DNA from: Bacteroidales bacterium
Lineage (GTDB): Bacteria > Bacteroidota > Bacteroidia > Bacteroidales > UBA10428
Assembly (NCBI GenBank): GCA_016934395.1
Contig: JAFGSZ010000057.1
Coordinates: forward strand, 19,421 to 83,420
Length of the DNA: 64,000 nt
Reading direction: 5' to 3'
Shown here: piece by piece, positions 1 to 64,000 of the stretch
Layout: the number at the start of each line of letters is the position of its first letter
Position numbering within the stretch: position 1 is the first letter of the stretch
Made by a program: the position numbers and the translations under genes
Notes under the pieces: model-generated
Seen by the model: the letters and a program-made list of their open reading frames with translations, nothing else
What the model was told of the DNA's origin: nothing
The model's database searches: none

Positions 1-127
1 ACCGAACATATAGAGGATATTAAAGCAGACCTGTTACAGGCTGTACATTCAATTTAAAACTATCAGAATATTCTCCTCTATTGTTAAATACATCAAACTG
101 AAAGGAGAATATAAATTAAGTAGTTCT

Positions 128-177
128 AAAAATCCTTTGGAAATTCTGCAAGGACATGAGTCTCCAGAGGATTTTTT
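128..177 (+). terminator. Putative rho-independent terminator of an upstream + strand gene
   Basis: Arms AAAAATCCTTTGGA (128-141) and TCCAGAGGATTTTT (163-176) form a 14-bp stem with one G-U pair, followed by a T-run. Frame 1 is open from the window start to TAA at 55-57, which fits the 3' end of a gene. The long loop (~21 nt) lowers confidence. Confidence 0.5.
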
Positions 178-300
178 ATTTTATTATATAAAGTCAAATC
201 ATTAGCTTTTAATTTTTAGAAATTATTAACATATTAAATTAACGTTAATACACTATATTTACCCCATTCAATTTTACTGATAGTATTCTTTTTATTCTTC

Positions 301-1407
301 ATGTTAATGATGAACAAATTAAAATTATTTCTTGCCGGAATATGTATGTTGGGAATTCTTCCACTTTATGGAAAACCAATTGTACTAACTGCAAAAGAAC
401 TGTCCTCACCACCTCCCAGAATTATCAGGATGTGTTGTTCATTCGGCACAGATTTGCGAATGGTTGCAGTACCCGTTAAAAAAATAACCGACATAACCAG
501 TATCGATCGTGTTGGGCCTCACAAATATCTTGGCAGCAGTGAAGAAGAAAACGGTATAATCTATACAAAACGGGGTGGATTTATAGATCTGGGGCACCTG
601 CGTGATCAGGCTGACTGGACTGCCTATTTATATAGTATGATCCTGGAGAAAAAGTATGATCCGGAAATTATACAGGCTCTTGGACGTGAAGGGGGTGTTA
701 AAACACTAAGTATAAATGTTACCCGCGATCTTGATAGTCTTGACATTATGATGGTAGCAGGGAAAATTGCCTATGATTTATCCGTATGGCACGAAATTGC
801 AACATGGTTTGGCGCTTCAACAGTTCCCCTGTTGCCAGAGCGATATTCAAGCTTTTCAGTAGAAGATGCCTATTCAAACCTTTTGGGAGTTACCATAGGA
901 ATTAAAGCCCTGCAAAGTGAACTGCCTTATGAAGAGGCTATGACTCAAATTATTTCACAAACTCTCGATAGTCTTGGTGCAGTAAAAACCGAAGAAGAGA
1001 CATACGAAGCCATGGAGGCTGTGCGAAATATATGGTGGACCCGGGACCATCGGCTGCCTAGTGGCAAAGTGTTGCTGGAAAGGCAACTTAATGTTTATAC
1101 AAGCGTTTTGCCTATGATTGTTCCGGATTGGGCAAATGAAATACAGACTCCGGTAAAACTTGAGGTCCCCTCATTTACAGCACACAACCAGCCGTTAACG
1201 GACTATTATACCCTTGAATTTAAATTAAATTATAAATTCCCTGTTAAAAAAATGTTTCCTGAAGAGATTAACCGTTTTATTACCCAGGAAGATTTTGACC
1301 ATTTATTGGCCCAGGTTGCTTTTGAACTGGAAAGCAAATATCAGGACACGGAAAAAATCACAAAAGAAAACCATACAAAACGAAAAGACAGAAGGCCCTC
1401 ATTATAG
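301..1407 (+). CDS. Exported protein of unknown function (possibly DUF4056-like)
   Basis: 368-aa ORF with an N-terminal signal peptide (KLKLFLAGICMLGILPLYG). No catalytic motif recognised. The family assignment is from memory and unverified. Confidence 0.55.
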   Translation: MLMMNKLKLFLAGICMLGILPLYGKPIVLTAKELSSPPPRIIRMCCSFGTDLRMVAVPVKKITDITSIDRVGPHKYLGSSEEENGIIYTKRGGFIDLGHLRDQADWTAYLYSMILEKKYDPEIIQALGREGGVKTLSINVTRDLDSLDIMMVAGKIAYDLSVWHEIATWFGASTVPLLPERYSSFSVEDAYSNLLGVTIGIKALQSELPYEEAMTQIISQTLDSLGAVKTEEETYEAMEAVRNIWWTRDHRLPSGKVLLERQLNVYTSVLPMIVPDWANEIQTPVKLEVPSFTAHNQPLTDYYTLEFKLNYKFPVKKMFPEEINRFITQEDFDHLLAQVAFELESKYQDTEKITKENHTKRKDRRPSL

Positions 1408-1484
1408 AATAATTGATACTTCAATATTTAAATAATACTTTGAGCAAAGAATTTATCGAATAAATAAATATGATCTTAAAATTT

Positions 1485-1518
1485 AAAAAGAGCGCAATAC
1501 AAGTATTGCGCTCTTTTT
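1485..1518. terminator. Bidirectional rho-independent terminator between convergent genes
   Basis: AAAAAGAGCGCAATAC-AA-GTATTGCGCTCTTTTT is a perfect inverted repeat (1489-1500 / 1503-1514) flanked by an A-run and a T-run. It lies between the stop at 1407 (+) and the stop at 1558 (-). Confidence 0.75.
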
Positions 1519-1557
1519 ATTAAAAGTTTCTAAATTTAATATCTTAAAAAGATATAA

Positions 1558-3546
1558 TTATAATGAAAAGTTAAGTCCAAAATATATTGTCCGCCCTCGA
1601 TTAAATGGTATTGATGTTCCTGGTGCTAATCCCCAATTAGGAAGCCATACTTCTTTGTTTAGAAGATTATTTGCCTGAACAGTTAAAGCCAGTTCTTTTC
1701 CTAATTTTAATTTTAATACCTGATTCAGGTCGATTTTAGCAAATAAATTTAAGGAGTTATAAGCACCGGGTGACTCATTGAACTGGGTTTCATATTTCTC
1801 ATCTAAACTGCCCTGATAATTATCGAACAGACTTAAAGTTACACCGTCTGAACTATAACTTATGCCGGCTTTTATTGCAAGATTTGCTATAGGGGTAACA
1901 TTTTTATTATCTGATGAATCCTTACTGGTAAAGTACGTGAGAGAACCATTGGCATATATTTTCTTATTGATGAAATATTTACCTTCAAATTCAACACCCT
2001 GCATTTTAACTTCACCAATATTATCGTATATGCCTACTCCCGGAACAAGAGTCCTGTTCTGAATAATAATATTTGTGAAGACTGAATTAAAATAATTAAC
2101 CCCTAAGTGAATTTGATTTTTTTGGTAATTCACCCCTAAATCAAAGGTTTTCACATTCTCCGGTTTTAAATCTGAATTTCCCTGTATACTAGGAAAGTCA
2201 ATATTTAATTCGTTTATACTTGGGGCCCGAAATGCTTCACTGTATAGTGCTTTAACACTAACAGCATCCATTGGATTCCAGATTGCACCAAGCCTTGGAA
2301 CAAAGTTAACATCAATATCTTTAACTTTATTTACCTGGATGCCTCCAATTAGTTTGAGTTGCTTTATTATGCGATAATCTAACTGGGTATAGAATCCTAA
2401 ACTATATCTACTGGCATCAGTAAGAGTATCAATACTGGTTGGCGATACTGATTTTTCAAGACCTTCTACATAGTTATACAAACCACCAAAAATAATACGC
2501 AGCTTATCTGTTGGATTAATATAGTTAGTCCATTCTCCCATGGCCTCATATGAGTCTCTATTACTAAAAGGCCATGTTGAGTTTTCGAATAGTGATTTCG
2601 TATAGGTGCCATGCAGGCTCATATCCCATATCTTGGATATTTTAAAGTCGTATCCAATATCACCAAAATATTTCTTCCAGAATGAAGTTCCGTAAGTAGG
2701 AAAAGGTAATATTGAAGCAAAATCTGTTACACTATAAAATGTTTCCCACTGATTATAAGAAAACATTAATTTTAGGTTTTTATAGTTTGCATCTACAAAG
2801 GCACCGGATCCTTTATTGGGGATTGTATAACTAAAGGTATCAACATCACCATTTATCTCATCGTAATATTTATAATCTATATCCCAATCAGCTTTATTAA
2901 AATGCCTTGCTCCAACTAATATATTTAAATCTTTTGCATTAATCGTGGCACTTCCTGATACTCCGTAAGCTCCTTCGCCTCCTACCTGGCCTTCAACCGA
3001 TACTCCGGAAGTATCAACCTTTTTAGTAATAACATTTATTACTGCTGAGAATGCATCCGATCCATACAAAACAGATCCAGGACCTTTAATTACTTCAATA
3101 CTTTCAATAATGTTAACTGGAAATGTCTCATATATTTCGCTTTTAATACCCCCTTCGAGTGCTTCACGAATTGGGCGACCGTTTATTAAAAGTAAAACAT
3201 GACTTGATGAAGCCTGGATCTGATCTCCACGTGCAGAAATAATACTTCGGTCTGTCATGTAGACTGTAGATCCAATTAAACCAGGTATCCGCTCTAAAAT
3301 ATCTTTTAGTGTGGTTCCTCCAAATCTTTTTATTTCATCTTTAGTTAAAACGGAAATTATACCGGGAGCATCAGATTGTTTCTCTGCCGATTTGGACACA
3401 GTAGTAACATCCATGTTCATAAGATCCTCAAAACTCAATTCTAATAAATCTGCTGCACTGCCATTTTCATCCTGTGCCTTAATTACGGTATTACCCGATA
3501 AGGTTAGAATTATTCCAATAATAATGTAATAGATTACTTTCTTCAT
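1558..3546 (-). CDS. TonB-dependent outer-membrane receptor
   Basis: Signal peptide, plug-domain motifs (DVTTVSKSAEKQSDAPGIISVLTKDEI, LKDILERIPGL, INGRPI), a long beta-barrel region with alternating aromatic residues, and a C-terminal GRTIYFGLNFSL. Confidence 0.9.
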   Translation of the reverse strand: MKKVIYYIIIGIILTLSGNTVIKAQDENGSAADLLELSFEDLMNMDVTTVSKSAEKQSDAPGIISVLTKDEIKRFGGTTLKDILERIPGLIGSTVYMTDRSIISARGDQIQASSSHVLLLINGRPIREALEGGIKSEIYETFPVNIIESIEVIKGPGSVLYGSDAFSAVINVITKKVDTSGVSVEGQVGGEGAYGVSGSATINAKDLNILVGARHFNKADWDIDYKYYDEINGDVDTFSYTIPNKGSGAFVDANYKNLKLMFSYNQWETFYSVTDFASILPFPTYGTSFWKKYFGDIGYDFKISKIWDMSLHGTYTKSLFENSTWPFSNRDSYEAMGEWTNYINPTDKLRIIFGGLYNYVEGLEKSVSPTSIDTLTDASRYSLGFYTQLDYRIIKQLKLIGGIQVNKVKDIDVNFVPRLGAIWNPMDAVSVKALYSEAFRAPSINELNIDFPSIQGNSDLKPENVKTFDLGVNYQKNQIHLGVNYFNSVFTNIIIQNRTLVPGVGIYDNIGEVKMQGVEFEGKYFINKKIYANGSLTYFTSKDSSDNKNVTPIANLAIKAGISYSSDGVTLSLFDNYQGSLDEKYETQFNESPGAYNSLNLFAKIDLNQVLKLKLGKELALTVQANNLLNKEVWLPNWGLAPGTSIPFNRGRTIYFGLNFSL

Positions 3547-3595
3547 TTCTTCAATTATTAAATTTTACTTTTATTTATCTCTTATAAAAATTTTG

Positions 3596-4120
3596 TTAAA
3601 ATGTTTTCATGGCCAGCCGCTCAAGATCAGGGGCTAATTTAAGTCCCAGTTTTGAAGCGTTTTCTGACTTGATCTCAAAATTTAACTTGTTGTCTGCCAT
3701 CACAAAATTTATGGCCGCTCCTTTATTAATGGCTCCATTATCGGCACTAACAACCAGCGTATTAAACCGATTGACCTTTTCCATAACCTGCAATAGATTT
3801 TTACTTTGACTTTTAGGGACAAACAGAATGTGGCATTTGGAAATATCGCTTACCGAATTGAATGCTTTAATTTCAATAGTTTGTCCTTTTACTGATCTTT
3901 TGGCAGCAATTGCATTAAATTCGGATAGTAAAGCTTTGTCCTGATCCAAAACACCAATTATAAAATTGCCTTGTCTGTATTCCGAAGGCCACTCAATAAA
4001 ATTTGTAAAATTGTAAATATATGCTGCCTGGTACTTTGCTTCCTGTGCATTGGAAACAAATGAGAAACTGCACAAACAGACAAACATAAAAAAATTCAAA
4101 ATTGGGATTTTCCTTTTCAT
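3596..4120 (-). CDS. YfiR/DUF4154 family periplasmic protein
   Basis: Signal peptide plus the characteristic AAYIYNFTNFIEWP motif and ...CHILFV... segment. It lies immediately upstream of, and on the same strand as, the TonB-dependent receptor. Confidence 0.8.
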   Translation of the reverse strand: MKRKIPILNFFMFVCLCSFSFVSNAQEAKYQAAYIYNFTNFIEWPSEYRQGNFIIGVLDQDKALLSEFNAIAAKRSVKGQTIEIKAFNSVSDISKCHILFVPKSQSKNLLQVMEKVNRFNTLVVSADNGAINKGAAINFVMADNKLNFEIKSENASKLGLKLAPDLERLAMKTF

Positions 4121-4754
4121 AGTGTGAAAAATTTTTAATGTTACGATTACTTAAATTGTTAGTTTATTTATATTATTATTTGGTTTTTCTACTCTGCTCC
4201 ATCAAAAAAACTTTAGCTCATCGCAGTATCAACTGTGAAAAGGTATTTGAATATTCGTTTAATTTATTAACCATGAAATAAATTAAACCGCAATCAAAAA
4301 AATTGTGAGGTGTTTTGACTTATTGTCAGAAAAGGATTTTGTTGAAGGGTGTAATTTCTGGTGAAAGAAATTATGCTCTATTACGATTAGGGTAAACAGA
4401 AGGTTGCATTTCTTGATTAATTACAATTTCTACTTAATAAAGTGTTATAATATCCTGACAAAAGTAAATTTTACAAGGATTAAAATATCAAAGTCTAAAC
4501 CGGCAATTCTTTTCCATTGAAATAATGGAATTTATTCAGGATATACAGCAGAAAGAATAAAATTGTTTATCCTTCGCTTCAACCAGATATAAAAAAAGAA
4601 AATCAAATTCATTTAACTACAATATTTTATTAAGAAATTAATTTCGTTAGAATTTTAATACTAAGATTTACTCATCTTATATAAGAAAATCGCACACTAG
4701 CCAAATTTATTTAACATTCAATTTATGCAAGCGTTATTACCCTTCCGGATAGAT

Positions 4755-4762
4755 TATATTTG
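4755..4762 (+). promoter_or_regulatory. Candidate Bacteroidota-type -7 promoter box (TAnnTTTG)
   Basis: TATATTTG lies 36 nt upstream of the ATG at 4798. This is a motif match only. Confidence 0.3.
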
Positions 4763-4797
4763 AAATATCTTATCTGAGGGAGTAAAACAAACAAAGA

Positions 4798-6930
4798 ATG
4801 TTTAAGATTTTTCCACATTCGAAAACTACTAGAATTAGACCTTTGGGGGTACTCCTTATTTTTATTACCCTTTTTTCAATCCGGCTGCAATCACAGGAAG
4901 TTGATATCTCAGTTATCTTTAATAAAGATGTGGCCATTGCACATTGGCAAATTGTAGACGAATCTCATCAGATAATATATTCAAATCAGGATTTACTGCA
5001 GGAAGATACGGTTTATGTAATGCTCGATGCTGAAAAACGCTTTTATTTTGAATTATCCATCGATAACATCCTTAAACCCGATACAGCGCTTTGCTCAATA
5101 TTAATTAATAATGAACCCATTCTGCTAATATTATCCGGGATTTCGCAAGGAGACCATTCTTATCCTTTCTATACCGGTACAAAAACTCCCCAATTAAAAA
5201 TAATAGGCGGGGATGAAACAGATATTTCCGATTTTCCCTGGCAGGTTTATCTGCAAGCCGGAATGTATATGTGTGGCGGATCAATAATTAGTGAACGCTG
5301 GATTTTAACTGCAGCACATTGTACAAAAAACGCTCTCGGCGGAAATATTTCAGCTTCACAAATGTTGATAAAAGCCGGGGCCACCAATCCCAATAACCCA
5401 AGCGAAGGTAAATTATATAAAGTTAGCGAGGTAATTATTCACAGCAACTATAATAACTATACATTCGAAAATGATATCGCCTTGTTAAAACTTGAAGAAG
5501 CGATTGATATAGAAAATGCAGAAGCAATAAAAATTATTTCTGCCAATGATGTAGAAGCCGGCTATACCGATCCGGGAGTAATGGCCTGGATTACAGGCTG
5601 GGGTCTTGTTAATGTCTCGCCAAATGAACTTCCTGACAATTTACAAAAAGTTCAGTTACCCATTGTTTCCAGTCAGCAAGCTTCCACGGTATGGGGCAAC
5701 ATTCCTTCTACAATTATAATGGCCGGATATATAAATGGAAATAAAGATGCCTGTAATGGGGATAGCGGGGGACCATTAACAGTGCCAACACCTGAAGGTT
5801 ATAAGCTGGCCGGTATTGTAAGCTGGGGGAATCAAAATTGTAACACGTATGGAGGTTATACCCGCGTTTCCAGCTATGAATCATGGATAAGAGCAAAAAC
5901 CGGAATTGAAGATCGGTATTTACCCCAAAAACCTCAGGGCGAAACCATAATTTGTATGGGAACAGCTTTGAGTGAGTATATTGGTGAGTATATACCTGAT
6001 GCTTCATCTTATGAATGGATCATTTCACCTTCTGAAGCCGGAAAAATGGAATACACAAAAAATTATGGGCATATTCTATGGAATACTAATTATTCCGGCC
6101 TTGCAAGCATTCAAATGAGGGTAGTAATAAATAATGAAGTTTCCGGTTGGTCTTCACTTGACATTAAAGTAGCCGAAAATACCGTTTTACTGAATCAGTC
6201 TGAAGACAAAGACCTTTGCATCCAGGAACATTTGGATCTTTTTGTTGAGGTACAGGGTAATAATCTCACCTATGACTGGTATAAAGATAATAACCTGATA
6301 CAATCCGGTGCTTCACCAAATATTGAATATTTAAATTCACAGCCATATCATTCCGGAACATATGAATGCTTGATTAATGGTACCTGCGGATCGATAACTT
6401 CTGAAAAAATCAACGTATCGGTTTTGCCCCAGACTAAAATAACTTCCTTATCACCCGATGTTGAAGTAAATTTTGGGAATCAGGCAATTCTTGCAGTACA
6501 TGCCACAGGTCATAATTTGCAATACCAGTGGGAGAAAAATTCTGAACCAATTTGGAATGAAAATTATGCAGAACTCATGCTCCAGGATGTAAATGCCAAC
6601 ACCATAGATTTTTATCAGGTAACTGTTACCGGCACCTGTGGAGTGGAACAGAGCGATTCTGTTTATGTTTTTGTTGCGCCTGAACAAAATACTGAAGAGC
6701 AAATGGTTTTTATGTGGCCTACTGTGGCTGATGATCATGTAAATATTGCCATGGAAAATGATGAGTTTTATTATGTTCAATTATTTAATAATCATGGTGA
6801 ACTGATTTACAATCAGGCAAATTGCCGCTATAGAACCATTCTAAATCTTGCTCACTTAATGGAAGGTGTATATATGGTTAATGTCTATAATACTCATTTC
6901 AAAGAAACATTTAAGCTCATAATTAAGTAA
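4798..6930 (+). CDS. Secreted S1 (trypsin/chymotrypsin-like) serine protease with Ig-like repeats and a T9SS C-terminal sorting domain
   Basis: IIGGDETDISDFPWQV...LTAAHC (His), NDIALLKL (Asp) and DACNGDSGGPL (Ser). Two Ig-like repeats (NLTYDWYKDN...GTYECLINGTCG / HNLQYQWEKN...YQVTVTGTCG). The last ~75 aa resemble a Por/T9SS CTD. Confidence 0.9.
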   Translation: MFKIFPHSKTTRIRPLGVLLIFITLFSIRLQSQEVDISVIFNKDVAIAHWQIVDESHQIIYSNQDLLQEDTVYVMLDAEKRFYFELSIDNILKPDTALCSILINNEPILLILSGISQGDHSYPFYTGTKTPQLKIIGGDETDISDFPWQVYLQAGMYMCGGSIISERWILTAAHCTKNALGGNISASQMLIKAGATNPNNPSEGKLYKVSEVIIHSNYNNYTFENDIALLKLEEAIDIENAEAIKIISANDVEAGYTDPGVMAWITGWGLVNVSPNELPDNLQKVQLPIVSSQQASTVWGNIPSTIIMAGYINGNKDACNGDSGGPLTVPTPEGYKLAGIVSWGNQNCNTYGGYTRVSSYESWIRAKTGIEDRYLPQKPQGETIICMGTALSEYIGEYIPDASSYEWIISPSEAGKMEYTKNYGHILWNTNYSGLASIQMRVVINNEVSGWSSLDIKVAENTVLLNQSEDKDLCIQEHLDLFVEVQGNNLTYDWYKDNNLIQSGASPNIEYLNSQPYHSGTYECLINGTCGSITSEKINVSVLPQTKITSLSPDVEVNFGNQAILAVHATGHNLQYQWEKNSEPIWNENYAELMLQDVNANTIDFYQVTVTGTCGVEQSDSVYVFVAPEQNTEEQMVFMWPTVADDHVNIAMENDEFYYVQLFNNHGELIYNQANCRYRTILNLAHLMEGVYMVNVYNTHFKETFKLIIK

Positions 6931-7263
6931 TTAATTGTCCACCTGGTTTCTTTCCTTTTTAAAAATTAGTTTATTTTTTCCCAGGAAATTGAGTACGTAT
7001 TAATCTAATTTGGTTTTGAATAAACTGCCGGGGATAATTTTAATTGTATGGGTCCTTAATTTGTCTATTCCATATTTTACACATTTATAAGTGTTGAATA
7101 ATTAGGTGGCATTAAAATAAAATTTAGCCTAATGGCCTTTGTTTTGCAATAATATGATTTAAATCTTCTTTGTTATTTAAATAAATTTTTGATCTATAAA
7201 AACAATTAAAATTATTATTTTCGGAAAACTTATTCAGAAAGTTAAGATTTAACAGAGATTTAC

Positions 7264-8955
7264 ATGATGTGGTCGAAAAGATGTGTTTTGATTGTGGTTT
7301 TGGGGATTATATTGTTATGTGAATCTCAACGAATATTTGCTGTAGTAAGAATACTCGAAGCAGAAAATGCAGAACTTATTGGTGTATATGAAAATAATTC
7401 GCTTTCAGGGTATTCAGGCACCGGTTATGTTGCAGGATTTGATGCTGATACTGACAGCCTGAAATACAGATTTACAATTGAAGGGGGGCTTTATAAAATA
7501 ACAATAGGTTATGCCTTGCCAAGTGGTGAAAAAGGATACCAGTTAATAGTAAATAACATTATAAGCGAAGGAATGCTGCCCGCCGGCAATCAGAATTTTA
7601 TGGAAATATCTGCAGGTAAATTTCTGTTATCTTCCGGATACAATACAATAACCCTGGCAAAAGGCTGGGGTTGGTATTATATAGACTATATTAAGATCGA
7701 AGAAGCTGTACCGCTAAATTTAATCACTCCTCCTTCCACCCTGTCTGATGAATCTACAACAGATTATACATGTAAACTTTTCGGATATTTACGCGAACAG
7801 TATGGATCAAAAGTAATTTCTGGACAACAGGATCTTGCTGAAGTAAATTACGTGAAACAGGCAACAGGATTTTCACCGGCAATAGGTGCATTCGATCTGA
7901 TTGACTATTCTCCGTCGCGAATTGAATATGGTGCAAATCCAGAAGGGGATGCGGAAAGCTGGATTGAATGGCAGACAACCGGAGGGGGTATTGTATCATT
8001 ATGCTGGCACTGGAATGCGCCAACCGATCTTATTAACGAAACTGATAAAGAATGGTGGAGAGGATTTTATACCTATGCCACCACATTTAATCTTACACAG
8101 GCGCTTTCTGATACAGAATCAGAAAACTATCAATTGCTCCTGCGCGATATTGATTCAATCGCTGTTCAATTAAAGAAATTTCAGGATGCGGAAATACCTG
8201 TTCTGTGGCGACCTCTCCACGAAGCTTCCGGCGGATGGTTCTGGTGGGGTGCATACGGGGCAGCCTCATTCAAAACTTTATGGCAGTTGGTTTATACCCG
8301 GCTCACAGATCTCCATCAACTCCATAATTTAATCTGGGTATATACATCCGGAGATGCAGACTGGTATCCCGGGGATGATTATGTAGATATCATCGGATTG
8401 GATATATATACGAATGCCACCTCACCCATGAGCGGAGAATGGGAAAATATCCAGCTACAATTTAACGGGAAACGATTGGTTGCCTTATCTGAATCCGGAA
8501 CTATCCCGATTCCGGAAAATATAAGAAGTTATGGAACATATTGGTCATGGTTTAGCATATGGTCGGGTGAATTTATTCATGGAATAAGTTCAACAGTTTT
8601 AAATACCGTTTATTCTGATTTTGATATTATAACTCTCGAAGAATTGCCGGACTGGGAAACTTATGTGGTTGGAATATCGAATCCTGGGTACGATCTGAAA
8701 CCCGGATTCTGCATATTCCCGAATCCTGCAAGTAAAACTTTGTATGTCCGTTTTCAGAACAAAATAAACCCCGGATACGCTTTAAAAATTTTTGATATTT
8801 ATGGTAATACCTTAGTAAATATTTATGATCACACAATATTAAACATGTATAGTACGCGTGAAATAAATATTGAAAATTTTAAAGAAGGGATTTATTTTAT
8901 TTCTTTATTCTCTAATGACCAACTGCTTTTTACTCAAAAATTTATAAAAAAATAA
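7264..8955 (+). CDS. GH26 family beta-mannanase with an N-terminal CBM6/35-like module and a T9SS C-terminal sorting domain
   Basis: Signal peptide, CBM-like EAENAEL...GYSGTGYV, the GH26 motif VLWRPLHEASGGWFWWG, and a C-terminal FPNPASKTLYV...GIYFISL sorting domain. Confidence 0.85.
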   Translation: MMWSKRCVLIVVLGIILLCESQRIFAVVRILEAENAELIGVYENNSLSGYSGTGYVAGFDADTDSLKYRFTIEGGLYKITIGYALPSGEKGYQLIVNNIISEGMLPAGNQNFMEISAGKFLLSSGYNTITLAKGWGWYYIDYIKIEEAVPLNLITPPSTLSDESTTDYTCKLFGYLREQYGSKVISGQQDLAEVNYVKQATGFSPAIGAFDLIDYSPSRIEYGANPEGDAESWIEWQTTGGGIVSLCWHWNAPTDLINETDKEWWRGFYTYATTFNLTQALSDTESENYQLLLRDIDSIAVQLKKFQDAEIPVLWRPLHEASGGWFWWGAYGAASFKTLWQLVYTRLTDLHQLHNLIWVYTSGDADWYPGDDYVDIIGLDIYTNATSPMSGEWENIQLQFNGKRLVALSESGTIPIPENIRSYGTYWSWFSIWSGEFIHGISSTVLNTVYSDFDIITLEELPDWETYVVGISNPGYDLKPGFCIFPNPASKTLYVRFQNKINPGYALKIFDIYGNTLVNIYDHTILNMYSTREINIENFKEGIYFISLFSNDQLLFTQKFIKK

Positions 8956-9026
8956 AATTTTTCTCACAGATATAAATAAAGCAAGTATTTAATGATTAAC
9001 TAAATTTAAAATTTAATCGATATAAT

Positions 9027-11537
9027 ATGAAAAACATGCAGCAATTAAGAGCACCGGTTTTATACCGGCGATTTCTAAAAATATGTATTCTTTTAGTTAT
9101 TATTGTTAATCCGGGATTTTCACAACAACAAAGCCTTAAGATCAATGATCTGGGATATTTTGAAATGCCAGGATTAAATGTTACAGCATTCAGTGATTTT
9201 TATCCAGACGGACATCAGTCTGGTGTAACTATTATACAGCATGGCGTTCGCGTAGCTGCTAACGGTGACCTCCGGCTTGAAACCTCACCCGGACAATGGT
9301 CTGCCATTCCAAAAAACGGAACCCGGATCATAGACACCCTCAACCAGACTATAACCCAAAAATTGTGGTTTCCTGATTCGAGCAGAAACGCTAAAGGGTT
9401 CAATCCTATATATTACCCGGATTTTACCTTTAAATATCAGGTAAATGTAAACGTGTTATCAAACAACACTTTTAGGGTTACTGTTGATCTCGAAAAACCT
9501 CTTCCTGAAGAGTGGGTTGGACAGGTAGGATTTAATTTCGAGCTTTTTCCCGGTGATCTTTTTGGGAAAGCTTTTCTTATGGATAACCAGTCCGGAATTT
9601 TCCCGGCTTTTCCATATGGCCCTTTAAAAGAATATTACGATAATGTTCTGGCTGAACCGCTTGCAGAAGGAAAAAGACTGGTGGTTGCCCCGGAATCTGA
9701 TATGCAAAAAATTACAATTGAATCCCGGTCGGGCCAACTCGAATTATGGGATGGGCGCACCAATCATAATAATGGATGGTATATTCTGCGCAGCCTTATA
9801 CCTGCAAATACAACAAAATCTGCTATAGAATGGGTTATTACTCCAAATGTTGTTCCCGACTGGAAGTATATTCCGATAGTCCATATATCGCAGCTTGGTT
9901 ATAAAAACAATCAGCAAAAAATTGCAATTATTGAGCAGGATAAATCGGATTTTAACGCCGACCAGGTTACATTATTACGTCTTACTCCTGAAGGAAAAAA
10001 AGCCGTAAAAACAAGTAAACCTGAATATTGGGGCAAGTTTCTCAGATACAATTATCTCACATTCGATTTCTCGGAAATAAAAGAACCCGGGATGTATCAG
10101 ATCAGCTATCGTAAACAAACAAGTGCAGTTTTTAAAGTTAGTGATGATGTATACGACCGCAACGCATGGCAACCTACCTTGGAATATTTTCTTCCGGTAC
10201 AAATGTGCCATATGCGCATAAATGAAAAATACAGAGTATGGCATGATCGCTGTCACCTGGACGATGCTTTAATGGCCCCGGTGGATTCTACCTTTTTTGA
10301 TGGATACATGCAAGGTCCATCTACCCTGACTGATTATAAACCTTTTGAACATGTTCCGGAATTAAATGCCGGTGGATGGCACGATGCCGGGGATTATGAC
10401 CTGCGCGTAGAATCGCAAATAGGGACAGTCTGGAAACTGGCTATGATGATTGAAGAGTTTGGGCTGGATTATGATGCCACGCTTATAGACCAGGAAAAAA
10501 AGCTGGTTGAAATACATGTGCCTGATGGCAAATCTGATGCTATTCAACAAGTTGAACACGGCTTATTAACCGTACTTGGAGCTTACCGTTCTATGGGAAG
10601 ATTGTACAGGGGAATTATTTGTCCAACACTCCGGCAATATGTAATGCTTGGTGATGCATCATCAATGACTGATGATCTTATATTTGATCCTTCACTAACA
10701 GAAGATGAAGTAAAAGACGGACACTCAGGTATTCAGGATGACCGGTTGGTATTTACTGAGGTTAATCCCGACAGAGAACTGTACACTGCTGCAGGTTTAG
10801 CTGCCGCTTCAAGAGTTCTTAAAGATTCAAATCCTGAATTATCTGAAGAGTGCCTAACCACATCGCTTGCCCTTTATTATAGTGCAGAAAAGAATGTTCG
10901 TCGAACTTCACGAAAAGTAATGGCCCTTACTGAGTTAATATTAACCACAGACGACAGTAAACTTAAGGAAACGCTGGTTAGTATGAAGGATTCGATTATT
11001 AAAGATATTGACCATAGCGGATGGATTTTGGGACGAGTTATTCACAAAATAGATAATAAAAAGTTTAAAAAAGATATTGCTTTTGCAGTGGCGGCTTACC
11101 AGGCCAGTCTGAATGAAATTGCAAAAGAATCACCTTTCGGAGTTCCCTACAGACCCAATATCTGGGGTGCCGGTTGGATTATCCAGGAATTTGGCCTCGA
11201 ACAATATTTCTTTTATAAAGGATGGCCTGAATCCACAAATCCGGAATTTTTTGTAAATGCACTGAATTTTGTATTAGGAGTTCACCCTGGTGAAAATTCC
11301 GCATCGTTTGCCTCTGGTGTTGGTTCCGAATCTGTTAAAGTGGCATATGGCGTAAATCGCGCCGACTGGTCATTTATTCCGGGTGGCGTTGTTTCAGGTA
11401 CCGCACTTATCCGTCCTGATCTTCCTGAGTTAAAAATATGGCCGTTCTTCTGGCAGCAAACTGAATATGTATTAGGCGGCGGGGCTACCAATTATATGTT
11501 CCTGGTACTAGCAGTTGATAACTGGATAAAACAATAA
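9027..11537 (+). CDS. GH9 family endoglucanase with an N-terminal Ig-like (CelD_N-type) domain
   Basis: The GGWHDAGDYDLRV motif typical of GH9, a C-terminal (alpha/alpha)6-type region and a signal peptide. No T9SS CTD seen. Confidence 0.8.
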   Translation: MKNMQQLRAPVLYRRFLKICILLVIIVNPGFSQQQSLKINDLGYFEMPGLNVTAFSDFYPDGHQSGVTIIQHGVRVAANGDLRLETSPGQWSAIPKNGTRIIDTLNQTITQKLWFPDSSRNAKGFNPIYYPDFTFKYQVNVNVLSNNTFRVTVDLEKPLPEEWVGQVGFNFELFPGDLFGKAFLMDNQSGIFPAFPYGPLKEYYDNVLAEPLAEGKRLVVAPESDMQKITIESRSGQLELWDGRTNHNNGWYILRSLIPANTTKSAIEWVITPNVVPDWKYIPIVHISQLGYKNNQQKIAIIEQDKSDFNADQVTLLRLTPEGKKAVKTSKPEYWGKFLRYNYLTFDFSEIKEPGMYQISYRKQTSAVFKVSDDVYDRNAWQPTLEYFLPVQMCHMRINEKYRVWHDRCHLDDALMAPVDSTFFDGYMQGPSTLTDYKPFEHVPELNAGGWHDAGDYDLRVESQIGTVWKLAMMIEEFGLDYDATLIDQEKKLVEIHVPDGKSDAIQQVEHGLLTVLGAYRSMGRLYRGIICPTLRQYVMLGDASSMTDDLIFDPSLTEDEVKDGHSGIQDDRLVFTEVNPDRELYTAAGLAAASRVLKDSNPELSEECLTTSLALYYSAEKNVRRTSRKVMALTELILTTDDSKLKETLVSMKDSIIKDIDHSGWILGRVIHKIDNKKFKKDIAFAVAAYQASLNEIAKESPFGVPYRPNIWGAGWIIQEFGLEQYFFYKGWPESTNPEFFVNALNFVLGVHPGENSASFASGVGSESVKVAYGVNRADWSFIPGGVVSGTALIRPDLPELKIWPFFWQQTEYVLGGGATNYMFLVLAVDNWIKQ

Positions 11538-11566
11538 TATTTATACGCCGGGATTAATACAATAAA

Positions 11567-11821
11567 ATGAACTGGATTACAATAATTGGCCTTGTTGCCG
11601 CATCGTGCACAACAATATCATTTTTACCCCAGGCAGTTAAAATTATTAAAACAAAACATACCAAGGACTTGTCCCTTGGTATGTATATTTTGTTTTCAGC
11701 CGGGGTATTATTTTGGTTGTTATACGGAATTCTGACGAAGGATCTGCCGGTATTGCTTGCAAACGCTATAACTCTTTCATTATCGGTGGTTATATTGTTC
11801 TTTAAAATAAAATACAAGTAG
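11567..11821 (+). CDS. SemiSWEET (PQ-loop) sugar transporter
   Basis: An 84-aa protein with three TM helices and the PQ motif (SFLPQAVKIIKTK). Size and topology are typical of bacterial SemiSWEETs. Confidence 0.85.
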   Translation: MNWITIIGLVAASCTTISFLPQAVKIIKTKHTKDLSLGMYILFSAGVLFWLLYGILTKDLPVLLANAITLSLSVVILFFKIKYK

Positions 11822-11907
11822 TCTGATATATAAATTTAATAATCTCAAGATTACAAGTATTTAATCGTATTATATTTCGGTAATAATTAAATAGATTTCC
11901 GGTACAG

Positions 11908-14900
11908 CTACCAATTTCTATTTAGTATTCGAAGTATCCTTCGGTTAAAGCGATTAATTTTAATACTTTCAATATAACTAATAAGCTTTTTAAGTAGATC
12001 AAAATATAAAACTACATATAACAATCCCGTATATAACCATATTATAATCATATTAAACCAGGTAGTATCAATAAGCAAATTGCCGGTCCGTTTTACCGGG
12101 GCATAAAACTGTGCCCGGCCATACCTTGATTCCGGAATCTGATAAATGGGTTCTTTGAGTCGAATAAATTCGTTATCGGTAATTATATATTCCAATAATT
12201 CATTTTCGTTAAGCACTACTTCTGCCAGCTGTTTATTATAATATCTATTTTTAAATTCCAGAAAATTATCTTTACCTCCGAATTTTTGAATTAATGCATT
12301 ATATTTTGCCTCTTTTTCACGGAGGGCGCTTAAGTAAACTTTCTGAAAATAAATATCTGAGGCATCCAGACAGCTATTAATTAGATTAATAGAAGTTTCG
12401 TTGAATGTCTCCAAGCTTGATATTTCTTCAATGAAAATTTTTTGATCCGGAACCTCTTTACAAATTTTTTGAATTTCGTTTTTAACTATCCGAATATTCT
12501 TATCTGTCATATCTTTATTTTCATTGGACATAGTATTGGTCTTTATTTCATCCACCAATGTCCGTAGTCCCGGAATTAGATAGGTACGGTAATAAATTGC
12601 TTTATGAGATTCCTGTTCAATCCCGAAAAAATAATTCTCAAATTTGTTTCTCTTAAACTGGGCTACCGCCAAACCTTCATAAGACCAGCGTGAGGTAATC
12701 ACGTCACCAATAAGAGGTACATGTTTTTCGGATTTAATCCTGTCATTAATATTATTAAAATTTACTACCACTCCGCTAAAAATCAATTGTGGCACCAAAA
12801 TAAGAGGGATTAAGATATAAATAGTAATTACAGAGTTAAATCCGGATGATATATTCAACCCAAGCATATTGGCCCAGCATGCTGTAGTAAACAAAATAAG
12901 AAAATACCGGAGTTCCATTCCCCTGATCTCAAGAATATAATTTCCCACAAGCACAAACGAAAGGGATTGAATTGCTGATAGTAAAAACAACAGGGCGATT
13001 TTCGAATTTAAATAACTAAACCGGCTCAGATTCAGGAATTTTTCACGGTTAAGTATTTTCCGGTCTTTATAAATTTCTTCGGCGCTGATTACGAGTCCCA
13101 GAAATAAGGATACGATTACAGCCATAAACAGATAGGCCGGTATATTCACATTATCAATAAAAGAATATACATCGGTGCGGCCGTGAATATTTCTTGAACT
13201 TTTTGTAAAAAATGCAAGAATAAGGGCTAATACCGGAGCCTCCAGCAAGTTTATCAGCAGATATTGCCTATTGGCCAGTTTTGAAAGTATATCGCGGGTG
13301 AAAAAAACCTTAAATTGTTGCCATTTATTAGGAATACTAAAATTACTTTTAGGAATAACAGGTTCAAATGGACGTTTAATCTTCTGGATTTCGGGATCAA
13401 ACTTATCCATATACATTTTATACCATTCTTCCGGACTTGTTTTCCGGGTCCTGGTTAAGCTGCCATTTACGTCCACCATCCGTACCTCAACATTTCGTAA
13501 AATCTGGTCAGGATTAATGTTACCGCATGTAAGGCATTCCGTTTCGGTAGCATCAACATACTGGTTAACCTTTTTAAAATATTGAATGGCATCCAGGGGA
13601 TTACCATAAAAAATTACACGTCCACCCTGGTCAATCACAAGCAGTTTGTCGAGCAATTTAAAAATATCCGAAGAAGGCTGATGAATAATCGTTATAACCA
13701 GTTTACCCTTTAGGGTCTGCCGCTTTAATAAGGTCATTACTTTTTCAGAATCCATGGAAGACAACCCGGAAATAGGCTCATCAATAAGAAGAATAGAGGG
13801 CTCGCGCATAAGCTCGAGGGCAATGTTCAGCCGCTTTCGCTGACCACCGCTAAGAAAGGTATTCTGTTCATCACCCACTTTCAGGTTTTTTGCTTCAACA
13901 AGATCAAAATTTATAAGAGAATCATTTACGACCTTATCGAGCTGTTCTTCTGAATAATTACTGAAACTTAACCTGGCATTATAATACAGGTTTTGATAAA
14001 CTGTTAATTGTTTTAATAAAAAGTCCTCCTGCGGAACATATCCGATTACGCCTTTAAGTTGTTCCCGGTTCTCGTGGATATCAAAACCGTTAATTTCAAT
14101 CCGACCCCGCCTGGGTTTAAGATTCCCATTCAGAACTTTTAGCAATGTAGATTTACCGGAACCGCTTCCGCCTATAATCCCAATTAATCTCCCGGATTCT
14201 TCCGTAAAGTTAAAGCGCTTTATACCAAACCGGCTTTGAGGATATGTATATTCAATGTTACTGGCAGTATACACAAATTTTGTTTTAGCCTCTTCCTGAA
14301 TAAACCTTCCGGCAACCCAGATATAATAGATGGAGCCAAATCGGGGGCTTTTAATCACAGATCCATTTGACCATATGTACGACCGGTTTGGTTTTACGAG
14401 ATGGCCATTCAGTAATAAACTTTCGTTTCCATAATACCGAAATACAAATGTAGATGCACTCTTAATATGAAGGACTTCGATTCGACCTTCCATTTTTGGA
14501 ATGGTCAGATGTTTTATTTTTGATGCACGCGCTGCTTCATACGTATCGATGATTAACAGGTTTTCTTTCTTTTTTATTTCATCAATCTTTCCGAAAGTAA
14601 ATAACCTAGTCTGAATAAATTCTTCCTCATTAATTTTAAGGTTTCTGGCCACTGAGGTTATAAATATTAATTCAGATTCTGTAATATCTTCTCCGCGATT
14701 AATAAAATCGAGTAAATGTACCAGTACAATTATTTTTTGCTTATGATAAAGTTCTTCATTCAACTGGTCACAAAGTTCGTTTACCCTCCGGGTATTATGT
14801 GAATCCTGTTTTTTAATGTCTTCTTCATTTCCCTGGCTGAAATCGGGATGATAATGACGTACATGGTGATCAAAAAAACCCATGTATTTATCCACCAGTT

Positions 14901-15027
14901 CATTGCTGAATTGGCGGCTTAAATATTCAATTACGACATCTCTTTCATTTTTCGATGTTCCTTCTTCGGAAACATCGGCCACAATTGCAAATAACCGCAT
15001 TAGCGCTTCCAGGATGGATTCATTCAT
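11908..15027 (-). CDS. Fused ABC transporter (ATPase + ABC-2/ABCG-type permease) with a ~280-aa N-terminal accessory region
   Basis: Walker A GIIGGSGSGKSTLL, signature LSGGQRKRLNIA, Walker B ILLIDEP, then about 6 TM helices. The N-terminal region is not an ABC domain (possibly FHA-like or TerB-like, unverified). Confidence 0.85.
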   Translation of the reverse strand: MNESILEALMRLFAIVADVSEEGTSKNERDVVIEYLSRQFSNELVDKYMGFFDHHVRHYHPDFSQGNEEDIKKQDSHNTRRVNELCDQLNEELYHKQKIIVLVHLLDFINRGEDITESELIFITSVARNLKINEEEFIQTRLFTFGKIDEIKKKENLLIIDTYEAARASKIKHLTIPKMEGRIEVLHIKSASTFVFRYYGNESLLLNGHLVKPNRSYIWSNGSVIKSPRFGSIYYIWVAGRFIQEEAKTKFVYTASNIEYTYPQSRFGIKRFNFTEESGRLIGIIGGSGSGKSTLLKVLNGNLKPRRGRIEINGFDIHENREQLKGVIGYVPQEDFLLKQLTVYQNLYYNARLSFSNYSEEQLDKVVNDSLINFDLVEAKNLKVGDEQNTFLSGGQRKRLNIALELMREPSILLIDEPISGLSSMDSEKVMTLLKRQTLKGKLVITIIHQPSSDIFKLLDKLLVIDQGGRVIFYGNPLDAIQYFKKVNQYVDATETECLTCGNINPDQILRNVEVRMVDVNGSLTRTRKTSPEEWYKMYMDKFDPEIQKIKRPFEPVIPKSNFSIPNKWQQFKVFFTRDILSKLANRQYLLINLLEAPVLALILAFFTKSSRNIHGRTDVYSFIDNVNIPAYLFMAVIVSLFLGLVISAEEIYKDRKILNREKFLNLSRFSYLNSKIALLFLLSAIQSLSFVLVGNYILEIRGMELRYFLILFTTACWANMLGLNISSGFNSVITIYILIPLILVPQLIFSGVVVNFNNINDRIKSEKHVPLIGDVITSRWSYEGLAVAQFKRNKFENYFFGIEQESHKAIYYRTYLIPGLRTLVDEIKTNTMSNENKDMTDKNIRIVKNEIQKICKEVPDQKIFIEEISSLETFNETSINLINSCLDASDIYFQKVYLSALREKEAKYNALIQKFGGKDNFLEFKNRYYNKQLAEVVLNENELLEYIITDNEFIRLKEPIYQIPESRYGRAQFYAPVKRTGNLLIDTTWFNMIIIWLYTGLLYVVLYFDLLKKLISYIESIKINRFNRRILRILNRNW

Positions 15028-15059
15028 CTTTTAAAGTTTAAATGAAAAAGGATATTTAT

Positions 15060-15092
15060 GAAAATAGCTCCATCAATAATGAAGGAGCTATT
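15060..15092 (-). terminator. Putative terminator of the lipoprotein gene
   Basis: ATAGCTCC (15064-15071) pairs with GGAGCTAT (15084-15091), with a T-run on the minus strand. It lies just downstream of the stop at 15115. Confidence 0.4.
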
Positions 15093-15114
15093 CGGAAAAA
15101 TTATTAATATATCG

Positions 15115-15951
15115 TTATGAAATTATGCTGCTTCTAATAGTTTCAATTGTTGAAGTAATTTTATATAACTGATCATTCGTTAAACTACTACCGGCTTCAT
15201 CATACAATACTTTTAGTTTTTTAAGCGCTTCAGCAATATCAATAACCACTTCTGTGTCTCCAAATCTATCCAGTACCTCAATAACTTTTTCCAAAGACGA
15301 CTTCTGATCATAAATCAATTTCACCATTTCGTAGTTATTAAAGGTATCTTCTGATATATGAGTGGCAATAAATAAACCCTCAATCCATACTCCTGAAATC
15401 ATTAAAGCTGATAAGGCCGGATCGCTTTTTTTATTAAAAAACGAATAGGTGTCATATACAATATTGGTTACCATGCTTACCAGGGAATCTTTATTTTCAA
15501 AAGTTTCCTTTGATTCACTATTCAGATATTCCACAAAATCAACATCAATACCCAAATCATCAATAATTGATTTTAGCGCACCGGAATACATTTTTACTTC
15601 CTGCGATTTATTGTAGGTAGCTGCATAGCTTAAATCTGCCGTATAAACACCCATAGCCAGTGCTTTACTTTTTTCAGTAAAATAACGGCTTACATTTTCA
15701 GCAGGATTCAAAACTTTCCCAACATAAATAGCACCAATGTCATCAAGCTTATTGTTCAATTCAAATGGTGAAGGTAAGGGATAAATAATCTCCTCGACGT
15801 CTGATTTTATTTCTTCTTTATTAAGCAACTCGCCTGTTCCCTCTTGCGAGGTAGTGGTTGAACTTCGTTTACACCCTGAAATAGCGAGAATACCAAAAAT
15901 TGCTACTAAAGCAAACAGAACTTTTAAATGTTTAATTTCTTTCACGGTCAT
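15115..15951 (-). CDS. Lipoprotein of unknown function (paralog of 24433-25341)
   Basis: Lipobox LAISGC. Full-length similarity to the 24433-25341 product (e.g. GVYTADLSYA vs GVYAVDLSYA; NKDSLVSM vs DKDSLIII; SGVWIEGLFIA vs GGWVEAVYIA). Confidence 0.6.
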   Translation of the reverse strand: MTVKEIKHLKVLFALVAIFGILAISGCKRSSTTTSQEGTGELLNKEEIKSDVEEIIYPLPSPFELNNKLDDIGAIYVGKVLNPAENVSRYFTEKSKALAMGVYTADLSYAATYNKSQEVKMYSGALKSIIDDLGIDVDFVEYLNSESKETFENKDSLVSMVTNIVYDTYSFFNKKSDPALSALMISGVWIEGLFIATHISEDTFNNYEMVKLIYDQKSSLEKVIEVLDRFGDTEVVIDIAEALKKLKVLYDEAGSSLTNDQLYKITSTIETIRSSIIS

Positions 15952-16198
15952 ATAATTTTGATAGTGTTATTTGCTGCAAATATACAACTAACTAAGATTT
16001 AAAAGAATTTTTAAGCTTACATATTTCCACTTTTAATTAACAGTTAACATTAGTTAAACATTACGAAAATAAAAATTGTTGTGCCGGAAGCAAATTAGTC
16101 TTATAAAACAAAGTTATTTATGTATAACCCGGTAACTGATTAAATAGCTTAATGTCCAGGGTAACTATTCATTTATTTTTGTATTATTTTTTAATAAT

Positions 16199-17293
16199 CT
16201 ATTTATCTTTTTTTTCTGATGACTCAGGAATAATGACTACCCGGGATTTCGGCAAACTTTCAGGGTAATTTTTTTGGAGAAATAAAATTATGTTTTCCCT
16301 GATATACACCCGCAGATTCCATGCTGTGGATGAATCTGCCGCGCTCATTAATGCTCTTATCTCAACCGTTTTTTCAGTGGCATTGGTAACCTGCAGAACA
16401 TTTACTTTTTTATCCCAAAGCTCTGTGATATTCAGGAGTCGTGTCAGTTCATTTCTTAAAGCATCAAAAGGCACCGTGTAATCAGTATAAATAAATACCG
16501 TTCCCAGAATTTCAGCAGAAGTACGCGTCCAATTCTGAAATGGATGTTCAATAAAATAGGTAGTAGGCAATATCAATCGCCGTTTGTCCCAAATCTGCAC
16601 TACTACATAGGTAAGATTTATTTCTTCAATGCGTCCCCATTCATTTTCAACCACAACTACATCATCGATGCGTATTGGCTGTGTGAGTGCCAACTGGAAT
16701 CCTGCCAGTACCGAACCAATAATTTTCTGCGCCGCAAGTCCAAGAATAATACCGGTTACACCGGCAGAAGCAATCAAACTTATTCCGATTTTACGAATCC
16801 CGTCAAAGGTCATTAAACTAAGAGCTATTGCAATAACAATTATAACAAACACAAGAATCCGTTCAATAATTCTGAATTGGGTATATACTTTCCGGGCTTT
16901 CAGGTTGTCTTTTTGGTCAAGGTCATATTGTTTTAAAACCAGAAACTTAAATAAGCCTACTACCCTGATCAGAATCCATGAAAAAAGCGCAATAGTTGAT
17001 AATACCATAATCTTTCCTGCCGGATTGGTTAGTGTCTCAGAAATTTCAAAAAACGTGGCCGGTAAAACAACGGATATTATCAGCATTAACAATATCAGAG
17101 GTGTTCTGAATAACTTTCTGATCCTGGTAATAATTGTGAACTCAGAGCGTTTTTCGATCTTTTTTAAGATGCGGGTGAAAATAAAATAAATGCTTAGAAA
17201 AATTACAAATACAGCCGAAGCGGTAATAATGTATTGTAATAATTCGCCGATTTTTTCTGAATATTCATTTGTAAATATTTTATCAATTATCAT
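16199..17293 (-). CDS. MscS-family mechanosensitive channel
   Basis: TM helices followed by the MscS beta-domain motif GIILGLAAQKIIGSVLAGFQLALTQPIRIDDVV...GRIEEINLTYVVV. The ATG at 17293 (MIIDKIF) is preferred over the TTG at 17353 given in the ORF track. Confidence 0.85.
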   Translation of the reverse strand: MIIDKIFTNEYSEKIGELLQYIITASAVFVIFLSIYFIFTRILKKIEKRSEFTIITRIRKLFRTPLILLMLIISVVLPATFFEISETLTNPAGKIMVLSTIALFSWILIRVVGLFKFLVLKQYDLDQKDNLKARKVYTQFRIIERILVFVIIVIAIALSLMTFDGIRKIGISLIASAGVTGIILGLAAQKIIGSVLAGFQLALTQPIRIDDVVVVENEWGRIEEINLTYVVVQIWDKRRLILPTTYFIEHPFQNWTRTSAEILGTVFIYTDYTVPFDALRNELTRLLNITELWDKKVNVLQVTNATEKTVEIRALMSAADSSTAWNLRVYIRENIILFLQKNYPESLPKSRVVIIPESSEKKDK

Positions 17294-17388
17294 AGGTATG
17301 GATTTTAGTTCTGGTAAGTAAACAAAGATATTACACTCCGGCCATTCTACCAACCCTGTGGAAATATCAAACTTTGAAATGTTTTATG

Positions 17389-17396
17389 TATTTTTG
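17389..17396 (+). promoter_or_regulatory. Candidate -7 promoter box (TAnnTTTG) for the aspartase-like/hydF/hydE unit
   Basis: TATTTTTG lies 22 nt upstream of the ATG at 17418. This is a motif match only. Confidence 0.3.
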
Positions 17397-17417
17397 CACA
17401 TTCACAGAAGCCTTTAT

Positions 17418-18869
17418 ATGCGCAAAGAAACAGATTTTATCGGTACAATTGAGATTCCTCAATCTTCCTTATTTGGTATTCATTCTGTAAGGGCGCAAAA
17501 TAATTTTCCCGATAAATCACCCTTTCTTATTGAATGGTATAAAGCTGTAGGATCTGTTAAAAAAGCCTGCTACCTTACTGCTGAAATATTTTTCAGGGAA
17601 GTTGAGACTAATTATCCGGATAAAAGTTTGCCTTTAAGGCAGATTGATGAAAAAATTCTGGAATCATTAATTTTATCTGCTGAAGATGTTGAAACCGGGA
17701 AATGGTTCGATCATTTTATTGTTCCGGCAATACAGGGAGGTGCAGGTACCAGTATTAATATGAATATCAATGAAATTATTGCTAACGCATCCCTTCTAAA
17801 GATGAACAAACAGCCGGGCGATTATCATTTCATTGATCCCGTTGAACATGCAAATATTTTCCAGTCCACAAATGATGTAATCCCCACTTCACTCAAATTG
17901 GCCACAATAAGGTTACTCACAGAGCTTGAGGAATCCATAAACCGGTTACGGCAAAGTGTGGAAAAGCTTGAGGGTAATTACCGGAACATTCTTCGGATAG
18001 GATACACGCAAATGCAGGAAGCCGTGCCAACCTCATATGGCAGGTTATTTGGATCGTATAGTGAAGCCCTGTCGCGTGACTGGTGGAGAGTATCAAAATG
18101 TTTTGAACGTATTAAAGTGGTAAACCTGGGGGGTAGCGCTATAGGGACCGGAATCACGGTTCCCCGTTATTTTATCATGAATGTAGTGCCTGCCCTGCAA
18201 AAGATTACAGACCTCCCACTTACACGTGGAGAAAACCTGGCTGATATTACCAGTAATTTAGATGCTTTTGTTGAGGTACATGCCATTCTTAAAACTCATG
18301 CAGTAAACCTCGAAAAGATGGTAAATGATCTTCGGCTTTTATCATCTGATTTGGTTCAGCCGGGTGAATTAAAAATTCCACAGAAACAAGTGGGCAGTTC
18401 CATTATGCCTGGAAAAGTTAATCCTGTAATTCCTGAGTTTGTTATAAGCGCTGCCCATAAAATTTATACCAACGATACGCTTATAACTTCGCTTTGTGCC
18501 CAGGGATGTCTGGAATTAAATGCCTATATACCGGTTATCGGCCACGCTCTGCTGGAAAGCATTAAATTACTCATAGCCTGTAATTTTACAATTTATGAAA
18601 ACCTGCTTTCCGGAATTGTTATCAGTGAAAGCACGGCGGCAAATAACCTGTTGGGCAGTCCGGTATTAACAACCTCGCTCCTTCCCTATATCGGATATCA
18701 TAAAGCTTCTGAGATGGCCCGTTTAATGAAAGAAAAAAAAATTGATATTTTTGCCGCTAATAAAGAATTGAATTATATTCCCGAAGCAAAGCTTAAAAAA
18801 ATACTCGAACCCCAACAATTACTTTCAGGCGGATTTTCAGTTCAGGATATCTTACAAAATGATGAATAA
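17418..18869 (+). CDS. aspA: Aspartate ammonia-lyase (aspartase/fumarase class II superfamily)
   Basis: N-terminus KETDFIGTIEIP...NFP, GAGTSINMNINEIIAN, and the signature GSSIMPGKVNPVIPE. The ATG at 17418 is preferred over the GTG at 17358. The stop overlaps the hydF start by 11 nt. Confidence 0.85.
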   Translation: MRKETDFIGTIEIPQSSLFGIHSVRAQNNFPDKSPFLIEWYKAVGSVKKACYLTAEIFFREVETNYPDKSLPLRQIDEKILESLILSAEDVETGKWFDHFIVPAIQGGAGTSINMNINEIIANASLLKMNKQPGDYHFIDPVEHANIFQSTNDVIPTSLKLATIRLLTELEESINRLRQSVEKLEGNYRNILRIGYTQMQEAVPTSYGRLFGSYSEALSRDWWRVSKCFERIKVVNLGGSAIGTGITVPRYFIMNVVPALQKITDLPLTRGENLADITSNLDAFVEVHAILKTHAVNLEKMVNDLRLLSSDLVQPGELKIPQKQVGSSIMPGKVNPVIPEFVISAAHKIYTNDTLITSLCAQGCLELNAYIPVIGHALLESIKLLIACNFTIYENLLSGIVISESTAANNLLGSPVLTTSLLPYIGYHKASEMARLMKEKKIDIFAANKELNYIPEAKLKKILEPQQLLSGGFSVQDILQNDE

Positions 18870-20091
18870 AGGAAAAGAAAGTAAACCCCATATCGGTATT
18901 TTCGGAAAACGAAACAGTGGCAAAAGCTCCCTGATAAATGTGCTTACCCAACAGGATATTGCTATAGTATCGGATAAAGCAGGAACTACCACCGATCCTG
19001 TAAAAAAATCGATGGAAATACCGGGTATTGGCCCGGTAGTATTGATCGATACCGCAGGCATAGACGATTCTGGAAAATTAGGTGACCTGAGAAAAAAAAA
19101 GACTTTCGATACAATTAAAACTATCGATTTTGCCCTGCTGGTAATTACTTCAAATAACTTTGGGGATTTTGAAAAAGATCTGATCCAACGGTTTTCTGAT
19201 TTTAACATACCCTTTATCATTGTTCATAATAAATCAGACCTTCAGCAATTACACGATAAGTTCAAAAATGATATCGGTATAAAAAACCAAAACCATATAA
19301 TTGATTTTTCTGCAAAATACCCCTTAAAACTTGAAGAACTTGTAGAAGTAATTAAAAGCAATATTCCTTCTACAGCATGGAAAAAACCTTCACTGCTTGG
19401 AGATTTGTTATCATATGGAGATATTGTATTACTGATTACCCCGATTGATATTGAGGCTCCGGAAGGCAGAATGATTTTACCCCAGGTGCAGGCTATACGG
19501 GATATTCTGGATAACGATTGTGTGGCAGTGGTATTAAAGGAACGTGAAGTAGATGCTTTTCTGCGGAAAACAGGAATAAAACCCAAACTGGCGGTTACCG
19601 ACAGCCAGGTATTTCTGAAAGCAGATGCCTCCATTCCAAAAGAAATTCCGCTTACCAGTTTCAGTATTATGCTGGCCAGACATAAAGGTGATTTTGAAAA
19701 CTACCTTAAAGGTACCCCAAAAATTTCTGAGCTTAAAGACGGCGACAGGATTTTACTGCTGGAATCGTGCACTCATCATGTATCCTGCGATGATATTGGC
19801 CGGGTAAAAATTCCCCGGTGGATCAGTAATTTTACAGGAAAACATTTAATTTATGATGTGGTAGCCGGGCTTGATAACCTGCAAAGGCCTATGGAAGAAT
19901 ATGCCCTGGTGATCCAGTGCGGTGGGTGTATGATTACACACAAACAATTGATAAACCGGCTGAAGCCTGCAGTAGATAAAAATATTCCGGTTACCAATTA
20001 TGGAATGGCAATTGCATATGTTCAGGGGATTTATAAGCGTGCAATTGCCCCATTTACCAGCATTGAAAAAGACACAATCCATTATTTATAA
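18859..20091 (+). CDS. hydF: [FeFe]-hydrogenase maturation GTPase HydF
   Basis: P-loop GIFGKRNSGKSSL, DTAG, NKSD, and C-terminal cluster motifs CTHH...CGGC. Confidence 0.92.
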   Translation: MMNKGKESKPHIGIFGKRNSGKSSLINVLTQQDIAIVSDKAGTTTDPVKKSMEIPGIGPVVLIDTAGIDDSGKLGDLRKKKTFDTIKTIDFALLVITSNNFGDFEKDLIQRFSDFNIPFIIVHNKSDLQQLHDKFKNDIGIKNQNHIIDFSAKYPLKLEELVEVIKSNIPSTAWKKPSLLGDLLSYGDIVLLITPIDIEAPEGRMILPQVQAIRDILDNDCVAVVLKEREVDAFLRKTGIKPKLAVTDSQVFLKADASIPKEIPLTSFSIMLARHKGDFENYLKGTPKISELKDGDRILLLESCTHHVSCDDIGRVKIPRWISNFTGKHLIYDVVAGLDNLQRPMEEYALVIQCGGCMITHKQLINRLKPAVDKNIPVTNYGMAIAYVQGIYKRAIAPFTSIEKDTIHYL

Positions 20092-20115
20092 ATAATATTT
20101 TGAAGGCAGATTAAA

Positions 20116-21225
20116 ATGGAGAGGAGCATTGCACAACTATTACAACTTGAATCTTTTACTAAAAGTGAAATTGTTGAACTACTCTCATCCGATGGAGAAG
20201 ACAAAGTTCAGCTGTTTAAAAAATCGGCTGCCGTAAAAGAAAAATACGTAAAAAATAAAGTTTATTTCAGGGGATTAATTGAATTTTCGAACATCTGTGA
20301 AAAGAACTGTTTTTATTGTGGCATTAGAAAAACAAATATGCATGTGCGCAGGTATAACCTTTCAGATGATGAGATATTACATGCAGCAAAATTTGCCTTC
20401 GATAACAATTACGGATCGATTGTATTACAATCGGGAGAAATACAAAGCCCGGTATTTACCAAACGAATCGAAAACCTGCTAAAAAAGATTGCAAGGTTTT
20501 CCGGTAATAAACTACGGGTAACCCTGTCGTTAGGAGAACAAAGTTATAAAACATACCGGCAATGGTTTGAAAGCGGCGCCCACCGTTATTTATTGCGCAT
20601 CGAATCCTCTAATCCTGAATTGTATAAAAAACTACACCCAAATGATGAACTGCACAGGTTTGAACGACGCCTGGAATCCCTTAAAATTCTTAAGGACATA
20701 GGTTATCAGACCGGCACAGGGGTAATGATCGGATTACCATTCCAAACCCTCGAAAACCTTGCTGATGATTTGCTGTTTATGAAAAACTTTAGTATTGATA
20801 TGGTGGGAATGGGACCCTATATAGAACATGCCGATACCCCGCTTTTTCAATATCGTCAAATGTTGTTACCTAAAGAAGAACGATTTCAGCTTGCATTAAA
20901 AATGATCGCGATATTGCGGATTATGATGAAGGATATCAATATTGCCTCGGCCACAGCCCTTCAGGCAATCGATAAACTGGGCCGCGAAAAAGCAATTAAA
21001 ATAGGCGCTAATGTAATTATGCCTAATGTAACTCCCGGCTATTACCGTGACGATTATGCTCTATATGAAAATAAACCATGCACCGATGAAAATCCCGAAG
21101 ATTGTATAAGCTGTCTTGAAGCCCGGATTGCGTTAAGCCTGAATAAAATTGGATTTGGTGAATGGGGAGATTCAGCACATTATAATAACCGGATGGGAAA
21201 AACAGAAACAAATCAGGATATATAA
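20116..21225 (+). CDS. hydE: [FeFe]-hydrogenase maturase HydE (radical SAM)
   Basis: CEKNCFYCGIRK radical-SAM motif in a BioB-like fold of the expected length. It lies adjacent to hydF. Confidence 0.9.
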   Translation: MERSIAQLLQLESFTKSEIVELLSSDGEDKVQLFKKSAAVKEKYVKNKVYFRGLIEFSNICEKNCFYCGIRKTNMHVRRYNLSDDEILHAAKFAFDNNYGSIVLQSGEIQSPVFTKRIENLLKKIARFSGNKLRVTLSLGEQSYKTYRQWFESGAHRYLLRIESSNPELYKKLHPNDELHRFERRLESLKILKDIGYQTGTGVMIGLPFQTLENLADDLLFMKNFSIDMVGMGPYIEHADTPLFQYRQMLLPKEERFQLALKMIAILRIMMKDINIASATALQAIDKLGREKAIKIGANVIMPNVTPGYYRDDYALYENKPCTDENPEDCISCLEARIALSLNKIGFGEWGDSAHYNNRMGKTETNQDI

Positions 21226-22409
21226 TGCCTGAGGGGCTTATTTTTGAATATATAAAAAATCAGAGCCAGTAAACCGATCATTACGAGAGTAAAGCCACTT
21301 TCAAAACGCATCATATTTTTCATTCCGATATTTTCTGCCAGAAAACCGATCCATGCATTACCCAGCGCCATTCCTCCGCCAAAGTAAAATGCATAAATAA
21401 ATGATTGTCCTGTAGCCCGCATTTCAGGGGGTATAAACTTGTGTACATATTCCACAAGAGCCACAAAAAACAACGCCAGACAAATGCCGTGTGTTGTTCC
21501 TGTAATTATGGCGATCCATGGATTTGATACCAGGCTGTAGATTAACATACGTAATGCTGTAACAAACATGGTGAGCAGAATAACCCTTTGATCACCAATG
21601 GCATTTACAATTCTTTTTCCATAAAAGAAAAATGGCAGTTCACTCATTGCCTGAAATACATAAGCGTATCCCACGTGGAAAAAACTGGCCCCAATATCCG
21701 CATAATACATATTAATAAACAAATGTATAGGGGCAGATGATATGCCGTAAAACAATAAAATAAGCAGGACAATGAATAATTGACGATTATGCAGTAACAC
21801 ACCTTTCAAATGACTTATTTGCATCGATTGCAAGTTCTTTTTAAATCGTAATGGCCGGTAAATAAATTTTATTAAAATCCAGTTCACCAAAAGAATCGAG
21901 GAAGCAATCGGAAAAATCAAAACCGACTTTTCGGCATTAATAATATAGCCTGTAAGCAGGGCAGACATTGCCCAGCCAACGGAGGCCCATAACCTTAATT
22001 CCCCAAACGATGATCGTTTATATTGCTCTACATAATCAAGCGCAATACTATCTACGAGCGAGTTTAGCGGATTATAGAAAAGAGTAAATACAAATGTAAA
22101 TACAACAAAAGCTATAAATGAATTTTGCAGTACAAAACCATAAAATAAAATAATCACTATAAATAATGCCAGCAATAATATGTTTTTCCGGCCAAACTTA
22201 TCGGCCAGCATACCCCACAAAGGGAGCACAAGGAGCATGTTTATCTGTTGGATTGCAGCAATGATTCCAATCTGACTATCTGAAAAGCCTGCATAGTCTT
22301 TAAGGAACAGGTTAAAAAAAGATAACCAGGCAGAAAACGCGGCATACGAAAGAAAATATATTATTCTTACAACAATTCCCTGGAAACGAAAGCCCTTTAA
22401 TGCCGCCAT
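21213..22409 (-). CDS. MFS transporter
   Basis: About 12 TM helices and the loop motif GMLADKFGRK between TM2 and TM3. Confidence 0.8.
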   Translation of the reverse strand: MAALKGFRFQGIVVRIIYFLSYAAFSAWLSFFNLFLKDYAGFSDSQIGIIAAIQQINMLLVLPLWGMLADKFGRKNILLLALFIVIILFYGFVLQNSFIAFVVFTFVFTLFYNPLNSLVDSIALDYVEQYKRSSFGELRLWASVGWAMSALLTGYIINAEKSVLIFPIASSILLVNWILIKFIYRPLRFKKNLQSMQISHLKGVLLHNRQLFIVLLILLFYGISSAPIHLFINMYYADIGASFFHVGYAYVFQAMSELPFFFYGKRIVNAIGDQRVILLTMFVTALRMLIYSLVSNPWIAIITGTTHGICLALFFVALVEYVHKFIPPEMRATGQSFIYAFYFGGGMALGNAWIGFLAENIGMKNMMRFESGFTLVMIGLLALIFYIFKNKPLRHYIS

Positions 22410-22500
22410 GTTAATAAAATCAATAATCCCTGTATCTGTGTCCTTTTGGTTTACGAACTTTAGGTTTCGTATTAAAATAAAAAGACAAAACTATAAAAAT

Positions 22501-23934
22501 TTAGAAATACAGGTCTCTTTCGCCACTTTTTATTCGCTCGATTCGATCGCGGATTTCAGGAACATCCTGATGGCCATTAAGGCTGTTCAGATTATTTTCA
22601 ATTATTTCCCATCCTTTCTTTGCAGTTTTTTCCGGGGCATAATCTACAAGATATTCAGCAAGCGTAAGCATGGCATTGGGTGAGCAAAACCTCTTTATAA
22701 AACCCGGAACCGAAAATTCCATAAAATGCTCCCCGGTGCGTCCCAGCCGATAACAGGCTGTACAAAAAGAAGGCAAATAATCTTCATGTAAAAGTTCATC
22801 AATTACTTCATTTAATGAACGGTCATCATTTATCTTAAACTGTTCTTTATCCAGGTTTTGATTATCGTTTTTGGAAGCCGCGTAAGCCCCCAGTTCAATT
22901 TTAGTTCCGCCATCGATTTGTGAAACTCCAAAACGTAAAATTTCCTTGCGCAACTGTGCCGGCTCACGGGCAGTTAGAATTAACCCGGTATACGGCACCG
23001 CTAAACGAAGAATCGCCACTATACGCGAGAATTCATCATCATTAACAATAAATTTTGGATCCAGGTTTACCGTTGAAGCATCTTTCAGGCGAGGAAAAGA
23101 TATGGTATGTGGTCCTACATTATAGCAAGCTTCCAGATGATTTGTATGCCTTACCAGGGCCATAACCTCGAAGCGCCAGTTGTGCAATCCAAATAATGCA
23201 CCGATGCCTACATCGTCTAAGCCAGCCTCCTGCGCTCTGTCGAGAGCTGTTAACCGGTTATTGTAATCACTTTTTTTCCCGCCCGGATGATAGGTTTTAT
23301 AAGCTTCAGGATGGTAGGTTTCCTGAAATATCTGGTATGTGCCAATACCGGCCTCTTTTACTATTTTAAATCCTTCAATATCCATTGGGGCCGCATTGAT
23401 GTTTACCCTGCGAATTTCTCCGTTACCACACTTAACGTGATATACGGTTTTTACACAACTGGCAATAAACTCAGGATTATATTCAGGGTGTTCACCAAAA
23501 ACAAGTATTAATCGTTTCTGCCCATTTTCTTCGAGCGCTTCCACCTCCCGAACAAGTTCAGAATGCTCCAATGTTTTGCGGACCTGCGCTTTGTTGCTGG
23601 TCCTGAAACCGCAGTACTGACAGTTATTTGTACATTTATTACCTACATATAATGGCGCAAACAGTACGATACGGTTCCCGTATATATTTTCTTTTAATGT
23701 TCGCGCACCCTCTTTGATCAATTCTATTGATTCCGGGGAATCCGCATTGATAAGATAAGCAACCTCCATAAGATTTAACCGGTGCTTATCCAGCGACTTT
23801 GCAATTATATTTTTAATAATCTGCTGATCGGGCCTGGCATTGTAAAGGTATCCTTCAATTTCTTCAACATCAATAAAAGGCTTTTGAGGTTCGTCTGGAA
23901 TCTTGTATCGCTCCGGTTTAAATATCATAATCAA
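22501..23934 (-). CDS. hydG: [FeFe]-hydrogenase maturase HydG (radical SAM tyrosine lyase)
   Basis: CTNNCQYCGF radical-SAM motif, ThiH-like body, and C-terminal auxiliary-cluster cysteines (SFCTACYRLGRTGEHFMEF...FCSPN). Confidence 0.92.
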   Translation of the reverse strand: MIMIFKPERYKIPDEPQKPFIDVEEIEGYLYNARPDQQIIKNIIAKSLDKHRLNLMEVAYLINADSPESIELIKEGARTLKENIYGNRIVLFAPLYVGNKCTNNCQYCGFRTSNKAQVRKTLEHSELVREVEALEENGQKRLILVFGEHPEYNPEFIASCVKTVYHVKCGNGEIRRVNINAAPMDIEGFKIVKEAGIGTYQIFQETYHPEAYKTYHPGGKKSDYNNRLTALDRAQEAGLDDVGIGALFGLHNWRFEVMALVRHTNHLEACYNVGPHTISFPRLKDASTVNLDPKFIVNDDEFSRIVAILRLAVPYTGLILTAREPAQLRKEILRFGVSQIDGGTKIELGAYAASKNDNQNLDKEQFKINDDRSLNEVIDELLHEDYLPSFCTACYRLGRTGEHFMEFSVPGFIKRFCSPNAMLTLAEYLVDYAPEKTAKKGWEIIENNLNSLNGHQDVPEIRDRIERIKSGERDLYF

Positions 23935-23985
23935 ACGGTTAACTAATAAAACAATTAATAATTAACGTCTGAAGCAAAAATCCGA

Positions 23986-24231
23986 TTACTGTTTAGACAT
24001 TACTGACCGTACTGAAACACCTTCAAGTTTTCCAATTTGTCCGGTAAGCGATCCTATTTCATCGGTTGTTCCTTCAAGAACCAGTGAAATTATATTCAGG
24101 TTCTTTTCCCTTACAGGTATACCTTGTCGTCCAAGAATTATAGATGCGTGTGAGGTAAGAATTTCATTCAGTTTATGAACGGAATCTTTCTTTTCAACAA
24201 TAATTAATGTAGCTCCTATTCTCCTTTCCAT
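23986..24231 (-). CDS. TM1266-family iron-only hydrogenase system regulator (ACT/NikR-C-like)
   Basis: An 81-aa protein of the size and pattern (IGATLIIVEK...LTSHASIILGRQGIP...ISLVLEGTTDEI) I associate with the TM1266 family. It lies directly upstream of hydG. Confidence 0.75.
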   Translation of the reverse strand: MERRIGATLIIVEKKDSVHKLNEILTSHASIILGRQGIPVREKNLNIISLVLEGTTDEIGSLTGQIGKLEGVSVRSVMSKQ

Positions 24232-24432
24232 CAGAGGTTTCCTTTGGATCTGACGTATTAAATTTAAATCCTTGAAGCAAAACCATTTTACTTCTCAGAA
24301 TTTGATGTGCAAAAATATTAAATTAAATGATCCTTTAAGCTCGATATATTATAAATTATTCCGGTTGGTAAAATTTATAACCACTCTAAATAATAAGCGC
24401 AATTATTATTAATGAAGCCTACAACTTTAATT

Positions 24433-25341
24433 TTAGCTGATCATCTCTTTTCTGATAGAGGATACGGAAACCCTGATTTTCTCAACAGTTTTCATATACT
24501 CCTGTATTTGTTGTTTGCCCTTGTTTGATGTTGCATCAAATTCAGGTTCAACGTCAACAACAAATTTATCAAAGTTCTCTTTTAAAGGTTTCAGTATATC
24601 CAGGAAATGCTTTACAACTTCATCATCTGCATTAACCGTAAGCATATCCATAAGGTTATAAAGAGAAAATTTTTGTTCGGCTAATCGTTCAATAATATCA
24701 ATATCATTACTTTCTTCTGCAATATTACACGCTATATAAACAGCTTCCACCCATCCGCCAAGGATAATCAATGCGGCAGCGCTGTATCTTTCATTTTCTC
24801 TCAGATAGCTGTCGGTTTTCATATAAACCTCATTGGCAATAATTATTAATGAGTCCTTGTCATTCATATTTCGTTCAAAACGCTCGGCAGAATTATAAAA
24901 AAACTCGTTGGGTATTCCCATCTCCTCAGAAAGTTTCTTCATGGAATTGAAATATTGACCGGCCACTTCAAGTTGGTTAAGAACACGGGCATAACTCAAA
25001 TCAACAGCATATACACCAAGAATTATTGCCTGGTCGGAACTGGTAATATAGTCTGAAACATTACCGGGAGGAGTTACTATATCTGAATTATAAACAGTTC
25101 CGGAAGTTTCAAACAGGCTGGACATTTCTACAGAAAGATACATATTATAGAATATAGGTAATCCTTCACCAATGGTATCATGTGCGGCAACTATCTTGCC
25201 GGATTCATCAAGGTCTAGATCACTCAAATCAACACTGTTTTTACCGGACTTTCCGTCCGATTTGCATCCGGCCAATATAAAAGCAAGAAGTACAAATATT
25301 AATAGTGTATTGGAAATTAAAATCTTAGGCATGACTTTCAT
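24433..25341 (-). CDS. Lipoprotein of unknown function (paralog of 15115-15951)
   Basis: Lipobox ILAGC. Similar along its full length to the 15115-15951 product. Confidence 0.6.
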   Translation of the reverse strand: MKVMPKILISNTLLIFVLLAFILAGCKSDGKSGKNSVDLSDLDLDESGKIVAAHDTIGEGLPIFYNMYLSVEMSSLFETSGTVYNSDIVTPPGNVSDYITSSDQAIILGVYAVDLSYARVLNQLEVAGQYFNSMKKLSEEMGIPNEFFYNSAERFERNMNDKDSLIIIANEVYMKTDSYLRENERYSAAALIILGGWVEAVYIACNIAEESNDIDIIERLAEQKFSLYNLMDMLTVNADDEVVKHFLDILKPLKENFDKFVVDVEPEFDATSNKGKQQIQEYMKTVEKIRVSVSSIRKEMIS

Positions 25342-25441
25342 TTGTTTTTGGGTAATTAATAATACAATGATAATAATTTTTTTTTAAGTAAAACAAAATT
25401 TCAGATTTTACTGTCAATGATAATAGTCTATTTATCAAATT

Positions 25442-27241
25442 TTAAGCATTCAGAAGTTTATCCAAAACCGAAAGTAAAACCTGGGGATCTAAAGGTTTTG
25501 ATATATAATCGTTAAAGCCCATTTCAATGTATTTTTCCCGGTCGCCCTTCATGGCAAAAGCGGTTTGAGCGACTATGATTACTTTCCCATTAGTCGCTTT
25601 AATCCTTTTCATGGCTTCATCGCCCTGAATACCGGGTAATTGAACATCCATTAAAACCAGGTCAATTTCGGGATTTTTTTGTATTGTTTTTATAGCCGTT
25701 TCTCCGCTATTCGAATTATAAATTTTTATTCCTGATTTTTTTAAAATTTCCTGTAAAAGAATTTTACTCGCTTCATCATCTTCTACAATTAATATTGATT
25801 TTCCTTTCCAATTAAATGCTGTAGGAGTAAACTTTGTATTGTTTTTTGTGTCATCAATCGCACTATCTGCAATACGATAAGGGTGGGTAAAATAAAAAGA
25901 TGAGCCTTTATTTGGCTGAGATTCTACCCAGATTTTTCCCCCCATAAGATTTACCAATCCTTTTGAAATAGTTAATCCCAAACCTGTACCTTCAATAAGC
26001 TTATCCTTCTGGCTGTTATATTTCATAAACCTTTCAAATATAACCTCCTGCATTTCCATGGGAATTCCAATACCGGTATCGTGCACATAAAAACAAATTT
26101 CCTTATTCTGAATTTTAAAGCCAAAAGTCACGCTTCCTTTATCTGAAAATTTAATAGCATTATTTACAAGATTAATTAAAACCTGCTGAATTTTTGTTGG
26201 ATCCATGATCACGGTAGATTCCCTGTTATTGTATTTTTGTTCAAATTGTAATTGTATCTGTAATGAGGGATTATTATTTATCTGGGATCGAAACATAATT
26301 TCGATATCTCCAAGTAATTCATTTAAATTGGTTTTCTTTTCTTCAATTATTACCTGTTTTGAATCTATCTTTGAAATATCAATAATATCGTTAATAATTC
26401 TTAGTAAATAATAACTTCTGTCGCAAATAAGATTTACATATTTAGCACGTGTTTCTGCACTTAGGTTCTCGCGGCGCATAATTTCAGAAAATCCGATAAT
26501 ACCATTCATGGGAGTACGAATTTCATGAGACATATTGGCAAGAAAGGCTGATTTTAATTTATCCGATTCTTCTGCCTTTTCTTTGGCTTTACTTAGTTTT
26601 TCCGCTTCCAGTTGTAACATTTGCAACAAATCTTTTTCCCTTTTTAAAGATTTATCCAGTCCATTCAATAATATTGATAATGGTATGGCCGCCAGCGAGC
26701 TTAATACTACTAAATTTGCACTAACTGCAATCCATCCTCCTAAATTCATTTGCATTAAAAGCGTTTGGCCAAGCCAGTGATAATAAATTGCAAATGCAAA
26801 AAATACAACCGTTAAAATATTTATTACTACTGAAATTATAGCAGCATTTAGTCCTAATAATATTGCAGCAATAATTGATACACTCAAAAGCCAGATCATT
26901 CCGGGACCTAATGTTCCCAAAACCACAAGGAGTGAAACTCCTAATGTATATAGCAGAAACTCCAGAATAAAAATTCTGATTTTTAAGGATATATTCCTGA
27001 AAATAAAAATAAAAACAGAAGTAAAATAAACGATAGTGTCAAAAACAAAAAGGTAGGTAAGGTTTTCTCTATACGACATTATTGCACTGGGAATGTATGC
27101 AAAAAGCCCAAATACTGCAAATACCAACATTATTCCGAGAAAAATCCTTTCCCGCCAGAAATTGAGACCTGAATGCGATGTAAATTCACTCGGTTCAAGC
27201 TTTTTCCTGAAAAATGCTGATAATTTACTTGCGATCTTCAA
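25442..27241 (-). CDS. Hybrid sensor histidine kinase/response regulator with a multi-TM N-terminal sensor
   Basis: About 6 TM helices and a coiled coil. The HisKA H-box is FLANMSHEIRTPMNGIIG. The HATPase region contains NLVNNAIKFS, DTGIGI and GTGLGL. The C-terminal REC domain contains ILIVEDD...DLVLMDVQLPG. The ORF begins with TTG. Confidence 0.85.
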   Translation of the reverse strand: MKIASKLSAFFRKKLEPSEFTSHSGLNFWRERIFLGIMLVFAVFGLFAYIPSAIMSYRENLTYLFVFDTIVYFTSVFIFIFRNISLKIRIFILEFLLYTLGVSLLVVLGTLGPGMIWLLSVSIIAAILLGLNAAIISVVINILTVVFFAFAIYYHWLGQTLLMQMNLGGWIAVSANLVVLSSLAAIPLSILLNGLDKSLKREKDLLQMLQLEAEKLSKAKEKAEESDKLKSAFLANMSHEIRTPMNGIIGFSEIMRRENLSAETRAKYVNLICDRSYYLLRIINDIIDISKIDSKQVIIEEKKTNLNELLGDIEIMFRSQINNNPSLQIQLQFEQKYNNRESTVIMDPTKIQQVLINLVNNAIKFSDKGSVTFGFKIQNKEICFYVHDTGIGIPMEMQEVIFERFMKYNSQKDKLIEGTGLGLTISKGLVNLMGGKIWVESQPNKGSSFYFTHPYRIADSAIDDTKNNTKFTPTAFNWKGKSILIVEDDEASKILLQEILKKSGIKIYNSNSGETAIKTIQKNPEIDLVLMDVQLPGIQGDEAMKRIKATNGKVIIVAQTAFAMKGDREKYIEMGFNDYISKPLDPQVLLSVLDKLLNA

Positions 27242-27407
27242 TTAAGAACAATATTAATCCGCCTTTAAATCTCGTAATAATTTCTTACTAAAATTACAAT
27301 ACTTTATAATTTGTAACAAACCTTTACGAATAATTCTCAGATTTTGTTAGTTTATTTATAAATCAAAGAAGATCGGTTTGAAAACTTAAATAATTATGCT
27401 CATCTGG

Positions 27408-28388
27408 TTATAGCTTTCCGGTAGTTTTTTGCATAAACTGTATTCTCTCAAAAGCATGTTTGTTTTCAGCAGCCTTTGAAATTATTCCTTTAAAATCGGA
27501 GATACTATTATATCCTTTATTTTTCATCCAGAATTCAAGGTTTTTGAGAATCTCTTCCATGTATTCCAAACCGTTTTTATATAAAGCTGAGCATAACTGA
27601 ACGGCATTGGCGCCGGATAAGATATATTTAATGAGTCCTTCGTGGGAATGTACACCTGTAGCTCCTACCATTTCCGACTTTACCAAACCCGAAAGAAGAG
27701 CAATCCAACGTAATGATAATGTAATTTCTTCGGGTGAACTGTAAATGTTTTTTGCAATTACCTGTAGTTTGTCAATATCAATATCAGGTCGGTAATATCT
27801 GTTAAACAATACTATCGATTCTATATCGGTATTGCTTAACTTAAATACTGTACGCACAATGTTTGTGAAAAAATATCCGATTTTTACAGCAATTGGCAGG
27901 TTGGTATTTTTCTTCACCTCACGAACAATATCAATATAAATTTCTTCTATCTGATTTGGTGTTTGTCCTATTTCAGTGGGAGGAATAAAAATATTTAACT
28001 CCAGACCGTCTGCCCCGGATTCTTCAATCTTTTTTGCAAATGAAGGCCATTCTACCGGTGATACACAGTTGATACTGGCAATAACCGGAATGTTAACTTT
28101 CTTTTTTGCTTCCTGAATTAAGGATAAATATTGGGCAACTCCATGATCTTTTGAAAAAGTATCAACAAAATTAATAGCCTCAGGATACCAGAAATACATG
28201 TCGTCCTGACTGTGAAGTTTGCTTTTATCGGCAATTAATTGTTCCTCAAACAGCGATTTAAGCACTACTGCTCCTGCACCGTGATCCTCACATTTTTTAA
28301 TTTTATCGGCTGTGTTGGTTAATCCCGAACTGCTTACTACTAAAGGATTTTTAATTGTTAATCCCATAAATTTTGTTGAAAGATCCAT
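27408..28388 (-). CDS. Dihydroorotate dehydrogenase-like flavoprotein (TIM barrel, DHOD/DHPD family)
   Basis: N-terminus LSTKFMGLTIKNPLVVSSSGLT, then VVLKSLFEEQ and a C-terminal FMN-phosphate-type segment (GATGVHSHEGLIKYILSGANAVQLCSALY). It is the last gene in the hox transcription direction. Confidence 0.75.
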   Translation of the reverse strand: MDLSTKFMGLTIKNPLVVSSSGLTNTADKIKKCEDHGAGAVVLKSLFEEQLIADKSKLHSQDDMYFWYPEAINFVDTFSKDHGVAQYLSLIQEAKKKVNIPVIASINCVSPVEWPSFAKKIEESGADGLELNIFIPPTEIGQTPNQIEEIYIDIVREVKKNTNLPIAVKIGYFFTNIVRTVFKLSNTDIESIVLFNRYYRPDIDIDKLQVIAKNIYSSPEEITLSLRWIALLSGLVKSEMVGATGVHSHEGLIKYILSGANAVQLCSALYKNGLEYMEEILKNLEFWMKNKGYNSISDFKGIISKAAENKHAFERIQFMQKTTGKL

Positions 28389-28414
28389 AATATCCGATTT
28401 AGGTAGATAACTTC

Positions 28415-28918
28415 TTATAAAATTATTGATTTCTTTGATTTTTCTGCAGATTCTGAAGAAATATATTCGGTGATATATTTTGTGATAAATTCAAATGCAC
28501 TATCCAGATTCGAAGATGCATCAGAAGTTATTTCTTCAAGAAAATCCCATTGATAACCCTTTATCTGAAGCAAATAGGCTGCCGGGATTTTGCCATAAAG
28601 AGATTGACATAAATCCAGCACAAACGCCGGTGATACGGCATGCATGGTAAACTCCACCTTAGGATTGGGAATAATTTCAGAAAATATATAGTTCTTGTTA
28701 ATATTTAACGAAGCATCGGCAAATATCACAAGATCATAGTTATTTATTGTTGCTGCATCTTCGATATTTAACTGGTAATTCGAATCGATATTAACTCCTT
28801 CAATATGGAACTCAGCAACCCATTTTTCAAGTCTTTCAGCAAGCATTACCCCAAGCGCATCATCCTGGCGCCCCGGATTTCCATATCCATATACCAGTAT
28901 TTTATTTTTCTGCTGCAC
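28415..28918 (-). CDS. hoxW: [NiFe]-hydrogenase maturation endopeptidase (HoxW type)
   Basis: ILVYGYGNPGRQDDALG motif. The size and the position directly after hoxH fit. Confidence 0.85.
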   Translation of the reverse strand: MQQKNKILVYGYGNPGRQDDALGVMLAERLEKWVAEFHIEGVNIDSNYQLNIEDAATINNYDLVIFADASLNINKNYIFSEIIPNPKVEFTMHAVSPAFVLDLCQSLYGKIPAAYLLQIKGYQWDFLEEITSDASSNLDSAFEFITKYITEYISSESAEKSKKSIIL

Positions 28919-28921
28919 GTA

Positions 28922-30373
28922 TCAACTTCTCCGTTTATCAATTAATTGGTCTTTGTGATCGTATAGAGAAATTTCAAGCGGCATTTGTCCAATTGCATGT
29001 GTAGCGCAACTTAAACAGGGATCGTAAGCCCTAATTGACACCTCAACAGCGTTAAGCATTCCCTCGGTAATTTCTTTCTGTCCGGTTAAAAATTTGGTAG
29101 CCACCTGGTTTACCGCATTATTCATCGGCTGATTATTATTGGTGGTAGAAACAATAAGGTTAGCCATTACAATCTGGTCGTTTTCATCAATCTTATAATG
29201 ATGGAACAAAGTTCCTCTGGGGGCTTCTATTAAACCCACACCTTCAAATTTTTTCGTTCCTTTTTTCACGAGTTCTCCCTTTAGCAGGTCGGGATCGTTT
29301 AGTAATTCTTTCATTTTTTCTGCAGCATGAAGAATCTCAATAAGCCTTGCCCAATGCATATGCATTGGCCGGTGACTTGGTTTCCCGTTGGAATATGCCC
29401 TGAATTTTTCAAATTCTTTTTGCGCCAGCGATGTATCAATAAAATCAATGGTATTTAACCTGGCCAAGGGGCCAACAGTATACCAGCCATCGTTTTTCCC
29501 GATCTGTTTCAGGTAGGGAAATTTCATATAACTCCAGCTTCGCACCTCTTCGTCGATGTATTTATTATAATCCTGATAATCCACATCGTGCAAAATTTTC
29601 TTGCCATTGGCATCAACGGCTCGTAATACTCCGTGATATATATCCAGCGCCCCGTCTTTTCTTACCAGGCTTAAATAGCTGGAAGGAAATTCCACAAATC
29701 CATCTATAATTTCTTTATGATTTTTATGATAATCGTGAAAAAATTCAAGCGCTCCCTCCGACCATGAAATCATTTTATCAATGTTCATAGGATCATGCCC
29801 GTTTAGCAAATACTCCTTTTCAGCTTCGGTAAGATGTTTATTAATTCCACCGGGAACAGCGCCGGTTCCATGTATCTTCTTTCCGGCAGTAGCCCTAATA
29901 ACTTCCTGACCATATTTTCGCATCATAACCCCCTGCACGGCCAGTTCCTTATGTTCCATAGCTACTCCAATAATATTTCTTATTGCAGGATCGGCATCAA
30001 TACCAAATAATAAATCGGGGGATGCCAGATGGAAAAAGTGAAGCGTATGTGATTGAAAAAATTGTCCATAATGCATAAGCCGTCGCATTTTTTCACCCGT
30101 AGGTGTTAAACCGTTACCGTTACCGGCACCAACAATTACATCCAGCGCTTTAGCAGCTGCAAGATGGTGACTTACCGGGCAAATGCCGCAAAGACGTTGC
30201 ACAAGCACAGGGGCTTCCCAATAAGGACGTCCCTGAACAAAACGCTCAAAACCACGGAATTCGACAATATGCAATCTGGTTTGTTCAACATTTCCATCGT
30301 TATCAAGATGAATGGTAACTTTGCCGTGGCCTTCCACACGGGTAACAGGTTCAATTGTAATTTTTTGTCCCAT
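28922..30373 (-). CDS. hoxH: Bidirectional NAD-linked [NiFe] hydrogenase large subunit (group 3d)
   Basis: EPVTRVEGHGKV, RLCGICPVSH, and a C-terminal DPCLSCATHA followed by a cleavable extension. Confidence 0.93.
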   Translation of the reverse strand: MGQKITIEPVTRVEGHGKVTIHLDNDGNVEQTRLHIVEFRGFERFVQGRPYWEAPVLVQRLCGICPVSHHLAAAKALDVIVGAGNGNGLTPTGEKMRRLMHYGQFFQSHTLHFFHLASPDLLFGIDADPAIRNIIGVAMEHKELAVQGVMMRKYGQEVIRATAGKKIHGTGAVPGGINKHLTEAEKEYLLNGHDPMNIDKMISWSEGALEFFHDYHKNHKEIIDGFVEFPSSYLSLVRKDGALDIYHGVLRAVDANGKKILHDVDYQDYNKYIDEEVRSWSYMKFPYLKQIGKNDGWYTVGPLARLNTIDFIDTSLAQKEFEKFRAYSNGKPSHRPMHMHWARLIEILHAAEKMKELLNDPDLLKGELVKKGTKKFEGVGLIEAPRGTLFHHYKIDENDQIVMANLIVSTTNNNQPMNNAVNQVATKFLTGQKEITEGMLNAVEVSIRAYDPCLSCATHAIGQMPLEISLYDHKDQLIDKRRS

Positions 30374-30385
30374 TTGCTAAATCTT

Positions 30386-30934
30386 TTAATCGAATTTTAC
30401 AACTTCATAAGGTAATTTCATCTCATTTCCTGTAATGAGCGCTGTTAATGCATCCCATATCAGGTCTGCGCGGGGTGGACATCCTGGCAAATAATAGTCT
30501 ATTTTTACTACTTCATGACATGGATATACTTTATTCAGGAGTATTGGCAGTTCAGGATCGTTAGGTACAATCTTTTCAGTATTTCCCACAACCGTAGGTC
30601 CATTTAAGTAGGCCTCGTCCAAACATTCTTTAATCGGTATGCCATTTCGCATGGCAGGCAGACCACCCATTATGGCGCATTCGCCAACAGAAACCAAAAT
30701 TTTGCAGTGTTCTCTGAAATCCTTCAGCACGTGTACATTTTCACTGTTACAACATCCTCCTTCGATAAGGCCAATATCACACTTTTTTGTGAATTTCTTA
30801 ATATCATCAATGGGAGATTTATTAAATTCTACCAATTCAATAAGTTCGAGAATTCTGTCATCGATATCCAGAATTGACATGTGACATCCAAAGCATCCTG
30901 CCAGTGATGTTGTTGCTATAACCGGTTTACTCAT
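30386..30934 (-). CDS. hoxY: [NiFe] hydrogenase small subunit HoxY (NuoB-like)
   Basis: SLAGCFGCHMS and GCPP motifs, 182 aa. Confidence 0.9.
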   Translation of the reverse strand: MSKPVIATTSLAGCFGCHMSILDIDDRILELIELVEFNKSPIDDIKKFTKKCDIGLIEGGCCNSENVHVLKDFREHCKILVSVGECAIMGGLPAMRNGIPIKECLDEAYLNGPTVVGNTEKIVPNDPELPILLNKVYPCHEVVKIDYYLPGCPPRADLIWDALTALITGNEMKLPYEVVKFD

Positions 30935-30945
30935 TTTTAGTCAAT

Positions 30946-31659
30946 TTATGGTTTTGAAACTACCAGATTTTCTATATCGCTTCCAATCGGGTTTTTATCA
31001 TATTTTCTGGTGCCAATAGGCTGGTAAAATCCTTTTTCTTTAACCAGGATTGATCCCACAGGGCAAATATCCATAGCTTTTTGGGCCAGTTCGTCTGTTA
31101 ATTCTTTGCCCAGCTTTGAATCCACACCTACTTCAACCCTGTTGCCTCTTTTGCTGTAGGCAAAAATACTTCTCCCTTTATAATCTTTTATTGCCCTTAT
31201 GCACCGCTTGCATAAAACACATCGGTTTTGTTCTTTAATTATTTTTGGGTGTGATGCATCCACTTTTCTTATTGGAAACGAGAATGGAAATCTGGGTGCC
31301 ATTACATGAAAACGGTATGCAAGTGCCTGTAATTCGCAATTGCCACTCTTTTCACAGGCGGGACAAAAATGATTGCCCTCGACAAACAATAATTCTACAA
31401 TGGCTTTTCGTATTTCATTTATTTCATTTGCATTATTTTCGATTTGCATCCCTTCTGAAACAGGTGAAGTACATGCGGTCATAAGTTTTCCGTTTATTTT
31501 TACCGTGCAAATTCTGCAACCCCCTTTGGGTTTTACACCGGGGTAATTACAAAGTGTAGGTATATAAATTCCGTTCTCCTTTGCTGCATCCACAACAAAT
31601 TGCCCCCGTGTAGCAAGACATTCAACACCATCAATTGAAAATTTTACTATTTTATTCAT
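30946..31659 (-). CDS. hoxU: Diaphorase iron-sulfur subunit HoxU (NuoG N-terminal-like)
   Basis: 2Fe-2S motif (LCNY...GGCRICTV...ACTS), HFCPACEKSGNCELQ, CVLCKRCIR, and CPVGS. Confidence 0.9.
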   Translation of the reverse strand: MNKIVKFSIDGVECLATRGQFVVDAAKENGIYIPTLCNYPGVKPKGGCRICTVKINGKLMTACTSPVSEGMQIENNANEINEIRKAIVELLFVEGNHFCPACEKSGNCELQALAYRFHVMAPRFPFSFPIRKVDASHPKIIKEQNRCVLCKRCIRAIKDYKGRSIFAYSKRGNRVEVGVDSKLGKELTDELAQKAMDICPVGSILVKEKGFYQPIGTRKYDKNPIGSDIENLVVSKP

Positions 31660-31672
31660 AATGTGAGTCTTT

Positions 31673-33481
31673 TTAAAAGTTTGGAATTCTACTTGTGGCT
31701 TCGCTGCCTTCTTTAACAGCCATACTCAGATCAAAACCACTGTCAAATACTTTATTTTTCTGGACTTTTTCTTCGTAAAGATGCCTGAAATTTTTTATAC
31801 TGGACAGTACAGGATTGGCTGCCGTTTGTCCCAGGCCACACCGGCTCGCTTTTAAAATTTTGCCCCATTCCACCATGTCATCAATATCCTGCATTACCCC
31901 TCTGGCATTCAGGATTTTTTTCAGTTTATTTTTAAGCACGGATGGAACGATCCTGCAGGTAGAACAGCTCCCACAAGATTCCTCAATAAAAAAGTCGGTA
32001 AAATTAAGTACTACATCATTTAGCAGTTCTCTGGATCTTCCAAAAATTATAAGCGATCCTCCTGTAGCAAGATCTTCATATCCCAGTATCCGGTTAAATT
32101 CATTTGGCGCAATTAACGCTCCGGAAGGCCCTCCGACCTGCACAGCCTGAGTTTCTGATTTTAAAGCTCCTACCATATCCAACATATCGTTAATGGAAAA
32201 TCCCCATTCCACTTCGTATACCCCCGGGAACCGGCAATCGCCAGAAATACTTAAAAGTTTTGTTCCGGTAGATTCAGTTGTACCAAAAGACTTATACCAT
32301 TCACCGCCATGTAATATTACTTTTACAACTGAACAAAGGGTTTCCACATTGTTTACCACAGTGGGCATATCAAGATATCCTTTTTCAACAGGGAATGGGG
32401 GCCTGTCGCGTGGTTCACCCCTTTTTCCTTCTGCAGATTCAATAAGTGCAGATTCTTCACCACACACATAGGCACCGGCACCAAACTGGATACGGATTTC
32501 AAAATTAAATCCTTTCTTACCCCCGATGTCTTTCCCTAAATAGTTCTTTTTACGGGCATTCTCCAGAATATCTTCAAGGTATTGCTCTAAATATTTATAT
32601 TCATAGCGTAAATATAAGATGCCTTCTGTTGCTCCAACTGCATAACCGGCAATTACCATACCTTCAAAAGGCAATCGCGGAAACTCGGTAAGTATAACCC
32701 GGTCTTTAAATGTTCCGGGTTCACCCTCATCTGCATTACAGAAAATATATTTTTGTTTTCCGGAGGCATTTCGGCAAAATTCCCATTTTAATCCTGTGGG
32801 AAATCCTGCTCCTCCCCGACCACGAATATTTGACTTTTTTATTTCTTCAATAACTTGTGTGGGAGTCATTTTAACAATTTGCTTAATGGCTTCACCGGGC
32901 TTATAGTTAGGATCTAATATCGGACCTATTTTACGGATATTATTGCTTACAACCGACCGGATAAGTTCGGAGGCATTTTTCCCGTCGCCGAAACTTGCCG
33001 AAAACATCTCTACAACCGGTTTTTCTTCTTTAATGTCCCTTACAATTTCTTTAACTCTGAAAGGGGTAAGTTTTGTGAATATTAAATTATTAATGATTGC
33101 TGCCGGTTCCTGATCATTCATACCGATACAGGATGTTTCGAATAATCCAATTTGCCCATCGGGTGTTAATTGACCGAATTTAATACCCAGTTCTTTTTCA
33201 AATGTAGCAGCGACTTCTGCCCGTCCCATCATATTCGAAACCGCACTGTTATTCAAGTAAATCTTATATTTACCGGTTGGAATTAGAGAGAAGAAGTGAT
33301 AAAAGGATACGGTTTGCTCAACATCCACTTCTGACATATGCAAATCTTCTGCTATCTGCGTAACAGCATAATCAGGAATAAAACCAATTTCTGTCTGGAT
33401 GTCTATTAATATATCCATTAAACGCGTTCTATCCTTATTGTACTTACTGATAATCTTTATGATGGCGTTTTTCATAAACAA
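31673..33481 (-). CDS. hoxF: Diaphorase NAD/FMN subunit HoxF (NuoE-like + NuoF-like fusion)
   Basis: GRGGAGFPTGLKWEF, the FMN/NADH region and ESCGSCSTCR 4Fe-4S motif. The N-terminal NuoE-like domain lacks 3 of the 4 cluster cysteines. Confidence 0.9.
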   Translation of the reverse strand: MFMKNAIIKIISKYNKDRTRLMDILIDIQTEIGFIPDYAVTQIAEDLHMSEVDVEQTVSFYHFFSLIPTGKYKIYLNNSAVSNMMGRAEVAATFEKELGIKFGQLTPDGQIGLFETSCIGMNDQEPAAIINNLIFTKLTPFRVKEIVRDIKEEKPVVEMFSASFGDGKNASELIRSVVSNNIRKIGPILDPNYKPGEAIKQIVKMTPTQVIEEIKKSNIRGRGGAGFPTGLKWEFCRNASGKQKYIFCNADEGEPGTFKDRVILTEFPRLPFEGMVIAGYAVGATEGILYLRYEYKYLEQYLEDILENARKKNYLGKDIGGKKGFNFEIRIQFGAGAYVCGEESALIESAEGKRGEPRDRPPFPVEKGYLDMPTVVNNVETLCSVVKVILHGGEWYKSFGTTESTGTKLLSISGDCRFPGVYEVEWGFSINDMLDMVGALKSETQAVQVGGPSGALIAPNEFNRILGYEDLATGGSLIIFGRSRELLNDVVLNFTDFFIEESCGSCSTCRIVPSVLKNKLKKILNARGVMQDIDDMVEWGKILKASRCGLGQTAANPVLSSIKNFRHLYEEKVQKNKVFDSGFDLSMAVKEGSEATSRIPNF

Positions 33482-33520
33482 GTAATTTTTAAAAAAACAG
33501 ACTCAATTCTGCCCAAATAT

Positions 33521-33538
33521 TTGTTAATTTTTTAACAA
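33521..33538. promoter_or_regulatory. Candidate Rex operator upstream of hoxF
   Basis: TTGTTAA-TTTT-TTAACAA is a perfect 18-bp palindrome identical to the TTGTTAAnnnnTTAACAA Rex consensus. It lies 40-57 nt upstream of the hoxF ATG. Confidence 0.6.
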
Positions 33539-33652
33539 CTAAATATAGAGGGAATAAAAATTCTAAACAACAGGAGATTAAAATTTAGAATGATTTTAAT
33601 TTTACGGAAATCACATAACCCTTTAATATCAAGCTTTTTAGGATGGTTTTAT

Positions 33653-33670
33653 TTGTGAATAAAATAACAA
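33653..33670. promoter_or_regulatory. Second, weaker Rex-like site
   Basis: TTGTGAA-TAAA-ATAACAA lies between the Cys-rich gene and hoxF. One half-site is of the TTGTGAA type and the other is one mismatch from TTAACAA. Confidence 0.35.
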
Positions 33671-33730
33671 TAAAAATATGAAAAAGCAATTTACCTATAC
33701 TAAATAATAATAAACCTGGGCATGTTGTTT

Positions 33731-34156
33731 CTAAAAATCATTATCCTCGGCACCATAATTATATTCAGTATAAAAACTGGTGAGCGTGTCATGGATATCC
33801 TCAAAAGATACATAATGATTTGTACAACCTATCCTGGAACATACGTGTACCTTACCCCCTTTAGCAAGATTAAAATCCACAATTGGCGCCTTACATAAGG
33901 CACATAAAGCAGAAGATGAAAGTTCTGTATGACAATGCGGACAAATCAGCTTTGCTGTTTCATTATCAACAAGATCAACATCACTGAGCTTGTCATAACA
34001 TCCATACGTAGCACACAGATTGATTACCCCCTGCTGGCCGGCTACTTCAATGTGAAGCTTAATACTTGGTTTTGCATTCAGATACTGGGTGTAGTCCATT
34101 AAGGATTTGTTGCAGTTTGGACAGTTCACCTTCAAAGAAATCAGGTTCTTTGTCAT
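33731..34156 (-). CDS. Cys-rich double zinc-ribbon protein of unknown function (paralog of 54033-54440)
   Basis: 141 aa with 10 Cys conserved with the paralog (CPxC...LCxxYGC...CPxCH...CxxC...CSRxGCxxH). A strong SD (AGGGAGGA) lies 7 nt upstream of the ATG. Confidence 0.7.
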   Translation of the reverse strand: MTKNLISLKVNCPNCNKSLMDYTQYLNAKPSIKLHIEVAGQQGVINLCATYGCYDKLSDVDLVDNETAKLICPHCHTELSSSALCALCKAPIVDFNLAKGGKVHVCSRIGCTNHYVSFEDIHDTLTSFYTEYNYGAEDNDF

Positions 34157-34252
34157 AGTAAATCCTCCCTATGGTTAATTAAAACTTATTTCAATATACA
34201 ACAATCATAGTGGATTACCAAGTTTAGCCTTCATATTTTTTATAATCCACAG

Positions 34253-34702
34253 TTAATTTGAATTAATACGTCTAATAATTTTATCAGCTGTTTGTTTTAC
34301 CAATGGAGTCAAATTTTCACCAAAAACAACCGATTCAGGCTGAATTCCCAGAATAAAAACCTTGCCGATAAAAAGTTCCGAGATTTTTTTAAGAGAGATA
34401 TTATGTGTATGGGTTGTAATATTTTGAAGATTTTCTACCGGAATTAATTCACAATAACCGGGATCCCGGTTAAAATTAACAGCATCAACCAAAATAAGTA
34501 CTTCCGGTTTAAAATCATTAATTTTTTTAATATAATTTTCAATACTGATTTCAACACAAAGGTTCCTGATATTTTTTCGTTCTTTGATTTTTTGAGAGAT
34601 ATAAACACCAACTCCGTCGTCGGTTTTCAAAACATTGCCAATACCTACAAATAAAATAGTATTTGTTCCGGTTTCCAGAATATTGATGAGATTCTCAAGC
34701 AC
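34253..34702 (-). CDS. [NiFe]-hydrogenase maturation endopeptidase (HycI type)
   Basis: ILFVGIGNVLKTDDGVGV motif, 149 aa. It is the last gene of the group-4 operon. Confidence 0.85.
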   Translation of the reverse strand: MLENLINILETGTNTILFVGIGNVLKTDDGVGVYISQKIKERKNIRNLCVEISIENYIKKINDFKPEVLILVDAVNFNRDPGYCELIPVENLQNITTHTHNISLKKISELFIGKVFILGIQPESVVFGENLTPLVKQTADKIIRRINSN

Positions 34703-35314
34703 CTAATCAAAAATTTTTACCAGCACTTTCCTCAAACAATTGGGGCATATAATATTGAACATATCTTTTCTTTTTAATCCATCAACAACCTCAACCTGTA
34801 CATCTTTTTGTTGTGCCAGTTTTAATTTTTCATTTAGTATATTTAAATTCAGGATGGATGAATAGGCAATCGATCCGAGTTTTTTATGAAGATACACCAT
34901 ATGCTCTTTTGTGGTGATTACAGCCCCGCAACTTTGACAAATTAATAATTCTTTTTCCTGTGTCTCAATAAGCTCTTTGCGGTTAAATGTTGCCAGGTCG
35001 TAAATGGTATCACTCAGTTTTATCCCTTTTCCGGTGATACAATGTTCCTGGCACTGGCCGCAAAAAATGCAAAGACCATAATTTCGTTCAATTTTCCGGA
35101 TTTTTTTTTCTTTATTGTCCGTAAATTTTATCACCCCCGAAGGGCAGACATTTGTACAGGTTTCACAACCGACACAATGTTCGTTGTCTACAACCGGTTT
35201 ACCCCTGTAGTTTTCACTTGGTGTATGGGGCTTTTTTGGAAATTTGGTGGTATAAGCCGGTGAAAATAATGATACAACTGCCTCACCTACTTCTCTTATT
35301 TTAGGATATCTCAT
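34703..35314 (-). CDS. NuoI/MbhN-like 2x[4Fe-4S] subunit with a C-terminal CxxC...CxxC extension
   Basis: CVGCETCTNVCP and CIFCGQCQEHC, plus an extra CQSCGAV...CPNC segment. Confidence 0.85.
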   Translation of the reverse strand: MRYPKIREVGEAVVSLFSPAYTTKFPKKPHTPSENYRGKPVVDNEHCVGCETCTNVCPSGVIKFTDNKEKKIRKIERNYGLCIFCGQCQEHCITGKGIKLSDTIYDLATFNRKELIETQEKELLICQSCGAVITTKEHMVYLHKKLGSIAYSSILNLNILNEKLKLAQQKDVQVEVVDGLKRKDMFNIICPNCLRKVLVKIFD

Positions 35315-35658
35315 TTTTCCTCCTCTTTATTCTTTTCATTCGCATTTTTATAATGATCAACCACACTTCTGTCTCCCAGTTTTATTCCAAAAATATATGC
35401 TCCCCGCACCAGTGCATGAGCGGCAACAGTGGCTGCAAAAAATAACATAATTATAGCCAGGATGGATTTGATACCGATTTCTTTAAAACCGAAAAAAAAC
35501 AACAAGCTTAGCAGGATGCTGCATGTGCCCAGGGTAACACATTTTGTGGCGGACTGTAATCGGTTATACACATCAGGTAAACGAATTAATCCAATGCAAC
35601 CGAAAAGATTAAACAAAATTCCAATACTTAGTAATATTACAGCAATTATATTATTCAT
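35311..35658 (-). CDS. MrpG/MnhG-like antiporter subunit
   Basis: 115 aa, 3 TM helices, with the LIRLPDVYNRLQSATK motif typical of MnhG. Confidence 0.8.
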   Translation of the reverse strand: MNNIIAVILLSIGILFNLFGCIGLIRLPDVYNRLQSATKCVTLGTCSILLSLLFFFGFKEIGIKSILAIIMLFFAATVAAHALVRGAYIFGIKLGDRSVVDHYKNANEKNKEEEK

Positions 35659-35917
35659 TTAATTTTCTGCCTCCTAAATATTTAGCTAAAGTTAATGTTC
35701 CGATAAAACTCAGGATAATCCATGCAATGCCGATATCAATAATAAACGACCTTTCGGTGATCATGGCAATAATAGCGCAGATACCTACTACAAGAATCCC
35801 GAAAATATCAATGCCCACCATACGGTCAGCAATAGTAGGTCCTTTAATAATTCTGTAAAGACAGAAAAAGCATAAAATAATTTGTATATAAAGTAAAACG
35901 TTTAATACCTGATTCAT
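35651..35917 (-). CDS. MrpF/MnhF-like antiporter subunit
   Basis: 88 aa, 3 TM helices, with the IIKGPTIADRMVGID motif. The internal ATG at 35917 was chosen to avoid overlap with the MrpE-like gene. Confidence 0.75.
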   Translation of the reverse strand: MNQVLNVLLYIQIILCFFCLYRIIKGPTIADRMVGIDIFGILVVGICAIIAMITERSFIIDIGIAWIILSFIGTLTLAKYLGGRKLNE

Positions 35918-35936
35918 ACCAATTAATATAAATTTA

Positions 35937-36422
35937 TTATTCAAAAATCTTTTTAATGTACTTTTCAAATCTTCCCGATACCTGACGACTATATGTTTCC
36001 GGATCGATACTATGCACATAAATCCAATGCACATATAAATCATCATCTATCAAATCCACTGTAATGGTTCCAGGTGTCATGGTTATAGAATTTGCCAGGA
36101 TTGTTTTTGCAATACTTGTTTTTAAACCGGTTTTTACTTTTACGATCCCCGGTTTAATGGGCATTGCAGGATGTAATACCCTGTAAGCCACATCAAAATT
36201 TGCCCTGATGCATTCCCATAAAAATATAAAGAGATATACTACAAACCAGAATATCCGCCTTGGGTGTAATACTTTCCATGGTGAACTGACAAAATATTTC
36301 CCAAAGAAAAGTACTGTAATTAAAGCCATAACTGCACCTACAATAATATTGGCAACAGATATGTTATAGGTTAGCAGTAACCAAAGCCCTACAAGAAATA
36401 CAAAAGAAATTATGTTTTTCAT
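35937..36422 (-). CDS. MrpE/MnhE-like antiporter subunit
   Basis: 161 aa with N-terminal TM helices and the SITMTPGTITVD motif typical of MnhE. Confidence 0.75.
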   Translation of the reverse strand: MKNIISFVFLVGLWLLLTYNISVANIIVGAVMALITVLFFGKYFVSSPWKVLHPRRIFWFVVYLFIFLWECIRANFDVAYRVLHPAMPIKPGIVKVKTGLKTSIAKTILANSITMTPGTITVDLIDDDLYVHWIYVHSIDPETYSRQVSGRFEKYIKKIFE

Positions 36423-36423
36423 A

Positions 36424-37956
36424 TCAATTGCCCAATATTACTGTTGAATAATTTGTGGTATCCAATAAAACATTCACTGCCGGTCCCAGGAAAGAATCCC
36501 TGATGTCTGGCAATATAAGCAGGCTCAATCCAAGGCACAATACAGCCATAAATATCATTACAGCCGTCATGGAAAGAGGAACCTCTTTAATAACTTTCTT
36601 TGGCGCCGAAGTATTAAAAAATGCATACCGCTGAAATTTCATAAACGATGCAAGGGTAATAATACTTACCACAACAGCCAATACTGCCAGTAAATAAAAT
36701 CGTGCCTGAACAGCAGCAAGTATAATAATAAGCTTACTAAAGAAGCCATTAAAAGGAGGGATTCCTGAAATGGCCAGTGAGGCGCTTAATGAAGTTACCG
36801 ATGTAACCGGCATTTTTGAATACAAACCTCCCATTTTTTTAAGGTCCCGTGTTCCCAGGGTATATTCAATTGCCCCGGCATTTAAAAATAACAATCCTTT
36901 AAAAACTGCATGATTCACAAGATGGAACAAACCGCCACCAATGGCTAAAGCTGCCAGGGTTTTATTCCCATTCTTTGCAAGTATAAGCATACCCATGCCT
37001 ACACCAAGAATTACATAGCCCATCTGGCTGATGCTGTGGTAAGCCAAAAGCCGTTTCAGGTCCCACTGGCCAATAGCAAGAAACACCCCAACCACCATCG
37101 ACAGTGTTCCAATGGCCGTGATTAATACTCCTATATCAAAAGAGATAACATACATGTTAAAGAATAACCGGAACAGCACATATAATCCGGCAGCTTTAAT
37201 TACCACACCCGACAGCATAGCCGATATGGGTGAAGGAGCTGATGAATGGGCATCGGGTAGCCATCCGTGAAATGGCATAATAGCAGCTTTAAGTCCAAAA
37301 CCGGCAATAAGCATAAGCTGTGAAAATTCTATAAGCCGGTGGTCCTCACTGGTCTGAAGTATTTCGGAAATATCAGCTATATTCAGTGTTTTTGTGTACC
37401 AGTATATCAGGCCAATGCTGAACAGAATCATGGCTGTGGCTATTCCTCCCAATACCTGATATTTAAAAGATGCTTCCAGTTCTTCTTTTTCAGTGCCAAA
37501 AGCAACCAGGGCATAAGATGCGATTACGGTTATTTCCAGAAAAACATATAAATTAAAAAGATCTCCGGTAAGTACAATCCCGTTTAATCCGGCTACCATA
37601 ATACATAATAATGTATAGAAATTGTTTATGCCGGTATACTTTTCGATATAAGAAACCGAATACAATGCTGAAAGAAACGCCATAACATTAATGATACAAA
37701 GCATAAAAATGCTGAATGAATCAAGAACCAGATATATGGCAATAGGTATATTTTCAACAGGTTCCCATCCCCCGATTTTATAAATTATCGGACTAAAGTC
37801 TGATAAAAAGATATAATTCAGGCTTAGCAATAGCAAACATAAAAATGCTGTAAGTGTAATTATTTTACTGAAGCCTTTGATTAACCTTCCGATAACCGGA
37901 ACAAGAAAAGCAGAAGCTAAAGGAATTACTATAAATAAAGGTATCAGGTTATGCAT
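36424..37956 (-). CDS. MrpD/NuoM/N-like antiporter-type subunit
   Basis: 510 aa, about 14 TM helices, with proton-antiporter-M motifs (GFGLKAAIMPFHGWLPDAH, LLAYHSISQMGY). Confidence 0.85.
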   Translation of the reverse strand: MHNLIPLFIVIPLASAFLVPVIGRLIKGFSKIITLTAFLCLLLLSLNYIFLSDFSPIIYKIGGWEPVENIPIAIYLVLDSFSIFMLCIINVMAFLSALYSVSYIEKYTGINNFYTLLCIMVAGLNGIVLTGDLFNLYVFLEITVIASYALVAFGTEKEELEASFKYQVLGGIATAMILFSIGLIYWYTKTLNIADISEILQTSEDHRLIEFSQLMLIAGFGLKAAIMPFHGWLPDAHSSAPSPISAMLSGVVIKAAGLYVLFRLFFNMYVISFDIGVLITAIGTLSMVVGVFLAIGQWDLKRLLAYHSISQMGYVILGVGMGMLILAKNGNKTLAALAIGGGLFHLVNHAVFKGLLFLNAGAIEYTLGTRDLKKMGGLYSKMPVTSVTSLSASLAISGIPPFNGFFSKLIIILAAVQARFYLLAVLAVVVSIITLASFMKFQRYAFFNTSAPKKVIKEVPLSMTAVMIFMAVLCLGLSLLILPDIRDSFLGPAVNVLLDTTNYSTVILGN

Positions 37957-37959
37957 ATC

Positions 37960-38298
37960 TTATCCTTTTAAACTGGTTACCTTACGAATATCAAATGTGC
38001 CGAACTTCTTGTATATTCGAATCGCCATAGTAAGCAACATGCCTTTGGTGGCCAAACCAATAACAATAGCAGTAAGTACCATTGCCTGGGGTAAAGGATC
38101 TACAAAATTCGTTTGTGCCGGATTTCCGGTGAGAATTGGTGCACTGGCATTTTCAATATATCCGATGAGTACCAGGAACAGATACACGCTAAACTCCATG
38201 AAGGATAATCCAATCACAATCTTAATAATGTTACGGCTCGTAAGAATTCCGAAAAGGCCTACCTGGAATAGTATAAAACATAAAATGTATACAATCAT
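37960..38298 (-). CDS. MrpC/NuoK-like subunit
   Basis: 112 aa, 3 TM helices, with a conserved PLPQAMVLTAIVIG segment. Confidence 0.8.
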   Translation of the reverse strand: MIVYILCFILFQVGLFGILTSRNIIKIVIGLSFMEFSVYLFLVLIGYIENASAPILTGNPAQTNFVDPLPQAMVLTAIVIGLATKGMLLTMAIRIYKKFGTFDIRKVTSLKG

Positions 38299-38732
38299 GT
38301 TGATATCTCTTCTTTATAAATAACCAAAGCGAGAAAAATAGTAAATAATGCAGCCGCAACCTCAACGCCAACCGCAATATTGTACAAAGGAATTACCCCT
38401 GCACTGATGAGTTCGCCTATGTTGCCCTTAGGCAAATAGTTACTGAAAAATATTGTTGTTCCAATAAAAAATGCAAGTACTGCCAGTAGTAAAAAAAACA
38501 GTATCGCCACACTTTCCACAACTGATGAACCCTCTTCCCGGCTTTTCAGGTTCATTACATTGCTGCCAAAGGCAAGCACGAGTAATATAAAAGCGCCCGA
38601 TATAACAGCCCCTCCGGCAAAACCGCCACCGGGAGTAAGGTGCCCATGGACAATAATATAAATGCCATACATAAAAATAATACCAACCATAAGCTGGGCA
38701 ACTTTTTTTACTATGGGTGACATTCCGTGCAT
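38295..38732 (-). CDS. MrpB/MnhB-like subunit (C-terminal part, MbhF-like)
   Basis: HGHLTPGGGFAGG motif, 4 TM helices. Confidence 0.75.
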   Translation of the reverse strand: MHGMSPIVKKVAQLMVGIIFMYGIYIIVHGHLTPGGGFAGGAVISGAFILLVLAFGSNVMNLKSREEGSSVVESVAILFFLLLAVLAFFIGTTIFFSNYLPKGNIGELISAGVIPLYNIAVGVEVAAALFTIFLALVIYKEEIST

Positions 38733-38751
38733 ATCTTAATATTAAATTGTT

Positions 38752-39309
38752 TTACTTCCTGCCTTTTAATCTTAAAATAGTCAACACACCAACCACTGCA
38801 GTAAACAGTATAGTTATTTCCCCCAGGGTATCATATCCCCTGAAATCGAAAATTACCCCGGTAACCAGGTTGGCGCTTCCGGTTTTTTCTGCTGCATGTT
38901 CTATATAAGCCGATGACATGCGTGTAACATGCTGACCGAGGGGTTCAAGTTTATCAATAGCCTGGTTAAAGAAAAAAAGGAAAAACAAAGCCAGTACGAT
39001 TACGGTAAGTACATTAAAAACATACTTGGCATTGATATATGAAACTCCTTTTTCTTTTAGTACAATAGTCTCTTTCAAATCTTCTCGGGTACTATCCAGC
39101 ACAACTGCAACCATTATAATCAGTGTTATGGATTCTACAACAATCTGAACTATTGCCAGGTCTGGAGCTTTTAGCAGCAAAAAACAGATGACCAGTCCAT
39201 ATCCCACAATTCCACAGGCAATCAGCGCCGATAGTAAATCTTTTGCAAATAATGCATAAAGCGCCCCGGCAATCATAAACAATAACAATATGGACAGAAT
39301 CAATTCCAT
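38752..39309 (-). CDS. MrpA C-terminal/DUF4040 + MnhB N-terminal-like subunit (MbhD/E-like)
   Basis: A TM-rich N-terminus and the NLVTGVIFDFRGYDTLGE motif of the MnhB domain. Confidence 0.7.
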   Translation of the reverse strand: MELILSILLLFMIAGALYALFAKDLLSALIACGIVGYGLVICFLLLKAPDLAIVQIVVESITLIIMVAVVLDSTREDLKETIVLKEKGVSYINAKYVFNVLTVIVLALFFLFFFNQAIDKLEPLGQHVTRMSSAYIEHAAEKTGSANLVTGVIFDFRGYDTLGEITILFTAVVGVLTILRLKGRK

Positions 39310-39322
39310 GTATGCAACCTTT

Positions 39323-41200
39323 TTACATTAAAAGAAAAATAAACATAATAATAAGCCCGGCAAGTACCCAGAAAGCCAGGTTCGATAAAATTCCATTATG
39401 GGCAGCGCTAAAAAAATGACTGATTTTTAATACACTATTTTTTGAGAGTTCATAAATATCAAACCATTTTTTCTCTGCCGCTTTATAGAAAATTGAGAAG
39501 AATGAGGAATTTTTAATCGTATCATAAAACTCAGTGGTTTCAAATCCTGCCTGGTCCCTAAAGGTTTCTCCGCCAATAAAACTGTCTTCTGTTCTGAATT
39601 TTTTAAGGGTAAGTGTAAAATATATAGCGATGCCAAGCAGAATGGAGATAATTATCAACAGAGATATAGCAGAAGAATTCCAAAGGCCGGAATATAAAAT
39701 TTCACCGGTAACAGGTGTAAAAATTTGTGGTATTACCCGGTTTGAAGCCATAACCCCAAAACCAATGCAGGCAACTGCCAGGATAATTTGTGGCAGCCAC
39801 ATTAGCCAGTTAACTTCCTTAATTTCCTTTAATGATGTTTTTTGCCGTCCCAGGAATATTCCGGATATAAATTTTATGAAGCTGGCCAGTGTAAGGGCCG
39901 AACCAATAACTGCAAGCGCAAGCCAGAGTATCCATAGTTGATTGGCAATGCCTGTACCGGTACCAAATTCAATAATTCCCTGGTAGATGAGCCATTTAGA
40001 TGCAAATCCGTTTAATGGCGGAATTCCGGAAATTGATAACGCAAATACAAGGGCACAAATAAATGTTACCGGCATAAATTTACTTAGCCCCCCGAGTTGT
40101 TCAAGATTGTCTTTTCCGGAAGCTTTCTTAATACTTCCTGCTACAAGAAATAGTCCGCTCTTGTATAGTGCATGATTGACCATATGAAATAATCCACCAA
40201 CAATACCGAGCACTGAACCTAATGCTATTCCGGTAACCATATATCCTACCTGAGAAACGGCATGATATCCGAGAAGTCTTTTATAATTGTGCTGAACAAG
40301 GGCCATCATTACTGCAATAATAATGGTAGAAGTTCCTAAAATGAGCACAACCAGCCTTATCCAGCTGCTTACCTCAAAAAGGTCGTTAAATATTCGAGCC
40401 AGAAAATATATTCCCAGCAATTTATCAAGCGAAGCCGGCAGATAAGCTGATGCAGGAGCAGGAGCCGATTCCGTGTAATCCGGAATCCAGGTATGGAAAG
40501 GAAAAGCTCCGGCTTTTGTAAAACTGCCTACCAAAAGACAGAAAAAGGCTGTAATGCTTAAACCGTTGGTTGTAGGAATACCTGCCCGGGTAAAATCAAA
40601 GCTTCCCGAAATTTTCCAGAGTATAGCAATACCTAATATCATTAAACCATCGGAAGCCCCGACAAGGATTAAGGTTTTTTTAGCTGCTGCCGAGCTTATC
40701 TCATCGTGAGCGTTTATAAGCTTATACAGTGTAATTCCAAGGAAACCCCAGAAAAATACAAACACCAGTAAATTGCCTGTTAAAACAGTTATTACCGACG
40801 CGCCCAGGGTAAATAACATATATGAATAAAAATGGGAAATGCTATTTTCTTTTGCAGTGAATGCTGTATAGTATATGGTTATGAGAAATGAAAAAAAGCA
40901 AATAAAAAGGCTCACCAGCCGGGCCAGGGGATCAATATTGCACAGCAGAAGACTACTGGCGGCTACATTAAAATAAGTTATACCGGCAGGTAAAACAGAA
41001 TACTGCTCATGAAGTGATGCGGCAGAATATAAAACAAAAGCAAAATATAGTGAAATACCGCTAAGCATAACCGCAATAATTCCTTTTGTTATTTTAAGTT
41101 TTTCAGGAATAAGAAAAAACAGAATACCTGCAATTAAAGGCAACATGCAAGTGTAAACAACAGGATTAATCAGGTTAATATGCATGAAGTTTTCTTCCAT
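39323..41200 (-). CDS. MrpA/NuoL-like antiporter-type subunit
   Basis: 625 aa with motifs KAGAFPFHTWIPDYTESAPAPASA and LLGYHAVSQVGYM. This is the second antiporter-like subunit in the operon. Confidence 0.85.
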   Translation of the reverse strand: MEENFMHINLINPVVYTCMLPLIAGILFFLIPEKLKITKGIIAVMLSGISLYFAFVLYSAASLHEQYSVLPAGITYFNVAASSLLLCNIDPLARLVSLFICFFSFLITIYYTAFTAKENSISHFYSYMLFTLGASVITVLTGNLLVFVFFWGFLGITLYKLINAHDEISSAAAKKTLILVGASDGLMILGIAILWKISGSFDFTRAGIPTTNGLSITAFFCLLVGSFTKAGAFPFHTWIPDYTESAPAPASAYLPASLDKLLGIYFLARIFNDLFEVSSWIRLVVLILGTSTIIIAVMMALVQHNYKRLLGYHAVSQVGYMVTGIALGSVLGIVGGLFHMVNHALYKSGLFLVAGSIKKASGKDNLEQLGGLSKFMPVTFICALVFALSISGIPPLNGFASKWLIYQGIIEFGTGTGIANQLWILWLALAVIGSALTLASFIKFISGIFLGRQKTSLKEIKEVNWLMWLPQIILAVACIGFGVMASNRVIPQIFTPVTGEILYSGLWNSSAISLLIIISILLGIAIYFTLTLKKFRTEDSFIGGETFRDQAGFETTEFYDTIKNSSFFSIFYKAAEKKWFDIYELSKNSVLKISHFFSAAHNGILSNLAFWVLAGLIIMFIFLLM

Positions 41201-41201
41201 C

Positions 41202-42386
41202 TTACAGTTTCAATAGTTTATCTGTTTGTTTTTGTGATATTCGTATCAATTCCTCTCCTCCCAGTATCTTGTGCCCTGATCCAAAATCATAGACACTGGC
41301 CAGTCGTTCGGTGCAGCAATAACATGGGTCAACTGCTGCCAGGGAAATGGTAGCATCGGATATCGTTTGACCGATACACGATTTTTTAAATGTGGCGATA
41401 TTCACATAGCTGGGGGCGCGAATTTTATGACGCACCGGGTAATTTGAACCATTCGTTTTGGCAAAATGAAACACTTCACCACGCGGAGCTTCGGCATGCC
41501 CTGTCCCTATTCCTTCCGGAATGTTTTTCACAACAATCTCAGTTTGTCCTTCGGGTTCTTTCTTTAAACCGTCCAGGCATTGTTCGATAATTGAAACGGA
41601 TTCATACATTTCAAGCAGCCGAACCTTGGCTTTTGCAAATACATCACCCTCTTCGGCCGTAATTACCTTCCAGTTTATAAGCGGATAAGCAGCATAGGGA
41701 TCGTCTTTTCTGACATCAATAGCTATCCCGGAGGCTCTTGCTGTAGGACCCACAGCAGCAAAATCTATAATATCTTCTTTTGTAAGTATACCCACGCCTT
41801 TTGTACGGGCATGGATTACCGGATCATCCATTACGGCTCCAGTTAACAGATCGGTTTTTTTCTTTACCAGATCCAGTATTTTTTTTATCTCAGGAATTTT
41901 ATCATTTTCTATATCCCGACGTACACCACCAATTTTAAACATGGCATAGCTGTTCCGGTTACCTGAAATTTTTTCAAATAAATCCAATACGGGTTCCCTG
42001 TACTTCCAGGCCCACATAAATACCGTATTGTACCCGAGAAAATGACCGGCTAGTCCCACCCACAATAAATGACTGTGTATCCGCTCCAACTCTGCAATTA
42101 TAGTACGTATATATTTCGCCCGGTTTGGGACTTCAATTTCCCCGATTTCCTCGATACAATTTGCAAATGCAAAAGGATGAGAAGTGGAACAAATCCCGCA
42201 TACTCTTTCAACGAGAAAAAATACCTGGTCAAAAGTCTTACTCTCGCTTAGCTTTTCTATTCCCCTGTGATTGTATCCCGTTTCCCATTTAACATCTTTT
42301 ACAATCTCTCCTTCGCAATACAATTTAAACAATTCAGGTTCTTCCTGAAGCGGATGGTAAGGCCCTATGGGAATAATTTTACTCAT
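41202..42386 (-). CDS. Group-4 membrane-bound [NiFe] hydrogenase large subunit (NuoD/MbhL/HycE-like)
   Basis: N-terminal RVCGICSTSH and C-terminal DPCYCCTER, followed by a ~33-aa extension. Both Ni-binding Cys pairs are present. Confidence 0.9.
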   Translation of the reverse strand: MSKIIPIGPYHPLQEEPELFKLYCEGEIVKDVKWETGYNHRGIEKLSESKTFDQVFFLVERVCGICSTSHPFAFANCIEEIGEIEVPNRAKYIRTIIAELERIHSHLLWVGLAGHFLGYNTVFMWAWKYREPVLDLFEKISGNRNSYAMFKIGGVRRDIENDKIPEIKKILDLVKKKTDLLTGAVMDDPVIHARTKGVGILTKEDIIDFAAVGPTARASGIAIDVRKDDPYAAYPLINWKVITAEEGDVFAKAKVRLLEMYESVSIIEQCLDGLKKEPEGQTEIVVKNIPEGIGTGHAEAPRGEVFHFAKTNGSNYPVRHKIRAPSYVNIATFKKSCIGQTISDATISLAAVDPCYCCTERLASVYDFGSGHKILGGEELIRISQKQTDKLLKL

Positions 42387-42395
42387 TTAAATCTT

Positions 42396-42830
42396 TTATT
42401 TTTCAATTCGATATGGGTAAACGCCTTCAGCCCAGTTTCCTTCTGAAATTAATTTCTCCAGATTGGGATGATTTAAAAAATCAATTCCCAGTATTTCATG
42501 CATCTCCCGTTCAATCCAGTTAGCAGCCTCAAAAAGCCCTGTTAAGGATTCAATTGCAGTTTTTTTTGCTGGCAGAATTACATGCAGGTTTACTATCTCC
42601 CCATTTTTATCATTGCTGAAATGGTAATAAATCTCAAAACCCAGATTTGACTGAAGCGCTGAAGCAATAATAAACCGGTAATGAAGATTACTAAAAAGAA
42701 AGTCTGAAATTTTCACAACAGCATCGGGCGAAATATGCACAAAAATTCTCCTGTTATTCTTTTTTTCAATCAGAATAACCTTATCCTTAAAATGCTTTTT
42801 TAATTCGTCTATCTGGAAATCTTTTTCCAT
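42396..42830 (-). CDS. NuoC/MbhK-like subunit
   Basis: 144 aa with the ANWIEREMHEILGI motif typical of NuoC/HycE-N. Confidence 0.85.
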   Translation of the reverse strand: MEKDFQIDELKKHFKDKVILIEKKNNRRIFVHISPDAVVKISDFLFSNLHYRFIIASALQSNLGFEIYYHFSNDKNGEIVNLHVILPAKKTAIESLTGLFEAANWIEREMHEILGIDFLNHPNLEKLISEGNWAEGVYPYRIEK

Positions 42831-42840
42831 ATAATAATCC

Positions 42841-43275
42841 TTATGCAGATTTATGTTGTTCCGGTTTTTTATTCAGCAACTTTACAATTCCGGCAAGTAT
42901 GGCTTCAGGCTTTGGCGGACATCCCGGGATATAGGCATCTACCGGGATAATTTTATCTACCGGGCCTGCAAATGTGTTGCCTTCGGCAAAAATTCCTCCT
43001 GTACACCCACATGCGCCAATGGCCACTACCAATATGGGCTTCGGCGCCTGATGGTAAATCTCCAGCAGTCTTTTCTTATCTTTCTGGTTTATCGATCCGT
43101 TTACAAGCAATACATCGGCATGGCGTATACTGCCCACCAGTAGCATACCAAAACGTTCCACATCGTATCGCGGGGTAAGGCAGTCCAGGATTTCAATATC
43201 ACAATTATTGCATGATGCCCCACCGAAGTGAAACAGCCAGAGTGATTTTTTAAAACAAAATTCTTTAAAACCCAA
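42841..43275 (-). CDS. Group-4 [NiFe] hydrogenase small subunit (NuoB/MbhJ-like)
   Basis: FGGASCNNCDIE, GACGCTGG and GCPP motifs. The TTG at 43275, 11 nt after the NuoH-like stop, is preferred over the ATG at 43341, which would overlap the upstream gene by 55 nt. Confidence 0.85.
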   Translation of the reverse strand: MGFKEFCFKKSLWLFHFGGASCNNCDIEILDCLTPRYDVERFGMLLVGSIRHADVLLVNGSINQKDKKRLLEIYHQAPKPILVVAIGACGCTGGIFAEGNTFAGPVDKIIPVDAYIPGCPPKPEAILAGIVKLLNKKPEQHKSA

Positions 43276-43286
43276 TGTAATAAAGT

Positions 43287-44216
43287 TTATAATCCAAATA
43301 AAATTAATACAATAGCAATAATTACCAGAAGATTCATCCATACAAAGAAAAATCTCATGGCCTGATCAATCCGTACCCTGGGATTGGTATTTCTTATCAG
43401 CGTCAGCAACAATACTATTCCCAACAGCTTTAGCACTGACCACAAAATATTCAAGCCGTTAAACTGCAAACCGCCCAGAAACAAGGAACAAAGAAATACC
43501 GGCAAAATAAACAGCATACTATATTTTGCGAGCTTAATAAAGGCATAAGGGGTACCTGAATATTCGATAAAAAAACCATGGGTGATTTCGGTTTCTGCTT
43601 CGGCCATATCAAAAGGGACAAGACCCAGTTTTGCCTGAACTGTAAATACCGCAACTATAAATAGTAATACCCCTGAGATGCTCCCAATAAATGGTGAATC
43701 TTCCTGCACCAATAAAATTTCGTTCAATTTAATACTCATGTTTGCTTTCAGGATTATTGCTGCAATTATGAGTAAAAAGGTAAGCTCATAACTAACGATA
43801 AGCTTCATTTCTCTTGATGCCCCTACAGCCGCCAGTGGATTACCAGAGGCCAGGGCCCCTATGATATAGGTTAACGAGGGTATCGTGAGCAAATAAAAAA
43901 TTACGATAATATCACCGCTAAAACCCGATTTAATATTTAAAACCGGAAGAAGAATCAGTAAACCGGCCAATAATGCTCCGGTAAGTGAAAAAACCGGGGC
44001 TAACAAAAAAGTGATTTTTGATCCCTTTGCCGGTAAAATGGTTTCTTTTACAAGGAGTAGTTTAAAAAAATCGTAAAAAGGCTGCAAAAAAGGTGGTCCT
44101 TTTCTGAATTGAAGCCAGGCAGTAATTTTTCTGTCGAACCAGGCCAAAATACCTCCTGAAACTGCTACAAACAGAAAACCTGGATAGATTATATAATAGA
44201 ATAAATCCTTTAACAT
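43287..44216 (-). CDS. NuoH/MbhM/HycD-like membrane subunit
   Basis: 309 aa, about 8 TM helices, with RKITAWLQFRKGP and PFDMAEAETE motifs. Confidence 0.85.
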   Translation of the reverse strand: MLKDLFYYIIYPGFLFVAVSGGILAWFDRKITAWLQFRKGPPFLQPFYDFFKLLLVKETILPAKGSKITFLLAPVFSLTGALLAGLLILLPVLNIKSGFSGDIIVIFYLLTIPSLTYIIGALASGNPLAAVGASREMKLIVSYELTFLLIIAAIILKANMSIKLNEILLVQEDSPFIGSISGVLLFIVAVFTVQAKLGLVPFDMAEAETEITHGFFIEYSGTPYAFIKLAKYSMLFILPVFLCSLFLGGLQFNGLNILWSVLKLLGIVLLLTLIRNTNPRVRIDQAMRFFFVWMNLLVIIAIVLILFGL

Positions 44217-44217
44217 A

Positions 44218-44688
44218 TCAGGACCATATTGATTCTTTAATAAGTATTTTTTCGTTTAATGCATAGATATTTTCGTCAGGATTTGCATCCTTTTCAATAA
44301 TACAAATCACATCATCGGGAAATAATTCTGCAAACTGGGTTAAACTATTTTCATCGGTTATATTGAAAAATTTGTACCCCGAGGTTTTTACTTCAAATAA
44401 ATCATTCATCAGGGTGCCAAAGGGACAGATCACGATACAGGATTTGCAGCGTATGCAAAGATTTACAGCACGTGACACAATGCCGTTTTCTTCCTTCTCA
44501 AGAGCCTTGGCCGGACAGGCATTGATGCATGGCGCATTTTCACACCGTCTGCAGGTATATAAAAATGTTGCCAGTTCACGAACGGTTTTAAATGACTTGG
44601 CAGGATTACCAGTCAGAAGCACGGCATCGGCTTTTGAATCGGGAAAATCCCGTAATTTAAGTAAATCGATTAACAACTTTTTACTCAT
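44218..44688 (-). CDS. 2x[4Fe-4S] ferredoxin-like subunit
   Basis: CRRCENAPCINACP and CIRCKSCIVICP motifs. The ATG at 44688 (MSKKLL), 10 nt after the upstream stop, is preferred. Confidence 0.75.
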   Translation of the reverse strand: MSKKLLIDLLKLRDFPDSKADAVLLTGNPAKSFKTVRELATFLYTCRRCENAPCINACPAKALEKEENGIVSRAVNLCIRCKSCIVICPFGTLMNDLFEVKTSGYKFFNITDENSLTQFAELFPDDVICIIEKDANPDENIYALNEKILIKESIWS

Positions 44689-44698
44689 TCCTTTGCAT

Positions 44699-45523
44699 TT
44701 AAATCCAGATATCCGGCTGATCTTTAATTTCATCGTATGTAAATACCGGCCCGTCTTTACACACGTAATATTTTCCCATCATACAGTGCCCGCATTTTCC
44801 CAGGCCGCAGGACATATTTTTTTCCATCGACAGATAAATTTTTTCTTCGGGATATCCCAGTTCCAGTAATTTCAGGGTTCCGAATTTCATCATTACGGGA
44901 GGTCCGCAAACCACAGCAACAGATTCAGCAATATTTACATTAATATCATCAAGCAATACCGTAACCACACCTTCTTTCTCTTCCCAGGTTTCATCGGCAT
45001 GATCAACACTGCGTAACACTTCAAACTTTTCAATTTTTTTAAGTTCATCCACAAATGGCTTATAAATACATTCATCGGGGGTTTTGGCACCATAACACAG
45101 TGTAACTTTTTTAAATTTTTCCTTTTCAGCAATTAAGTTATACATTAAAGAACGAATAGGTGCAAAACCACAACCGCCTCCAAGAATAACCACTTCCTTC
45201 CCATAAAATTTATCCAGGGGGTACCCCCTTCCGTATGGACCCCTGATCCCAACCACATCGCCACGTTTTAAAGCATGAATTTTTTCTGTTACATATCCGG
45301 CTTTCATTACGGTAACTTCAATCTTTTTTGTTTCCAGGGGCGAAGACGAGGGAGTGAATGGCGCTTCACCATAACCATTTATGGTAAGTTCGATAAACTC
45401 ACCCGTTTTGAAAAAGAATTCCTTTTCCGGAATCAGCACAAAAGATTTTATCATGGGCGATTCTTTAATCACCCGGTCAACGGTAGCTTTTATGGGTTTA
45501 TATATATTATGGTTTCCCTGCAT
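44699..45523 (-). CDS. FAD/NAD(P)-binding 2Fe-2S oxidoreductase (sulfhydrogenase gamma / AsrB / PyrK family)
   Basis: RGPYGRGY, ILGGGCGFAPIRS, and a C-terminal MSCGLGKCGHCMMG. Confidence 0.85.
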   Translation of the reverse strand: MQGNHNIYKPIKATVDRVIKESPMIKSFVLIPEKEFFFKTGEFIELTINGYGEAPFTPSSSPLETKKIEVTVMKAGYVTEKIHALKRGDVVGIRGPYGRGYPLDKFYGKEVVILGGGCGFAPIRSLMYNLIAEKEKFKKVTLCYGAKTPDECIYKPFVDELKKIEKFEVLRSVDHADETWEEKEGVVTVLLDDINVNIAESVAVVCGPPVMMKFGTLKLLELGYPEEKIYLSMEKNMSCGLGKCGHCMMGKYYVCKDGPVFTYDEIKDQPDIWI

Positions 45524-45535
45524 ATATATTATTTA

Positions 45536-46537
45536 TTACAAAGAGGCCATCTGTATAAAAATTTCATTTTTATTTATATTACCAATGCACGTGTCAATGC
45601 ATCGCCCGCAACCGGTACAGGCAATGGATTTATATTTTTCCGGCCGCCATACATATTTACACATGTATCGGTTTCTGAACCTCATATACTTCTTTTTTAG
45701 CGGATCTTCACCGGCAGCAATTCTTTCAAATCCCAGGTACTGACAAGCGTCTGTCTGTCTCACTTTTTCAAAATCCGGCCGGTCTACCAAAAGAAAACAG
45801 GTACAGGTTGGACAAATAACAGCGCATGCCCCGCACGATACGCAGTTCTTTGAATATTCCTCCCATTTATCATTTTCCGATTTTTTAATAAGGGCTCCTG
45901 TATGTTGATAATCCGGTAGCCGGGTATTTTTTTTCTCCAGCATTTTTTTAACCGAATTTCTTTTCTCCTGAAGTTTCTTTAGGATATCTAGTCCGGCTTC
46001 AGTGAGCTGAAAATTTAAAATCATTTCATTGACCAACTTCTCCCCTTTTTCAGAATTGGAAAAAATTATAAAATCGTCGTTTATTGCTGATAAGGAAAGA
46101 TCAAAATTAACTTCAGGCCAGGGATTGATATTATAGGAAACACAATGACAATGTTCCTGTATCTCGTAACAATCACTTCCAATTAGAATGGTGTTTTCCC
46201 TGTTAAAGTTATATACTGTATCCGTATGATCAGGATCAAGATAAATTTCATCAAGAAGTTCAAGCGCCTTTAAATCGCATGCCGGAACTCCGAGAATTAT
46301 ATTTTTATTGTGAATCTCTCTCTCAATAACTACATTCTCCTTAATAGGCAATAAAAAAGCTTTGAGAGGGGTAACAGGCTTAGCTGCAAAATAGGACAGG
46401 TTATTTAATTCAGGACTATATTCCTCATATTCAATAATATTATTATTATTGACCGGAACAAACATGTTATGAGAATTGGTAAGGAGAGTGAGATATTTTA
46501 ACCAGGAATGTTTGTGTATTTGGAATCCTTTTTTCAT
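45536..46537 (-). CDS. 4Fe-4S protein (sulfhydrogenase beta / AsrA family)
   Basis: CVSCGACAVICPTCTCF and CTGCGRCIDTC motifs. The ATG at 46537 (MKKGFQ) is preferred over 46582. Confidence 0.8.
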   Translation of the reverse strand: MKKGFQIHKHSWLKYLTLLTNSHNMFVPVNNNNIIEYEEYSPELNNLSYFAAKPVTPLKAFLLPIKENVVIEREIHNKNIILGVPACDLKALELLDEIYLDPDHTDTVYNFNRENTILIGSDCYEIQEHCHCVSYNINPWPEVNFDLSLSAINDDFIIFSNSEKGEKLVNEMILNFQLTEAGLDILKKLQEKRNSVKKMLEKKNTRLPDYQHTGALIKKSENDKWEEYSKNCVSCGACAVICPTCTCFLLVDRPDFEKVRQTDACQYLGFERIAAGEDPLKKKYMRFRNRYMCKYVWRPEKYKSIACTGCGRCIDTCIGNINKNEIFIQMASL

Positions 46538-46541
46538 TTTT

Positions 46542-46559
46542 TTGTTCCAAATTTCACAA
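46542..46559. promoter_or_regulatory. Degenerate Rex-like site at the head of the group-4 operon
   Basis: TTGTTCC-AAAT-TTCACAA has one perfect TTCACAA half-site and one 5/7 half-site. It lies 5-22 nt upstream of the ATG at 46537. Confidence 0.35.
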
Positions 46560-46695
46560 TAATTGGAGTAAATATAATTCAAATGATTATATTTGTCAAT
46601 AAATTCTCCCGATTTTTTCCCGAAAGCTAAAATTACTTATTCACATTTAATTAACGTTTTCTATTAATCTATTATAAAATAAGAGTTTGGAAGTT

Positions 46696-47298
46696 ATGGT
46701 TAATCAGAAATCACTAAAAAGATTTCTTCAATACAGATTAAGTCTGATTAAATTTCAGCGACTGGGTTTTGAAAAAGTGTTTTCTTATAATTTGGGTAAA
46801 GATGTGGGCGTAACTGCTGAACAGGTTCGTAAAGATTTTTCAATGTTTGGATTAAAAGGCAGTAAACGTGGTGGTTACGACATAAAATATCTGTTAAAAA
46901 CGATAGATGAAATTTTTAAGCGAAACGGAGAAAGGCAGGTTATTATAATAGGTATGGGAAATATTGGACAAGCCTTATGCAATTACCAGGGATTTAAAGA
47001 AAATAATATTATTATAGTTGCTGGTTTTGATCTTGATCCGGCAAAGTACTCTAAAAAATATGCCATACCTGTGCACTCAACGGATAAAATGGAAGAAGTG
47101 ATTAAAAAGAACAGCATTAGAACTGCTATTATTGCTGTGCCGGAGTTTGCTGGTCAGGAGGTTTGCGATCAACTGGTTTCTTTGGGCATAAAAGGTATTC
47201 TGAATTTTTCTCCGGTAAACTTAAAGGTCCCGGAAGATATTGTGGTAAATTATGTTAACCTGAGAAATGAGCTGGAAAGTTTATTTTATTACACCTGA
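46696..47298 (+). CDS. rex: Redox-sensing transcriptional repressor Rex (copy 1)
   Basis: N-terminal wHTH (RFLQYRLSL...AEQVRKDFSMFG...GYDIKYL) and a Rossmann motif IIIGMGNIGQAL. The ORF track starts at the TTG at 46687. Confidence 0.88.
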   Translation: MVNQKSLKRFLQYRLSLIKFQRLGFEKVFSYNLGKDVGVTAEQVRKDFSMFGLKGSKRGGYDIKYLLKTIDEIFKRNGERQVIIIGMGNIGQALCNYQGFKENNIIIVAGFDLDPAKYSKKYAIPVHSTDKMEEVIKKNSIRTAIIAVPEFAGQEVCDQLVSLGIKGILNFSPVNLKVPEDIVVNYVNLRNELESLFYYT

Positions 47299-47483
47299 GT
47301 CTGTCTTTTTATCTATTTTATAATGATTCCAACCTTCTGATTTGTTATTATTCTTTCAATTTTATTGTGAATTCTGATTCTTATCATGAACTGACCAAAA
47401 TCATATATGGATTTTGAAAATTTCTATTCATTTACTTTAAATTTAATCGGTAAAATATTAACCTTCATAACAGTGCTCAGAAT

Positions 47484-48599
47484 ATGAAAATTGGATGTGT
47501 TAAAGAAATCAAAAAACATGAATATCGTGTTGGGTTAACCCCCTCGGATGTAAAATCGTACATATCGCGGGGCCATGAAGTTAAAATCCAGAAAGATGCC
47601 GGTGAAGCTGCCGGTTTTGAAGATATCGCCTATAAAAATGCAGGCGCTGTTGTTGTAGCCGACAGAAAAGAGATTTTCGACTGGAGCGATATGATTGTTA
47701 AAGTAAAAGAACCCATTCCCGAAGAGTATGATCTTTTCCATGAAAATCAGATATTATATACCTATTTGCACCTTGCTGCAAATCGTGAACTTACTGAAAA
47801 GCTTATGGAAAAGAACGTAAAAAGTGTAGCTTACGAAACCATTGAAGAAGAAGAAGGTCATTTGCCATGTCTGCAACCGATGAGCGAAATTGCCGGCAGG
47901 CTGGCGGTTCAGGAGGGCGCCAAATACCTTGAAAAGACATATGGGGGCCGCGGTATTTTATTAGGGGGCGTACCCGGTGTTGGCCGTGGAAAAGTAGGTA
48001 TTATTGGCGGAGGTGTTGTAGGTACCAATGCCTGTAAAATTGCCACCGGCATGGGCGCCGATGTTACGATTCTGGATATTAATGCCCGACGGCTGGCTTA
48101 TCTCGATGATATTTTTGGCTCCAGAATTACCACATTATACAGCACAGATGCCAATATTGAAAAAGTATTGAGAGAAAGTGACCTGATTATTGGTGCCGTA
48201 TTACTTCCTGGCGCAAAAGCCCCTACACTGGTAAGCCGGGAGGATCTCAAATTAATGAAAAAAGGTTCTGTAATTGTTGATGTTGCGGTAGATCAGGGCG
48301 GCTGTATTGAAACCATACGGCCTACAACACACGATGATCCGGTATATGTAATAGATGAGGTGGTACATTACGGTGTTGCCAATATGCCCGGCGCAGTGGC
48401 TTTAAGCTCAACCAACGCACTTACCAGCACTACCCTGCCCTACGGTTTAATGATCGCGGAATTGGGTCTTGAAGAAGCCTGTAAAAAATCAAATGCAATA
48501 AAGCTTGGAATTAATATTTATAAGGGAAAGTGTGTCTATCCCAACGTTGCTAAGGCATTCGATATGCCTTATTATTTAATTGACAGTCTTTTGGATTAA
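47484..48599 (+). CDS. ald: Alanine dehydrogenase
   Basis: MKIGCVKEIKKHEYRVGLTP, the NAD-binding motif VGIIGGGVVGTNA, and VDVAVDQGGC. Confidence 0.92.
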   Translation: MKIGCVKEIKKHEYRVGLTPSDVKSYISRGHEVKIQKDAGEAAGFEDIAYKNAGAVVVADRKEIFDWSDMIVKVKEPIPEEYDLFHENQILYTYLHLAANRELTEKLMEKNVKSVAYETIEEEEGHLPCLQPMSEIAGRLAVQEGAKYLEKTYGGRGILLGGVPGVGRGKVGIIGGGVVGTNACKIATGMGADVTILDINARRLAYLDDIFGSRITTLYSTDANIEKVLRESDLIIGAVLLPGAKAPTLVSREDLKLMKKGSVIVDVAVDQGGCIETIRPTTHDDPVYVIDEVVHYGVANMPGAVALSSTNALTSTTLPYGLMIAELGLEEACKKSNAIKLGINIYKGKCVYPNVAKAFDMPYYLIDSLLD

Positions 48600-48604
48600 A
48601 TCCC

Positions 48605-48632
48605 AATACACCCCTGAAATATGGGGTGTATT
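48605..48632. terminator. Bidirectional terminator between ald and rex copy 2
   Basis: AATACACCCC-tgaaatat-GGGGTGTATT forms a 10-bp perfect stem, followed by CTTTAT. It lies between convergent stops at 48599 and 48640. Confidence 0.7.
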
Positions 48633-48639
48633 CTTTATG

Positions 48640-49260
48640 TTAATCTTTTGCTTTTATAAAAAACCCAATCTCTTCGAGCGAAGTAATAATATCGTAATTT
48701 TTTATATAAATTCCTGCAGGTAAATCAAGGTGCATTGAAGTAAAATTTAAAATACCTTTCACACCGGCATGAATTAATCTGTGTGCTGTATCTAACGCCA
48801 CATCCATTGGAAGTGTTAAAATTGCAATATGAATATTCAGTTCATCAACCTTTTTTCGGATATCTTTTATTGAAAAACATTCAATACCTGCAACTTTCCG
48901 GTTTATTTTTTTGGCATCCACGTCAAACCCCGCAACCACATTCATTTGTGTATTTGAATTACGAATAAATGTAGAAATGGCGCTGCCCAGGTTTCCCATG
49001 CCTATAATTGCTATATTATAACCTTTTTTATGATCTATAACACTTCCAATATGTGTAACCAATTCCTGTATGTTGTAACCCTTTCTGTGATTCCCGGATA
49101 AGCCGATCAGCATCATATCACGCCTTACCTGCACAGGAGTGAGGTTAAGTTGCAACGCCAGGTCGTGCGAAAAAATATGAGCTTCTTTAATATTTTTATA
49201 TTTTTCAAGTAACCGCCGATATTGGCTTAAGCGTTTTACAGTGCGTGGAGGTAGATCCAT
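48640..49260 (-). CDS. rex: Redox-sensing transcriptional repressor Rex (copy 2)
   Basis: RLSQYRRLL...PVQVRRDMMLIG...GYNIQEL and IAIIGMGNLGSAI. Confidence 0.88.
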   Translation of the reverse strand: MDLPPRTVKRLSQYRRLLEKYKNIKEAHIFSHDLALQLNLTPVQVRRDMMLIGLSGNHRKGYNIQELVTHIGSVIDHKKGYNIAIIGMGNLGSAISTFIRNSNTQMNVVAGFDVDAKKINRKVAGIECFSIKDIRKKVDELNIHIAILTLPMDVALDTAHRLIHAGVKGILNFTSMHLDLPAGIYIKNYDIITSLEEIGFFIKAKD

Positions 49261-49338
49261 AAAAATTAGTTAAAATTATCATTAAATTAGACAGCGTTAA
49301 AATTACTCGATTTTTATCAATTTTCAATTTACGCCCTT

Positions 49339-51630
49339 ATGGGATCAAAAACAAATACTATTGCCAAACGGTTCATAATAAAAGGAAGAGTCCAGGGTGT
49401 AGGTTTCAGGCCTTATGTTTTTCGTCTGGCATACGAATACAGGCTGTCCGGATTTGTCTATAACCAAACAGATGCAATAGTTATAAAAGTGCAGGGCGAT
49501 TTATCGGATATCAATAAATTTTCTGCCGACCTGCCGGAAAGATTACCTCCTGCTGCCAATATAACCTCATTAAGTATAACTACAGAACCTGTTGAAAATA
49601 TTAAAACCTTCACGATTAAAGAAAGCCTGGACCTGAATGATGATATATCGGAAATTAGTCCGGATATCGCTGTTTGTAATGAATGCCTTGAAGATATTAA
49701 ATCACAACATCACCGGTTCAATTACCCCTTTATCAATTGCACGAATTGCGGGCCAAGATTTACCATTATTCAGGATTACCCCTACGACCGGAGAACAACA
49801 ACAATGGAAACATTTTCTATGTGCGGCACTTGTGAAAAAGAATATATAGATATACACGACAGGAGATTTCATGCCCAACCTGTAGCATGCAGTACTTGTG
49901 GTCCCCAATATGAATTGATTCAAAATTCAGTGTCCGTTTCGCGTATTCAGGAAATTATATTAAGGGTAAGTCAGCTGACAGAAGAGGGGAAAATAATTGC
50001 CATAAAAGGACTGGGGGGATTTTTTCTGATGTGTGATGCCTTAAATAATTCTGCCTCAAAAAAACTTCGTGATTCAAAAATACGCGAAGGAAAACCCTTT
50101 GCCGTAATGTTTAAAGATTTGAATACCATTGAGCAATACGCATTTGTTAATGAACAGGAAAAAAAGTCCCTTATTTCATGGCGACGCCCAATTGTTATCC
50201 TTGAGAAAAAGAAGGAACTTGCTCCTGAAGTAGGTAAAAACTTTAATACCATTGGCGCCTTTTTACCCTATATGCCCATCCATTATTTACTGTTCGAAAA
50301 ATTAAAAACCACGGCCATTGTTCTCACCAGCGGAAATATTTCCGATGAACCCATAATTATTGATAACCATAAAGCGCAGGCTGCACTTTCTCCTATATCT
50401 GATGCCTTACTGATTTACAATCGTGATATTTATAACCGCACAGATGATTCAGTTGTAAAAATCATAAATAACAAGGAACAGGTTTTCAGAAGATCGAGAG
50501 GATATGTACCGGAAGTTTTTGAGTTGCAGATCAATGCAGACTCCATTCTGGCTACAGGTGCAGAACTTGTGAATTGTTTTTGCCTGGGAAAAGGGAATAC
50601 AGCCATACTAAGCCAGCATATCGGCGATTTAAAAAATTATGAAACCTATGAATTTTACCTGGAATCCATAGAACGTTTTAAAAAATTATTCAGGATAAAA
50701 CCCACATTGATAGCTGCCGATTCCCATCCGGATTATCTGTCTGTGCGATATGCCCGTGAACTATCCCTGCCAATAGTGTTTGTACAGCATCATTATGCCC
50801 ATATTGTTTCGTGTATGGTAGAAAATCAGCTGAATACCCCGGTAATCGGAGTAAGCTTTGATGGAACGGGGTATGGTGATGATGGTAACATTTGGGGAAG
50901 TGAATTTTTAATCTGTGATTTAAAGGAGTACAAACGTGTTGCACATTTTGAATATATTCCATTGCCCGGTGGCGACAAAGCCACTGAAGAACCATGGCGT
51001 ACTGCAGTTTCATACTTGTATAAAATTTTTGGGAAAGAACTAACTTATTCAGACCTCCCTTTTCTAAAAAAAATTGATTCGAACACGGTAAGTCTGGTAA
51101 TCCAATCCATCGAAAAAAACATTAATTGTCCGCTAAGTTGCAGTGCCGGAAGATTGTTTGATGCTGTAGCAGCATTACTAAATATATGCCCTGTTTCGGA
51201 TTTTCATGCCCAGGCGCCCATGTTGCTCGAATCTGTTCTACAAAAAAATGTCACAGATTTTTACCGGATACATCAGGATGATACATTATCCTTTTTGCCG
51301 GTGATTCAACATATTCTGGATGATATGAAAAATCTGGTCCCTGTTTCTGTGATATCGGCAAAATTTCATAACACGGTAGCAGAAGCTATTAAGAAAACTG
51401 TATTATCGATCAGAGAAACTTCAGGATTAAATCAGATTGCCTTGTCCGGAGGAACATTTCAAAATAAATACCTTACAGAATGCGTGGTGCAAAAGCTCGA
51501 AAATCTCAATTTTAAAGTATATACCCAGCATCTTGTTCCGTGCAACGACGGGGGTATAGCACTGGGACAACTGGCTGTGGCTGCTGAAAAAAGGAAAAAT
51601 TCCAGGTTAAATGAACTTCAGGAGGGATAG
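49339..51630 (+). CDS. hypF: [NiFe] hydrogenase maturation carbamoyltransferase HypF
   Basis: Acylphosphatase domain (KGRVQGVGFRP), two zinc-finger pairs (CNECLEDI...NCTNCGPRF; CGTCEKEY...CSTCGP), and YrdC- and Kae1-like domains. Confidence 0.93.
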   Translation: MGSKTNTIAKRFIIKGRVQGVGFRPYVFRLAYEYRLSGFVYNQTDAIVIKVQGDLSDINKFSADLPERLPPAANITSLSITTEPVENIKTFTIKESLDLNDDISEISPDIAVCNECLEDIKSQHHRFNYPFINCTNCGPRFTIIQDYPYDRRTTTMETFSMCGTCEKEYIDIHDRRFHAQPVACSTCGPQYELIQNSVSVSRIQEIILRVSQLTEEGKIIAIKGLGGFFLMCDALNNSASKKLRDSKIREGKPFAVMFKDLNTIEQYAFVNEQEKKSLISWRRPIVILEKKKELAPEVGKNFNTIGAFLPYMPIHYLLFEKLKTTAIVLTSGNISDEPIIIDNHKAQAALSPISDALLIYNRDIYNRTDDSVVKIINNKEQVFRRSRGYVPEVFELQINADSILATGAELVNCFCLGKGNTAILSQHIGDLKNYETYEFYLESIERFKKLFRIKPTLIAADSHPDYLSVRYARELSLPIVFVQHHYAHIVSCMVENQLNTPVIGVSFDGTGYGDDGNIWGSEFLICDLKEYKRVAHFEYIPLPGGDKATEEPWRTAVSYLYKIFGKELTYSDLPFLKKIDSNTVSLVIQSIEKNINCPLSCSAGRLFDAVAALLNICPVSDFHAQAPMLLESVLQKNVTDFYRIHQDDTLSFLPVIQHILDDMKNLVPVSVISAKFHNTVAEAIKKTVLSIRETSGLNQIALSGGTFQNKYLTECVVQKLENLNFKVYTQHLVPCNDGGIALGQLAVAAEKRKNSRLNELQEG

Positions 51631-51683
51631 CCTTTGAATGATAAAAAAAAATTATCTTTAAATTTTAATAAAATACGATTTTT

Positions 51684-51923
51684 ATGTGTCTTGCTATTCC
51701 TGCAAAGGTTATTGAAATACACGGTGAAACTGCAAAAGTTTCTATTGGAGGAACTACCGTAAATATCGGACTGCAAATGGTTGATGACGTTCGGATCGGT
51801 GATTACGTCCTTGTTCATACAGGTTTTGCATTGCAAAAGATCAGTGAAGAAGAAGCAAAAGAAACCCTTGAGATCATTAAAGAATATGAACAATCATTTG
51901 ATCAGACCGATCAGAAAGAATAA
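51684..51923 (+). CDS. hypC: Hydrogenase assembly chaperone HypC/HupF
   Basis: The MCLAIPAKV N-terminus with the essential Cys2, 79 aa. Confidence 0.9.
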   Translation: MCLAIPAKVIEIHGETAKVSIGGTTVNIGLQMVDDVRIGDYVLVHTGFALQKISEEEAKETLEIIKEYEQSFDQTDQKE

Positions 51924-51937
51924 TGCTACAAGTTGGT

Positions 51938-53026
51938 ATGAAATACATTAATGAATTCAGAAATAAAAAAATAGTTGCTGATTTATCTGCTCAAATAGTA
52001 AAATTATCAAAATCAAAGATCACCTTAATGGAAGTATGTGGCGGGCATACTATGGCCATTCAGAAATTTGGTATCCCTTCGCTCCTGCCAGATACTATAA
52101 ACCTGATCTCAGGCCCGGGTTGTCCGGTTTGTGTTTCTTCGCGCAATTATATCGATAATAGTATACAGCTTGCCCGCTTTCCTGAAAATATAATTACAAC
52201 CTATGGCGATTTGATCAGGGTTCCCGGATCGCAGTCAAGTTTGGATATAGAGAAAGCCTCAGGGGCAGATGTAAGAATTGTATACTCAACACTGGATGCG
52301 CTTGAAATTGCCCGGAAGAATCCGGGCAAGAATATTATTTTTCTCGGTATTGGTTTTGAAACAACCACACCATCCAGCGCTGTCGCCATTCAGCAGGCAG
52401 CCAAAGAAAAGATTACAAACTTTTTTGTATACAGTACCCATAAAATTATGCCTCCGGCCATGGAAGCCCTCATTGATGAAGGAATACAAATCGACGGTTA
52501 TATCGGGCCGGGCCATGTTAGTACTGTGGCAGGATCACAAATGTACCGGAACCTGGTAAACAGGTTCCGCATTTCGGTGGTAATTTCAGGATTTGAACCG
52601 GTAGATATCCTGCAATCCATTTATATGCTGGTTAAGCAACACGAAACCCGGGATAAAAAAATCGAAATACAATATACCCGAACGGTGTTGCCTGAGGGTA
52701 ACCTTAAAGCCCGCAAACTTGTAGATGAGGTATTTGAGCCGCGTAATGACTGGTGGCGCGGATTGGGAATTATTTCAGACAGTGGATTAAAAATCAGGGA
52801 GAAATATGTTTTGTTTGATGCAGAAAAAAAGTTTAATCTTGAGGATAAAGAAATAAAAGAACCCGGGGGCTGCATCTGCGGCGAGGTATTAAAAGGCTTA
52901 AAAAAGCCTGTTGAATGCGGGTTGTTTAAAAAAGTATGTACTCCTGAAAATCCGGTTGGGGCCTGCATGGTCTCTAATGAGGGAGCTTGTAATGCGTATT
53001 TTAGATTTTCTGGTTATGAAGGATAA
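51938..53026 (+). CDS. hypD: Hydrogenase maturation protein HypD
   Basis: MKYINEFRN start and motifs CGGHT and GPGCPVCV. An alternative ATG at 51923 overlaps the hypC stop (TAATG). Confidence 0.9.
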   Translation: MKYINEFRNKKIVADLSAQIVKLSKSKITLMEVCGGHTMAIQKFGIPSLLPDTINLISGPGCPVCVSSRNYIDNSIQLARFPENIITTYGDLIRVPGSQSSLDIEKASGADVRIVYSTLDALEIARKNPGKNIIFLGIGFETTTPSSAVAIQQAAKEKITNFFVYSTHKIMPPAMEALIDEGIQIDGYIGPGHVSTVAGSQMYRNLVNRFRISVVISGFEPVDILQSIYMLVKQHETRDKKIEIQYTRTVLPEGNLKARKLVDEVFEPRNDWWRGLGIISDSGLKIREKYVLFDAEKKFNLEDKEIKEPGGCICGEVLKGLKKPVECGLFKKVCTPENPVGACMVSNEGACNAYFRFSGYEG

Positions 53027-54026
53027 AATTTTATTAGGACATGGCAGTGGCGGTAAAATGAGTGCAGACCTCATTAAAAATATATTTGTTAAAAATTTTA
53101 GCAATTCAGTTATTGAAGCGCTTACAGATTCGGCAATACTCAGTGTTGGAACCAGCAGTTTGGCTTTCACCACCGATTCGTATGTAGTGGACCCTGTTTT
53201 TTTCCCGGGGGGAAATATTGGTAAGCTGGCCGTTTGTGGCACTGTGAATGACCTGGCTGTCTCAGGCGCCGAACCCCTTTATTTGAGTGCATCTTTTATT
53301 ATCGAGGAAGGATTCCTGATCAAAGATTTGGAAACCATCGTACTCAGCATGAAAGATGAAGCCTGTGAAGCCGGAGTTAGTATTGTAACCGGCGACACTA
53401 AAGTTGTAAAAAAAAGACAATGTGACAAACTTTTTATAACAACTTCCGGGATTGGTATCCTGGAGCCAAAAAATGATCATATTGCCACAGGCAGCACTAT
53501 AAAAGCCGGCGATAAAATTATTGTAAACGGATACTTGGGAGATCACAGTGCAGCAGTGCTTATGGCCAGAAATGAGTTAAATGTACAATCGTCTGTAATT
53601 TCTGATGTAGCTCCTTTAAATGGTTTAATAAAAAATGCTATGGCAGGAAATACAATACGATTTATGCGTGATATTACACGTGGCGGACTGGCCACTATTC
53701 TGGCAGAAATTGTGGAAAATCATAATTTTGGTATTCGTATTTACGAAGAACATGTTCCGGTACGCCAAGAAGTAAAAGGGTTGTGTGAGATTTTTGGTTT
53801 CGATCCGCTTTACATGGCTAATGAAGGAAAACTGGTAGCCGTTGTCTCACCTGATTCGGCTGAATCGGTGCTTAAAAAAATGAGAAACCATAAATATGGA
53901 AAGCATGCAGCAATCATCGGAGAAATTACAAAAAACCATCCCGGTAAAACAGTAATGGAATCAATAATAGGTGGAAACCGGATTATTGATAAATTGGCCG
54001 GAGAACAGCTTCCACGTATTTGTTGA
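53016..54026 (+). CDS. hypE: Hydrogenase maturation protein HypE
   Basis: LGHGSGGKMS N-terminal motif, an AIR-synthase-like body and a C-terminal PRIC. The start at 53016 overlaps the hypD stop by 11 nt. Confidence 0.92.
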   Translation: MKDKILLGHGSGGKMSADLIKNIFVKNFSNSVIEALTDSAILSVGTSSLAFTTDSYVVDPVFFPGGNIGKLAVCGTVNDLAVSGAEPLYLSASFIIEEGFLIKDLETIVLSMKDEACEAGVSIVTGDTKVVKKRQCDKLFITTSGIGILEPKNDHIATGSTIKAGDKIIVNGYLGDHSAAVLMARNELNVQSSVISDVAPLNGLIKNAMAGNTIRFMRDITRGGLATILAEIVENHNFGIRIYEEHVPVRQEVKGLCEIFGFDPLYMANEGKLVAVVSPDSAESVLKKMRNHKYGKHAAIIGEITKNHPGKTVMESIIGGNRIIDKLAGEQLPRIC

Positions 54027-54032
54027 GAGCTT

Positions 54033-54440
54033 TTAATTGAAATATCCTGTATCATCATGTAAATATTTTCCTGCTTCCGAGGGGTTTTCAAAAAGTAAAT
54101 CATGTTCCTTACATCCTACCCGTGAACAAAAAATAATAACGCCCCCTCCTTCAATATCGAAACCAACCATTTTTGCGCTACACTCCGGACAAAATTTATC
54201 CGAGATCAGACTCTTATGACATTCAGGACAAAAAAACTTTGCAGAAATTCTGTCAGGAAGAGGTATGTTCGCTTTTCTTTCATAACAACCATACACAGGG
54301 CAGAGATGGATGATGCCTCGTTCACCTGCTATTTCGATATCTGCTCTAATTGCCGGCAGATTATGCAACTTTACATGGCTGTCCATTAATGACCTGTGGC
54401 ATTCCGGACATTTCACTGCTAAAGAAATTTGCTTCTCCAT
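54033..54440 (-). CDS. Cys-rich double zinc-ribbon protein of unknown function (paralog of 33731-34156)
   Basis: 135 aa with the same 10-Cys pattern as the paralog. It is convergent with hypE and divergent from hypA. Confidence 0.7.
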   Translation of the reverse strand: MEKQISLAVKCPECHRSLMDSHVKLHNLPAIRADIEIAGERGIIHLCPVYGCYERKANIPLPDRISAKFFCPECHKSLISDKFCPECSAKMVGFDIEGGGVIIFCSRVGCKEHDLLFENPSEAGKYLHDDTGYFN

Positions 54441-54699
54441 GGTTTAAAATTATTTAATTATTAGTTGAAAAATGCAGTGTAAGTGAATGGTATTTGAGTA
54501 TGAATAAGATGAAAAATTGTTATTCATTTTTTAATGAACTACCTCGCATAAAAGCTGACGAAGTATAACCAGGAAATTTTTTCCGTTTTTAGCTTTAAAA
54601 ATTATAATCTCTCTGATTTAAATAACGAGAATACAGAGTGGAAATTTTAATTAATCTATTTATTTATCTTTACTTTTTAAAAATTCTTATTCTGGTTAT

Positions 54700-55041
54700 A
54701 TGCATGAATTTTCAATAGCGCTCAATATCGTTAAACTCACTGAAGAAAACGCTAAAAAAGCCAATGCGAATAAGATTCTTGCCATCGATATTGAGGTGGG
54801 CAAATTTTCAGGCGTTGTAAACGATGCACTCCGGTTTGCCATGGAATCGGCAACAAAAGAAACCATGCTTGAACATGCACAAATAAACCTTATTGATAAA
54901 GAAGCGTGGGCAATATGCGAAGAATGCCACCATAAATTTTCAATTGAAAATTTTGCAGATGTTTGTCCTGAATGCCATTCGGTTCGGTATACCATTACTC
55001 AGGGAAAAGAACTCCGGGTTAAATCCATTGAAATTGAATAA
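54700..55041 (+). CDS. hypA: Hydrogenase nickel-insertion protein HypA
   Basis: The MHEFSIA N-terminus (Ni site) and a CEECHH...CPECHS zinc site, 113 aa. Confidence 0.9.
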   Translation: MHEFSIALNIVKLTEENAKKANANKILAIDIEVGKFSGVVNDALRFAMESATKETMLEHAQINLIDKEAWAICEECHHKFSIENFADVCPECHSVRYTITQGKELRVKSIEIE

Positions 55042-55134
55042 GAACTAAAATATCCTTCTTTCAGCAAATATTGACTTGTTCATTCACTTCATTTTTTCTA
55101 ATTTAGTCAATTCAACTTTTAATATTCTTGCTTT

Positions 55135-55950
55135 ATGTGCGATACATGCGGTTGCGGAAATTCAGATACAGAATACACACTTTTAAGGCCCGGCATGGCC
55201 GATGAGCACCTTTCAGCACATGCGCATGATCACTCACATGACCATCCGCATTCTCATTCGCACGATTCTTCTGAACATACACATCACCACGATCACGATC
55301 ACTCCCGGACATTAAATATTGAGCAGGATGCCCTGCAACAAAACAATCTTGTAGCAGAACGGAACCGCGGCTTTTTGGAGGCAAAAGAAATACTGGCCGT
55401 TAACCTGGTCAGTTCCCCGGGTTCGGGCAAAACCACATTACTTGAAAAAACGCTTGTTGACCTCTCCAGTTCACTCGGGTTTTTTGTTATTGAAGGCGAC
55501 CAGCAGACTGCCAATGATGCCGCAAGGATACAAAAAACCGGAGTTCCCGTAATACAGGTCAATACAGGCAGCGGGTGTCACCTGGATGCCGAAATGGTAT
55601 ATCGGTCGGTGAAAGAACTTAAAATTACCGATCATGCCGTTCTTATGATTGAAAATGTAGGCAACCTGGTTTGCCCTGCACTGTTTGATCTCGGCGAAAA
55701 ATTCAGGGTTGTCATCATCAGTGTTACCGAGGGGGATGACAAAGCGCTGAAATACCCTTATATGTTTCAGAGTTCCCATTTATGTATCATCAACAAAACC
55801 GATCTGTTGCCCTACGTTGACTTTGATGTGGAAAAATTTAAAGAATATGCGTTAAGAATCAACCATCACCTGGAATTTATTGAATTATCGGCAAAAAGCG
55901 GCGATGGATTGAATGATTGGTATTCCTGGATTAAAAAACAAACAAAATAA
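55135..55950 (+). CDS. hypB: Hydrogenase nickel-incorporation GTPase HypB with a His-rich tract
   Basis: N-terminal CDTCGC, a His-rich stretch (HAHDHSHDHPHSHSHDSSEHTHHHDHDH), the P-loop SSPGSGKTTL, and ENVGNLVCP. Confidence 0.92.
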   Translation: MCDTCGCGNSDTEYTLLRPGMADEHLSAHAHDHSHDHPHSHSHDSSEHTHHHDHDHSRTLNIEQDALQQNNLVAERNRGFLEAKEILAVNLVSSPGSGKTTLLEKTLVDLSSSLGFFVIEGDQQTANDAARIQKTGVPVIQVNTGSGCHLDAEMVYRSVKELKITDHAVLMIENVGNLVCPALFDLGEKFRVVIISVTEGDDKALKYPYMFQSSHLCIINKTDLLPYVDFDVEKFKEYALRINHHLEFIELSAKSGDGLNDWYSWIKKQTK

Positions 55951-56175
55951 TTCCCCATTATAATAATATTTCTTCCCAATACAATTTTCATTCTAAGAAT
56001 TTTTTTTTGTAAATGATAATTTTCAATTCAATAATCTTCAAAAAAAAATCCCAAAAAAAACAATAACTAGTAATAACAGATCATCAGTTCATACTCGATC
56101 GGGCATTTTAAGATGACAGCCACATTTGCATTAATATTATTTAGAAACATTATATATTGAGACTTACGTGATTTA

Positions 56176-56193
56176 TTGTTATTTAGATAACAA
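56176..56193. promoter_or_regulatory. Candidate Rex operator upstream of the [FeFe] sensory/hydrogenase cluster
   Basis: TTGTTAT-TTAG-ATAACAA is a perfect inverted repeat, 6/7 + 6/7 to TTGTTAAnnnnTTAACAA. It lies 56-73 nt upstream of the GTG at 56249. Confidence 0.55.
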
Positions 56194-56202
56194 CAAATTA
56201 TA

Positions 56203-56222
56203 TACCTTTGCGTATACATTTG
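56203..56222 (+). promoter_or_regulatory. Two tandem candidate -7 promoter boxes (TAnnTTTG)
   Basis: TACCTTTG (56203-56210) and TACATTTG (56215-56222) lie immediately downstream of the Rex-like palindrome. Confidence 0.35.
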
Positions 56223-56248
56223 AACCATAAAATTCAGGAACAAAAAAA

Positions 56249-56593
56249 GTGATTATAAGCGAAGTTTTAAAGTTGATCGATGGCAAGATAGTTGCCGGAG
56301 AAAAATACCTTTCAAGAGAAGTATCAAAAGCATTTTCATCCGATTTAATGAGTGATGTGCTTACCCTAGATACGGATGAAATTCTTTTAATTACGGGCCT
56401 GATTAATGTGCAGACTATCCGAACAGCAGAAATGGCAGAAATATCCTGTATCGCTTTCGTTCGTAATAAAAAAGTAACAAAAGAAATGGTAAGCCTGGCA
56501 GAAGTAAACCATATGGTGCTTATAGAATGCGCCTCTTCAATGTTCAGTGTCAGTGGAAAGTTATATCAGGCAGGTATTCAACCCGTATTTTAG
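56249..56593 (+). CDS. DRTGG domain protein (copy 1)
   Basis: 114 aa starting with GTG. The pattern SDLMSDVLTL...LITGL matches my memory of DRTGG-domain proteins found next to [FeFe] hydrogenase genes. Confidence 0.7.
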   Translation: MIISEVLKLIDGKIVAGEKYLSREVSKAFSSDLMSDVLTLDTDEILLITGLINVQTIRTAEMAEISCIAFVRNKKVTKEMVSLAEVNHMVLIECASSMFSVSGKLYQAGIQPVF

Positions 56594-56601
56594 AGTAAAG
56601 C

Positions 56602-57021
56602 ATGCATGCACAATACGAAATACAGGGCGGGGATTTCACAAAAGCCGGTTTGGCCTCAAGCGAAGTAAAAAAAATGTTGAAGCAATTGAACCTGGATCCG
56701 AAAATAATTAAACGTATTGCCGTTGCCATGTATGAGGCTGAAGTTAATGTTGTGGCACATGCTTACCATGGAATTATGGATATTGAATTAAATACAGAAA
56801 AAATAATTATAAAAGTTCAGGATACGGGTCCCGGTATAGCAGATATTGATAAAGCTATGGAAGAGGGATTTTCCACAGCTTCGAAAGAAGTAAGGGAAAT
56901 GGGATTTGGAGCCGGCATGGGTTTGCCCAATATAAAAAAAAATGCAGACGAGTTAATCCTGAACAGCAAAATTAACAAAGGCACTGAAGTAAAACTTGTA
57001 TTTTATCTGAATCATCAATAA
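56602..57021 (+). CDS. RsbW/SpoIIAB-like anti-sigma-type serine kinase (GHKL ATPase)
   Basis: 139 aa with the N-box region YEAEVNVVAHAY and G-boxes DTGPGI and GFGAGMGLPN. Confidence 0.75.
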   Translation: MHAQYEIQGGDFTKAGLASSEVKKMLKQLNLDPKIIKRIAVAMYEAEVNVVAHAYHGIMDIELNTEKIIIKVQDTGPGIADIDKAMEEGFSTASKEVREMGFGAGMGLPNIKKNADELILNSKINKGTEVKLVFYLNHQ

Positions 57022-57022
57022 A

Positions 57023-58384
57023 ATGGCTGACCATACATTTCATCACGCATTAAAAATACTGGAGGAGGTTTGCATCGGATGTACCCATTGTATGCAGGCC
57101 TGCCCTACAGAAGCTTTGCGTGTACGAAACGGGAAAGCTGTTTTAAATAAAAACAAATGTGTAGATTGTGGTGAATGTATGCGGGTTTGCCCTGTTAACG
57201 CCATAACCGTTGAACAGGATGATTTTGAGGATATTTTTAAATTTAAGGTAAGAATTGCCCTGGTTCCGTCCGTTTTTATCGGCCAGTTTGCCAGAAATAT
57301 TCCCACCCGAAAAATATACAGCAGTATTCTTGAACAGGGTTTTACCCATGTTTACGAAGCCGAACACGGGGTAAACATATTAATAAATGCTGTTAATTCA
57401 TATCTCGATAACAGAAAAGAAATAAGACCTGTGATCTCTTCATTTTGCCCGGCCATAGTGCGTATGATACAGGTAAGGTTTCCTAACCTGGCAGAAAACA
57501 TCATGTTGTTAAAAGCCCCGTTGGATATTGCTGCTTTATCATATCGTAAAGTGCTGAATGAACGTGGTTACAACGATGACGAAATCGGTATTTATTATAT
57601 TACCCCTTGCGCCGCAAAAATTGCTGCAGTAAAAAGCCCGGTAGGTGAATTATCTTCTGCCATAACCGGCGTTATCAGGCTCGATTCGTTGTATAATAAA
57701 GTTTATTCATCCATTAAAAAAGAAGTAAACTCAAGTTGTATTGTTCCTGAAAAAGAACAGTTAAAACCGCGTGAAATGACCTGGAGCCTTACAGGAGGGG
57801 AATCACGGTTTATTAACGGCAGAAGCCTGGCAATCGATGGAATTAATAATGCCATAGAATTTTTAGAAAAAATTGAAAACGGCAGTATCAGCAATTTTGA
57901 TTTTATTGAGTTGCGGGCATGCGACGAAAGTTGCGCCGGGGGCATTCTTTCTGCCAATAACAGGTTTCTTGTTAGCGAAAGGCTAAAAGAACGGGCAAAA
58001 CAGTACAAACTGGATAAAAAAGAAGGGAAAATTATTAACAATAAAACCATCCGGCAAAACACAGAATACCTGCTGGACCATATTTCTATTGATGAAGTAA
58101 AAGCACGATCGGGACTGATGCTTGATGAAGACATGAATGCTGCCCTGAAAAAGATGGAGAAAATCCGGCAGTTCACCAACTATCTTCCCGGTATAGACTG
58201 TGCAGCATGTGGTGCTCCGTCTTGTAAAACACTGGCAGAAGATATTGTACAGGGAAATGCAAAAACATTGGATTGCATTTTTGTGCAATATGCAATAAAC
58301 CGTCAGGAAAGCAGCGAAAAAATGAATGACCAGATGGAGAAAATCTGGGGAACGGAAAAACTTAATAAACTAGCGGGCTCATAA
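57023..58384 (+). CDS. [FeFe]-hydrogenase-like putative sensory protein (2x[4Fe-4S] + H-domain + C-terminal 4-Cys FeS domain)
   Basis: CIGCTHCMQACP and CVDCGECMRVCP. Degenerate H-cluster motifs are SSFCPAI (F141-C142), TPCAAK (C196, K199) and ELRACDESCAGG (C300, C304). The C-terminal segment is CAACGAPSCKTLAEDIVQG...C. Confidence 0.85.
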   Translation: MADHTFHHALKILEEVCIGCTHCMQACPTEALRVRNGKAVLNKNKCVDCGECMRVCPVNAITVEQDDFEDIFKFKVRIALVPSVFIGQFARNIPTRKIYSSILEQGFTHVYEAEHGVNILINAVNSYLDNRKEIRPVISSFCPAIVRMIQVRFPNLAENIMLLKAPLDIAALSYRKVLNERGYNDDEIGIYYITPCAAKIAAVKSPVGELSSAITGVIRLDSLYNKVYSSIKKEVNSSCIVPEKEQLKPREMTWSLTGGESRFINGRSLAIDGINNAIEFLEKIENGSISNFDFIELRACDESCAGGILSANNRFLVSERLKERAKQYKLDKKEGKIINNKTIRQNTEYLLDHISIDEVKARSGLMLDEDMNAALKKMEKIRQFTNYLPGIDCAACGAPSCKTLAEDIVQGNAKTLDCIFVQYAINRQESSEKMNDQMEKIWGTEKLNKLAGS

Positions 58385-58395
58385 ATAATAAGAAT

Positions 58396-58728
58396 ATGAA
58401 TATTATTACTATCATCGATAAACTCGGATTAACACAACTTTCGGAAATTTTTAACCCGGAACAGGAAATTAATGGCGGGTATACTTCCGATTTATTAAGC
58501 GATGTAATGGGCAATGCTTCAGAGGGTGAAGTTTGGATTACCATGCAAACCCACAAAAATATTATTGCGGTAGCCAGCTTAAAAGAACTGGCAGCTATAA
58601 TAATAGTAAACAATCACAAACCTGAAAAAGATACGATAGAAGCAGCCGAAAAAGAACAAATACCCTTATTGGGAACAAATAATGGCGCATTCGAAATATC
58701 GGGTGAAATTTATAATTTATTAAAATGA
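58396..58728 (+). CDS. DRTGG domain protein (copy 2)
   Basis: 110 aa with the pattern SDLLSDVMGN...VWITMQTH. Confidence 0.7.
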   Translation: MNIITIIDKLGLTQLSEIFNPEQEINGGYTSDLLSDVMGNASEGEVWITMQTHKNIIAVASLKELAAIIIVNNHKPEKDTIEAAEKEQIPLLGTNNGAFEISGEIYNLLK

Positions 58729-59466
58729 ATGAAACAGTTTCGGGCTGATTTACACATTCATAGCGTTCTTTCTCCTTGCGGGTCACTGGACATGAGTCCG
58801 CAAAATATAATAAAAACAGCCCGTGAAAGGAATATTAACATACTTGGATTAACCGATCACAATACAACAAGGCATTGTGAAATCCTGGAAAAGCTGGGAA
58901 AACCTTACGGGATATTCGTTTTACCGGGAGTGGAAATTACCACAAAAGAAGAAATTCATTGTCTTGCGTTCTTTGAAAATATTGAAAAAACTGAGGAGTT
59001 TGAAAAGTATCTTACTATTCATCGCTCATCAATAAAAAACAGGCCGGATATTTTTGGCGACCAGCCTGTAATTGATGAAAATGAGCATATTGTTGAAATA
59101 ATTAAAACTGTGCTTACTGCTGCCCTTGATGCTGACCTGAAAAATATTGAGCAGAAAGTGCACGAATTAAACGGATTGTTTATTCCTGCACATATTGAAA
59201 GAGCTCACTACGGAATGATCAGTCAGATAGGATTTATCCCTGCAGATTTGGAGATGGATGCTGTTGAAATTCAACTACTCCATAAAATGGATTTAACATT
59301 AAAACAACAACTTGAATCCTTATCATTAACAATAATCCGTGGATCGGATGCACATACGCCGGAACAAATCGGCAGCAGAACCACCACTTTTTTGTTAAAC
59401 GACCTAAGTTTTCAGGAAATAAAACTTGCTCTTCTAAATAAAAACGGAAGAAAAGTATTGCTGTAA
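58729..59466 (+). CDS. PHP-domain phosphoesterase
   Basis: ADLHIHSVLSPCG, LGLTDHN, and a later GSDAH motif. Confidence 0.85.
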   Translation: MKQFRADLHIHSVLSPCGSLDMSPQNIIKTARERNINILGLTDHNTTRHCEILEKLGKPYGIFVLPGVEITTKEEIHCLAFFENIEKTEEFEKYLTIHRSSIKNRPDIFGDQPVIDENEHIVEIIKTVLTAALDADLKNIEQKVHELNGLFIPAHIERAHYGMISQIGFIPADLEMDAVEIQLLHKMDLTLKQQLESLSLTIIRGSDAHTPEQIGSRTTTFLLNDLSFQEIKLALLNKNGRKVLL

Positions 59467-59467
59467 T

Positions 59468-60010
59468 ATGAAAGACCTGTCGTTACATATTCTGGATATT
59501 GTGCAAAATTCTTTGCATGCAGGGGCAACAAGGGTAGATATCAGCATTACTGAAGATGTTGTAAAAAATATTTTTGAAATAACAATTAAAGATAACGGGT
59601 CTGGTATCGATCCGGGAAACTCTGAAAAAGTTACCGATCCATTTTATACAACAGGAACAAAAAAGAAAGTCGGATTGGGATTGGCGTTACTAAAACAAAA
59701 TGCAGAAGCTGCAGGTGGCTTTTTAAAAATTGAAAATTCGTTTCCCCGGGGAGTAAAAGTAACCGCAAGGTTTCAGCATAATCATATTGACCGCCAGCCG
59801 CTGGGGAAAATCGAAGAAACCATTAAAATATTGATGACCGCTATAAACCTGAGACTTATTTATTCGCATGAATACAACGGAAAAATTTTTGTGTTGGATA
59901 CGCTGGAAATAGAGGATGCGCTGGAAACTAAAAACTTATCCAATCCGAAAATAGTGAAATATATTACTGAAATGATTATCGAAAACCTAACAGATATTGG
60001 AGCTTATTAA
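59468..60010 (+). CDS. GHKL-type ATP-binding protein (histidine-kinase-like ATPase without an H-box)
   Basis: LDIVQNSLHAG (N-box), IKDNGSGI (G1) and GLGLALL (G2). No HisKA domain is present. Confidence 0.75.
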   Translation: MKDLSLHILDIVQNSLHAGATRVDISITEDVVKNIFEITIKDNGSGIDPGNSEKVTDPFYTTGTKKKVGLGLALLKQNAEAAGGFLKIENSFPRGVKVTARFQHNHIDRQPLGKIEETIKILMTAINLRLIYSHEYNGKIFVLDTLEIEDALETKNLSNPKIVKYITEMIIENLTDIGAY

Positions 60011-60050
60011 TCTTTAACAAGACTATAAAATTTTAAAACAAATTATAAAA

Positions 60051-60452
60051 ATGGGAAAAATAAAAACCTTAGCTGATTTGCGCAAAATGCGTGAGAAGCT
60101 TAAATCGGAAACCGACTTAAGGGACAAGAGTGAGCATCCCGAAGATATGGTACAAATTAAGGTGGCCATGGCAACCTGTTGTATTGCTTCCGGATCAAGG
60201 GAAACAATGAACTATATCGTTGATGAACTGGAAAAGCGAAATGTTGATGCCGTTGTTACCCAAACCGGTTGTATGGGTTATTGTTATGCCGAACCCACTG
60301 TGGAGGTTACTGTTCCGGGTAAAGAACCTATTGTTTTTGGTTATGTGGATGAAAAGAAGGCGAATGAGATTATTGAACGCTACATAAAAAACGGGGAACT
60401 GGTTGAAGGGATCATTCCAATGAATTACCGAAGTATTGAAGAAACAAAATAA
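60051..60452 (+). CDS. Thioredoxin-like (2Fe-2S) ferredoxin, HydD-like small subunit
   Basis: 133 aa with MATCCIASGS and TGCMGYCYAEP motifs. It lies directly upstream of hydB. Confidence 0.75.
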   Translation: MGKIKTLADLRKMREKLKSETDLRDKSEHPEDMVQIKVAMATCCIASGSRETMNYIVDELEKRNVDAVVTQTGCMGYCYAEPTVEVTVPGKEPIVFGYVDEKKANEIIERYIKNGELVEGIIPMNYRSIEETK

Positions 60453-60467
60453 ACAGGAGGGAAAATA

Positions 60468-62261
60468 ATGTCAGGATATAAAATACATTTACTGGTTTGC
60501 GGGGGTACCGGATGTAAAGCCTCTTTAAGCACAGCAGTAGTTGAAAACTTAAACCACGAAATAAAAACCCAGGGGCTTGATGATTTTGCCCAGGTGGTTA
60601 CTACAGGATGTTTTGGATTCTGTGAAAAAGGGCCGATTGTTAAAATCATTCCCGACAATACATTTTACGTTCAGGTAAAACCCGAAGATGCACGGGAAAT
60701 TGTTGAGGAACATATAGTAAAAGGAAGAAAGGTGGAGCGGCTTCTTTATCACGATCCTGATAAAGAAACTATTGTCAGCGACTCCAAACATATGAATTTT
60801 TATAAAAAACAGGTTCGTATAGCCCTCAGGAATTGTGGCGTTATTGATCCGGAAAATATCGATGAATACATTGCCAGAGATGGTTATAAAGCCCTGGGTA
60901 AAGTGCTTTCCGAAAAAACACCCGAAGAAGCAATTAAGCTGATCAAGGATTCAGGTTTGCGTGGCCGCGGCGGTGGAGGATTTTCTACCGGAATGAAATG
61001 GGAACTCGCTGCTAAAAATATAAGCGACGAAAAATATGTGGTGTGTAATGCTGATGAAGGTGACCCCGGTGCATTTATGGACCGGTCTATTCTTGAAGGT
61101 GATCCGCATACCGTGGTGGAAGCGATGGCCATTTGTGGATACTCCATTGGTTCAAATTATGGCCTGGTATACATTCGCGCCGAATATCCGCTTGCAATTG
61201 AACGTTTAAAAACAGCCATAAAGCAGGCCCGCGATTACGGATTACTGGGAAACAACATTCTTGGAACCGGGTTTAAATTCGATATAGAACTTCGATACGG
61301 AGCGGGCGCTTTTGTTTGTGGTGAAGAAACAGCCCTGATACATTCTATGGAAGGAAGCCGCGGCGAACCGACTATGAAACCGCCATTCCCTTCCGACTCG
61401 GGATATCTTGGTAAACCAACCACTGTAAATAATGTAGAAACATTTGCCAATATCCCGGTAATAATCAATAAAGGAGCAGCATGGTTCAGCAGTATTGGAA
61501 GTGAAAAAGCAAAAGGCACCAAGGTTTTTGCCCTTGCCGGGAAAATAAACAATGTAGGCCTTATTGAGGTGCCCATGGGAATCACTTTGCGTGAAGTAAT
61601 TTTTGAAATCGGCGGTGGAATTAAAAACGGTAAAAAATTTAAAGCCGTACAAACCGGTGGCCCTTCGGGAGGCTGTTTAACAGAAAAACATCTGGATACG
61701 CCCATCGATTATGATAATCTTATTGCTGCCGGTTCCATGATGGGATCCGGAGGTATGGTGGTAATGGACGAAGACGATTGTATGGTGGATGTGGCAAAAT
61801 TTTTCCTCGACTTTACCGTAGAAGAATCCTGCGGTAAATGCGCACCCTGCCGCATCGGGAATAAACGGTTACATGAAATTCTTGAAAAAATAACAAAAGG
61901 AAATGGTACCCCTGAAGATATTACCAGGCTTATAAATCTGGGAACCGTAATTAAAGACACTTCTCTGTGTGGCCTGGGACAAAGTTCTCCTAACCCGGTG
62001 CTCGCCACAATAAATAATTTTATGGATGAGTATACCGCACATATTGAAGATAAAAAGTGCCCGGCCGGAGTATGTAAAGCCCTGATGAAGTATGAGATTG
62101 TAGATGAAAATTGTGTGGGGTGTACCGCCTGCGCAAGAGCATGTCCTGTGGGAGCCATCACAGGAGAAAGGAAAGAGATTCATCATATTGATACGTCCTT
62201 GTGTATTAAATGCGGAGCATGTATTGATCGGTGTAAGTTTAATGCAGTTATAATAAAATAA
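60468..62261 (+). CDS. hydB: NuoF-like NAD(H)/FMN subunit of a bifurcating-type [FeFe] hydrogenase (HydB)
   Basis: N-terminal 2Fe-2S (VCGGTGC...TGCFGFCEKGP), GRGGGGFSTGMKWE, ESCGKCAPCR, and C-terminal CVGCTACARACP and CIKCGACIDRC. Confidence 0.92.
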   Translation: MSGYKIHLLVCGGTGCKASLSTAVVENLNHEIKTQGLDDFAQVVTTGCFGFCEKGPIVKIIPDNTFYVQVKPEDAREIVEEHIVKGRKVERLLYHDPDKETIVSDSKHMNFYKKQVRIALRNCGVIDPENIDEYIARDGYKALGKVLSEKTPEEAIKLIKDSGLRGRGGGGFSTGMKWELAAKNISDEKYVVCNADEGDPGAFMDRSILEGDPHTVVEAMAICGYSIGSNYGLVYIRAEYPLAIERLKTAIKQARDYGLLGNNILGTGFKFDIELRYGAGAFVCGEETALIHSMEGSRGEPTMKPPFPSDSGYLGKPTTVNNVETFANIPVIINKGAAWFSSIGSEKAKGTKVFALAGKINNVGLIEVPMGITLREVIFEIGGGIKNGKKFKAVQTGGPSGGCLTEKHLDTPIDYDNLIAAGSMMGSGGMVVMDEDDCMVDVAKFFLDFTVEESCGKCAPCRIGNKRLHEILEKITKGNGTPEDITRLINLGTVIKDTSLCGLGQSSPNPVLATINNFMDEYTAHIEDKKCPAGVCKALMKYEIVDENCVGCTACARACPVGAITGERKEIHHIDTSLCIKCGACIDRCKFNAVIIK

Positions 62262-62270
62262 ATATCAAAA

Positions 62271-64000
62271 ATGGAAAAGGTAAAACTCACTATAGATAAT
62301 AAAACGGTTGAAGTGGAAAAGGGAACCACTATTTACAAAGCAGCTAAAACTATTGGTATTGATATTCCGGTGCTTTGTTATATGGATCTTGGAGACCTGA
62401 ATATAGAAAATAAACCCGGGGGATGCCGCATGTGTTCTGTTGAGGTGCAGGGAAGAAGAAATCTTGCCCCTTCATGTGCCACAGACGTTTTTGATGGAAT
62501 GGTAGTCAATACCCATTCTATGCGTGTGTTGAATGCCCGAAGAGTAGTTATGGAACTTATTCTTTCCGATCACCCGAAAGATTGCCTGGTATGCCCGAAA
62601 TCAGGAAATTGTGAATTGCAAAGCCTCGCCAATAAACTTGGAATACGTGAAATTCCCAACCAGGATATTGCTGAAATGTCTACCTATCGTAAGGATTTTT
62701 CACCAAGCATTATCCGCGATATGGACAAATGTATTATGTGCCGCAGGTGCGAGACTATGTGTAACGAATTTCAGACAGTAGGAGCGCTTTCAGCAGTTAA
62801 CCGTGGTTTTATGTCTGTGGTTGCCCCGGCATTTGAAATGGACCTTGAAGATTCCGTATGTACCTATTGCGGACAATGTGTGGCTGTTTGCCCAACCGGC
62901 GCCCTCACTGAAGTAAACCATACCAACAGGTTGATCCGCGACTTGTCGAATCCGAATAAAACCGTTATCGTTCAGACAGCTCCGGCTGTAAGGGCCGCAC
63001 TGGGTGAAGAATTCGGACATAAGCCCGGAACCCTGGTAACCGGAAAAATGGTTTCTGCACTCAAACAATTGGGATTTCACCATGTATTTGACACTGATTT
63101 TGCTGCCGATCTAACTATTATGGAAGAAGGTACCGAGTTGCTTAGCCGCCTGACCAGGCATTTAAATGGTGACAAAAGCGTTAAACTACCTATGTTAACA
63201 TCTTGTTGTCCGGGATGGGTTAACTTTTTTGAATCCCAGTTTACCGACATGCTAGATATTCCTTCAACCGCAAGGTCACCCCAACAAATGTTTGGTTCTA
63301 TAGCAAAGACTTATTTTGCAGATTTAATAAATATACCCCGCGAAGATCTGATTGTAGTATCTATAATGCCCTGCCTGGCTAAAAAATACGAATGTCAGCG
63401 CGATGAATTTAAAGTGGATGGAAACCCGGATGTAGATTATTCGATCTCTACAAGGGAACTTGCCCACCTTATTAAAAGAGCCAACATCGATTTTGATTCC
63501 CTTTCTGAAGAAGATTTTGATCAGCCACTGGGAGAGTCAACAGGAGCTGGTGTAATATTCGGTACTACAGGTGGCGTTATCGAAGCAGCTGTGCGAACAG
63601 CTTACGAATTGCATACAGGAAAAACCCTGCAGGATGTAGATTTTAAAGAACTCAGGGGAATGGATGGAATACGCCATGCCACCATAGATTTTGACGGGCA
63701 ACCCATAAATATTGGTATTGCCCACGGATTGGGAAAAGCAAGACAATTACTGGAAGGTATTCGTAACGGCACATCTGAATTTCACGCTATTGAAATTATG
63801 GCCTGCCCCGGTGGTTGTATTGGTGGCGGTGGTCAACCATTACATCATGGTAAATTTGAAATTCTGCAAAAACGCATGGAAGCCATTTACCAGGAAGACA
63901 AAAACAAACCGCTGCGTAAATCGCATGAAAATCCATATATTATAAAACTGTATGAGGAATTCCTGGGCAAACCGATGAGCGAAAAAGCCCATAAATTGTT
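62271..64000 (+). CDS. hydA: [FeFe] hydrogenase catalytic subunit HydA (group A, M3 architecture), 3' end truncated by the window
   Basis: My own translation from the ATG at 62271 gives 2Fe-2S (LCYM...GGCRMCSVEV), HPKDCLVCPKSGNCELQ, CIMCRRCETMC and CTYCGQCVAVCP. All three canonical H-cluster motifs are present: TSCCPGW, MPCLAKKYE and EIMACPGGCIGGGGQP. The frame stays open to base 64000. Confidence 0.93.
   Translation, partial: MEKVKLTIDNKTVEVEKGTTIYKAAKTIGIDIPVLCYMDLGDLNIENKPGGCRMCSVEVQGRRNLAPSCATDVFDGMVVNTHSMRVLNARRVVMELILSDHPKDCLVCPKSGNCELQSLANKLGIREIPNQDIAEMSTYRKDFSPSIIRDMDKCIMCRRCETMCNEFQTVGALSAVNRGFMSVVAPAFEMDLEDSVCTYCGQCVAVCPTGALTEVNHTNRLIRDLSNPNKTVIVQTAPAVRAALGEEFGHKPGTLVTGKMVSALKQLGFHHVFDTDFAADLTIMEEGTELLSRLTRHLNGDKSVKLPMLTSCCPGWVNFFESQFTDMLDIPSTARSPQQMFGSIAKTYFADLINIPREDLIVVSIMPCLAKKYECQRDEFKVDGNPDVDYSISTRELAHLIKRANIDFDSLSEEDFDQPLGESTGAGVIFGTTGGVIEAAVRTAYELHTGKTLQDVDFKELRGMDGIRHATIDFDGQPINIGIAHGLGKARQLLEGIRNGTSEFHAIEIMACPGGCIGGGGQPLHHGKFEILQKRMEAIYQEDKNKPLRKSHENPYIIKLYEEFLGKPMSEKAHKL

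Follow-up and report, generated by a model that had tools for sequence, protein, structure and literature searches.

In the 64,000-nucleotide stretch of Bacteroidales DNA analyzed here (the window), six genes stand before those of a bifurcating-type [FeFe] hydrogenase, which raises the question of what they sense and whether their output reaches the enzyme itself or gene expression. A first-pass annotation had described a six-gene cassette followed by genes for a 2Fe-2S protein, HydB, and HydA. ORF coordinates and domain matches bear this out: g1 to g6 (Table 1) are intact ORFs occupying positions 56249-60010 of the forward strand, with intergenic gaps of 8, 1, 11, 0, and 1 nt, and a thioredoxin-like [2Fe-2S] protein, HydB, and HydA follow in that order. 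The annotation had also called for profile searches, and these matched HATPase_c_2, Fe_hyd_lg_C, PF04060, DRTGG (in g4), PHP, and HATPase_c.

This locus represents, for Bacteroidales, a regulatory module that is found in many phyla and is centred on a group D (M2e) HydS-type [FeFe] hydrogenase. Cassettes of this kind, with a group D sensor beside a bifurcating hydrogenase, are already known; papers of 2012-2013 noted group D hydrogenases beside kinases and upstream of bifurcating hydrogenases. The earlier statement that the signalling partners had never been worked out agrees with a 2026 paper, which calls the partners still unidentified. New here are the g1-g5 core and the association of g6 with the extra 2Fe-2S subunit and hydABC; two sets of fusion links, one joining 1~2, 1~3, 2~3, and 3~4 and the other 5~6 and 6~7; the Rex operator in the promoter and the two rex genes in the window; and the kinship of the PHP protein with nucleic-acid and nucleotide phosphoesterases.

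Table 1. Coordinates of the cassette, the hydrogenase genes, and the Rex-related features in the window
Feature	Position	Strand	Description
rex paralog, second	46687..47298	+	203 aa; Put_DNA-bind_N + CoA_binding
rex	48640..49260	-	206 aa; candidate operon repressor; Put_DNA-bind_N + CoA_binding
Operator	56176..56193		Predicted Rex-type palindrome TTGTTATTTAGATAACAA; 2 mismatches to published consensus TTGTTAANNNNTTAACAA
-7 box	56203..56210	+	Bacteroidetes-type, TACCTTTG (TAnnTTTG), read from sequence; 39 nt upstream of g1 start
g1	56249-56593	+	Stand-alone DRTGG-fold protein, 114 aa; invariant SDLMSDV, TGL, VRxK motifs
g2	56602-57021	+	SpoIIAB/RsbW-like GHKL serine-kinase-type ATPase, 139 aa
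g3	57023-58384	+	Group D (M2e) HydS-type [FeFe] hydrogenase-like sensor, 453 aa
g4	58396-58728	+	Second DRTGG protein, g1 paralog, 110 aa; invariant SDLLSDVM
g5	58729-59466	+	PHP-family metal-dependent phosphoesterase, 245 aa; PHP + PHP_C
g6	59468-60010	+	Histidine-kinase-type ATP-binding domain without DHp/H-box, 180 aa
g7	60051-60452	+	Small thioredoxin-like [2Fe-2S] protein (HydD-like), 133 aa
g8	60468-62261	+	HydB, NuoF-like flavoprotein subunit, 597 aa
g9	62271-64000	+	HydA catalytic subunit; gene cut by window end

The cassette proteins and the adjoining hydrogenase

In profile searches, g3 matched Fer4 twice, Fe_hyd_lg_C with 76.8 bits, and, at its C terminus, the FeS domain PF04060, but no PAS domain. 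All four H-cluster cysteines are kept (C142, C196, C300, and C304), F141 replaces the proton-relay cysteine, and T194 and R298 stand in for M353 and M497, respectively. Eight cysteines for two [4Fe-4S] clusters lie at the N terminus, the C-terminal CxxCx4C...C cluster agrees with PF04060, and the H-cluster and FeS cysteines are invariant in 32 diverse homologues. The retained H-cluster ligands, the lost relay cysteine, the C-terminal four-cysteine cluster, the lack of PAS, and the position upstream of bifurcating-type HydABC together place g3 in group D/M2e, as had been proposed, and the protein bears the published signature of that group (PMC8163306).

The assignment of g1 and g4 as a DRTGG pair was supported by Pfam for g4 (26.4 bits; cut-off, 25.2) but not for g1, which fell short of the DRTGG model's threshold in the profile search and gave only a weak PucR match. 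For g1, the DRTGG nature is established instead by homology and a predicted fold, since g1 and g4 are paralogous (BLASTP E 4e-13), most g1 orthologs contain PF07085, and the structure predicted for g1 (pLDDT 96) aligns with that of the DRTGG protein AF1212 (2IOJ) at a TM of 0.85. The model puts the invariant SDLMSD residues where a strand passes into a helix. With its DRTGG fold, g1 is not STAS-like.

Both ATPases retain their nucleotide-binding motifs. The best solved relative of g2 is SpoIIAB (1TH8, E 6e-8), and its catalytic Glu, Mg-binding Asn, and G-boxes are conserved; it matches HATPase_c_2 with 43 bits and the SpoIIAB-like TIGR01925 with 64.5 bits, under the 135-bit cut-off, and scores far under both the SpoIIAB and the RsbW equivalog cut-offs. 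g6 matches HATPase_c (56 bits), with no HisKA detected by profile search, and has invariant N-box, G1, and G2 motifs and a 75-aa alpha/beta domain as its C-terminal part. Its model aligns over the whole length with MutL/PMS2/TopoVI-B clamp ATPases, which makes an ATP-driven clamp of the MutL/TopoVI-B kind a possible alternative to a kinase.

In g5, all metal-ligand positions are invariant (H9, H11, D43/H44, E69, H77, H155, D207, and H209). Among solved structures, Endonuclease Q and nucleotide phosphoesterases come closest, and the nearest profiles are those of Endonuclease Q, RNase AM, pAp phosphatases, and the PolC PHP domain, whose substrates are in every case phosphodiesters or nucleotides; no CpsB/YwqE-type protein phosphatase was found among the matches. 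This speaks against the kinase/phosphatase circuit suggested at first, as the protein is closest to nucleotide phosphoesterases and not to the known PHP protein phosphatases.

Downstream, g7 is a paralog of the HydB N-terminal domain that forms a protein of its own and, in the loci compared, is restricted to hydrogenase operons linked to the cassette. g8 matches HydB of solved HydABC complexes with an E of 1.6e-258 (7Q4V; also 8A6T, named electron-bifurcating), and g9, which matches the bifurcating HydA1 of 8A6T with an E of 9e-181, keeps the canonical motifs TSCCPGW, MPCLAKKYE, and EIMACPGGCIGGGGQ. A NuoE-like HydC gene is absent from the window; in related Bacteroidales, hydC comes after hydA, and in Bacillota g6 lies between hydC and hydD.

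A conserved core and its fusions

The first-pass annotation had considered the cassette notable in an FCB-type genome. This does not hold, as it occurs in about 80 species-level Bacteroidales genomes and in the cultured Parabacteroides gordonii and P. segnis. Its genes are also present in Bacillota, Cloacimonadota, Desulfobacterota, Armatimonadota, and Acidobacteriota and, further, in Chlorobiaceae, Synergistaceae, Coprothermobacterota, and Spirochaetia. The cassette loci number more than 579, a lower bound whose members are not phylogenetically independent. Most of 80 Bacteroidales loci retain the gene order g1-g9, as do loci in many other phyla, and the arrangement is far beyond chance.

Within it, g1-g5 form the core, and g6 travels with the extra 2Fe-2S subunit g7 and hydABC. 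Among the loci listed, 12 have g1-g5 alone, with neither g6 nor hydABC nearby, and g6 is present in 88 of the 91 in which hydABC adjoins the cassette. Also among these loci, 99 cassette-linked hydB genes have g6/g7 in front, whereas neither gene accompanies the 32 second-copy hydCB(A) operons of these loci. Cassettes apart from hydABC (in Parabacteroides, in the rumen 'Ca. Limimorpha', and as orphan g1-g5 loci) show that the cassette can have its effect in trans and that its target may be something other than HydABC.

Gene fusions suggest which cassette proteins touch each other. In the most frequent, g4 is joined to the HydS C terminus (g3~g4; four genome loci and four 50%-identity protein clusters), and g1~g3 was found in two clusters (P0172/P0173). 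The others come from a single lineage each: g2~g3 (P0178/L091), g1~g2 (L084, an isolate genome), g5~g6 (L164), and g6~g7 (L089). For g5~g6 and g6~g7, the linkers are just 3 to 6 residues long, which leaves room for a lost stop codon or an assembly error.

Predicted transcriptional control and the proposed output of the cassette

The TAnnTTTG box in front of g1, which we take to be the Bacteroidetes -7 element, recurs at a similar distance in most orthologous loci. Of 77 Bacteroidales loci, 26 have sites comparable to the predicted Rex operator (consensus TTGTTAANNNNTTAACAA, cited in PMC8457756) in front of g1, at 1.26 sites/kb versus 0.039/kb elsewhere in the same loci; 34% of g1 upstream regions have such a site, versus 8% of low-GC control windows. 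rex genes adjoin the cassette in 10 other loci. Thus the earlier remark that there is no DNA-binding output domain stands for the cassette itself, with no conserved DNA-binding gene found in or beside it (cassettes apart from hydABC included), but not for the window, with its two Rex genes and Rex-type promoter operator.

The reading that we prefer, to which we give an even chance of being right, is that the cassette encodes an H2-sensing complex whose output acts post-translationally on HydABC, with Rex controlling transcription besides. HydS would bind an H-cluster and report H2 or the redox state, as the only "putatively" sensory TamHydS (PMC13104023) does in vitro, and would form a single complex together with g2, the SpoIIAB-like ATPase/kinase, and the DRTGG paralogs g1 and g4. 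H2 would alter a nucleotide-dependent modification or binding state inside this complex, with the SDL[LM]SDV and TGL motifs of the DRTGG proteins as the likeliest acceptor or ligand sites, and g5 would reset that state. The H-box-less g6 would dock onto g7 and pass the state to HydABC(D), tuning enzyme activity and not transcription; transcription of the nine genes would be set separately by Rex, reading NADH/NAD+ via the promoter operator. We infer the output step to HydABC, already proposed in the first-pass annotation, and it fits the place of g6 among the hydrogenase structural genes and the one g6~g7 fusion. In the group C hfs system, deletions of the sensor genes and of the kinase/phosphatase genes give different regulatory phenotypes (PMC5707799).

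A partner-switching circuit had also been suggested, but a canonical one is not encoded here, as STAS protein, PP2C, and sigma factor are all absent from the cassette. A version acting in trans, which we regard as unlikely, would make g2 a true anti-sigma factor or anti-regulator that sequesters a sigma factor or a repressor from elsewhere in the genome, perhaps Rex, until competing DRTGG proteins free the target according to their modification state; the output would be gene expression. That g2 finds its best family and structure matches in the anti-sigma F factor SpoIIAB favors this idea, as do the recurrent rex neighbors and the cassettes far from hydABC, which suit a diffusible regulator; deletion of the group C hfs sensor also changes adhE transcript levels (PMC5707799). 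However, in the phyla examined the cassette has no conserved sigma factor, STAS, or DNA-binding gene within or next to it, the g2 scores lie far under either equivalog cut-off, and the confinement of g6/g7 to cassette-linked hydrogenase operons is left unexplained.

Quite unlikely, in our estimate, is a purely accessory role, in which HydS is a slow catalytic hydrogenase or electron entry point and the GHKL ATPases, PHP, and DRTGG proteins serve HydABCD assembly, repair, or nucleotide-dependent gating in a chaperone- or clamp-like manner. It is weakened in that purified bifurcating HydABC of other organisms works without cassette proteins and that g1-g5 persist in the 12 listed loci with no hydrogenase nearby. 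The place of g6 inside the Bacillota structural gene block, its one fusion to g7, and its clamp-like model would all suit such a role; TamHydS, moreover, is catalytically active, and its C-terminal cluster has a redox state that is insensitive to H2 (PMC13104023). Also against this role, the active-site pocket of group D lacks a proton pathway and resembles that of the sensory group C (PMC8163306).

Very unlikely is a nucleotide-based circuit, in which a writer makes a signal or nucleotidyl protein modification (e.g., AMPylation, not simple phospho-Ser) that PHP destroys and DRTGG domains receive: the kinship of g5, the DRTGG domains in the nucleotide-regulated region of a CBS-pyrophosphatase (3L2B), and SDLMSD at a typical phosphate-binding place point that way, but neither a nucleotide cyclase nor a nucleotidyltransferase domain is encoded in the cassette, signals of this sort are not known as products of GHKL domains, and the PHP substrate range is unreadable from homology at g5's distance.

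Comparison with known systems

As in the Rex regulon of fermentative anaerobes, the cassette has an 18-bp TTGTTA-N6-TAACAA promoter palindrome with rex genes nearby; DAP-seq and EMSA showed Rex of C. thermocellum binding in front of the orthologous hydrogenase operon (PMC8457756). In the window the operator is a prediction and comes before the sensor genes, whereas the Rex-bound unit listed for C. thermocellum and C. bescii is a five-gene hydrogenase cluster (Clo1313_1885-81 / Athe_1295-99; PMC8457756), in C. bescii downstream of the sensor gene Athe_1292; judged from the Bacillota gene order, these clusters probably read hydC-g6-hydD-hydB-hydA.

In logic, the cassette resembles the [NiFe] HoxBC-HoxJ-HoxA system of Cupriavidus necator, where a crippled hydrogenase serves as H2 sensor and is coupled to a kinase controlling hydrogenase supply (PMC5707799). 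The proteins are unrelated, however: the Hox system uses a full histidine kinase with a PAS-like domain (HoxJ) and a DNA-binding response regulator (HoxA), while the cassette has no H-box, receiver domain, or DNA-binding output. Like the SpoIIAB-SpoIIAA-SpoIIE and RsbW-RsbV-RsbU modules, it combines a small GHKL protein of the serine-kinase type (g2) with small alpha/beta proteins (about 110 aa) and a metal-dependent phosphoesterase, but it lacks their STAS, PP2C, and sigma factor, and g2 is under the equivalog cut-offs. In group C (M2f) HydS systems, the phosphatase is of the PP2C type. These systems (Thermotoga maritima HydS, Ruminococcus albus HydS, and Thermoanaerobacterium hfsABCD) likewise combine an [FeFe] hydrogenase of the sensor type, which carries a [4Fe-4S] cluster at its C terminus, with a protein Ser/Thr kinase and a phosphatase, all encoded close to fermentative or bifurcating hydrogenases (PMC5707799, PMC3561251), and genetics in Thermoanaerobacterium indicate a regulatory role (PMC5707799). 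The cassette differs in having no PAS, a PHP phosphoesterase in the phosphatase's place, two DRTGG proteins, and a second, H-box-less ATPase.

By published descriptions of TamHydS of Thermoanaerobacter mathranii, and not by alignment with its sequence, g3 resembles that protein in its two N-terminal [4Fe-4S] clusters, H-domain, C-terminal four-cysteine cluster, lack of PAS, missing proton-relay cysteine, and a hydroxyl residue at M353 (Thr in g3, Ser in TamHydS). The M497 position differs (Arg in g3, invariant in Bacteroidales; Leu in TamHydS), identity between g3 and Bacillota homologues is about 35-40%, and hydC, after hydA in the Bacteroidales operon, lies between the PHP and ATPase genes in the TamHydS-type locus. 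There, too, the sensor gene (Tmath_0862) is upstream of bifurcating HydABC (Tmath_0865-0869) with a histidine-kinase-like ATPase nearby (PMC8163306, PMC3608648), and the Thermoanaerobacterium loci L084 and L111 carry the g1-g9 genes.

Layout of the locus and identity of its hydrogenases

The cassette consists of six plus-strand ORFs separated by 8, 1, 11, 0 and 1 nt, here called g1 (DRTGG-a), g2 (a SpoIIAB/RsbW-like GHKL protein), g3 (HydS), g4 (DRTGG-b), g5 (PHP) and g6 (an ATPase lacking an H-box). They are followed by a 133-aa [2Fe-2S] protein (g7), HydB (g8) and HydA (g9), the last running off the window end. Profile searches returned HATPase_c_2, the H-domain with PF04060, DRTGG in g4, PHP and HATPase. 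The first-pass annotation, which had described a six-gene cassette with these domains and exactly these coordinates ahead of the 2Fe-2S protein, hydB and hydA, was thus correct in layout and domain list.

HydA matched 8A6T_A (E 9e-181) and HydB matched 7Q4V_B (E 1.6e-258), both chains of solved HydABC complexes, 8A6T being named as electron-bifurcating. HydA is of the M3 type and HydB is NuoF-like with extra FeS domains, which points to a group A3 electron-bifurcating HydABC. No NuoE-like hydC was found within the 64-kb window; a NuoE-like gene stands 3′ of hydA in 46 related Bacteroidales loci, and judged by that order hydC would sit just past the window end here. The g7 protein matched only the thioredoxin-like half of the NuoE-like model; it is paralogous to the [2Fe-2S] domain at the HydB N-terminus and stands as a separate protein. 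Because g6/g7 precede 99 cassette-linked hydB genes, whereas both are missing from the 32 second-copy hydC-hydB(-hydA) operons of these loci, we read g7 from its sequence as an extra, HydD-like subunit and not as HydC. Second hydC-hydB-hydA operons without g6 and g7 lie directly upstream of g1 in many Bacteroidales (L014-L035, L131, L132, L144, L156, L165 and others among the genome loci collected for comparison), and the cassette therefore has a bifurcating-type hydrogenase on either side there, one of each type.

A group-4 membrane-bound [NiFe] hydrogenase/Mrp-like cluster lies beside the hypF-C-D-E-A-B maturation genes, and the window as a whole is a hydrogen-metabolism island. A cysteine-rich ORF with repeated CPEC/CxxC pairs and no Pfam match runs on the other strand between hypE and hypA.

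Coordinates of features in the window and in individual Bacillota loci used for comparison
Feature	Sequence	Positions	Strand	Remarks
NuoE-NuoF fusion gene	window	31673-33481	-	602 aa; 2Fe-2S_thioredx, Complex1_51K, NADH_4Fe-4S
Predicted Rex box	window	33521-33538		
Predicted Rex box	window	33653-33670		
Group-4 [NiFe]/Mrp-like cluster and hyp genes, first range	window	34700-44200	-	Cluster domains: Complex1_49kDa plus NiFeSe_Hases, two Proton_antipo_M subunits
Group-4 [NiFe]/Mrp-like cluster and hyp genes, second range	window	49339-55950	+	
Rex paralog	window	46687-47298	+	
Alanine dehydrogenase/PNT-family gene	window	47484-48599	+	
Rex paralog	window	48640-49260	-	
Cysteine-rich ORF	window	54033-54440	-	135 aa
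Predicted Rex operator	window	56176-56193		TTGTTATTTAGATAACAA
Cassette g1-g6	window	56249-60010	+	
HydS-like protein with histidine-kinase ATPase domain	L083	1876-4179		768 aa
Long HydB	L081	7001-10027		
Long HydB	L083	11864-14917		
Long HydB	L089	5218-8349		
Long HydB	L091	11903-14965		

We further examined g3, which had been described as an [FeFe]-hydrogenase-like protein in a putative H2-sensing cassette. Fe_hyd_lg_C scored 76.8 bits, and no substitution of the H-cluster cysteines C142, C196, C300 and C304 was seen in 32 diverse homologues or in 79 Bacteroidales orthologs. The protein contains two Fer4 domains, the H-domain and PF04060 at residues 388-420, ends at residue 453 and gave no PAS match in the profile search; its cluster cysteines, eight N-terminal and four C-terminal, are all invariant. 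Group D enzymes are recognized by replacement of the proton-transfer Cys and of the flanking M353 and M497 (PMC8163306). In the g3 motifs SSFCP, TPCAAK and ELRAC, F141 stands at the proton-transfer Cys position (C299 of CpI), T194, a hydroxyl residue, at the M353 position and R298 at the M497 position. This Arg is invariant in the Bacteroidales orthologs, whereas TamHydS, the putative sensory group D hydrogenase of Thermoanaerobacter mathranii, is reported with Leu. The H-cluster cysteines, the C-terminal cluster and the replaced proton-relay Cys are all as published, and g3 has all the sequence hallmarks by which the literature describes group D (M2e) enzymes, TamHydS among them. Orthologous cassettes in Thermoanaerobacterium are indirect support for a placement of g3 with TamHydS, apart from group C. 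The locus is almost certainly an ortholog of the group D HydS cassette, and the cassette is probably a regulatory H2/redox sensor.

Distribution, modules and fusions

A search of one genome per species recovered 80 Bacteroidales and Lentimicrobiaceae loci, most of which keep the g1-g9 order; with distant representatives as fresh queries, more than 579 loci were matched. The same genes occur in Syntrophomonadaceae, Thermoanaerobacterium, Dethiobacter and Sporomusa malonica, in Syntrophorhabdales, Armatimonadota, Cloacimonadota, Acidobacteriota, Chlorobiaceae, Synergistaceae, Coprothermobacterota and Spirochaetia, and also in Parabacteroides gordonii and P. segnis, two gut species that are in culture. 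The FCB-type host had been singled out as notable; with 80 loci in Bacteroidales and Lentimicrobiaceae and others in many further groups, this location is ordinary. That Firmicutes carry group D genes only a few genes ahead of bifurcating hydrogenases was already on record in the literature. The literature searched contained nothing relevant on DRTGG or PHP partners alongside hydrogenases, searches by locus tag led to genome surveys only, and a 2026 study states that identification of interaction partners is still needed (PMC13104023), which agrees with the earlier remark that the signalling partners had never been worked out.

With our own profile models of g1-g9 and of the NuoE-like HydC, we annotated 168 loci. 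The core g1-g2-g3-g4-g5 is nearly universal and stands alone in 12 loci. The g6 gene is present in 88 of the 91 loci where hydABC adjoins the cassette, and in Bacillota it is placed between hydC and the small 2Fe-2S gene. Seven Bacteroidales loci have another g6-like ATPase gene behind the hydC (gC) that lies 3′ of hydA, giving the pattern g5 g6 g7 g8 g9 gC g6. Rumen 'Ca. Limimorpha' and related MAGs (L044-L067) have the triads swapped, as g4-g5-g6 ... g1-g2-g3, and detached from hydABC, so the two triads are separable units; in L044, L045 and L062, hydC/hydB was detected nearby on the strand opposite to the split cassette. In Parabacteroides, g1-g6 are present with no adjacent hydABC.

HydS is fused to DRTGG-b (g3~g4) in four genome loci and in four protein clusters at 50% identity, DRTGG to HydS in two clusters, GHKL to HydS in one lineage and DRTGG-a to GHKL in one isolate Thermoanaerobacterium genome, while PHP~g6 and g6~2Fe-2S fusions were each seen once. 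These fusions outline a chain of likely contacts among the cassette proteins. The g3~g4 fusion, found in multiple lineages, is solid; single-lineage fusions, above all those with linkers of 3-6 residues, are provisional and need confirmation.

Four Bacillota loci (L081, L083, L089 and L091) encode HydB proteins of ~1010-1040 aa with a ~470-aa C-terminal extension outside the profile models used. L083, from a Bacillota MAG, also encodes a HydS-like protein with a fused histidine-kinase ATPase domain, ~3 kb ahead of its group D cassette, and two sensor types lie side by side there.

DRTGG proteins, ATPases and the PHP enzyme

The first-pass annotation listed two DRTGG proteins. This holds directly for g4, which passes the profile (26.4 bits; cut-off 25.2), and only indirectly for g1, which falls below the threshold of the DRTGG model (PF07085) itself. 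The g1 protein is a paralog of g4 (E 4e-13), PF07085 is carried by most g1 orthologs among the 120 closest matches listed, and its predicted structure (pLDDT 96) gave TM 0.85 to AF1212 (2IOJ) and TM 0.75 to the DRTGG domain of CBS-pyrophosphatase (3L2B). Both are therefore DRTGG proteins. An SDL[LM]SDV motif is invariant in both paralogs and maps to a strand-to-helix junction in the g1 model, and g1 has in addition invariant T49-G50, R72 and K74 at other strand ends; as acceptor or ligand sites, these residues are the obvious candidates. In the fold search the g1 model was matched by DRTGG folds alone, with no STAS among the 50 fold matches listed, and we rejected the idea that g1 and g4 are disguised STAS phospho-acceptors. 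A CheY-like entry, relevant to a receiver reading of the conserved D, T and K of g1, was likewise absent from the fold matches listed.

The N, G1 and G2 boxes are kept in both GHKL proteins, g2 and g6. HATPase_c_2 scored above cut-off in g2, which keeps the catalytic Glu, the Mg-binding Asn and the G-boxes. SpoIIAB is its best family and best solved relative, at scores below the family cut-offs (64.5 bits to TIGR01925, SpoIIAB, cut-off 135; 27.5 to RsbW, cut-off 145). This kinship would suit a partner switch that acts on transcription in trans, a reading that we regard as unlikely: no sigma factor was found in the cassette, the window flanks or the flanks of orphan cassettes, and cassettes apart from hydABC have no conserved regulator beside them, their neighbours being unrelated housekeeping genes.

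By sequence, g6 is a histidine-kinase catalytic domain (KinB, ZraS). It begins at the N-box and therefore has no DHp/H-box, and the profile search gave no HisKA match. A second alpha/beta domain is seen in its predicted structure (pLDDT 87.6), which aligns from end to end, at a modest TM of 0.45-0.57, with the ATPase-plus-transducer modules of MutL, PMS2 and TopoVI-B, so that on this model a nucleotide-driven clamp is as plausible as a kinase role. A clamp could also be at home in accessory or assembly machinery, which is quite an unlikely role for the cassette.

Across 23 orthologs from several phyla, the PHP metal ligands of g5 never vary (H9, H11, D43/H44, E69, H77, H155, D207 and H209). 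When solved structures were searched by profile, with E up to 1, the matches listed were Endonuclease Q, nucleotide phosphoesterases, RNase AM, PolC, YcdX and HisJ-type proteins; g5 comes closest to Endonuclease Q, to pAp phosphatases, to RNase AM and to the PHP domain of PolC, and CpsB/YwqE, the PHP protein-tyrosine phosphatase branch, was not among these matches. To call g5 a protein phosphatase is an assumption. Signalling through a nucleotide, as such relatives might suggest, is improbable. An anti-phage defence role was rejected, the only match in that direction being a weak one of PHP to Ppl (PADLOC).

Predicted Rex sites, proposed circuit and comparison with known systems

Two Rex regulators are encoded in the window, which had been reported to hold no DNA-binding output domain. 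These paralogs are divergent (~30% mutual identity) and flank an alanine dehydrogenase/PNT-family gene. In the 300-nt AT-rich region before g1, the palindrome TTGTTATTTAGATAACAA is a predicted Rex operator and lies 9 nt upstream of a TAnnTTTG box, which we take to be the Bacteroidetes -7 element. It has two mismatches, one per half-site, to the published Rex consensus TTGTTAANNNNTTAACAA (PMC8457756). Of 77 Bacteroidales loci, 26 carry Rex-type sites ahead of g1. The density there is 1.26 per kb compared to 0.039 per kb elsewhere in the same loci (~32-fold enrichment), and a site is present in 34% of g1 upstream regions compared to 8% of low-GC control windows. The rex gene directly neighbours the cassette or hydA in 10 other loci from several phyla, and for C. 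thermocellum, DAP-seq and EMSA showed Rex bound ahead of the orthologous hydrogenase operon (PMC8457756). With a predicted operator in its promoter and rex in the genome, the operon appears to belong to a Rex regulon. Its supply is therefore probably set by NADH/NAD+, which would leave the cassette free to act at another level. A sigma-70 promoter and terminator scan of 55800-64000, of a kind that does not cover Bacteroidetes promoters, gave counts equal to those of shuffles. Two further predicted Rex boxes, one perfect TTGTTAATTTTTTAACAA and one near-consensus, lie at ~33.5 kb in the 5′ region of the NuoE-NuoF fusion gene, a probable further member of the Rex regulon.

Beside the genes, motifs, conservation and fusions described here, we infer four functional steps. 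HydS would report H2, and would do so in one complex with g2, g1 and g4. On the DRTGG proteins, g2 would write and g5 would erase a mark or binding state that depends on nucleotide, and this state would be carried by g6, via g7, to the HydABC(D) enzyme. Post-translational output through g6/g7, in keeping with the output to HydABC that was first suggested, is a tentative proposal that falls somewhat short of an even prospect. Our composite best reading, in which an ortholog of the HydS cassette senses H2 and has a post-translational output, could as easily be right as wrong.

Compared to SpoIIAB/RsbW partner switching, no cassette protein gave a STAS match in the profile search, and the phosphoesterase is PHP, not PP2C. 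With the STAS antagonist, the PP2C and the cognate sigma factor all missing, the cassette is not a canonical partner-switching circuit, one of the forms proposed for this locus. The cassette differs from a two-component system in that g6 is without HisKA/DHp and the cassette gave no Response_reg match. A new, STAS/PP2C-free switch would join a modified or ligand-binding DRTGG pair and a SpoIIAB-like kinase on an H2 sensor to a nuclease-like PHP eraser and a DHp-less ATPase coupling to the extra [2Fe-2S] subunit of HydABCD; we consider it doubtful. If true, this would be the first case of an electron-bifurcating hydrogenase that is gated post-translationally by H2, the product it makes. In guts, rumens, digesters and syntrophic consortia, the balance of fermentation is steered by the partial pressure of H2, and electron-bifurcating hydrogenases are the main valve for this control. 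The comparison points to four probable proteins of a putative sensor complex, to a predicted contact between ATPase and hydrogenase subunit and to the invariant motifs, and Parabacteroides gordonii, Thermoanaerobacterium, C. thermocellum and Sporomusa are cultured or genetically tractable carriers of the cassette. The locus adds one more example of a system already known though still unsolved, not a new kind of system, and its value is the testable wiring diagram drawn from comparison.
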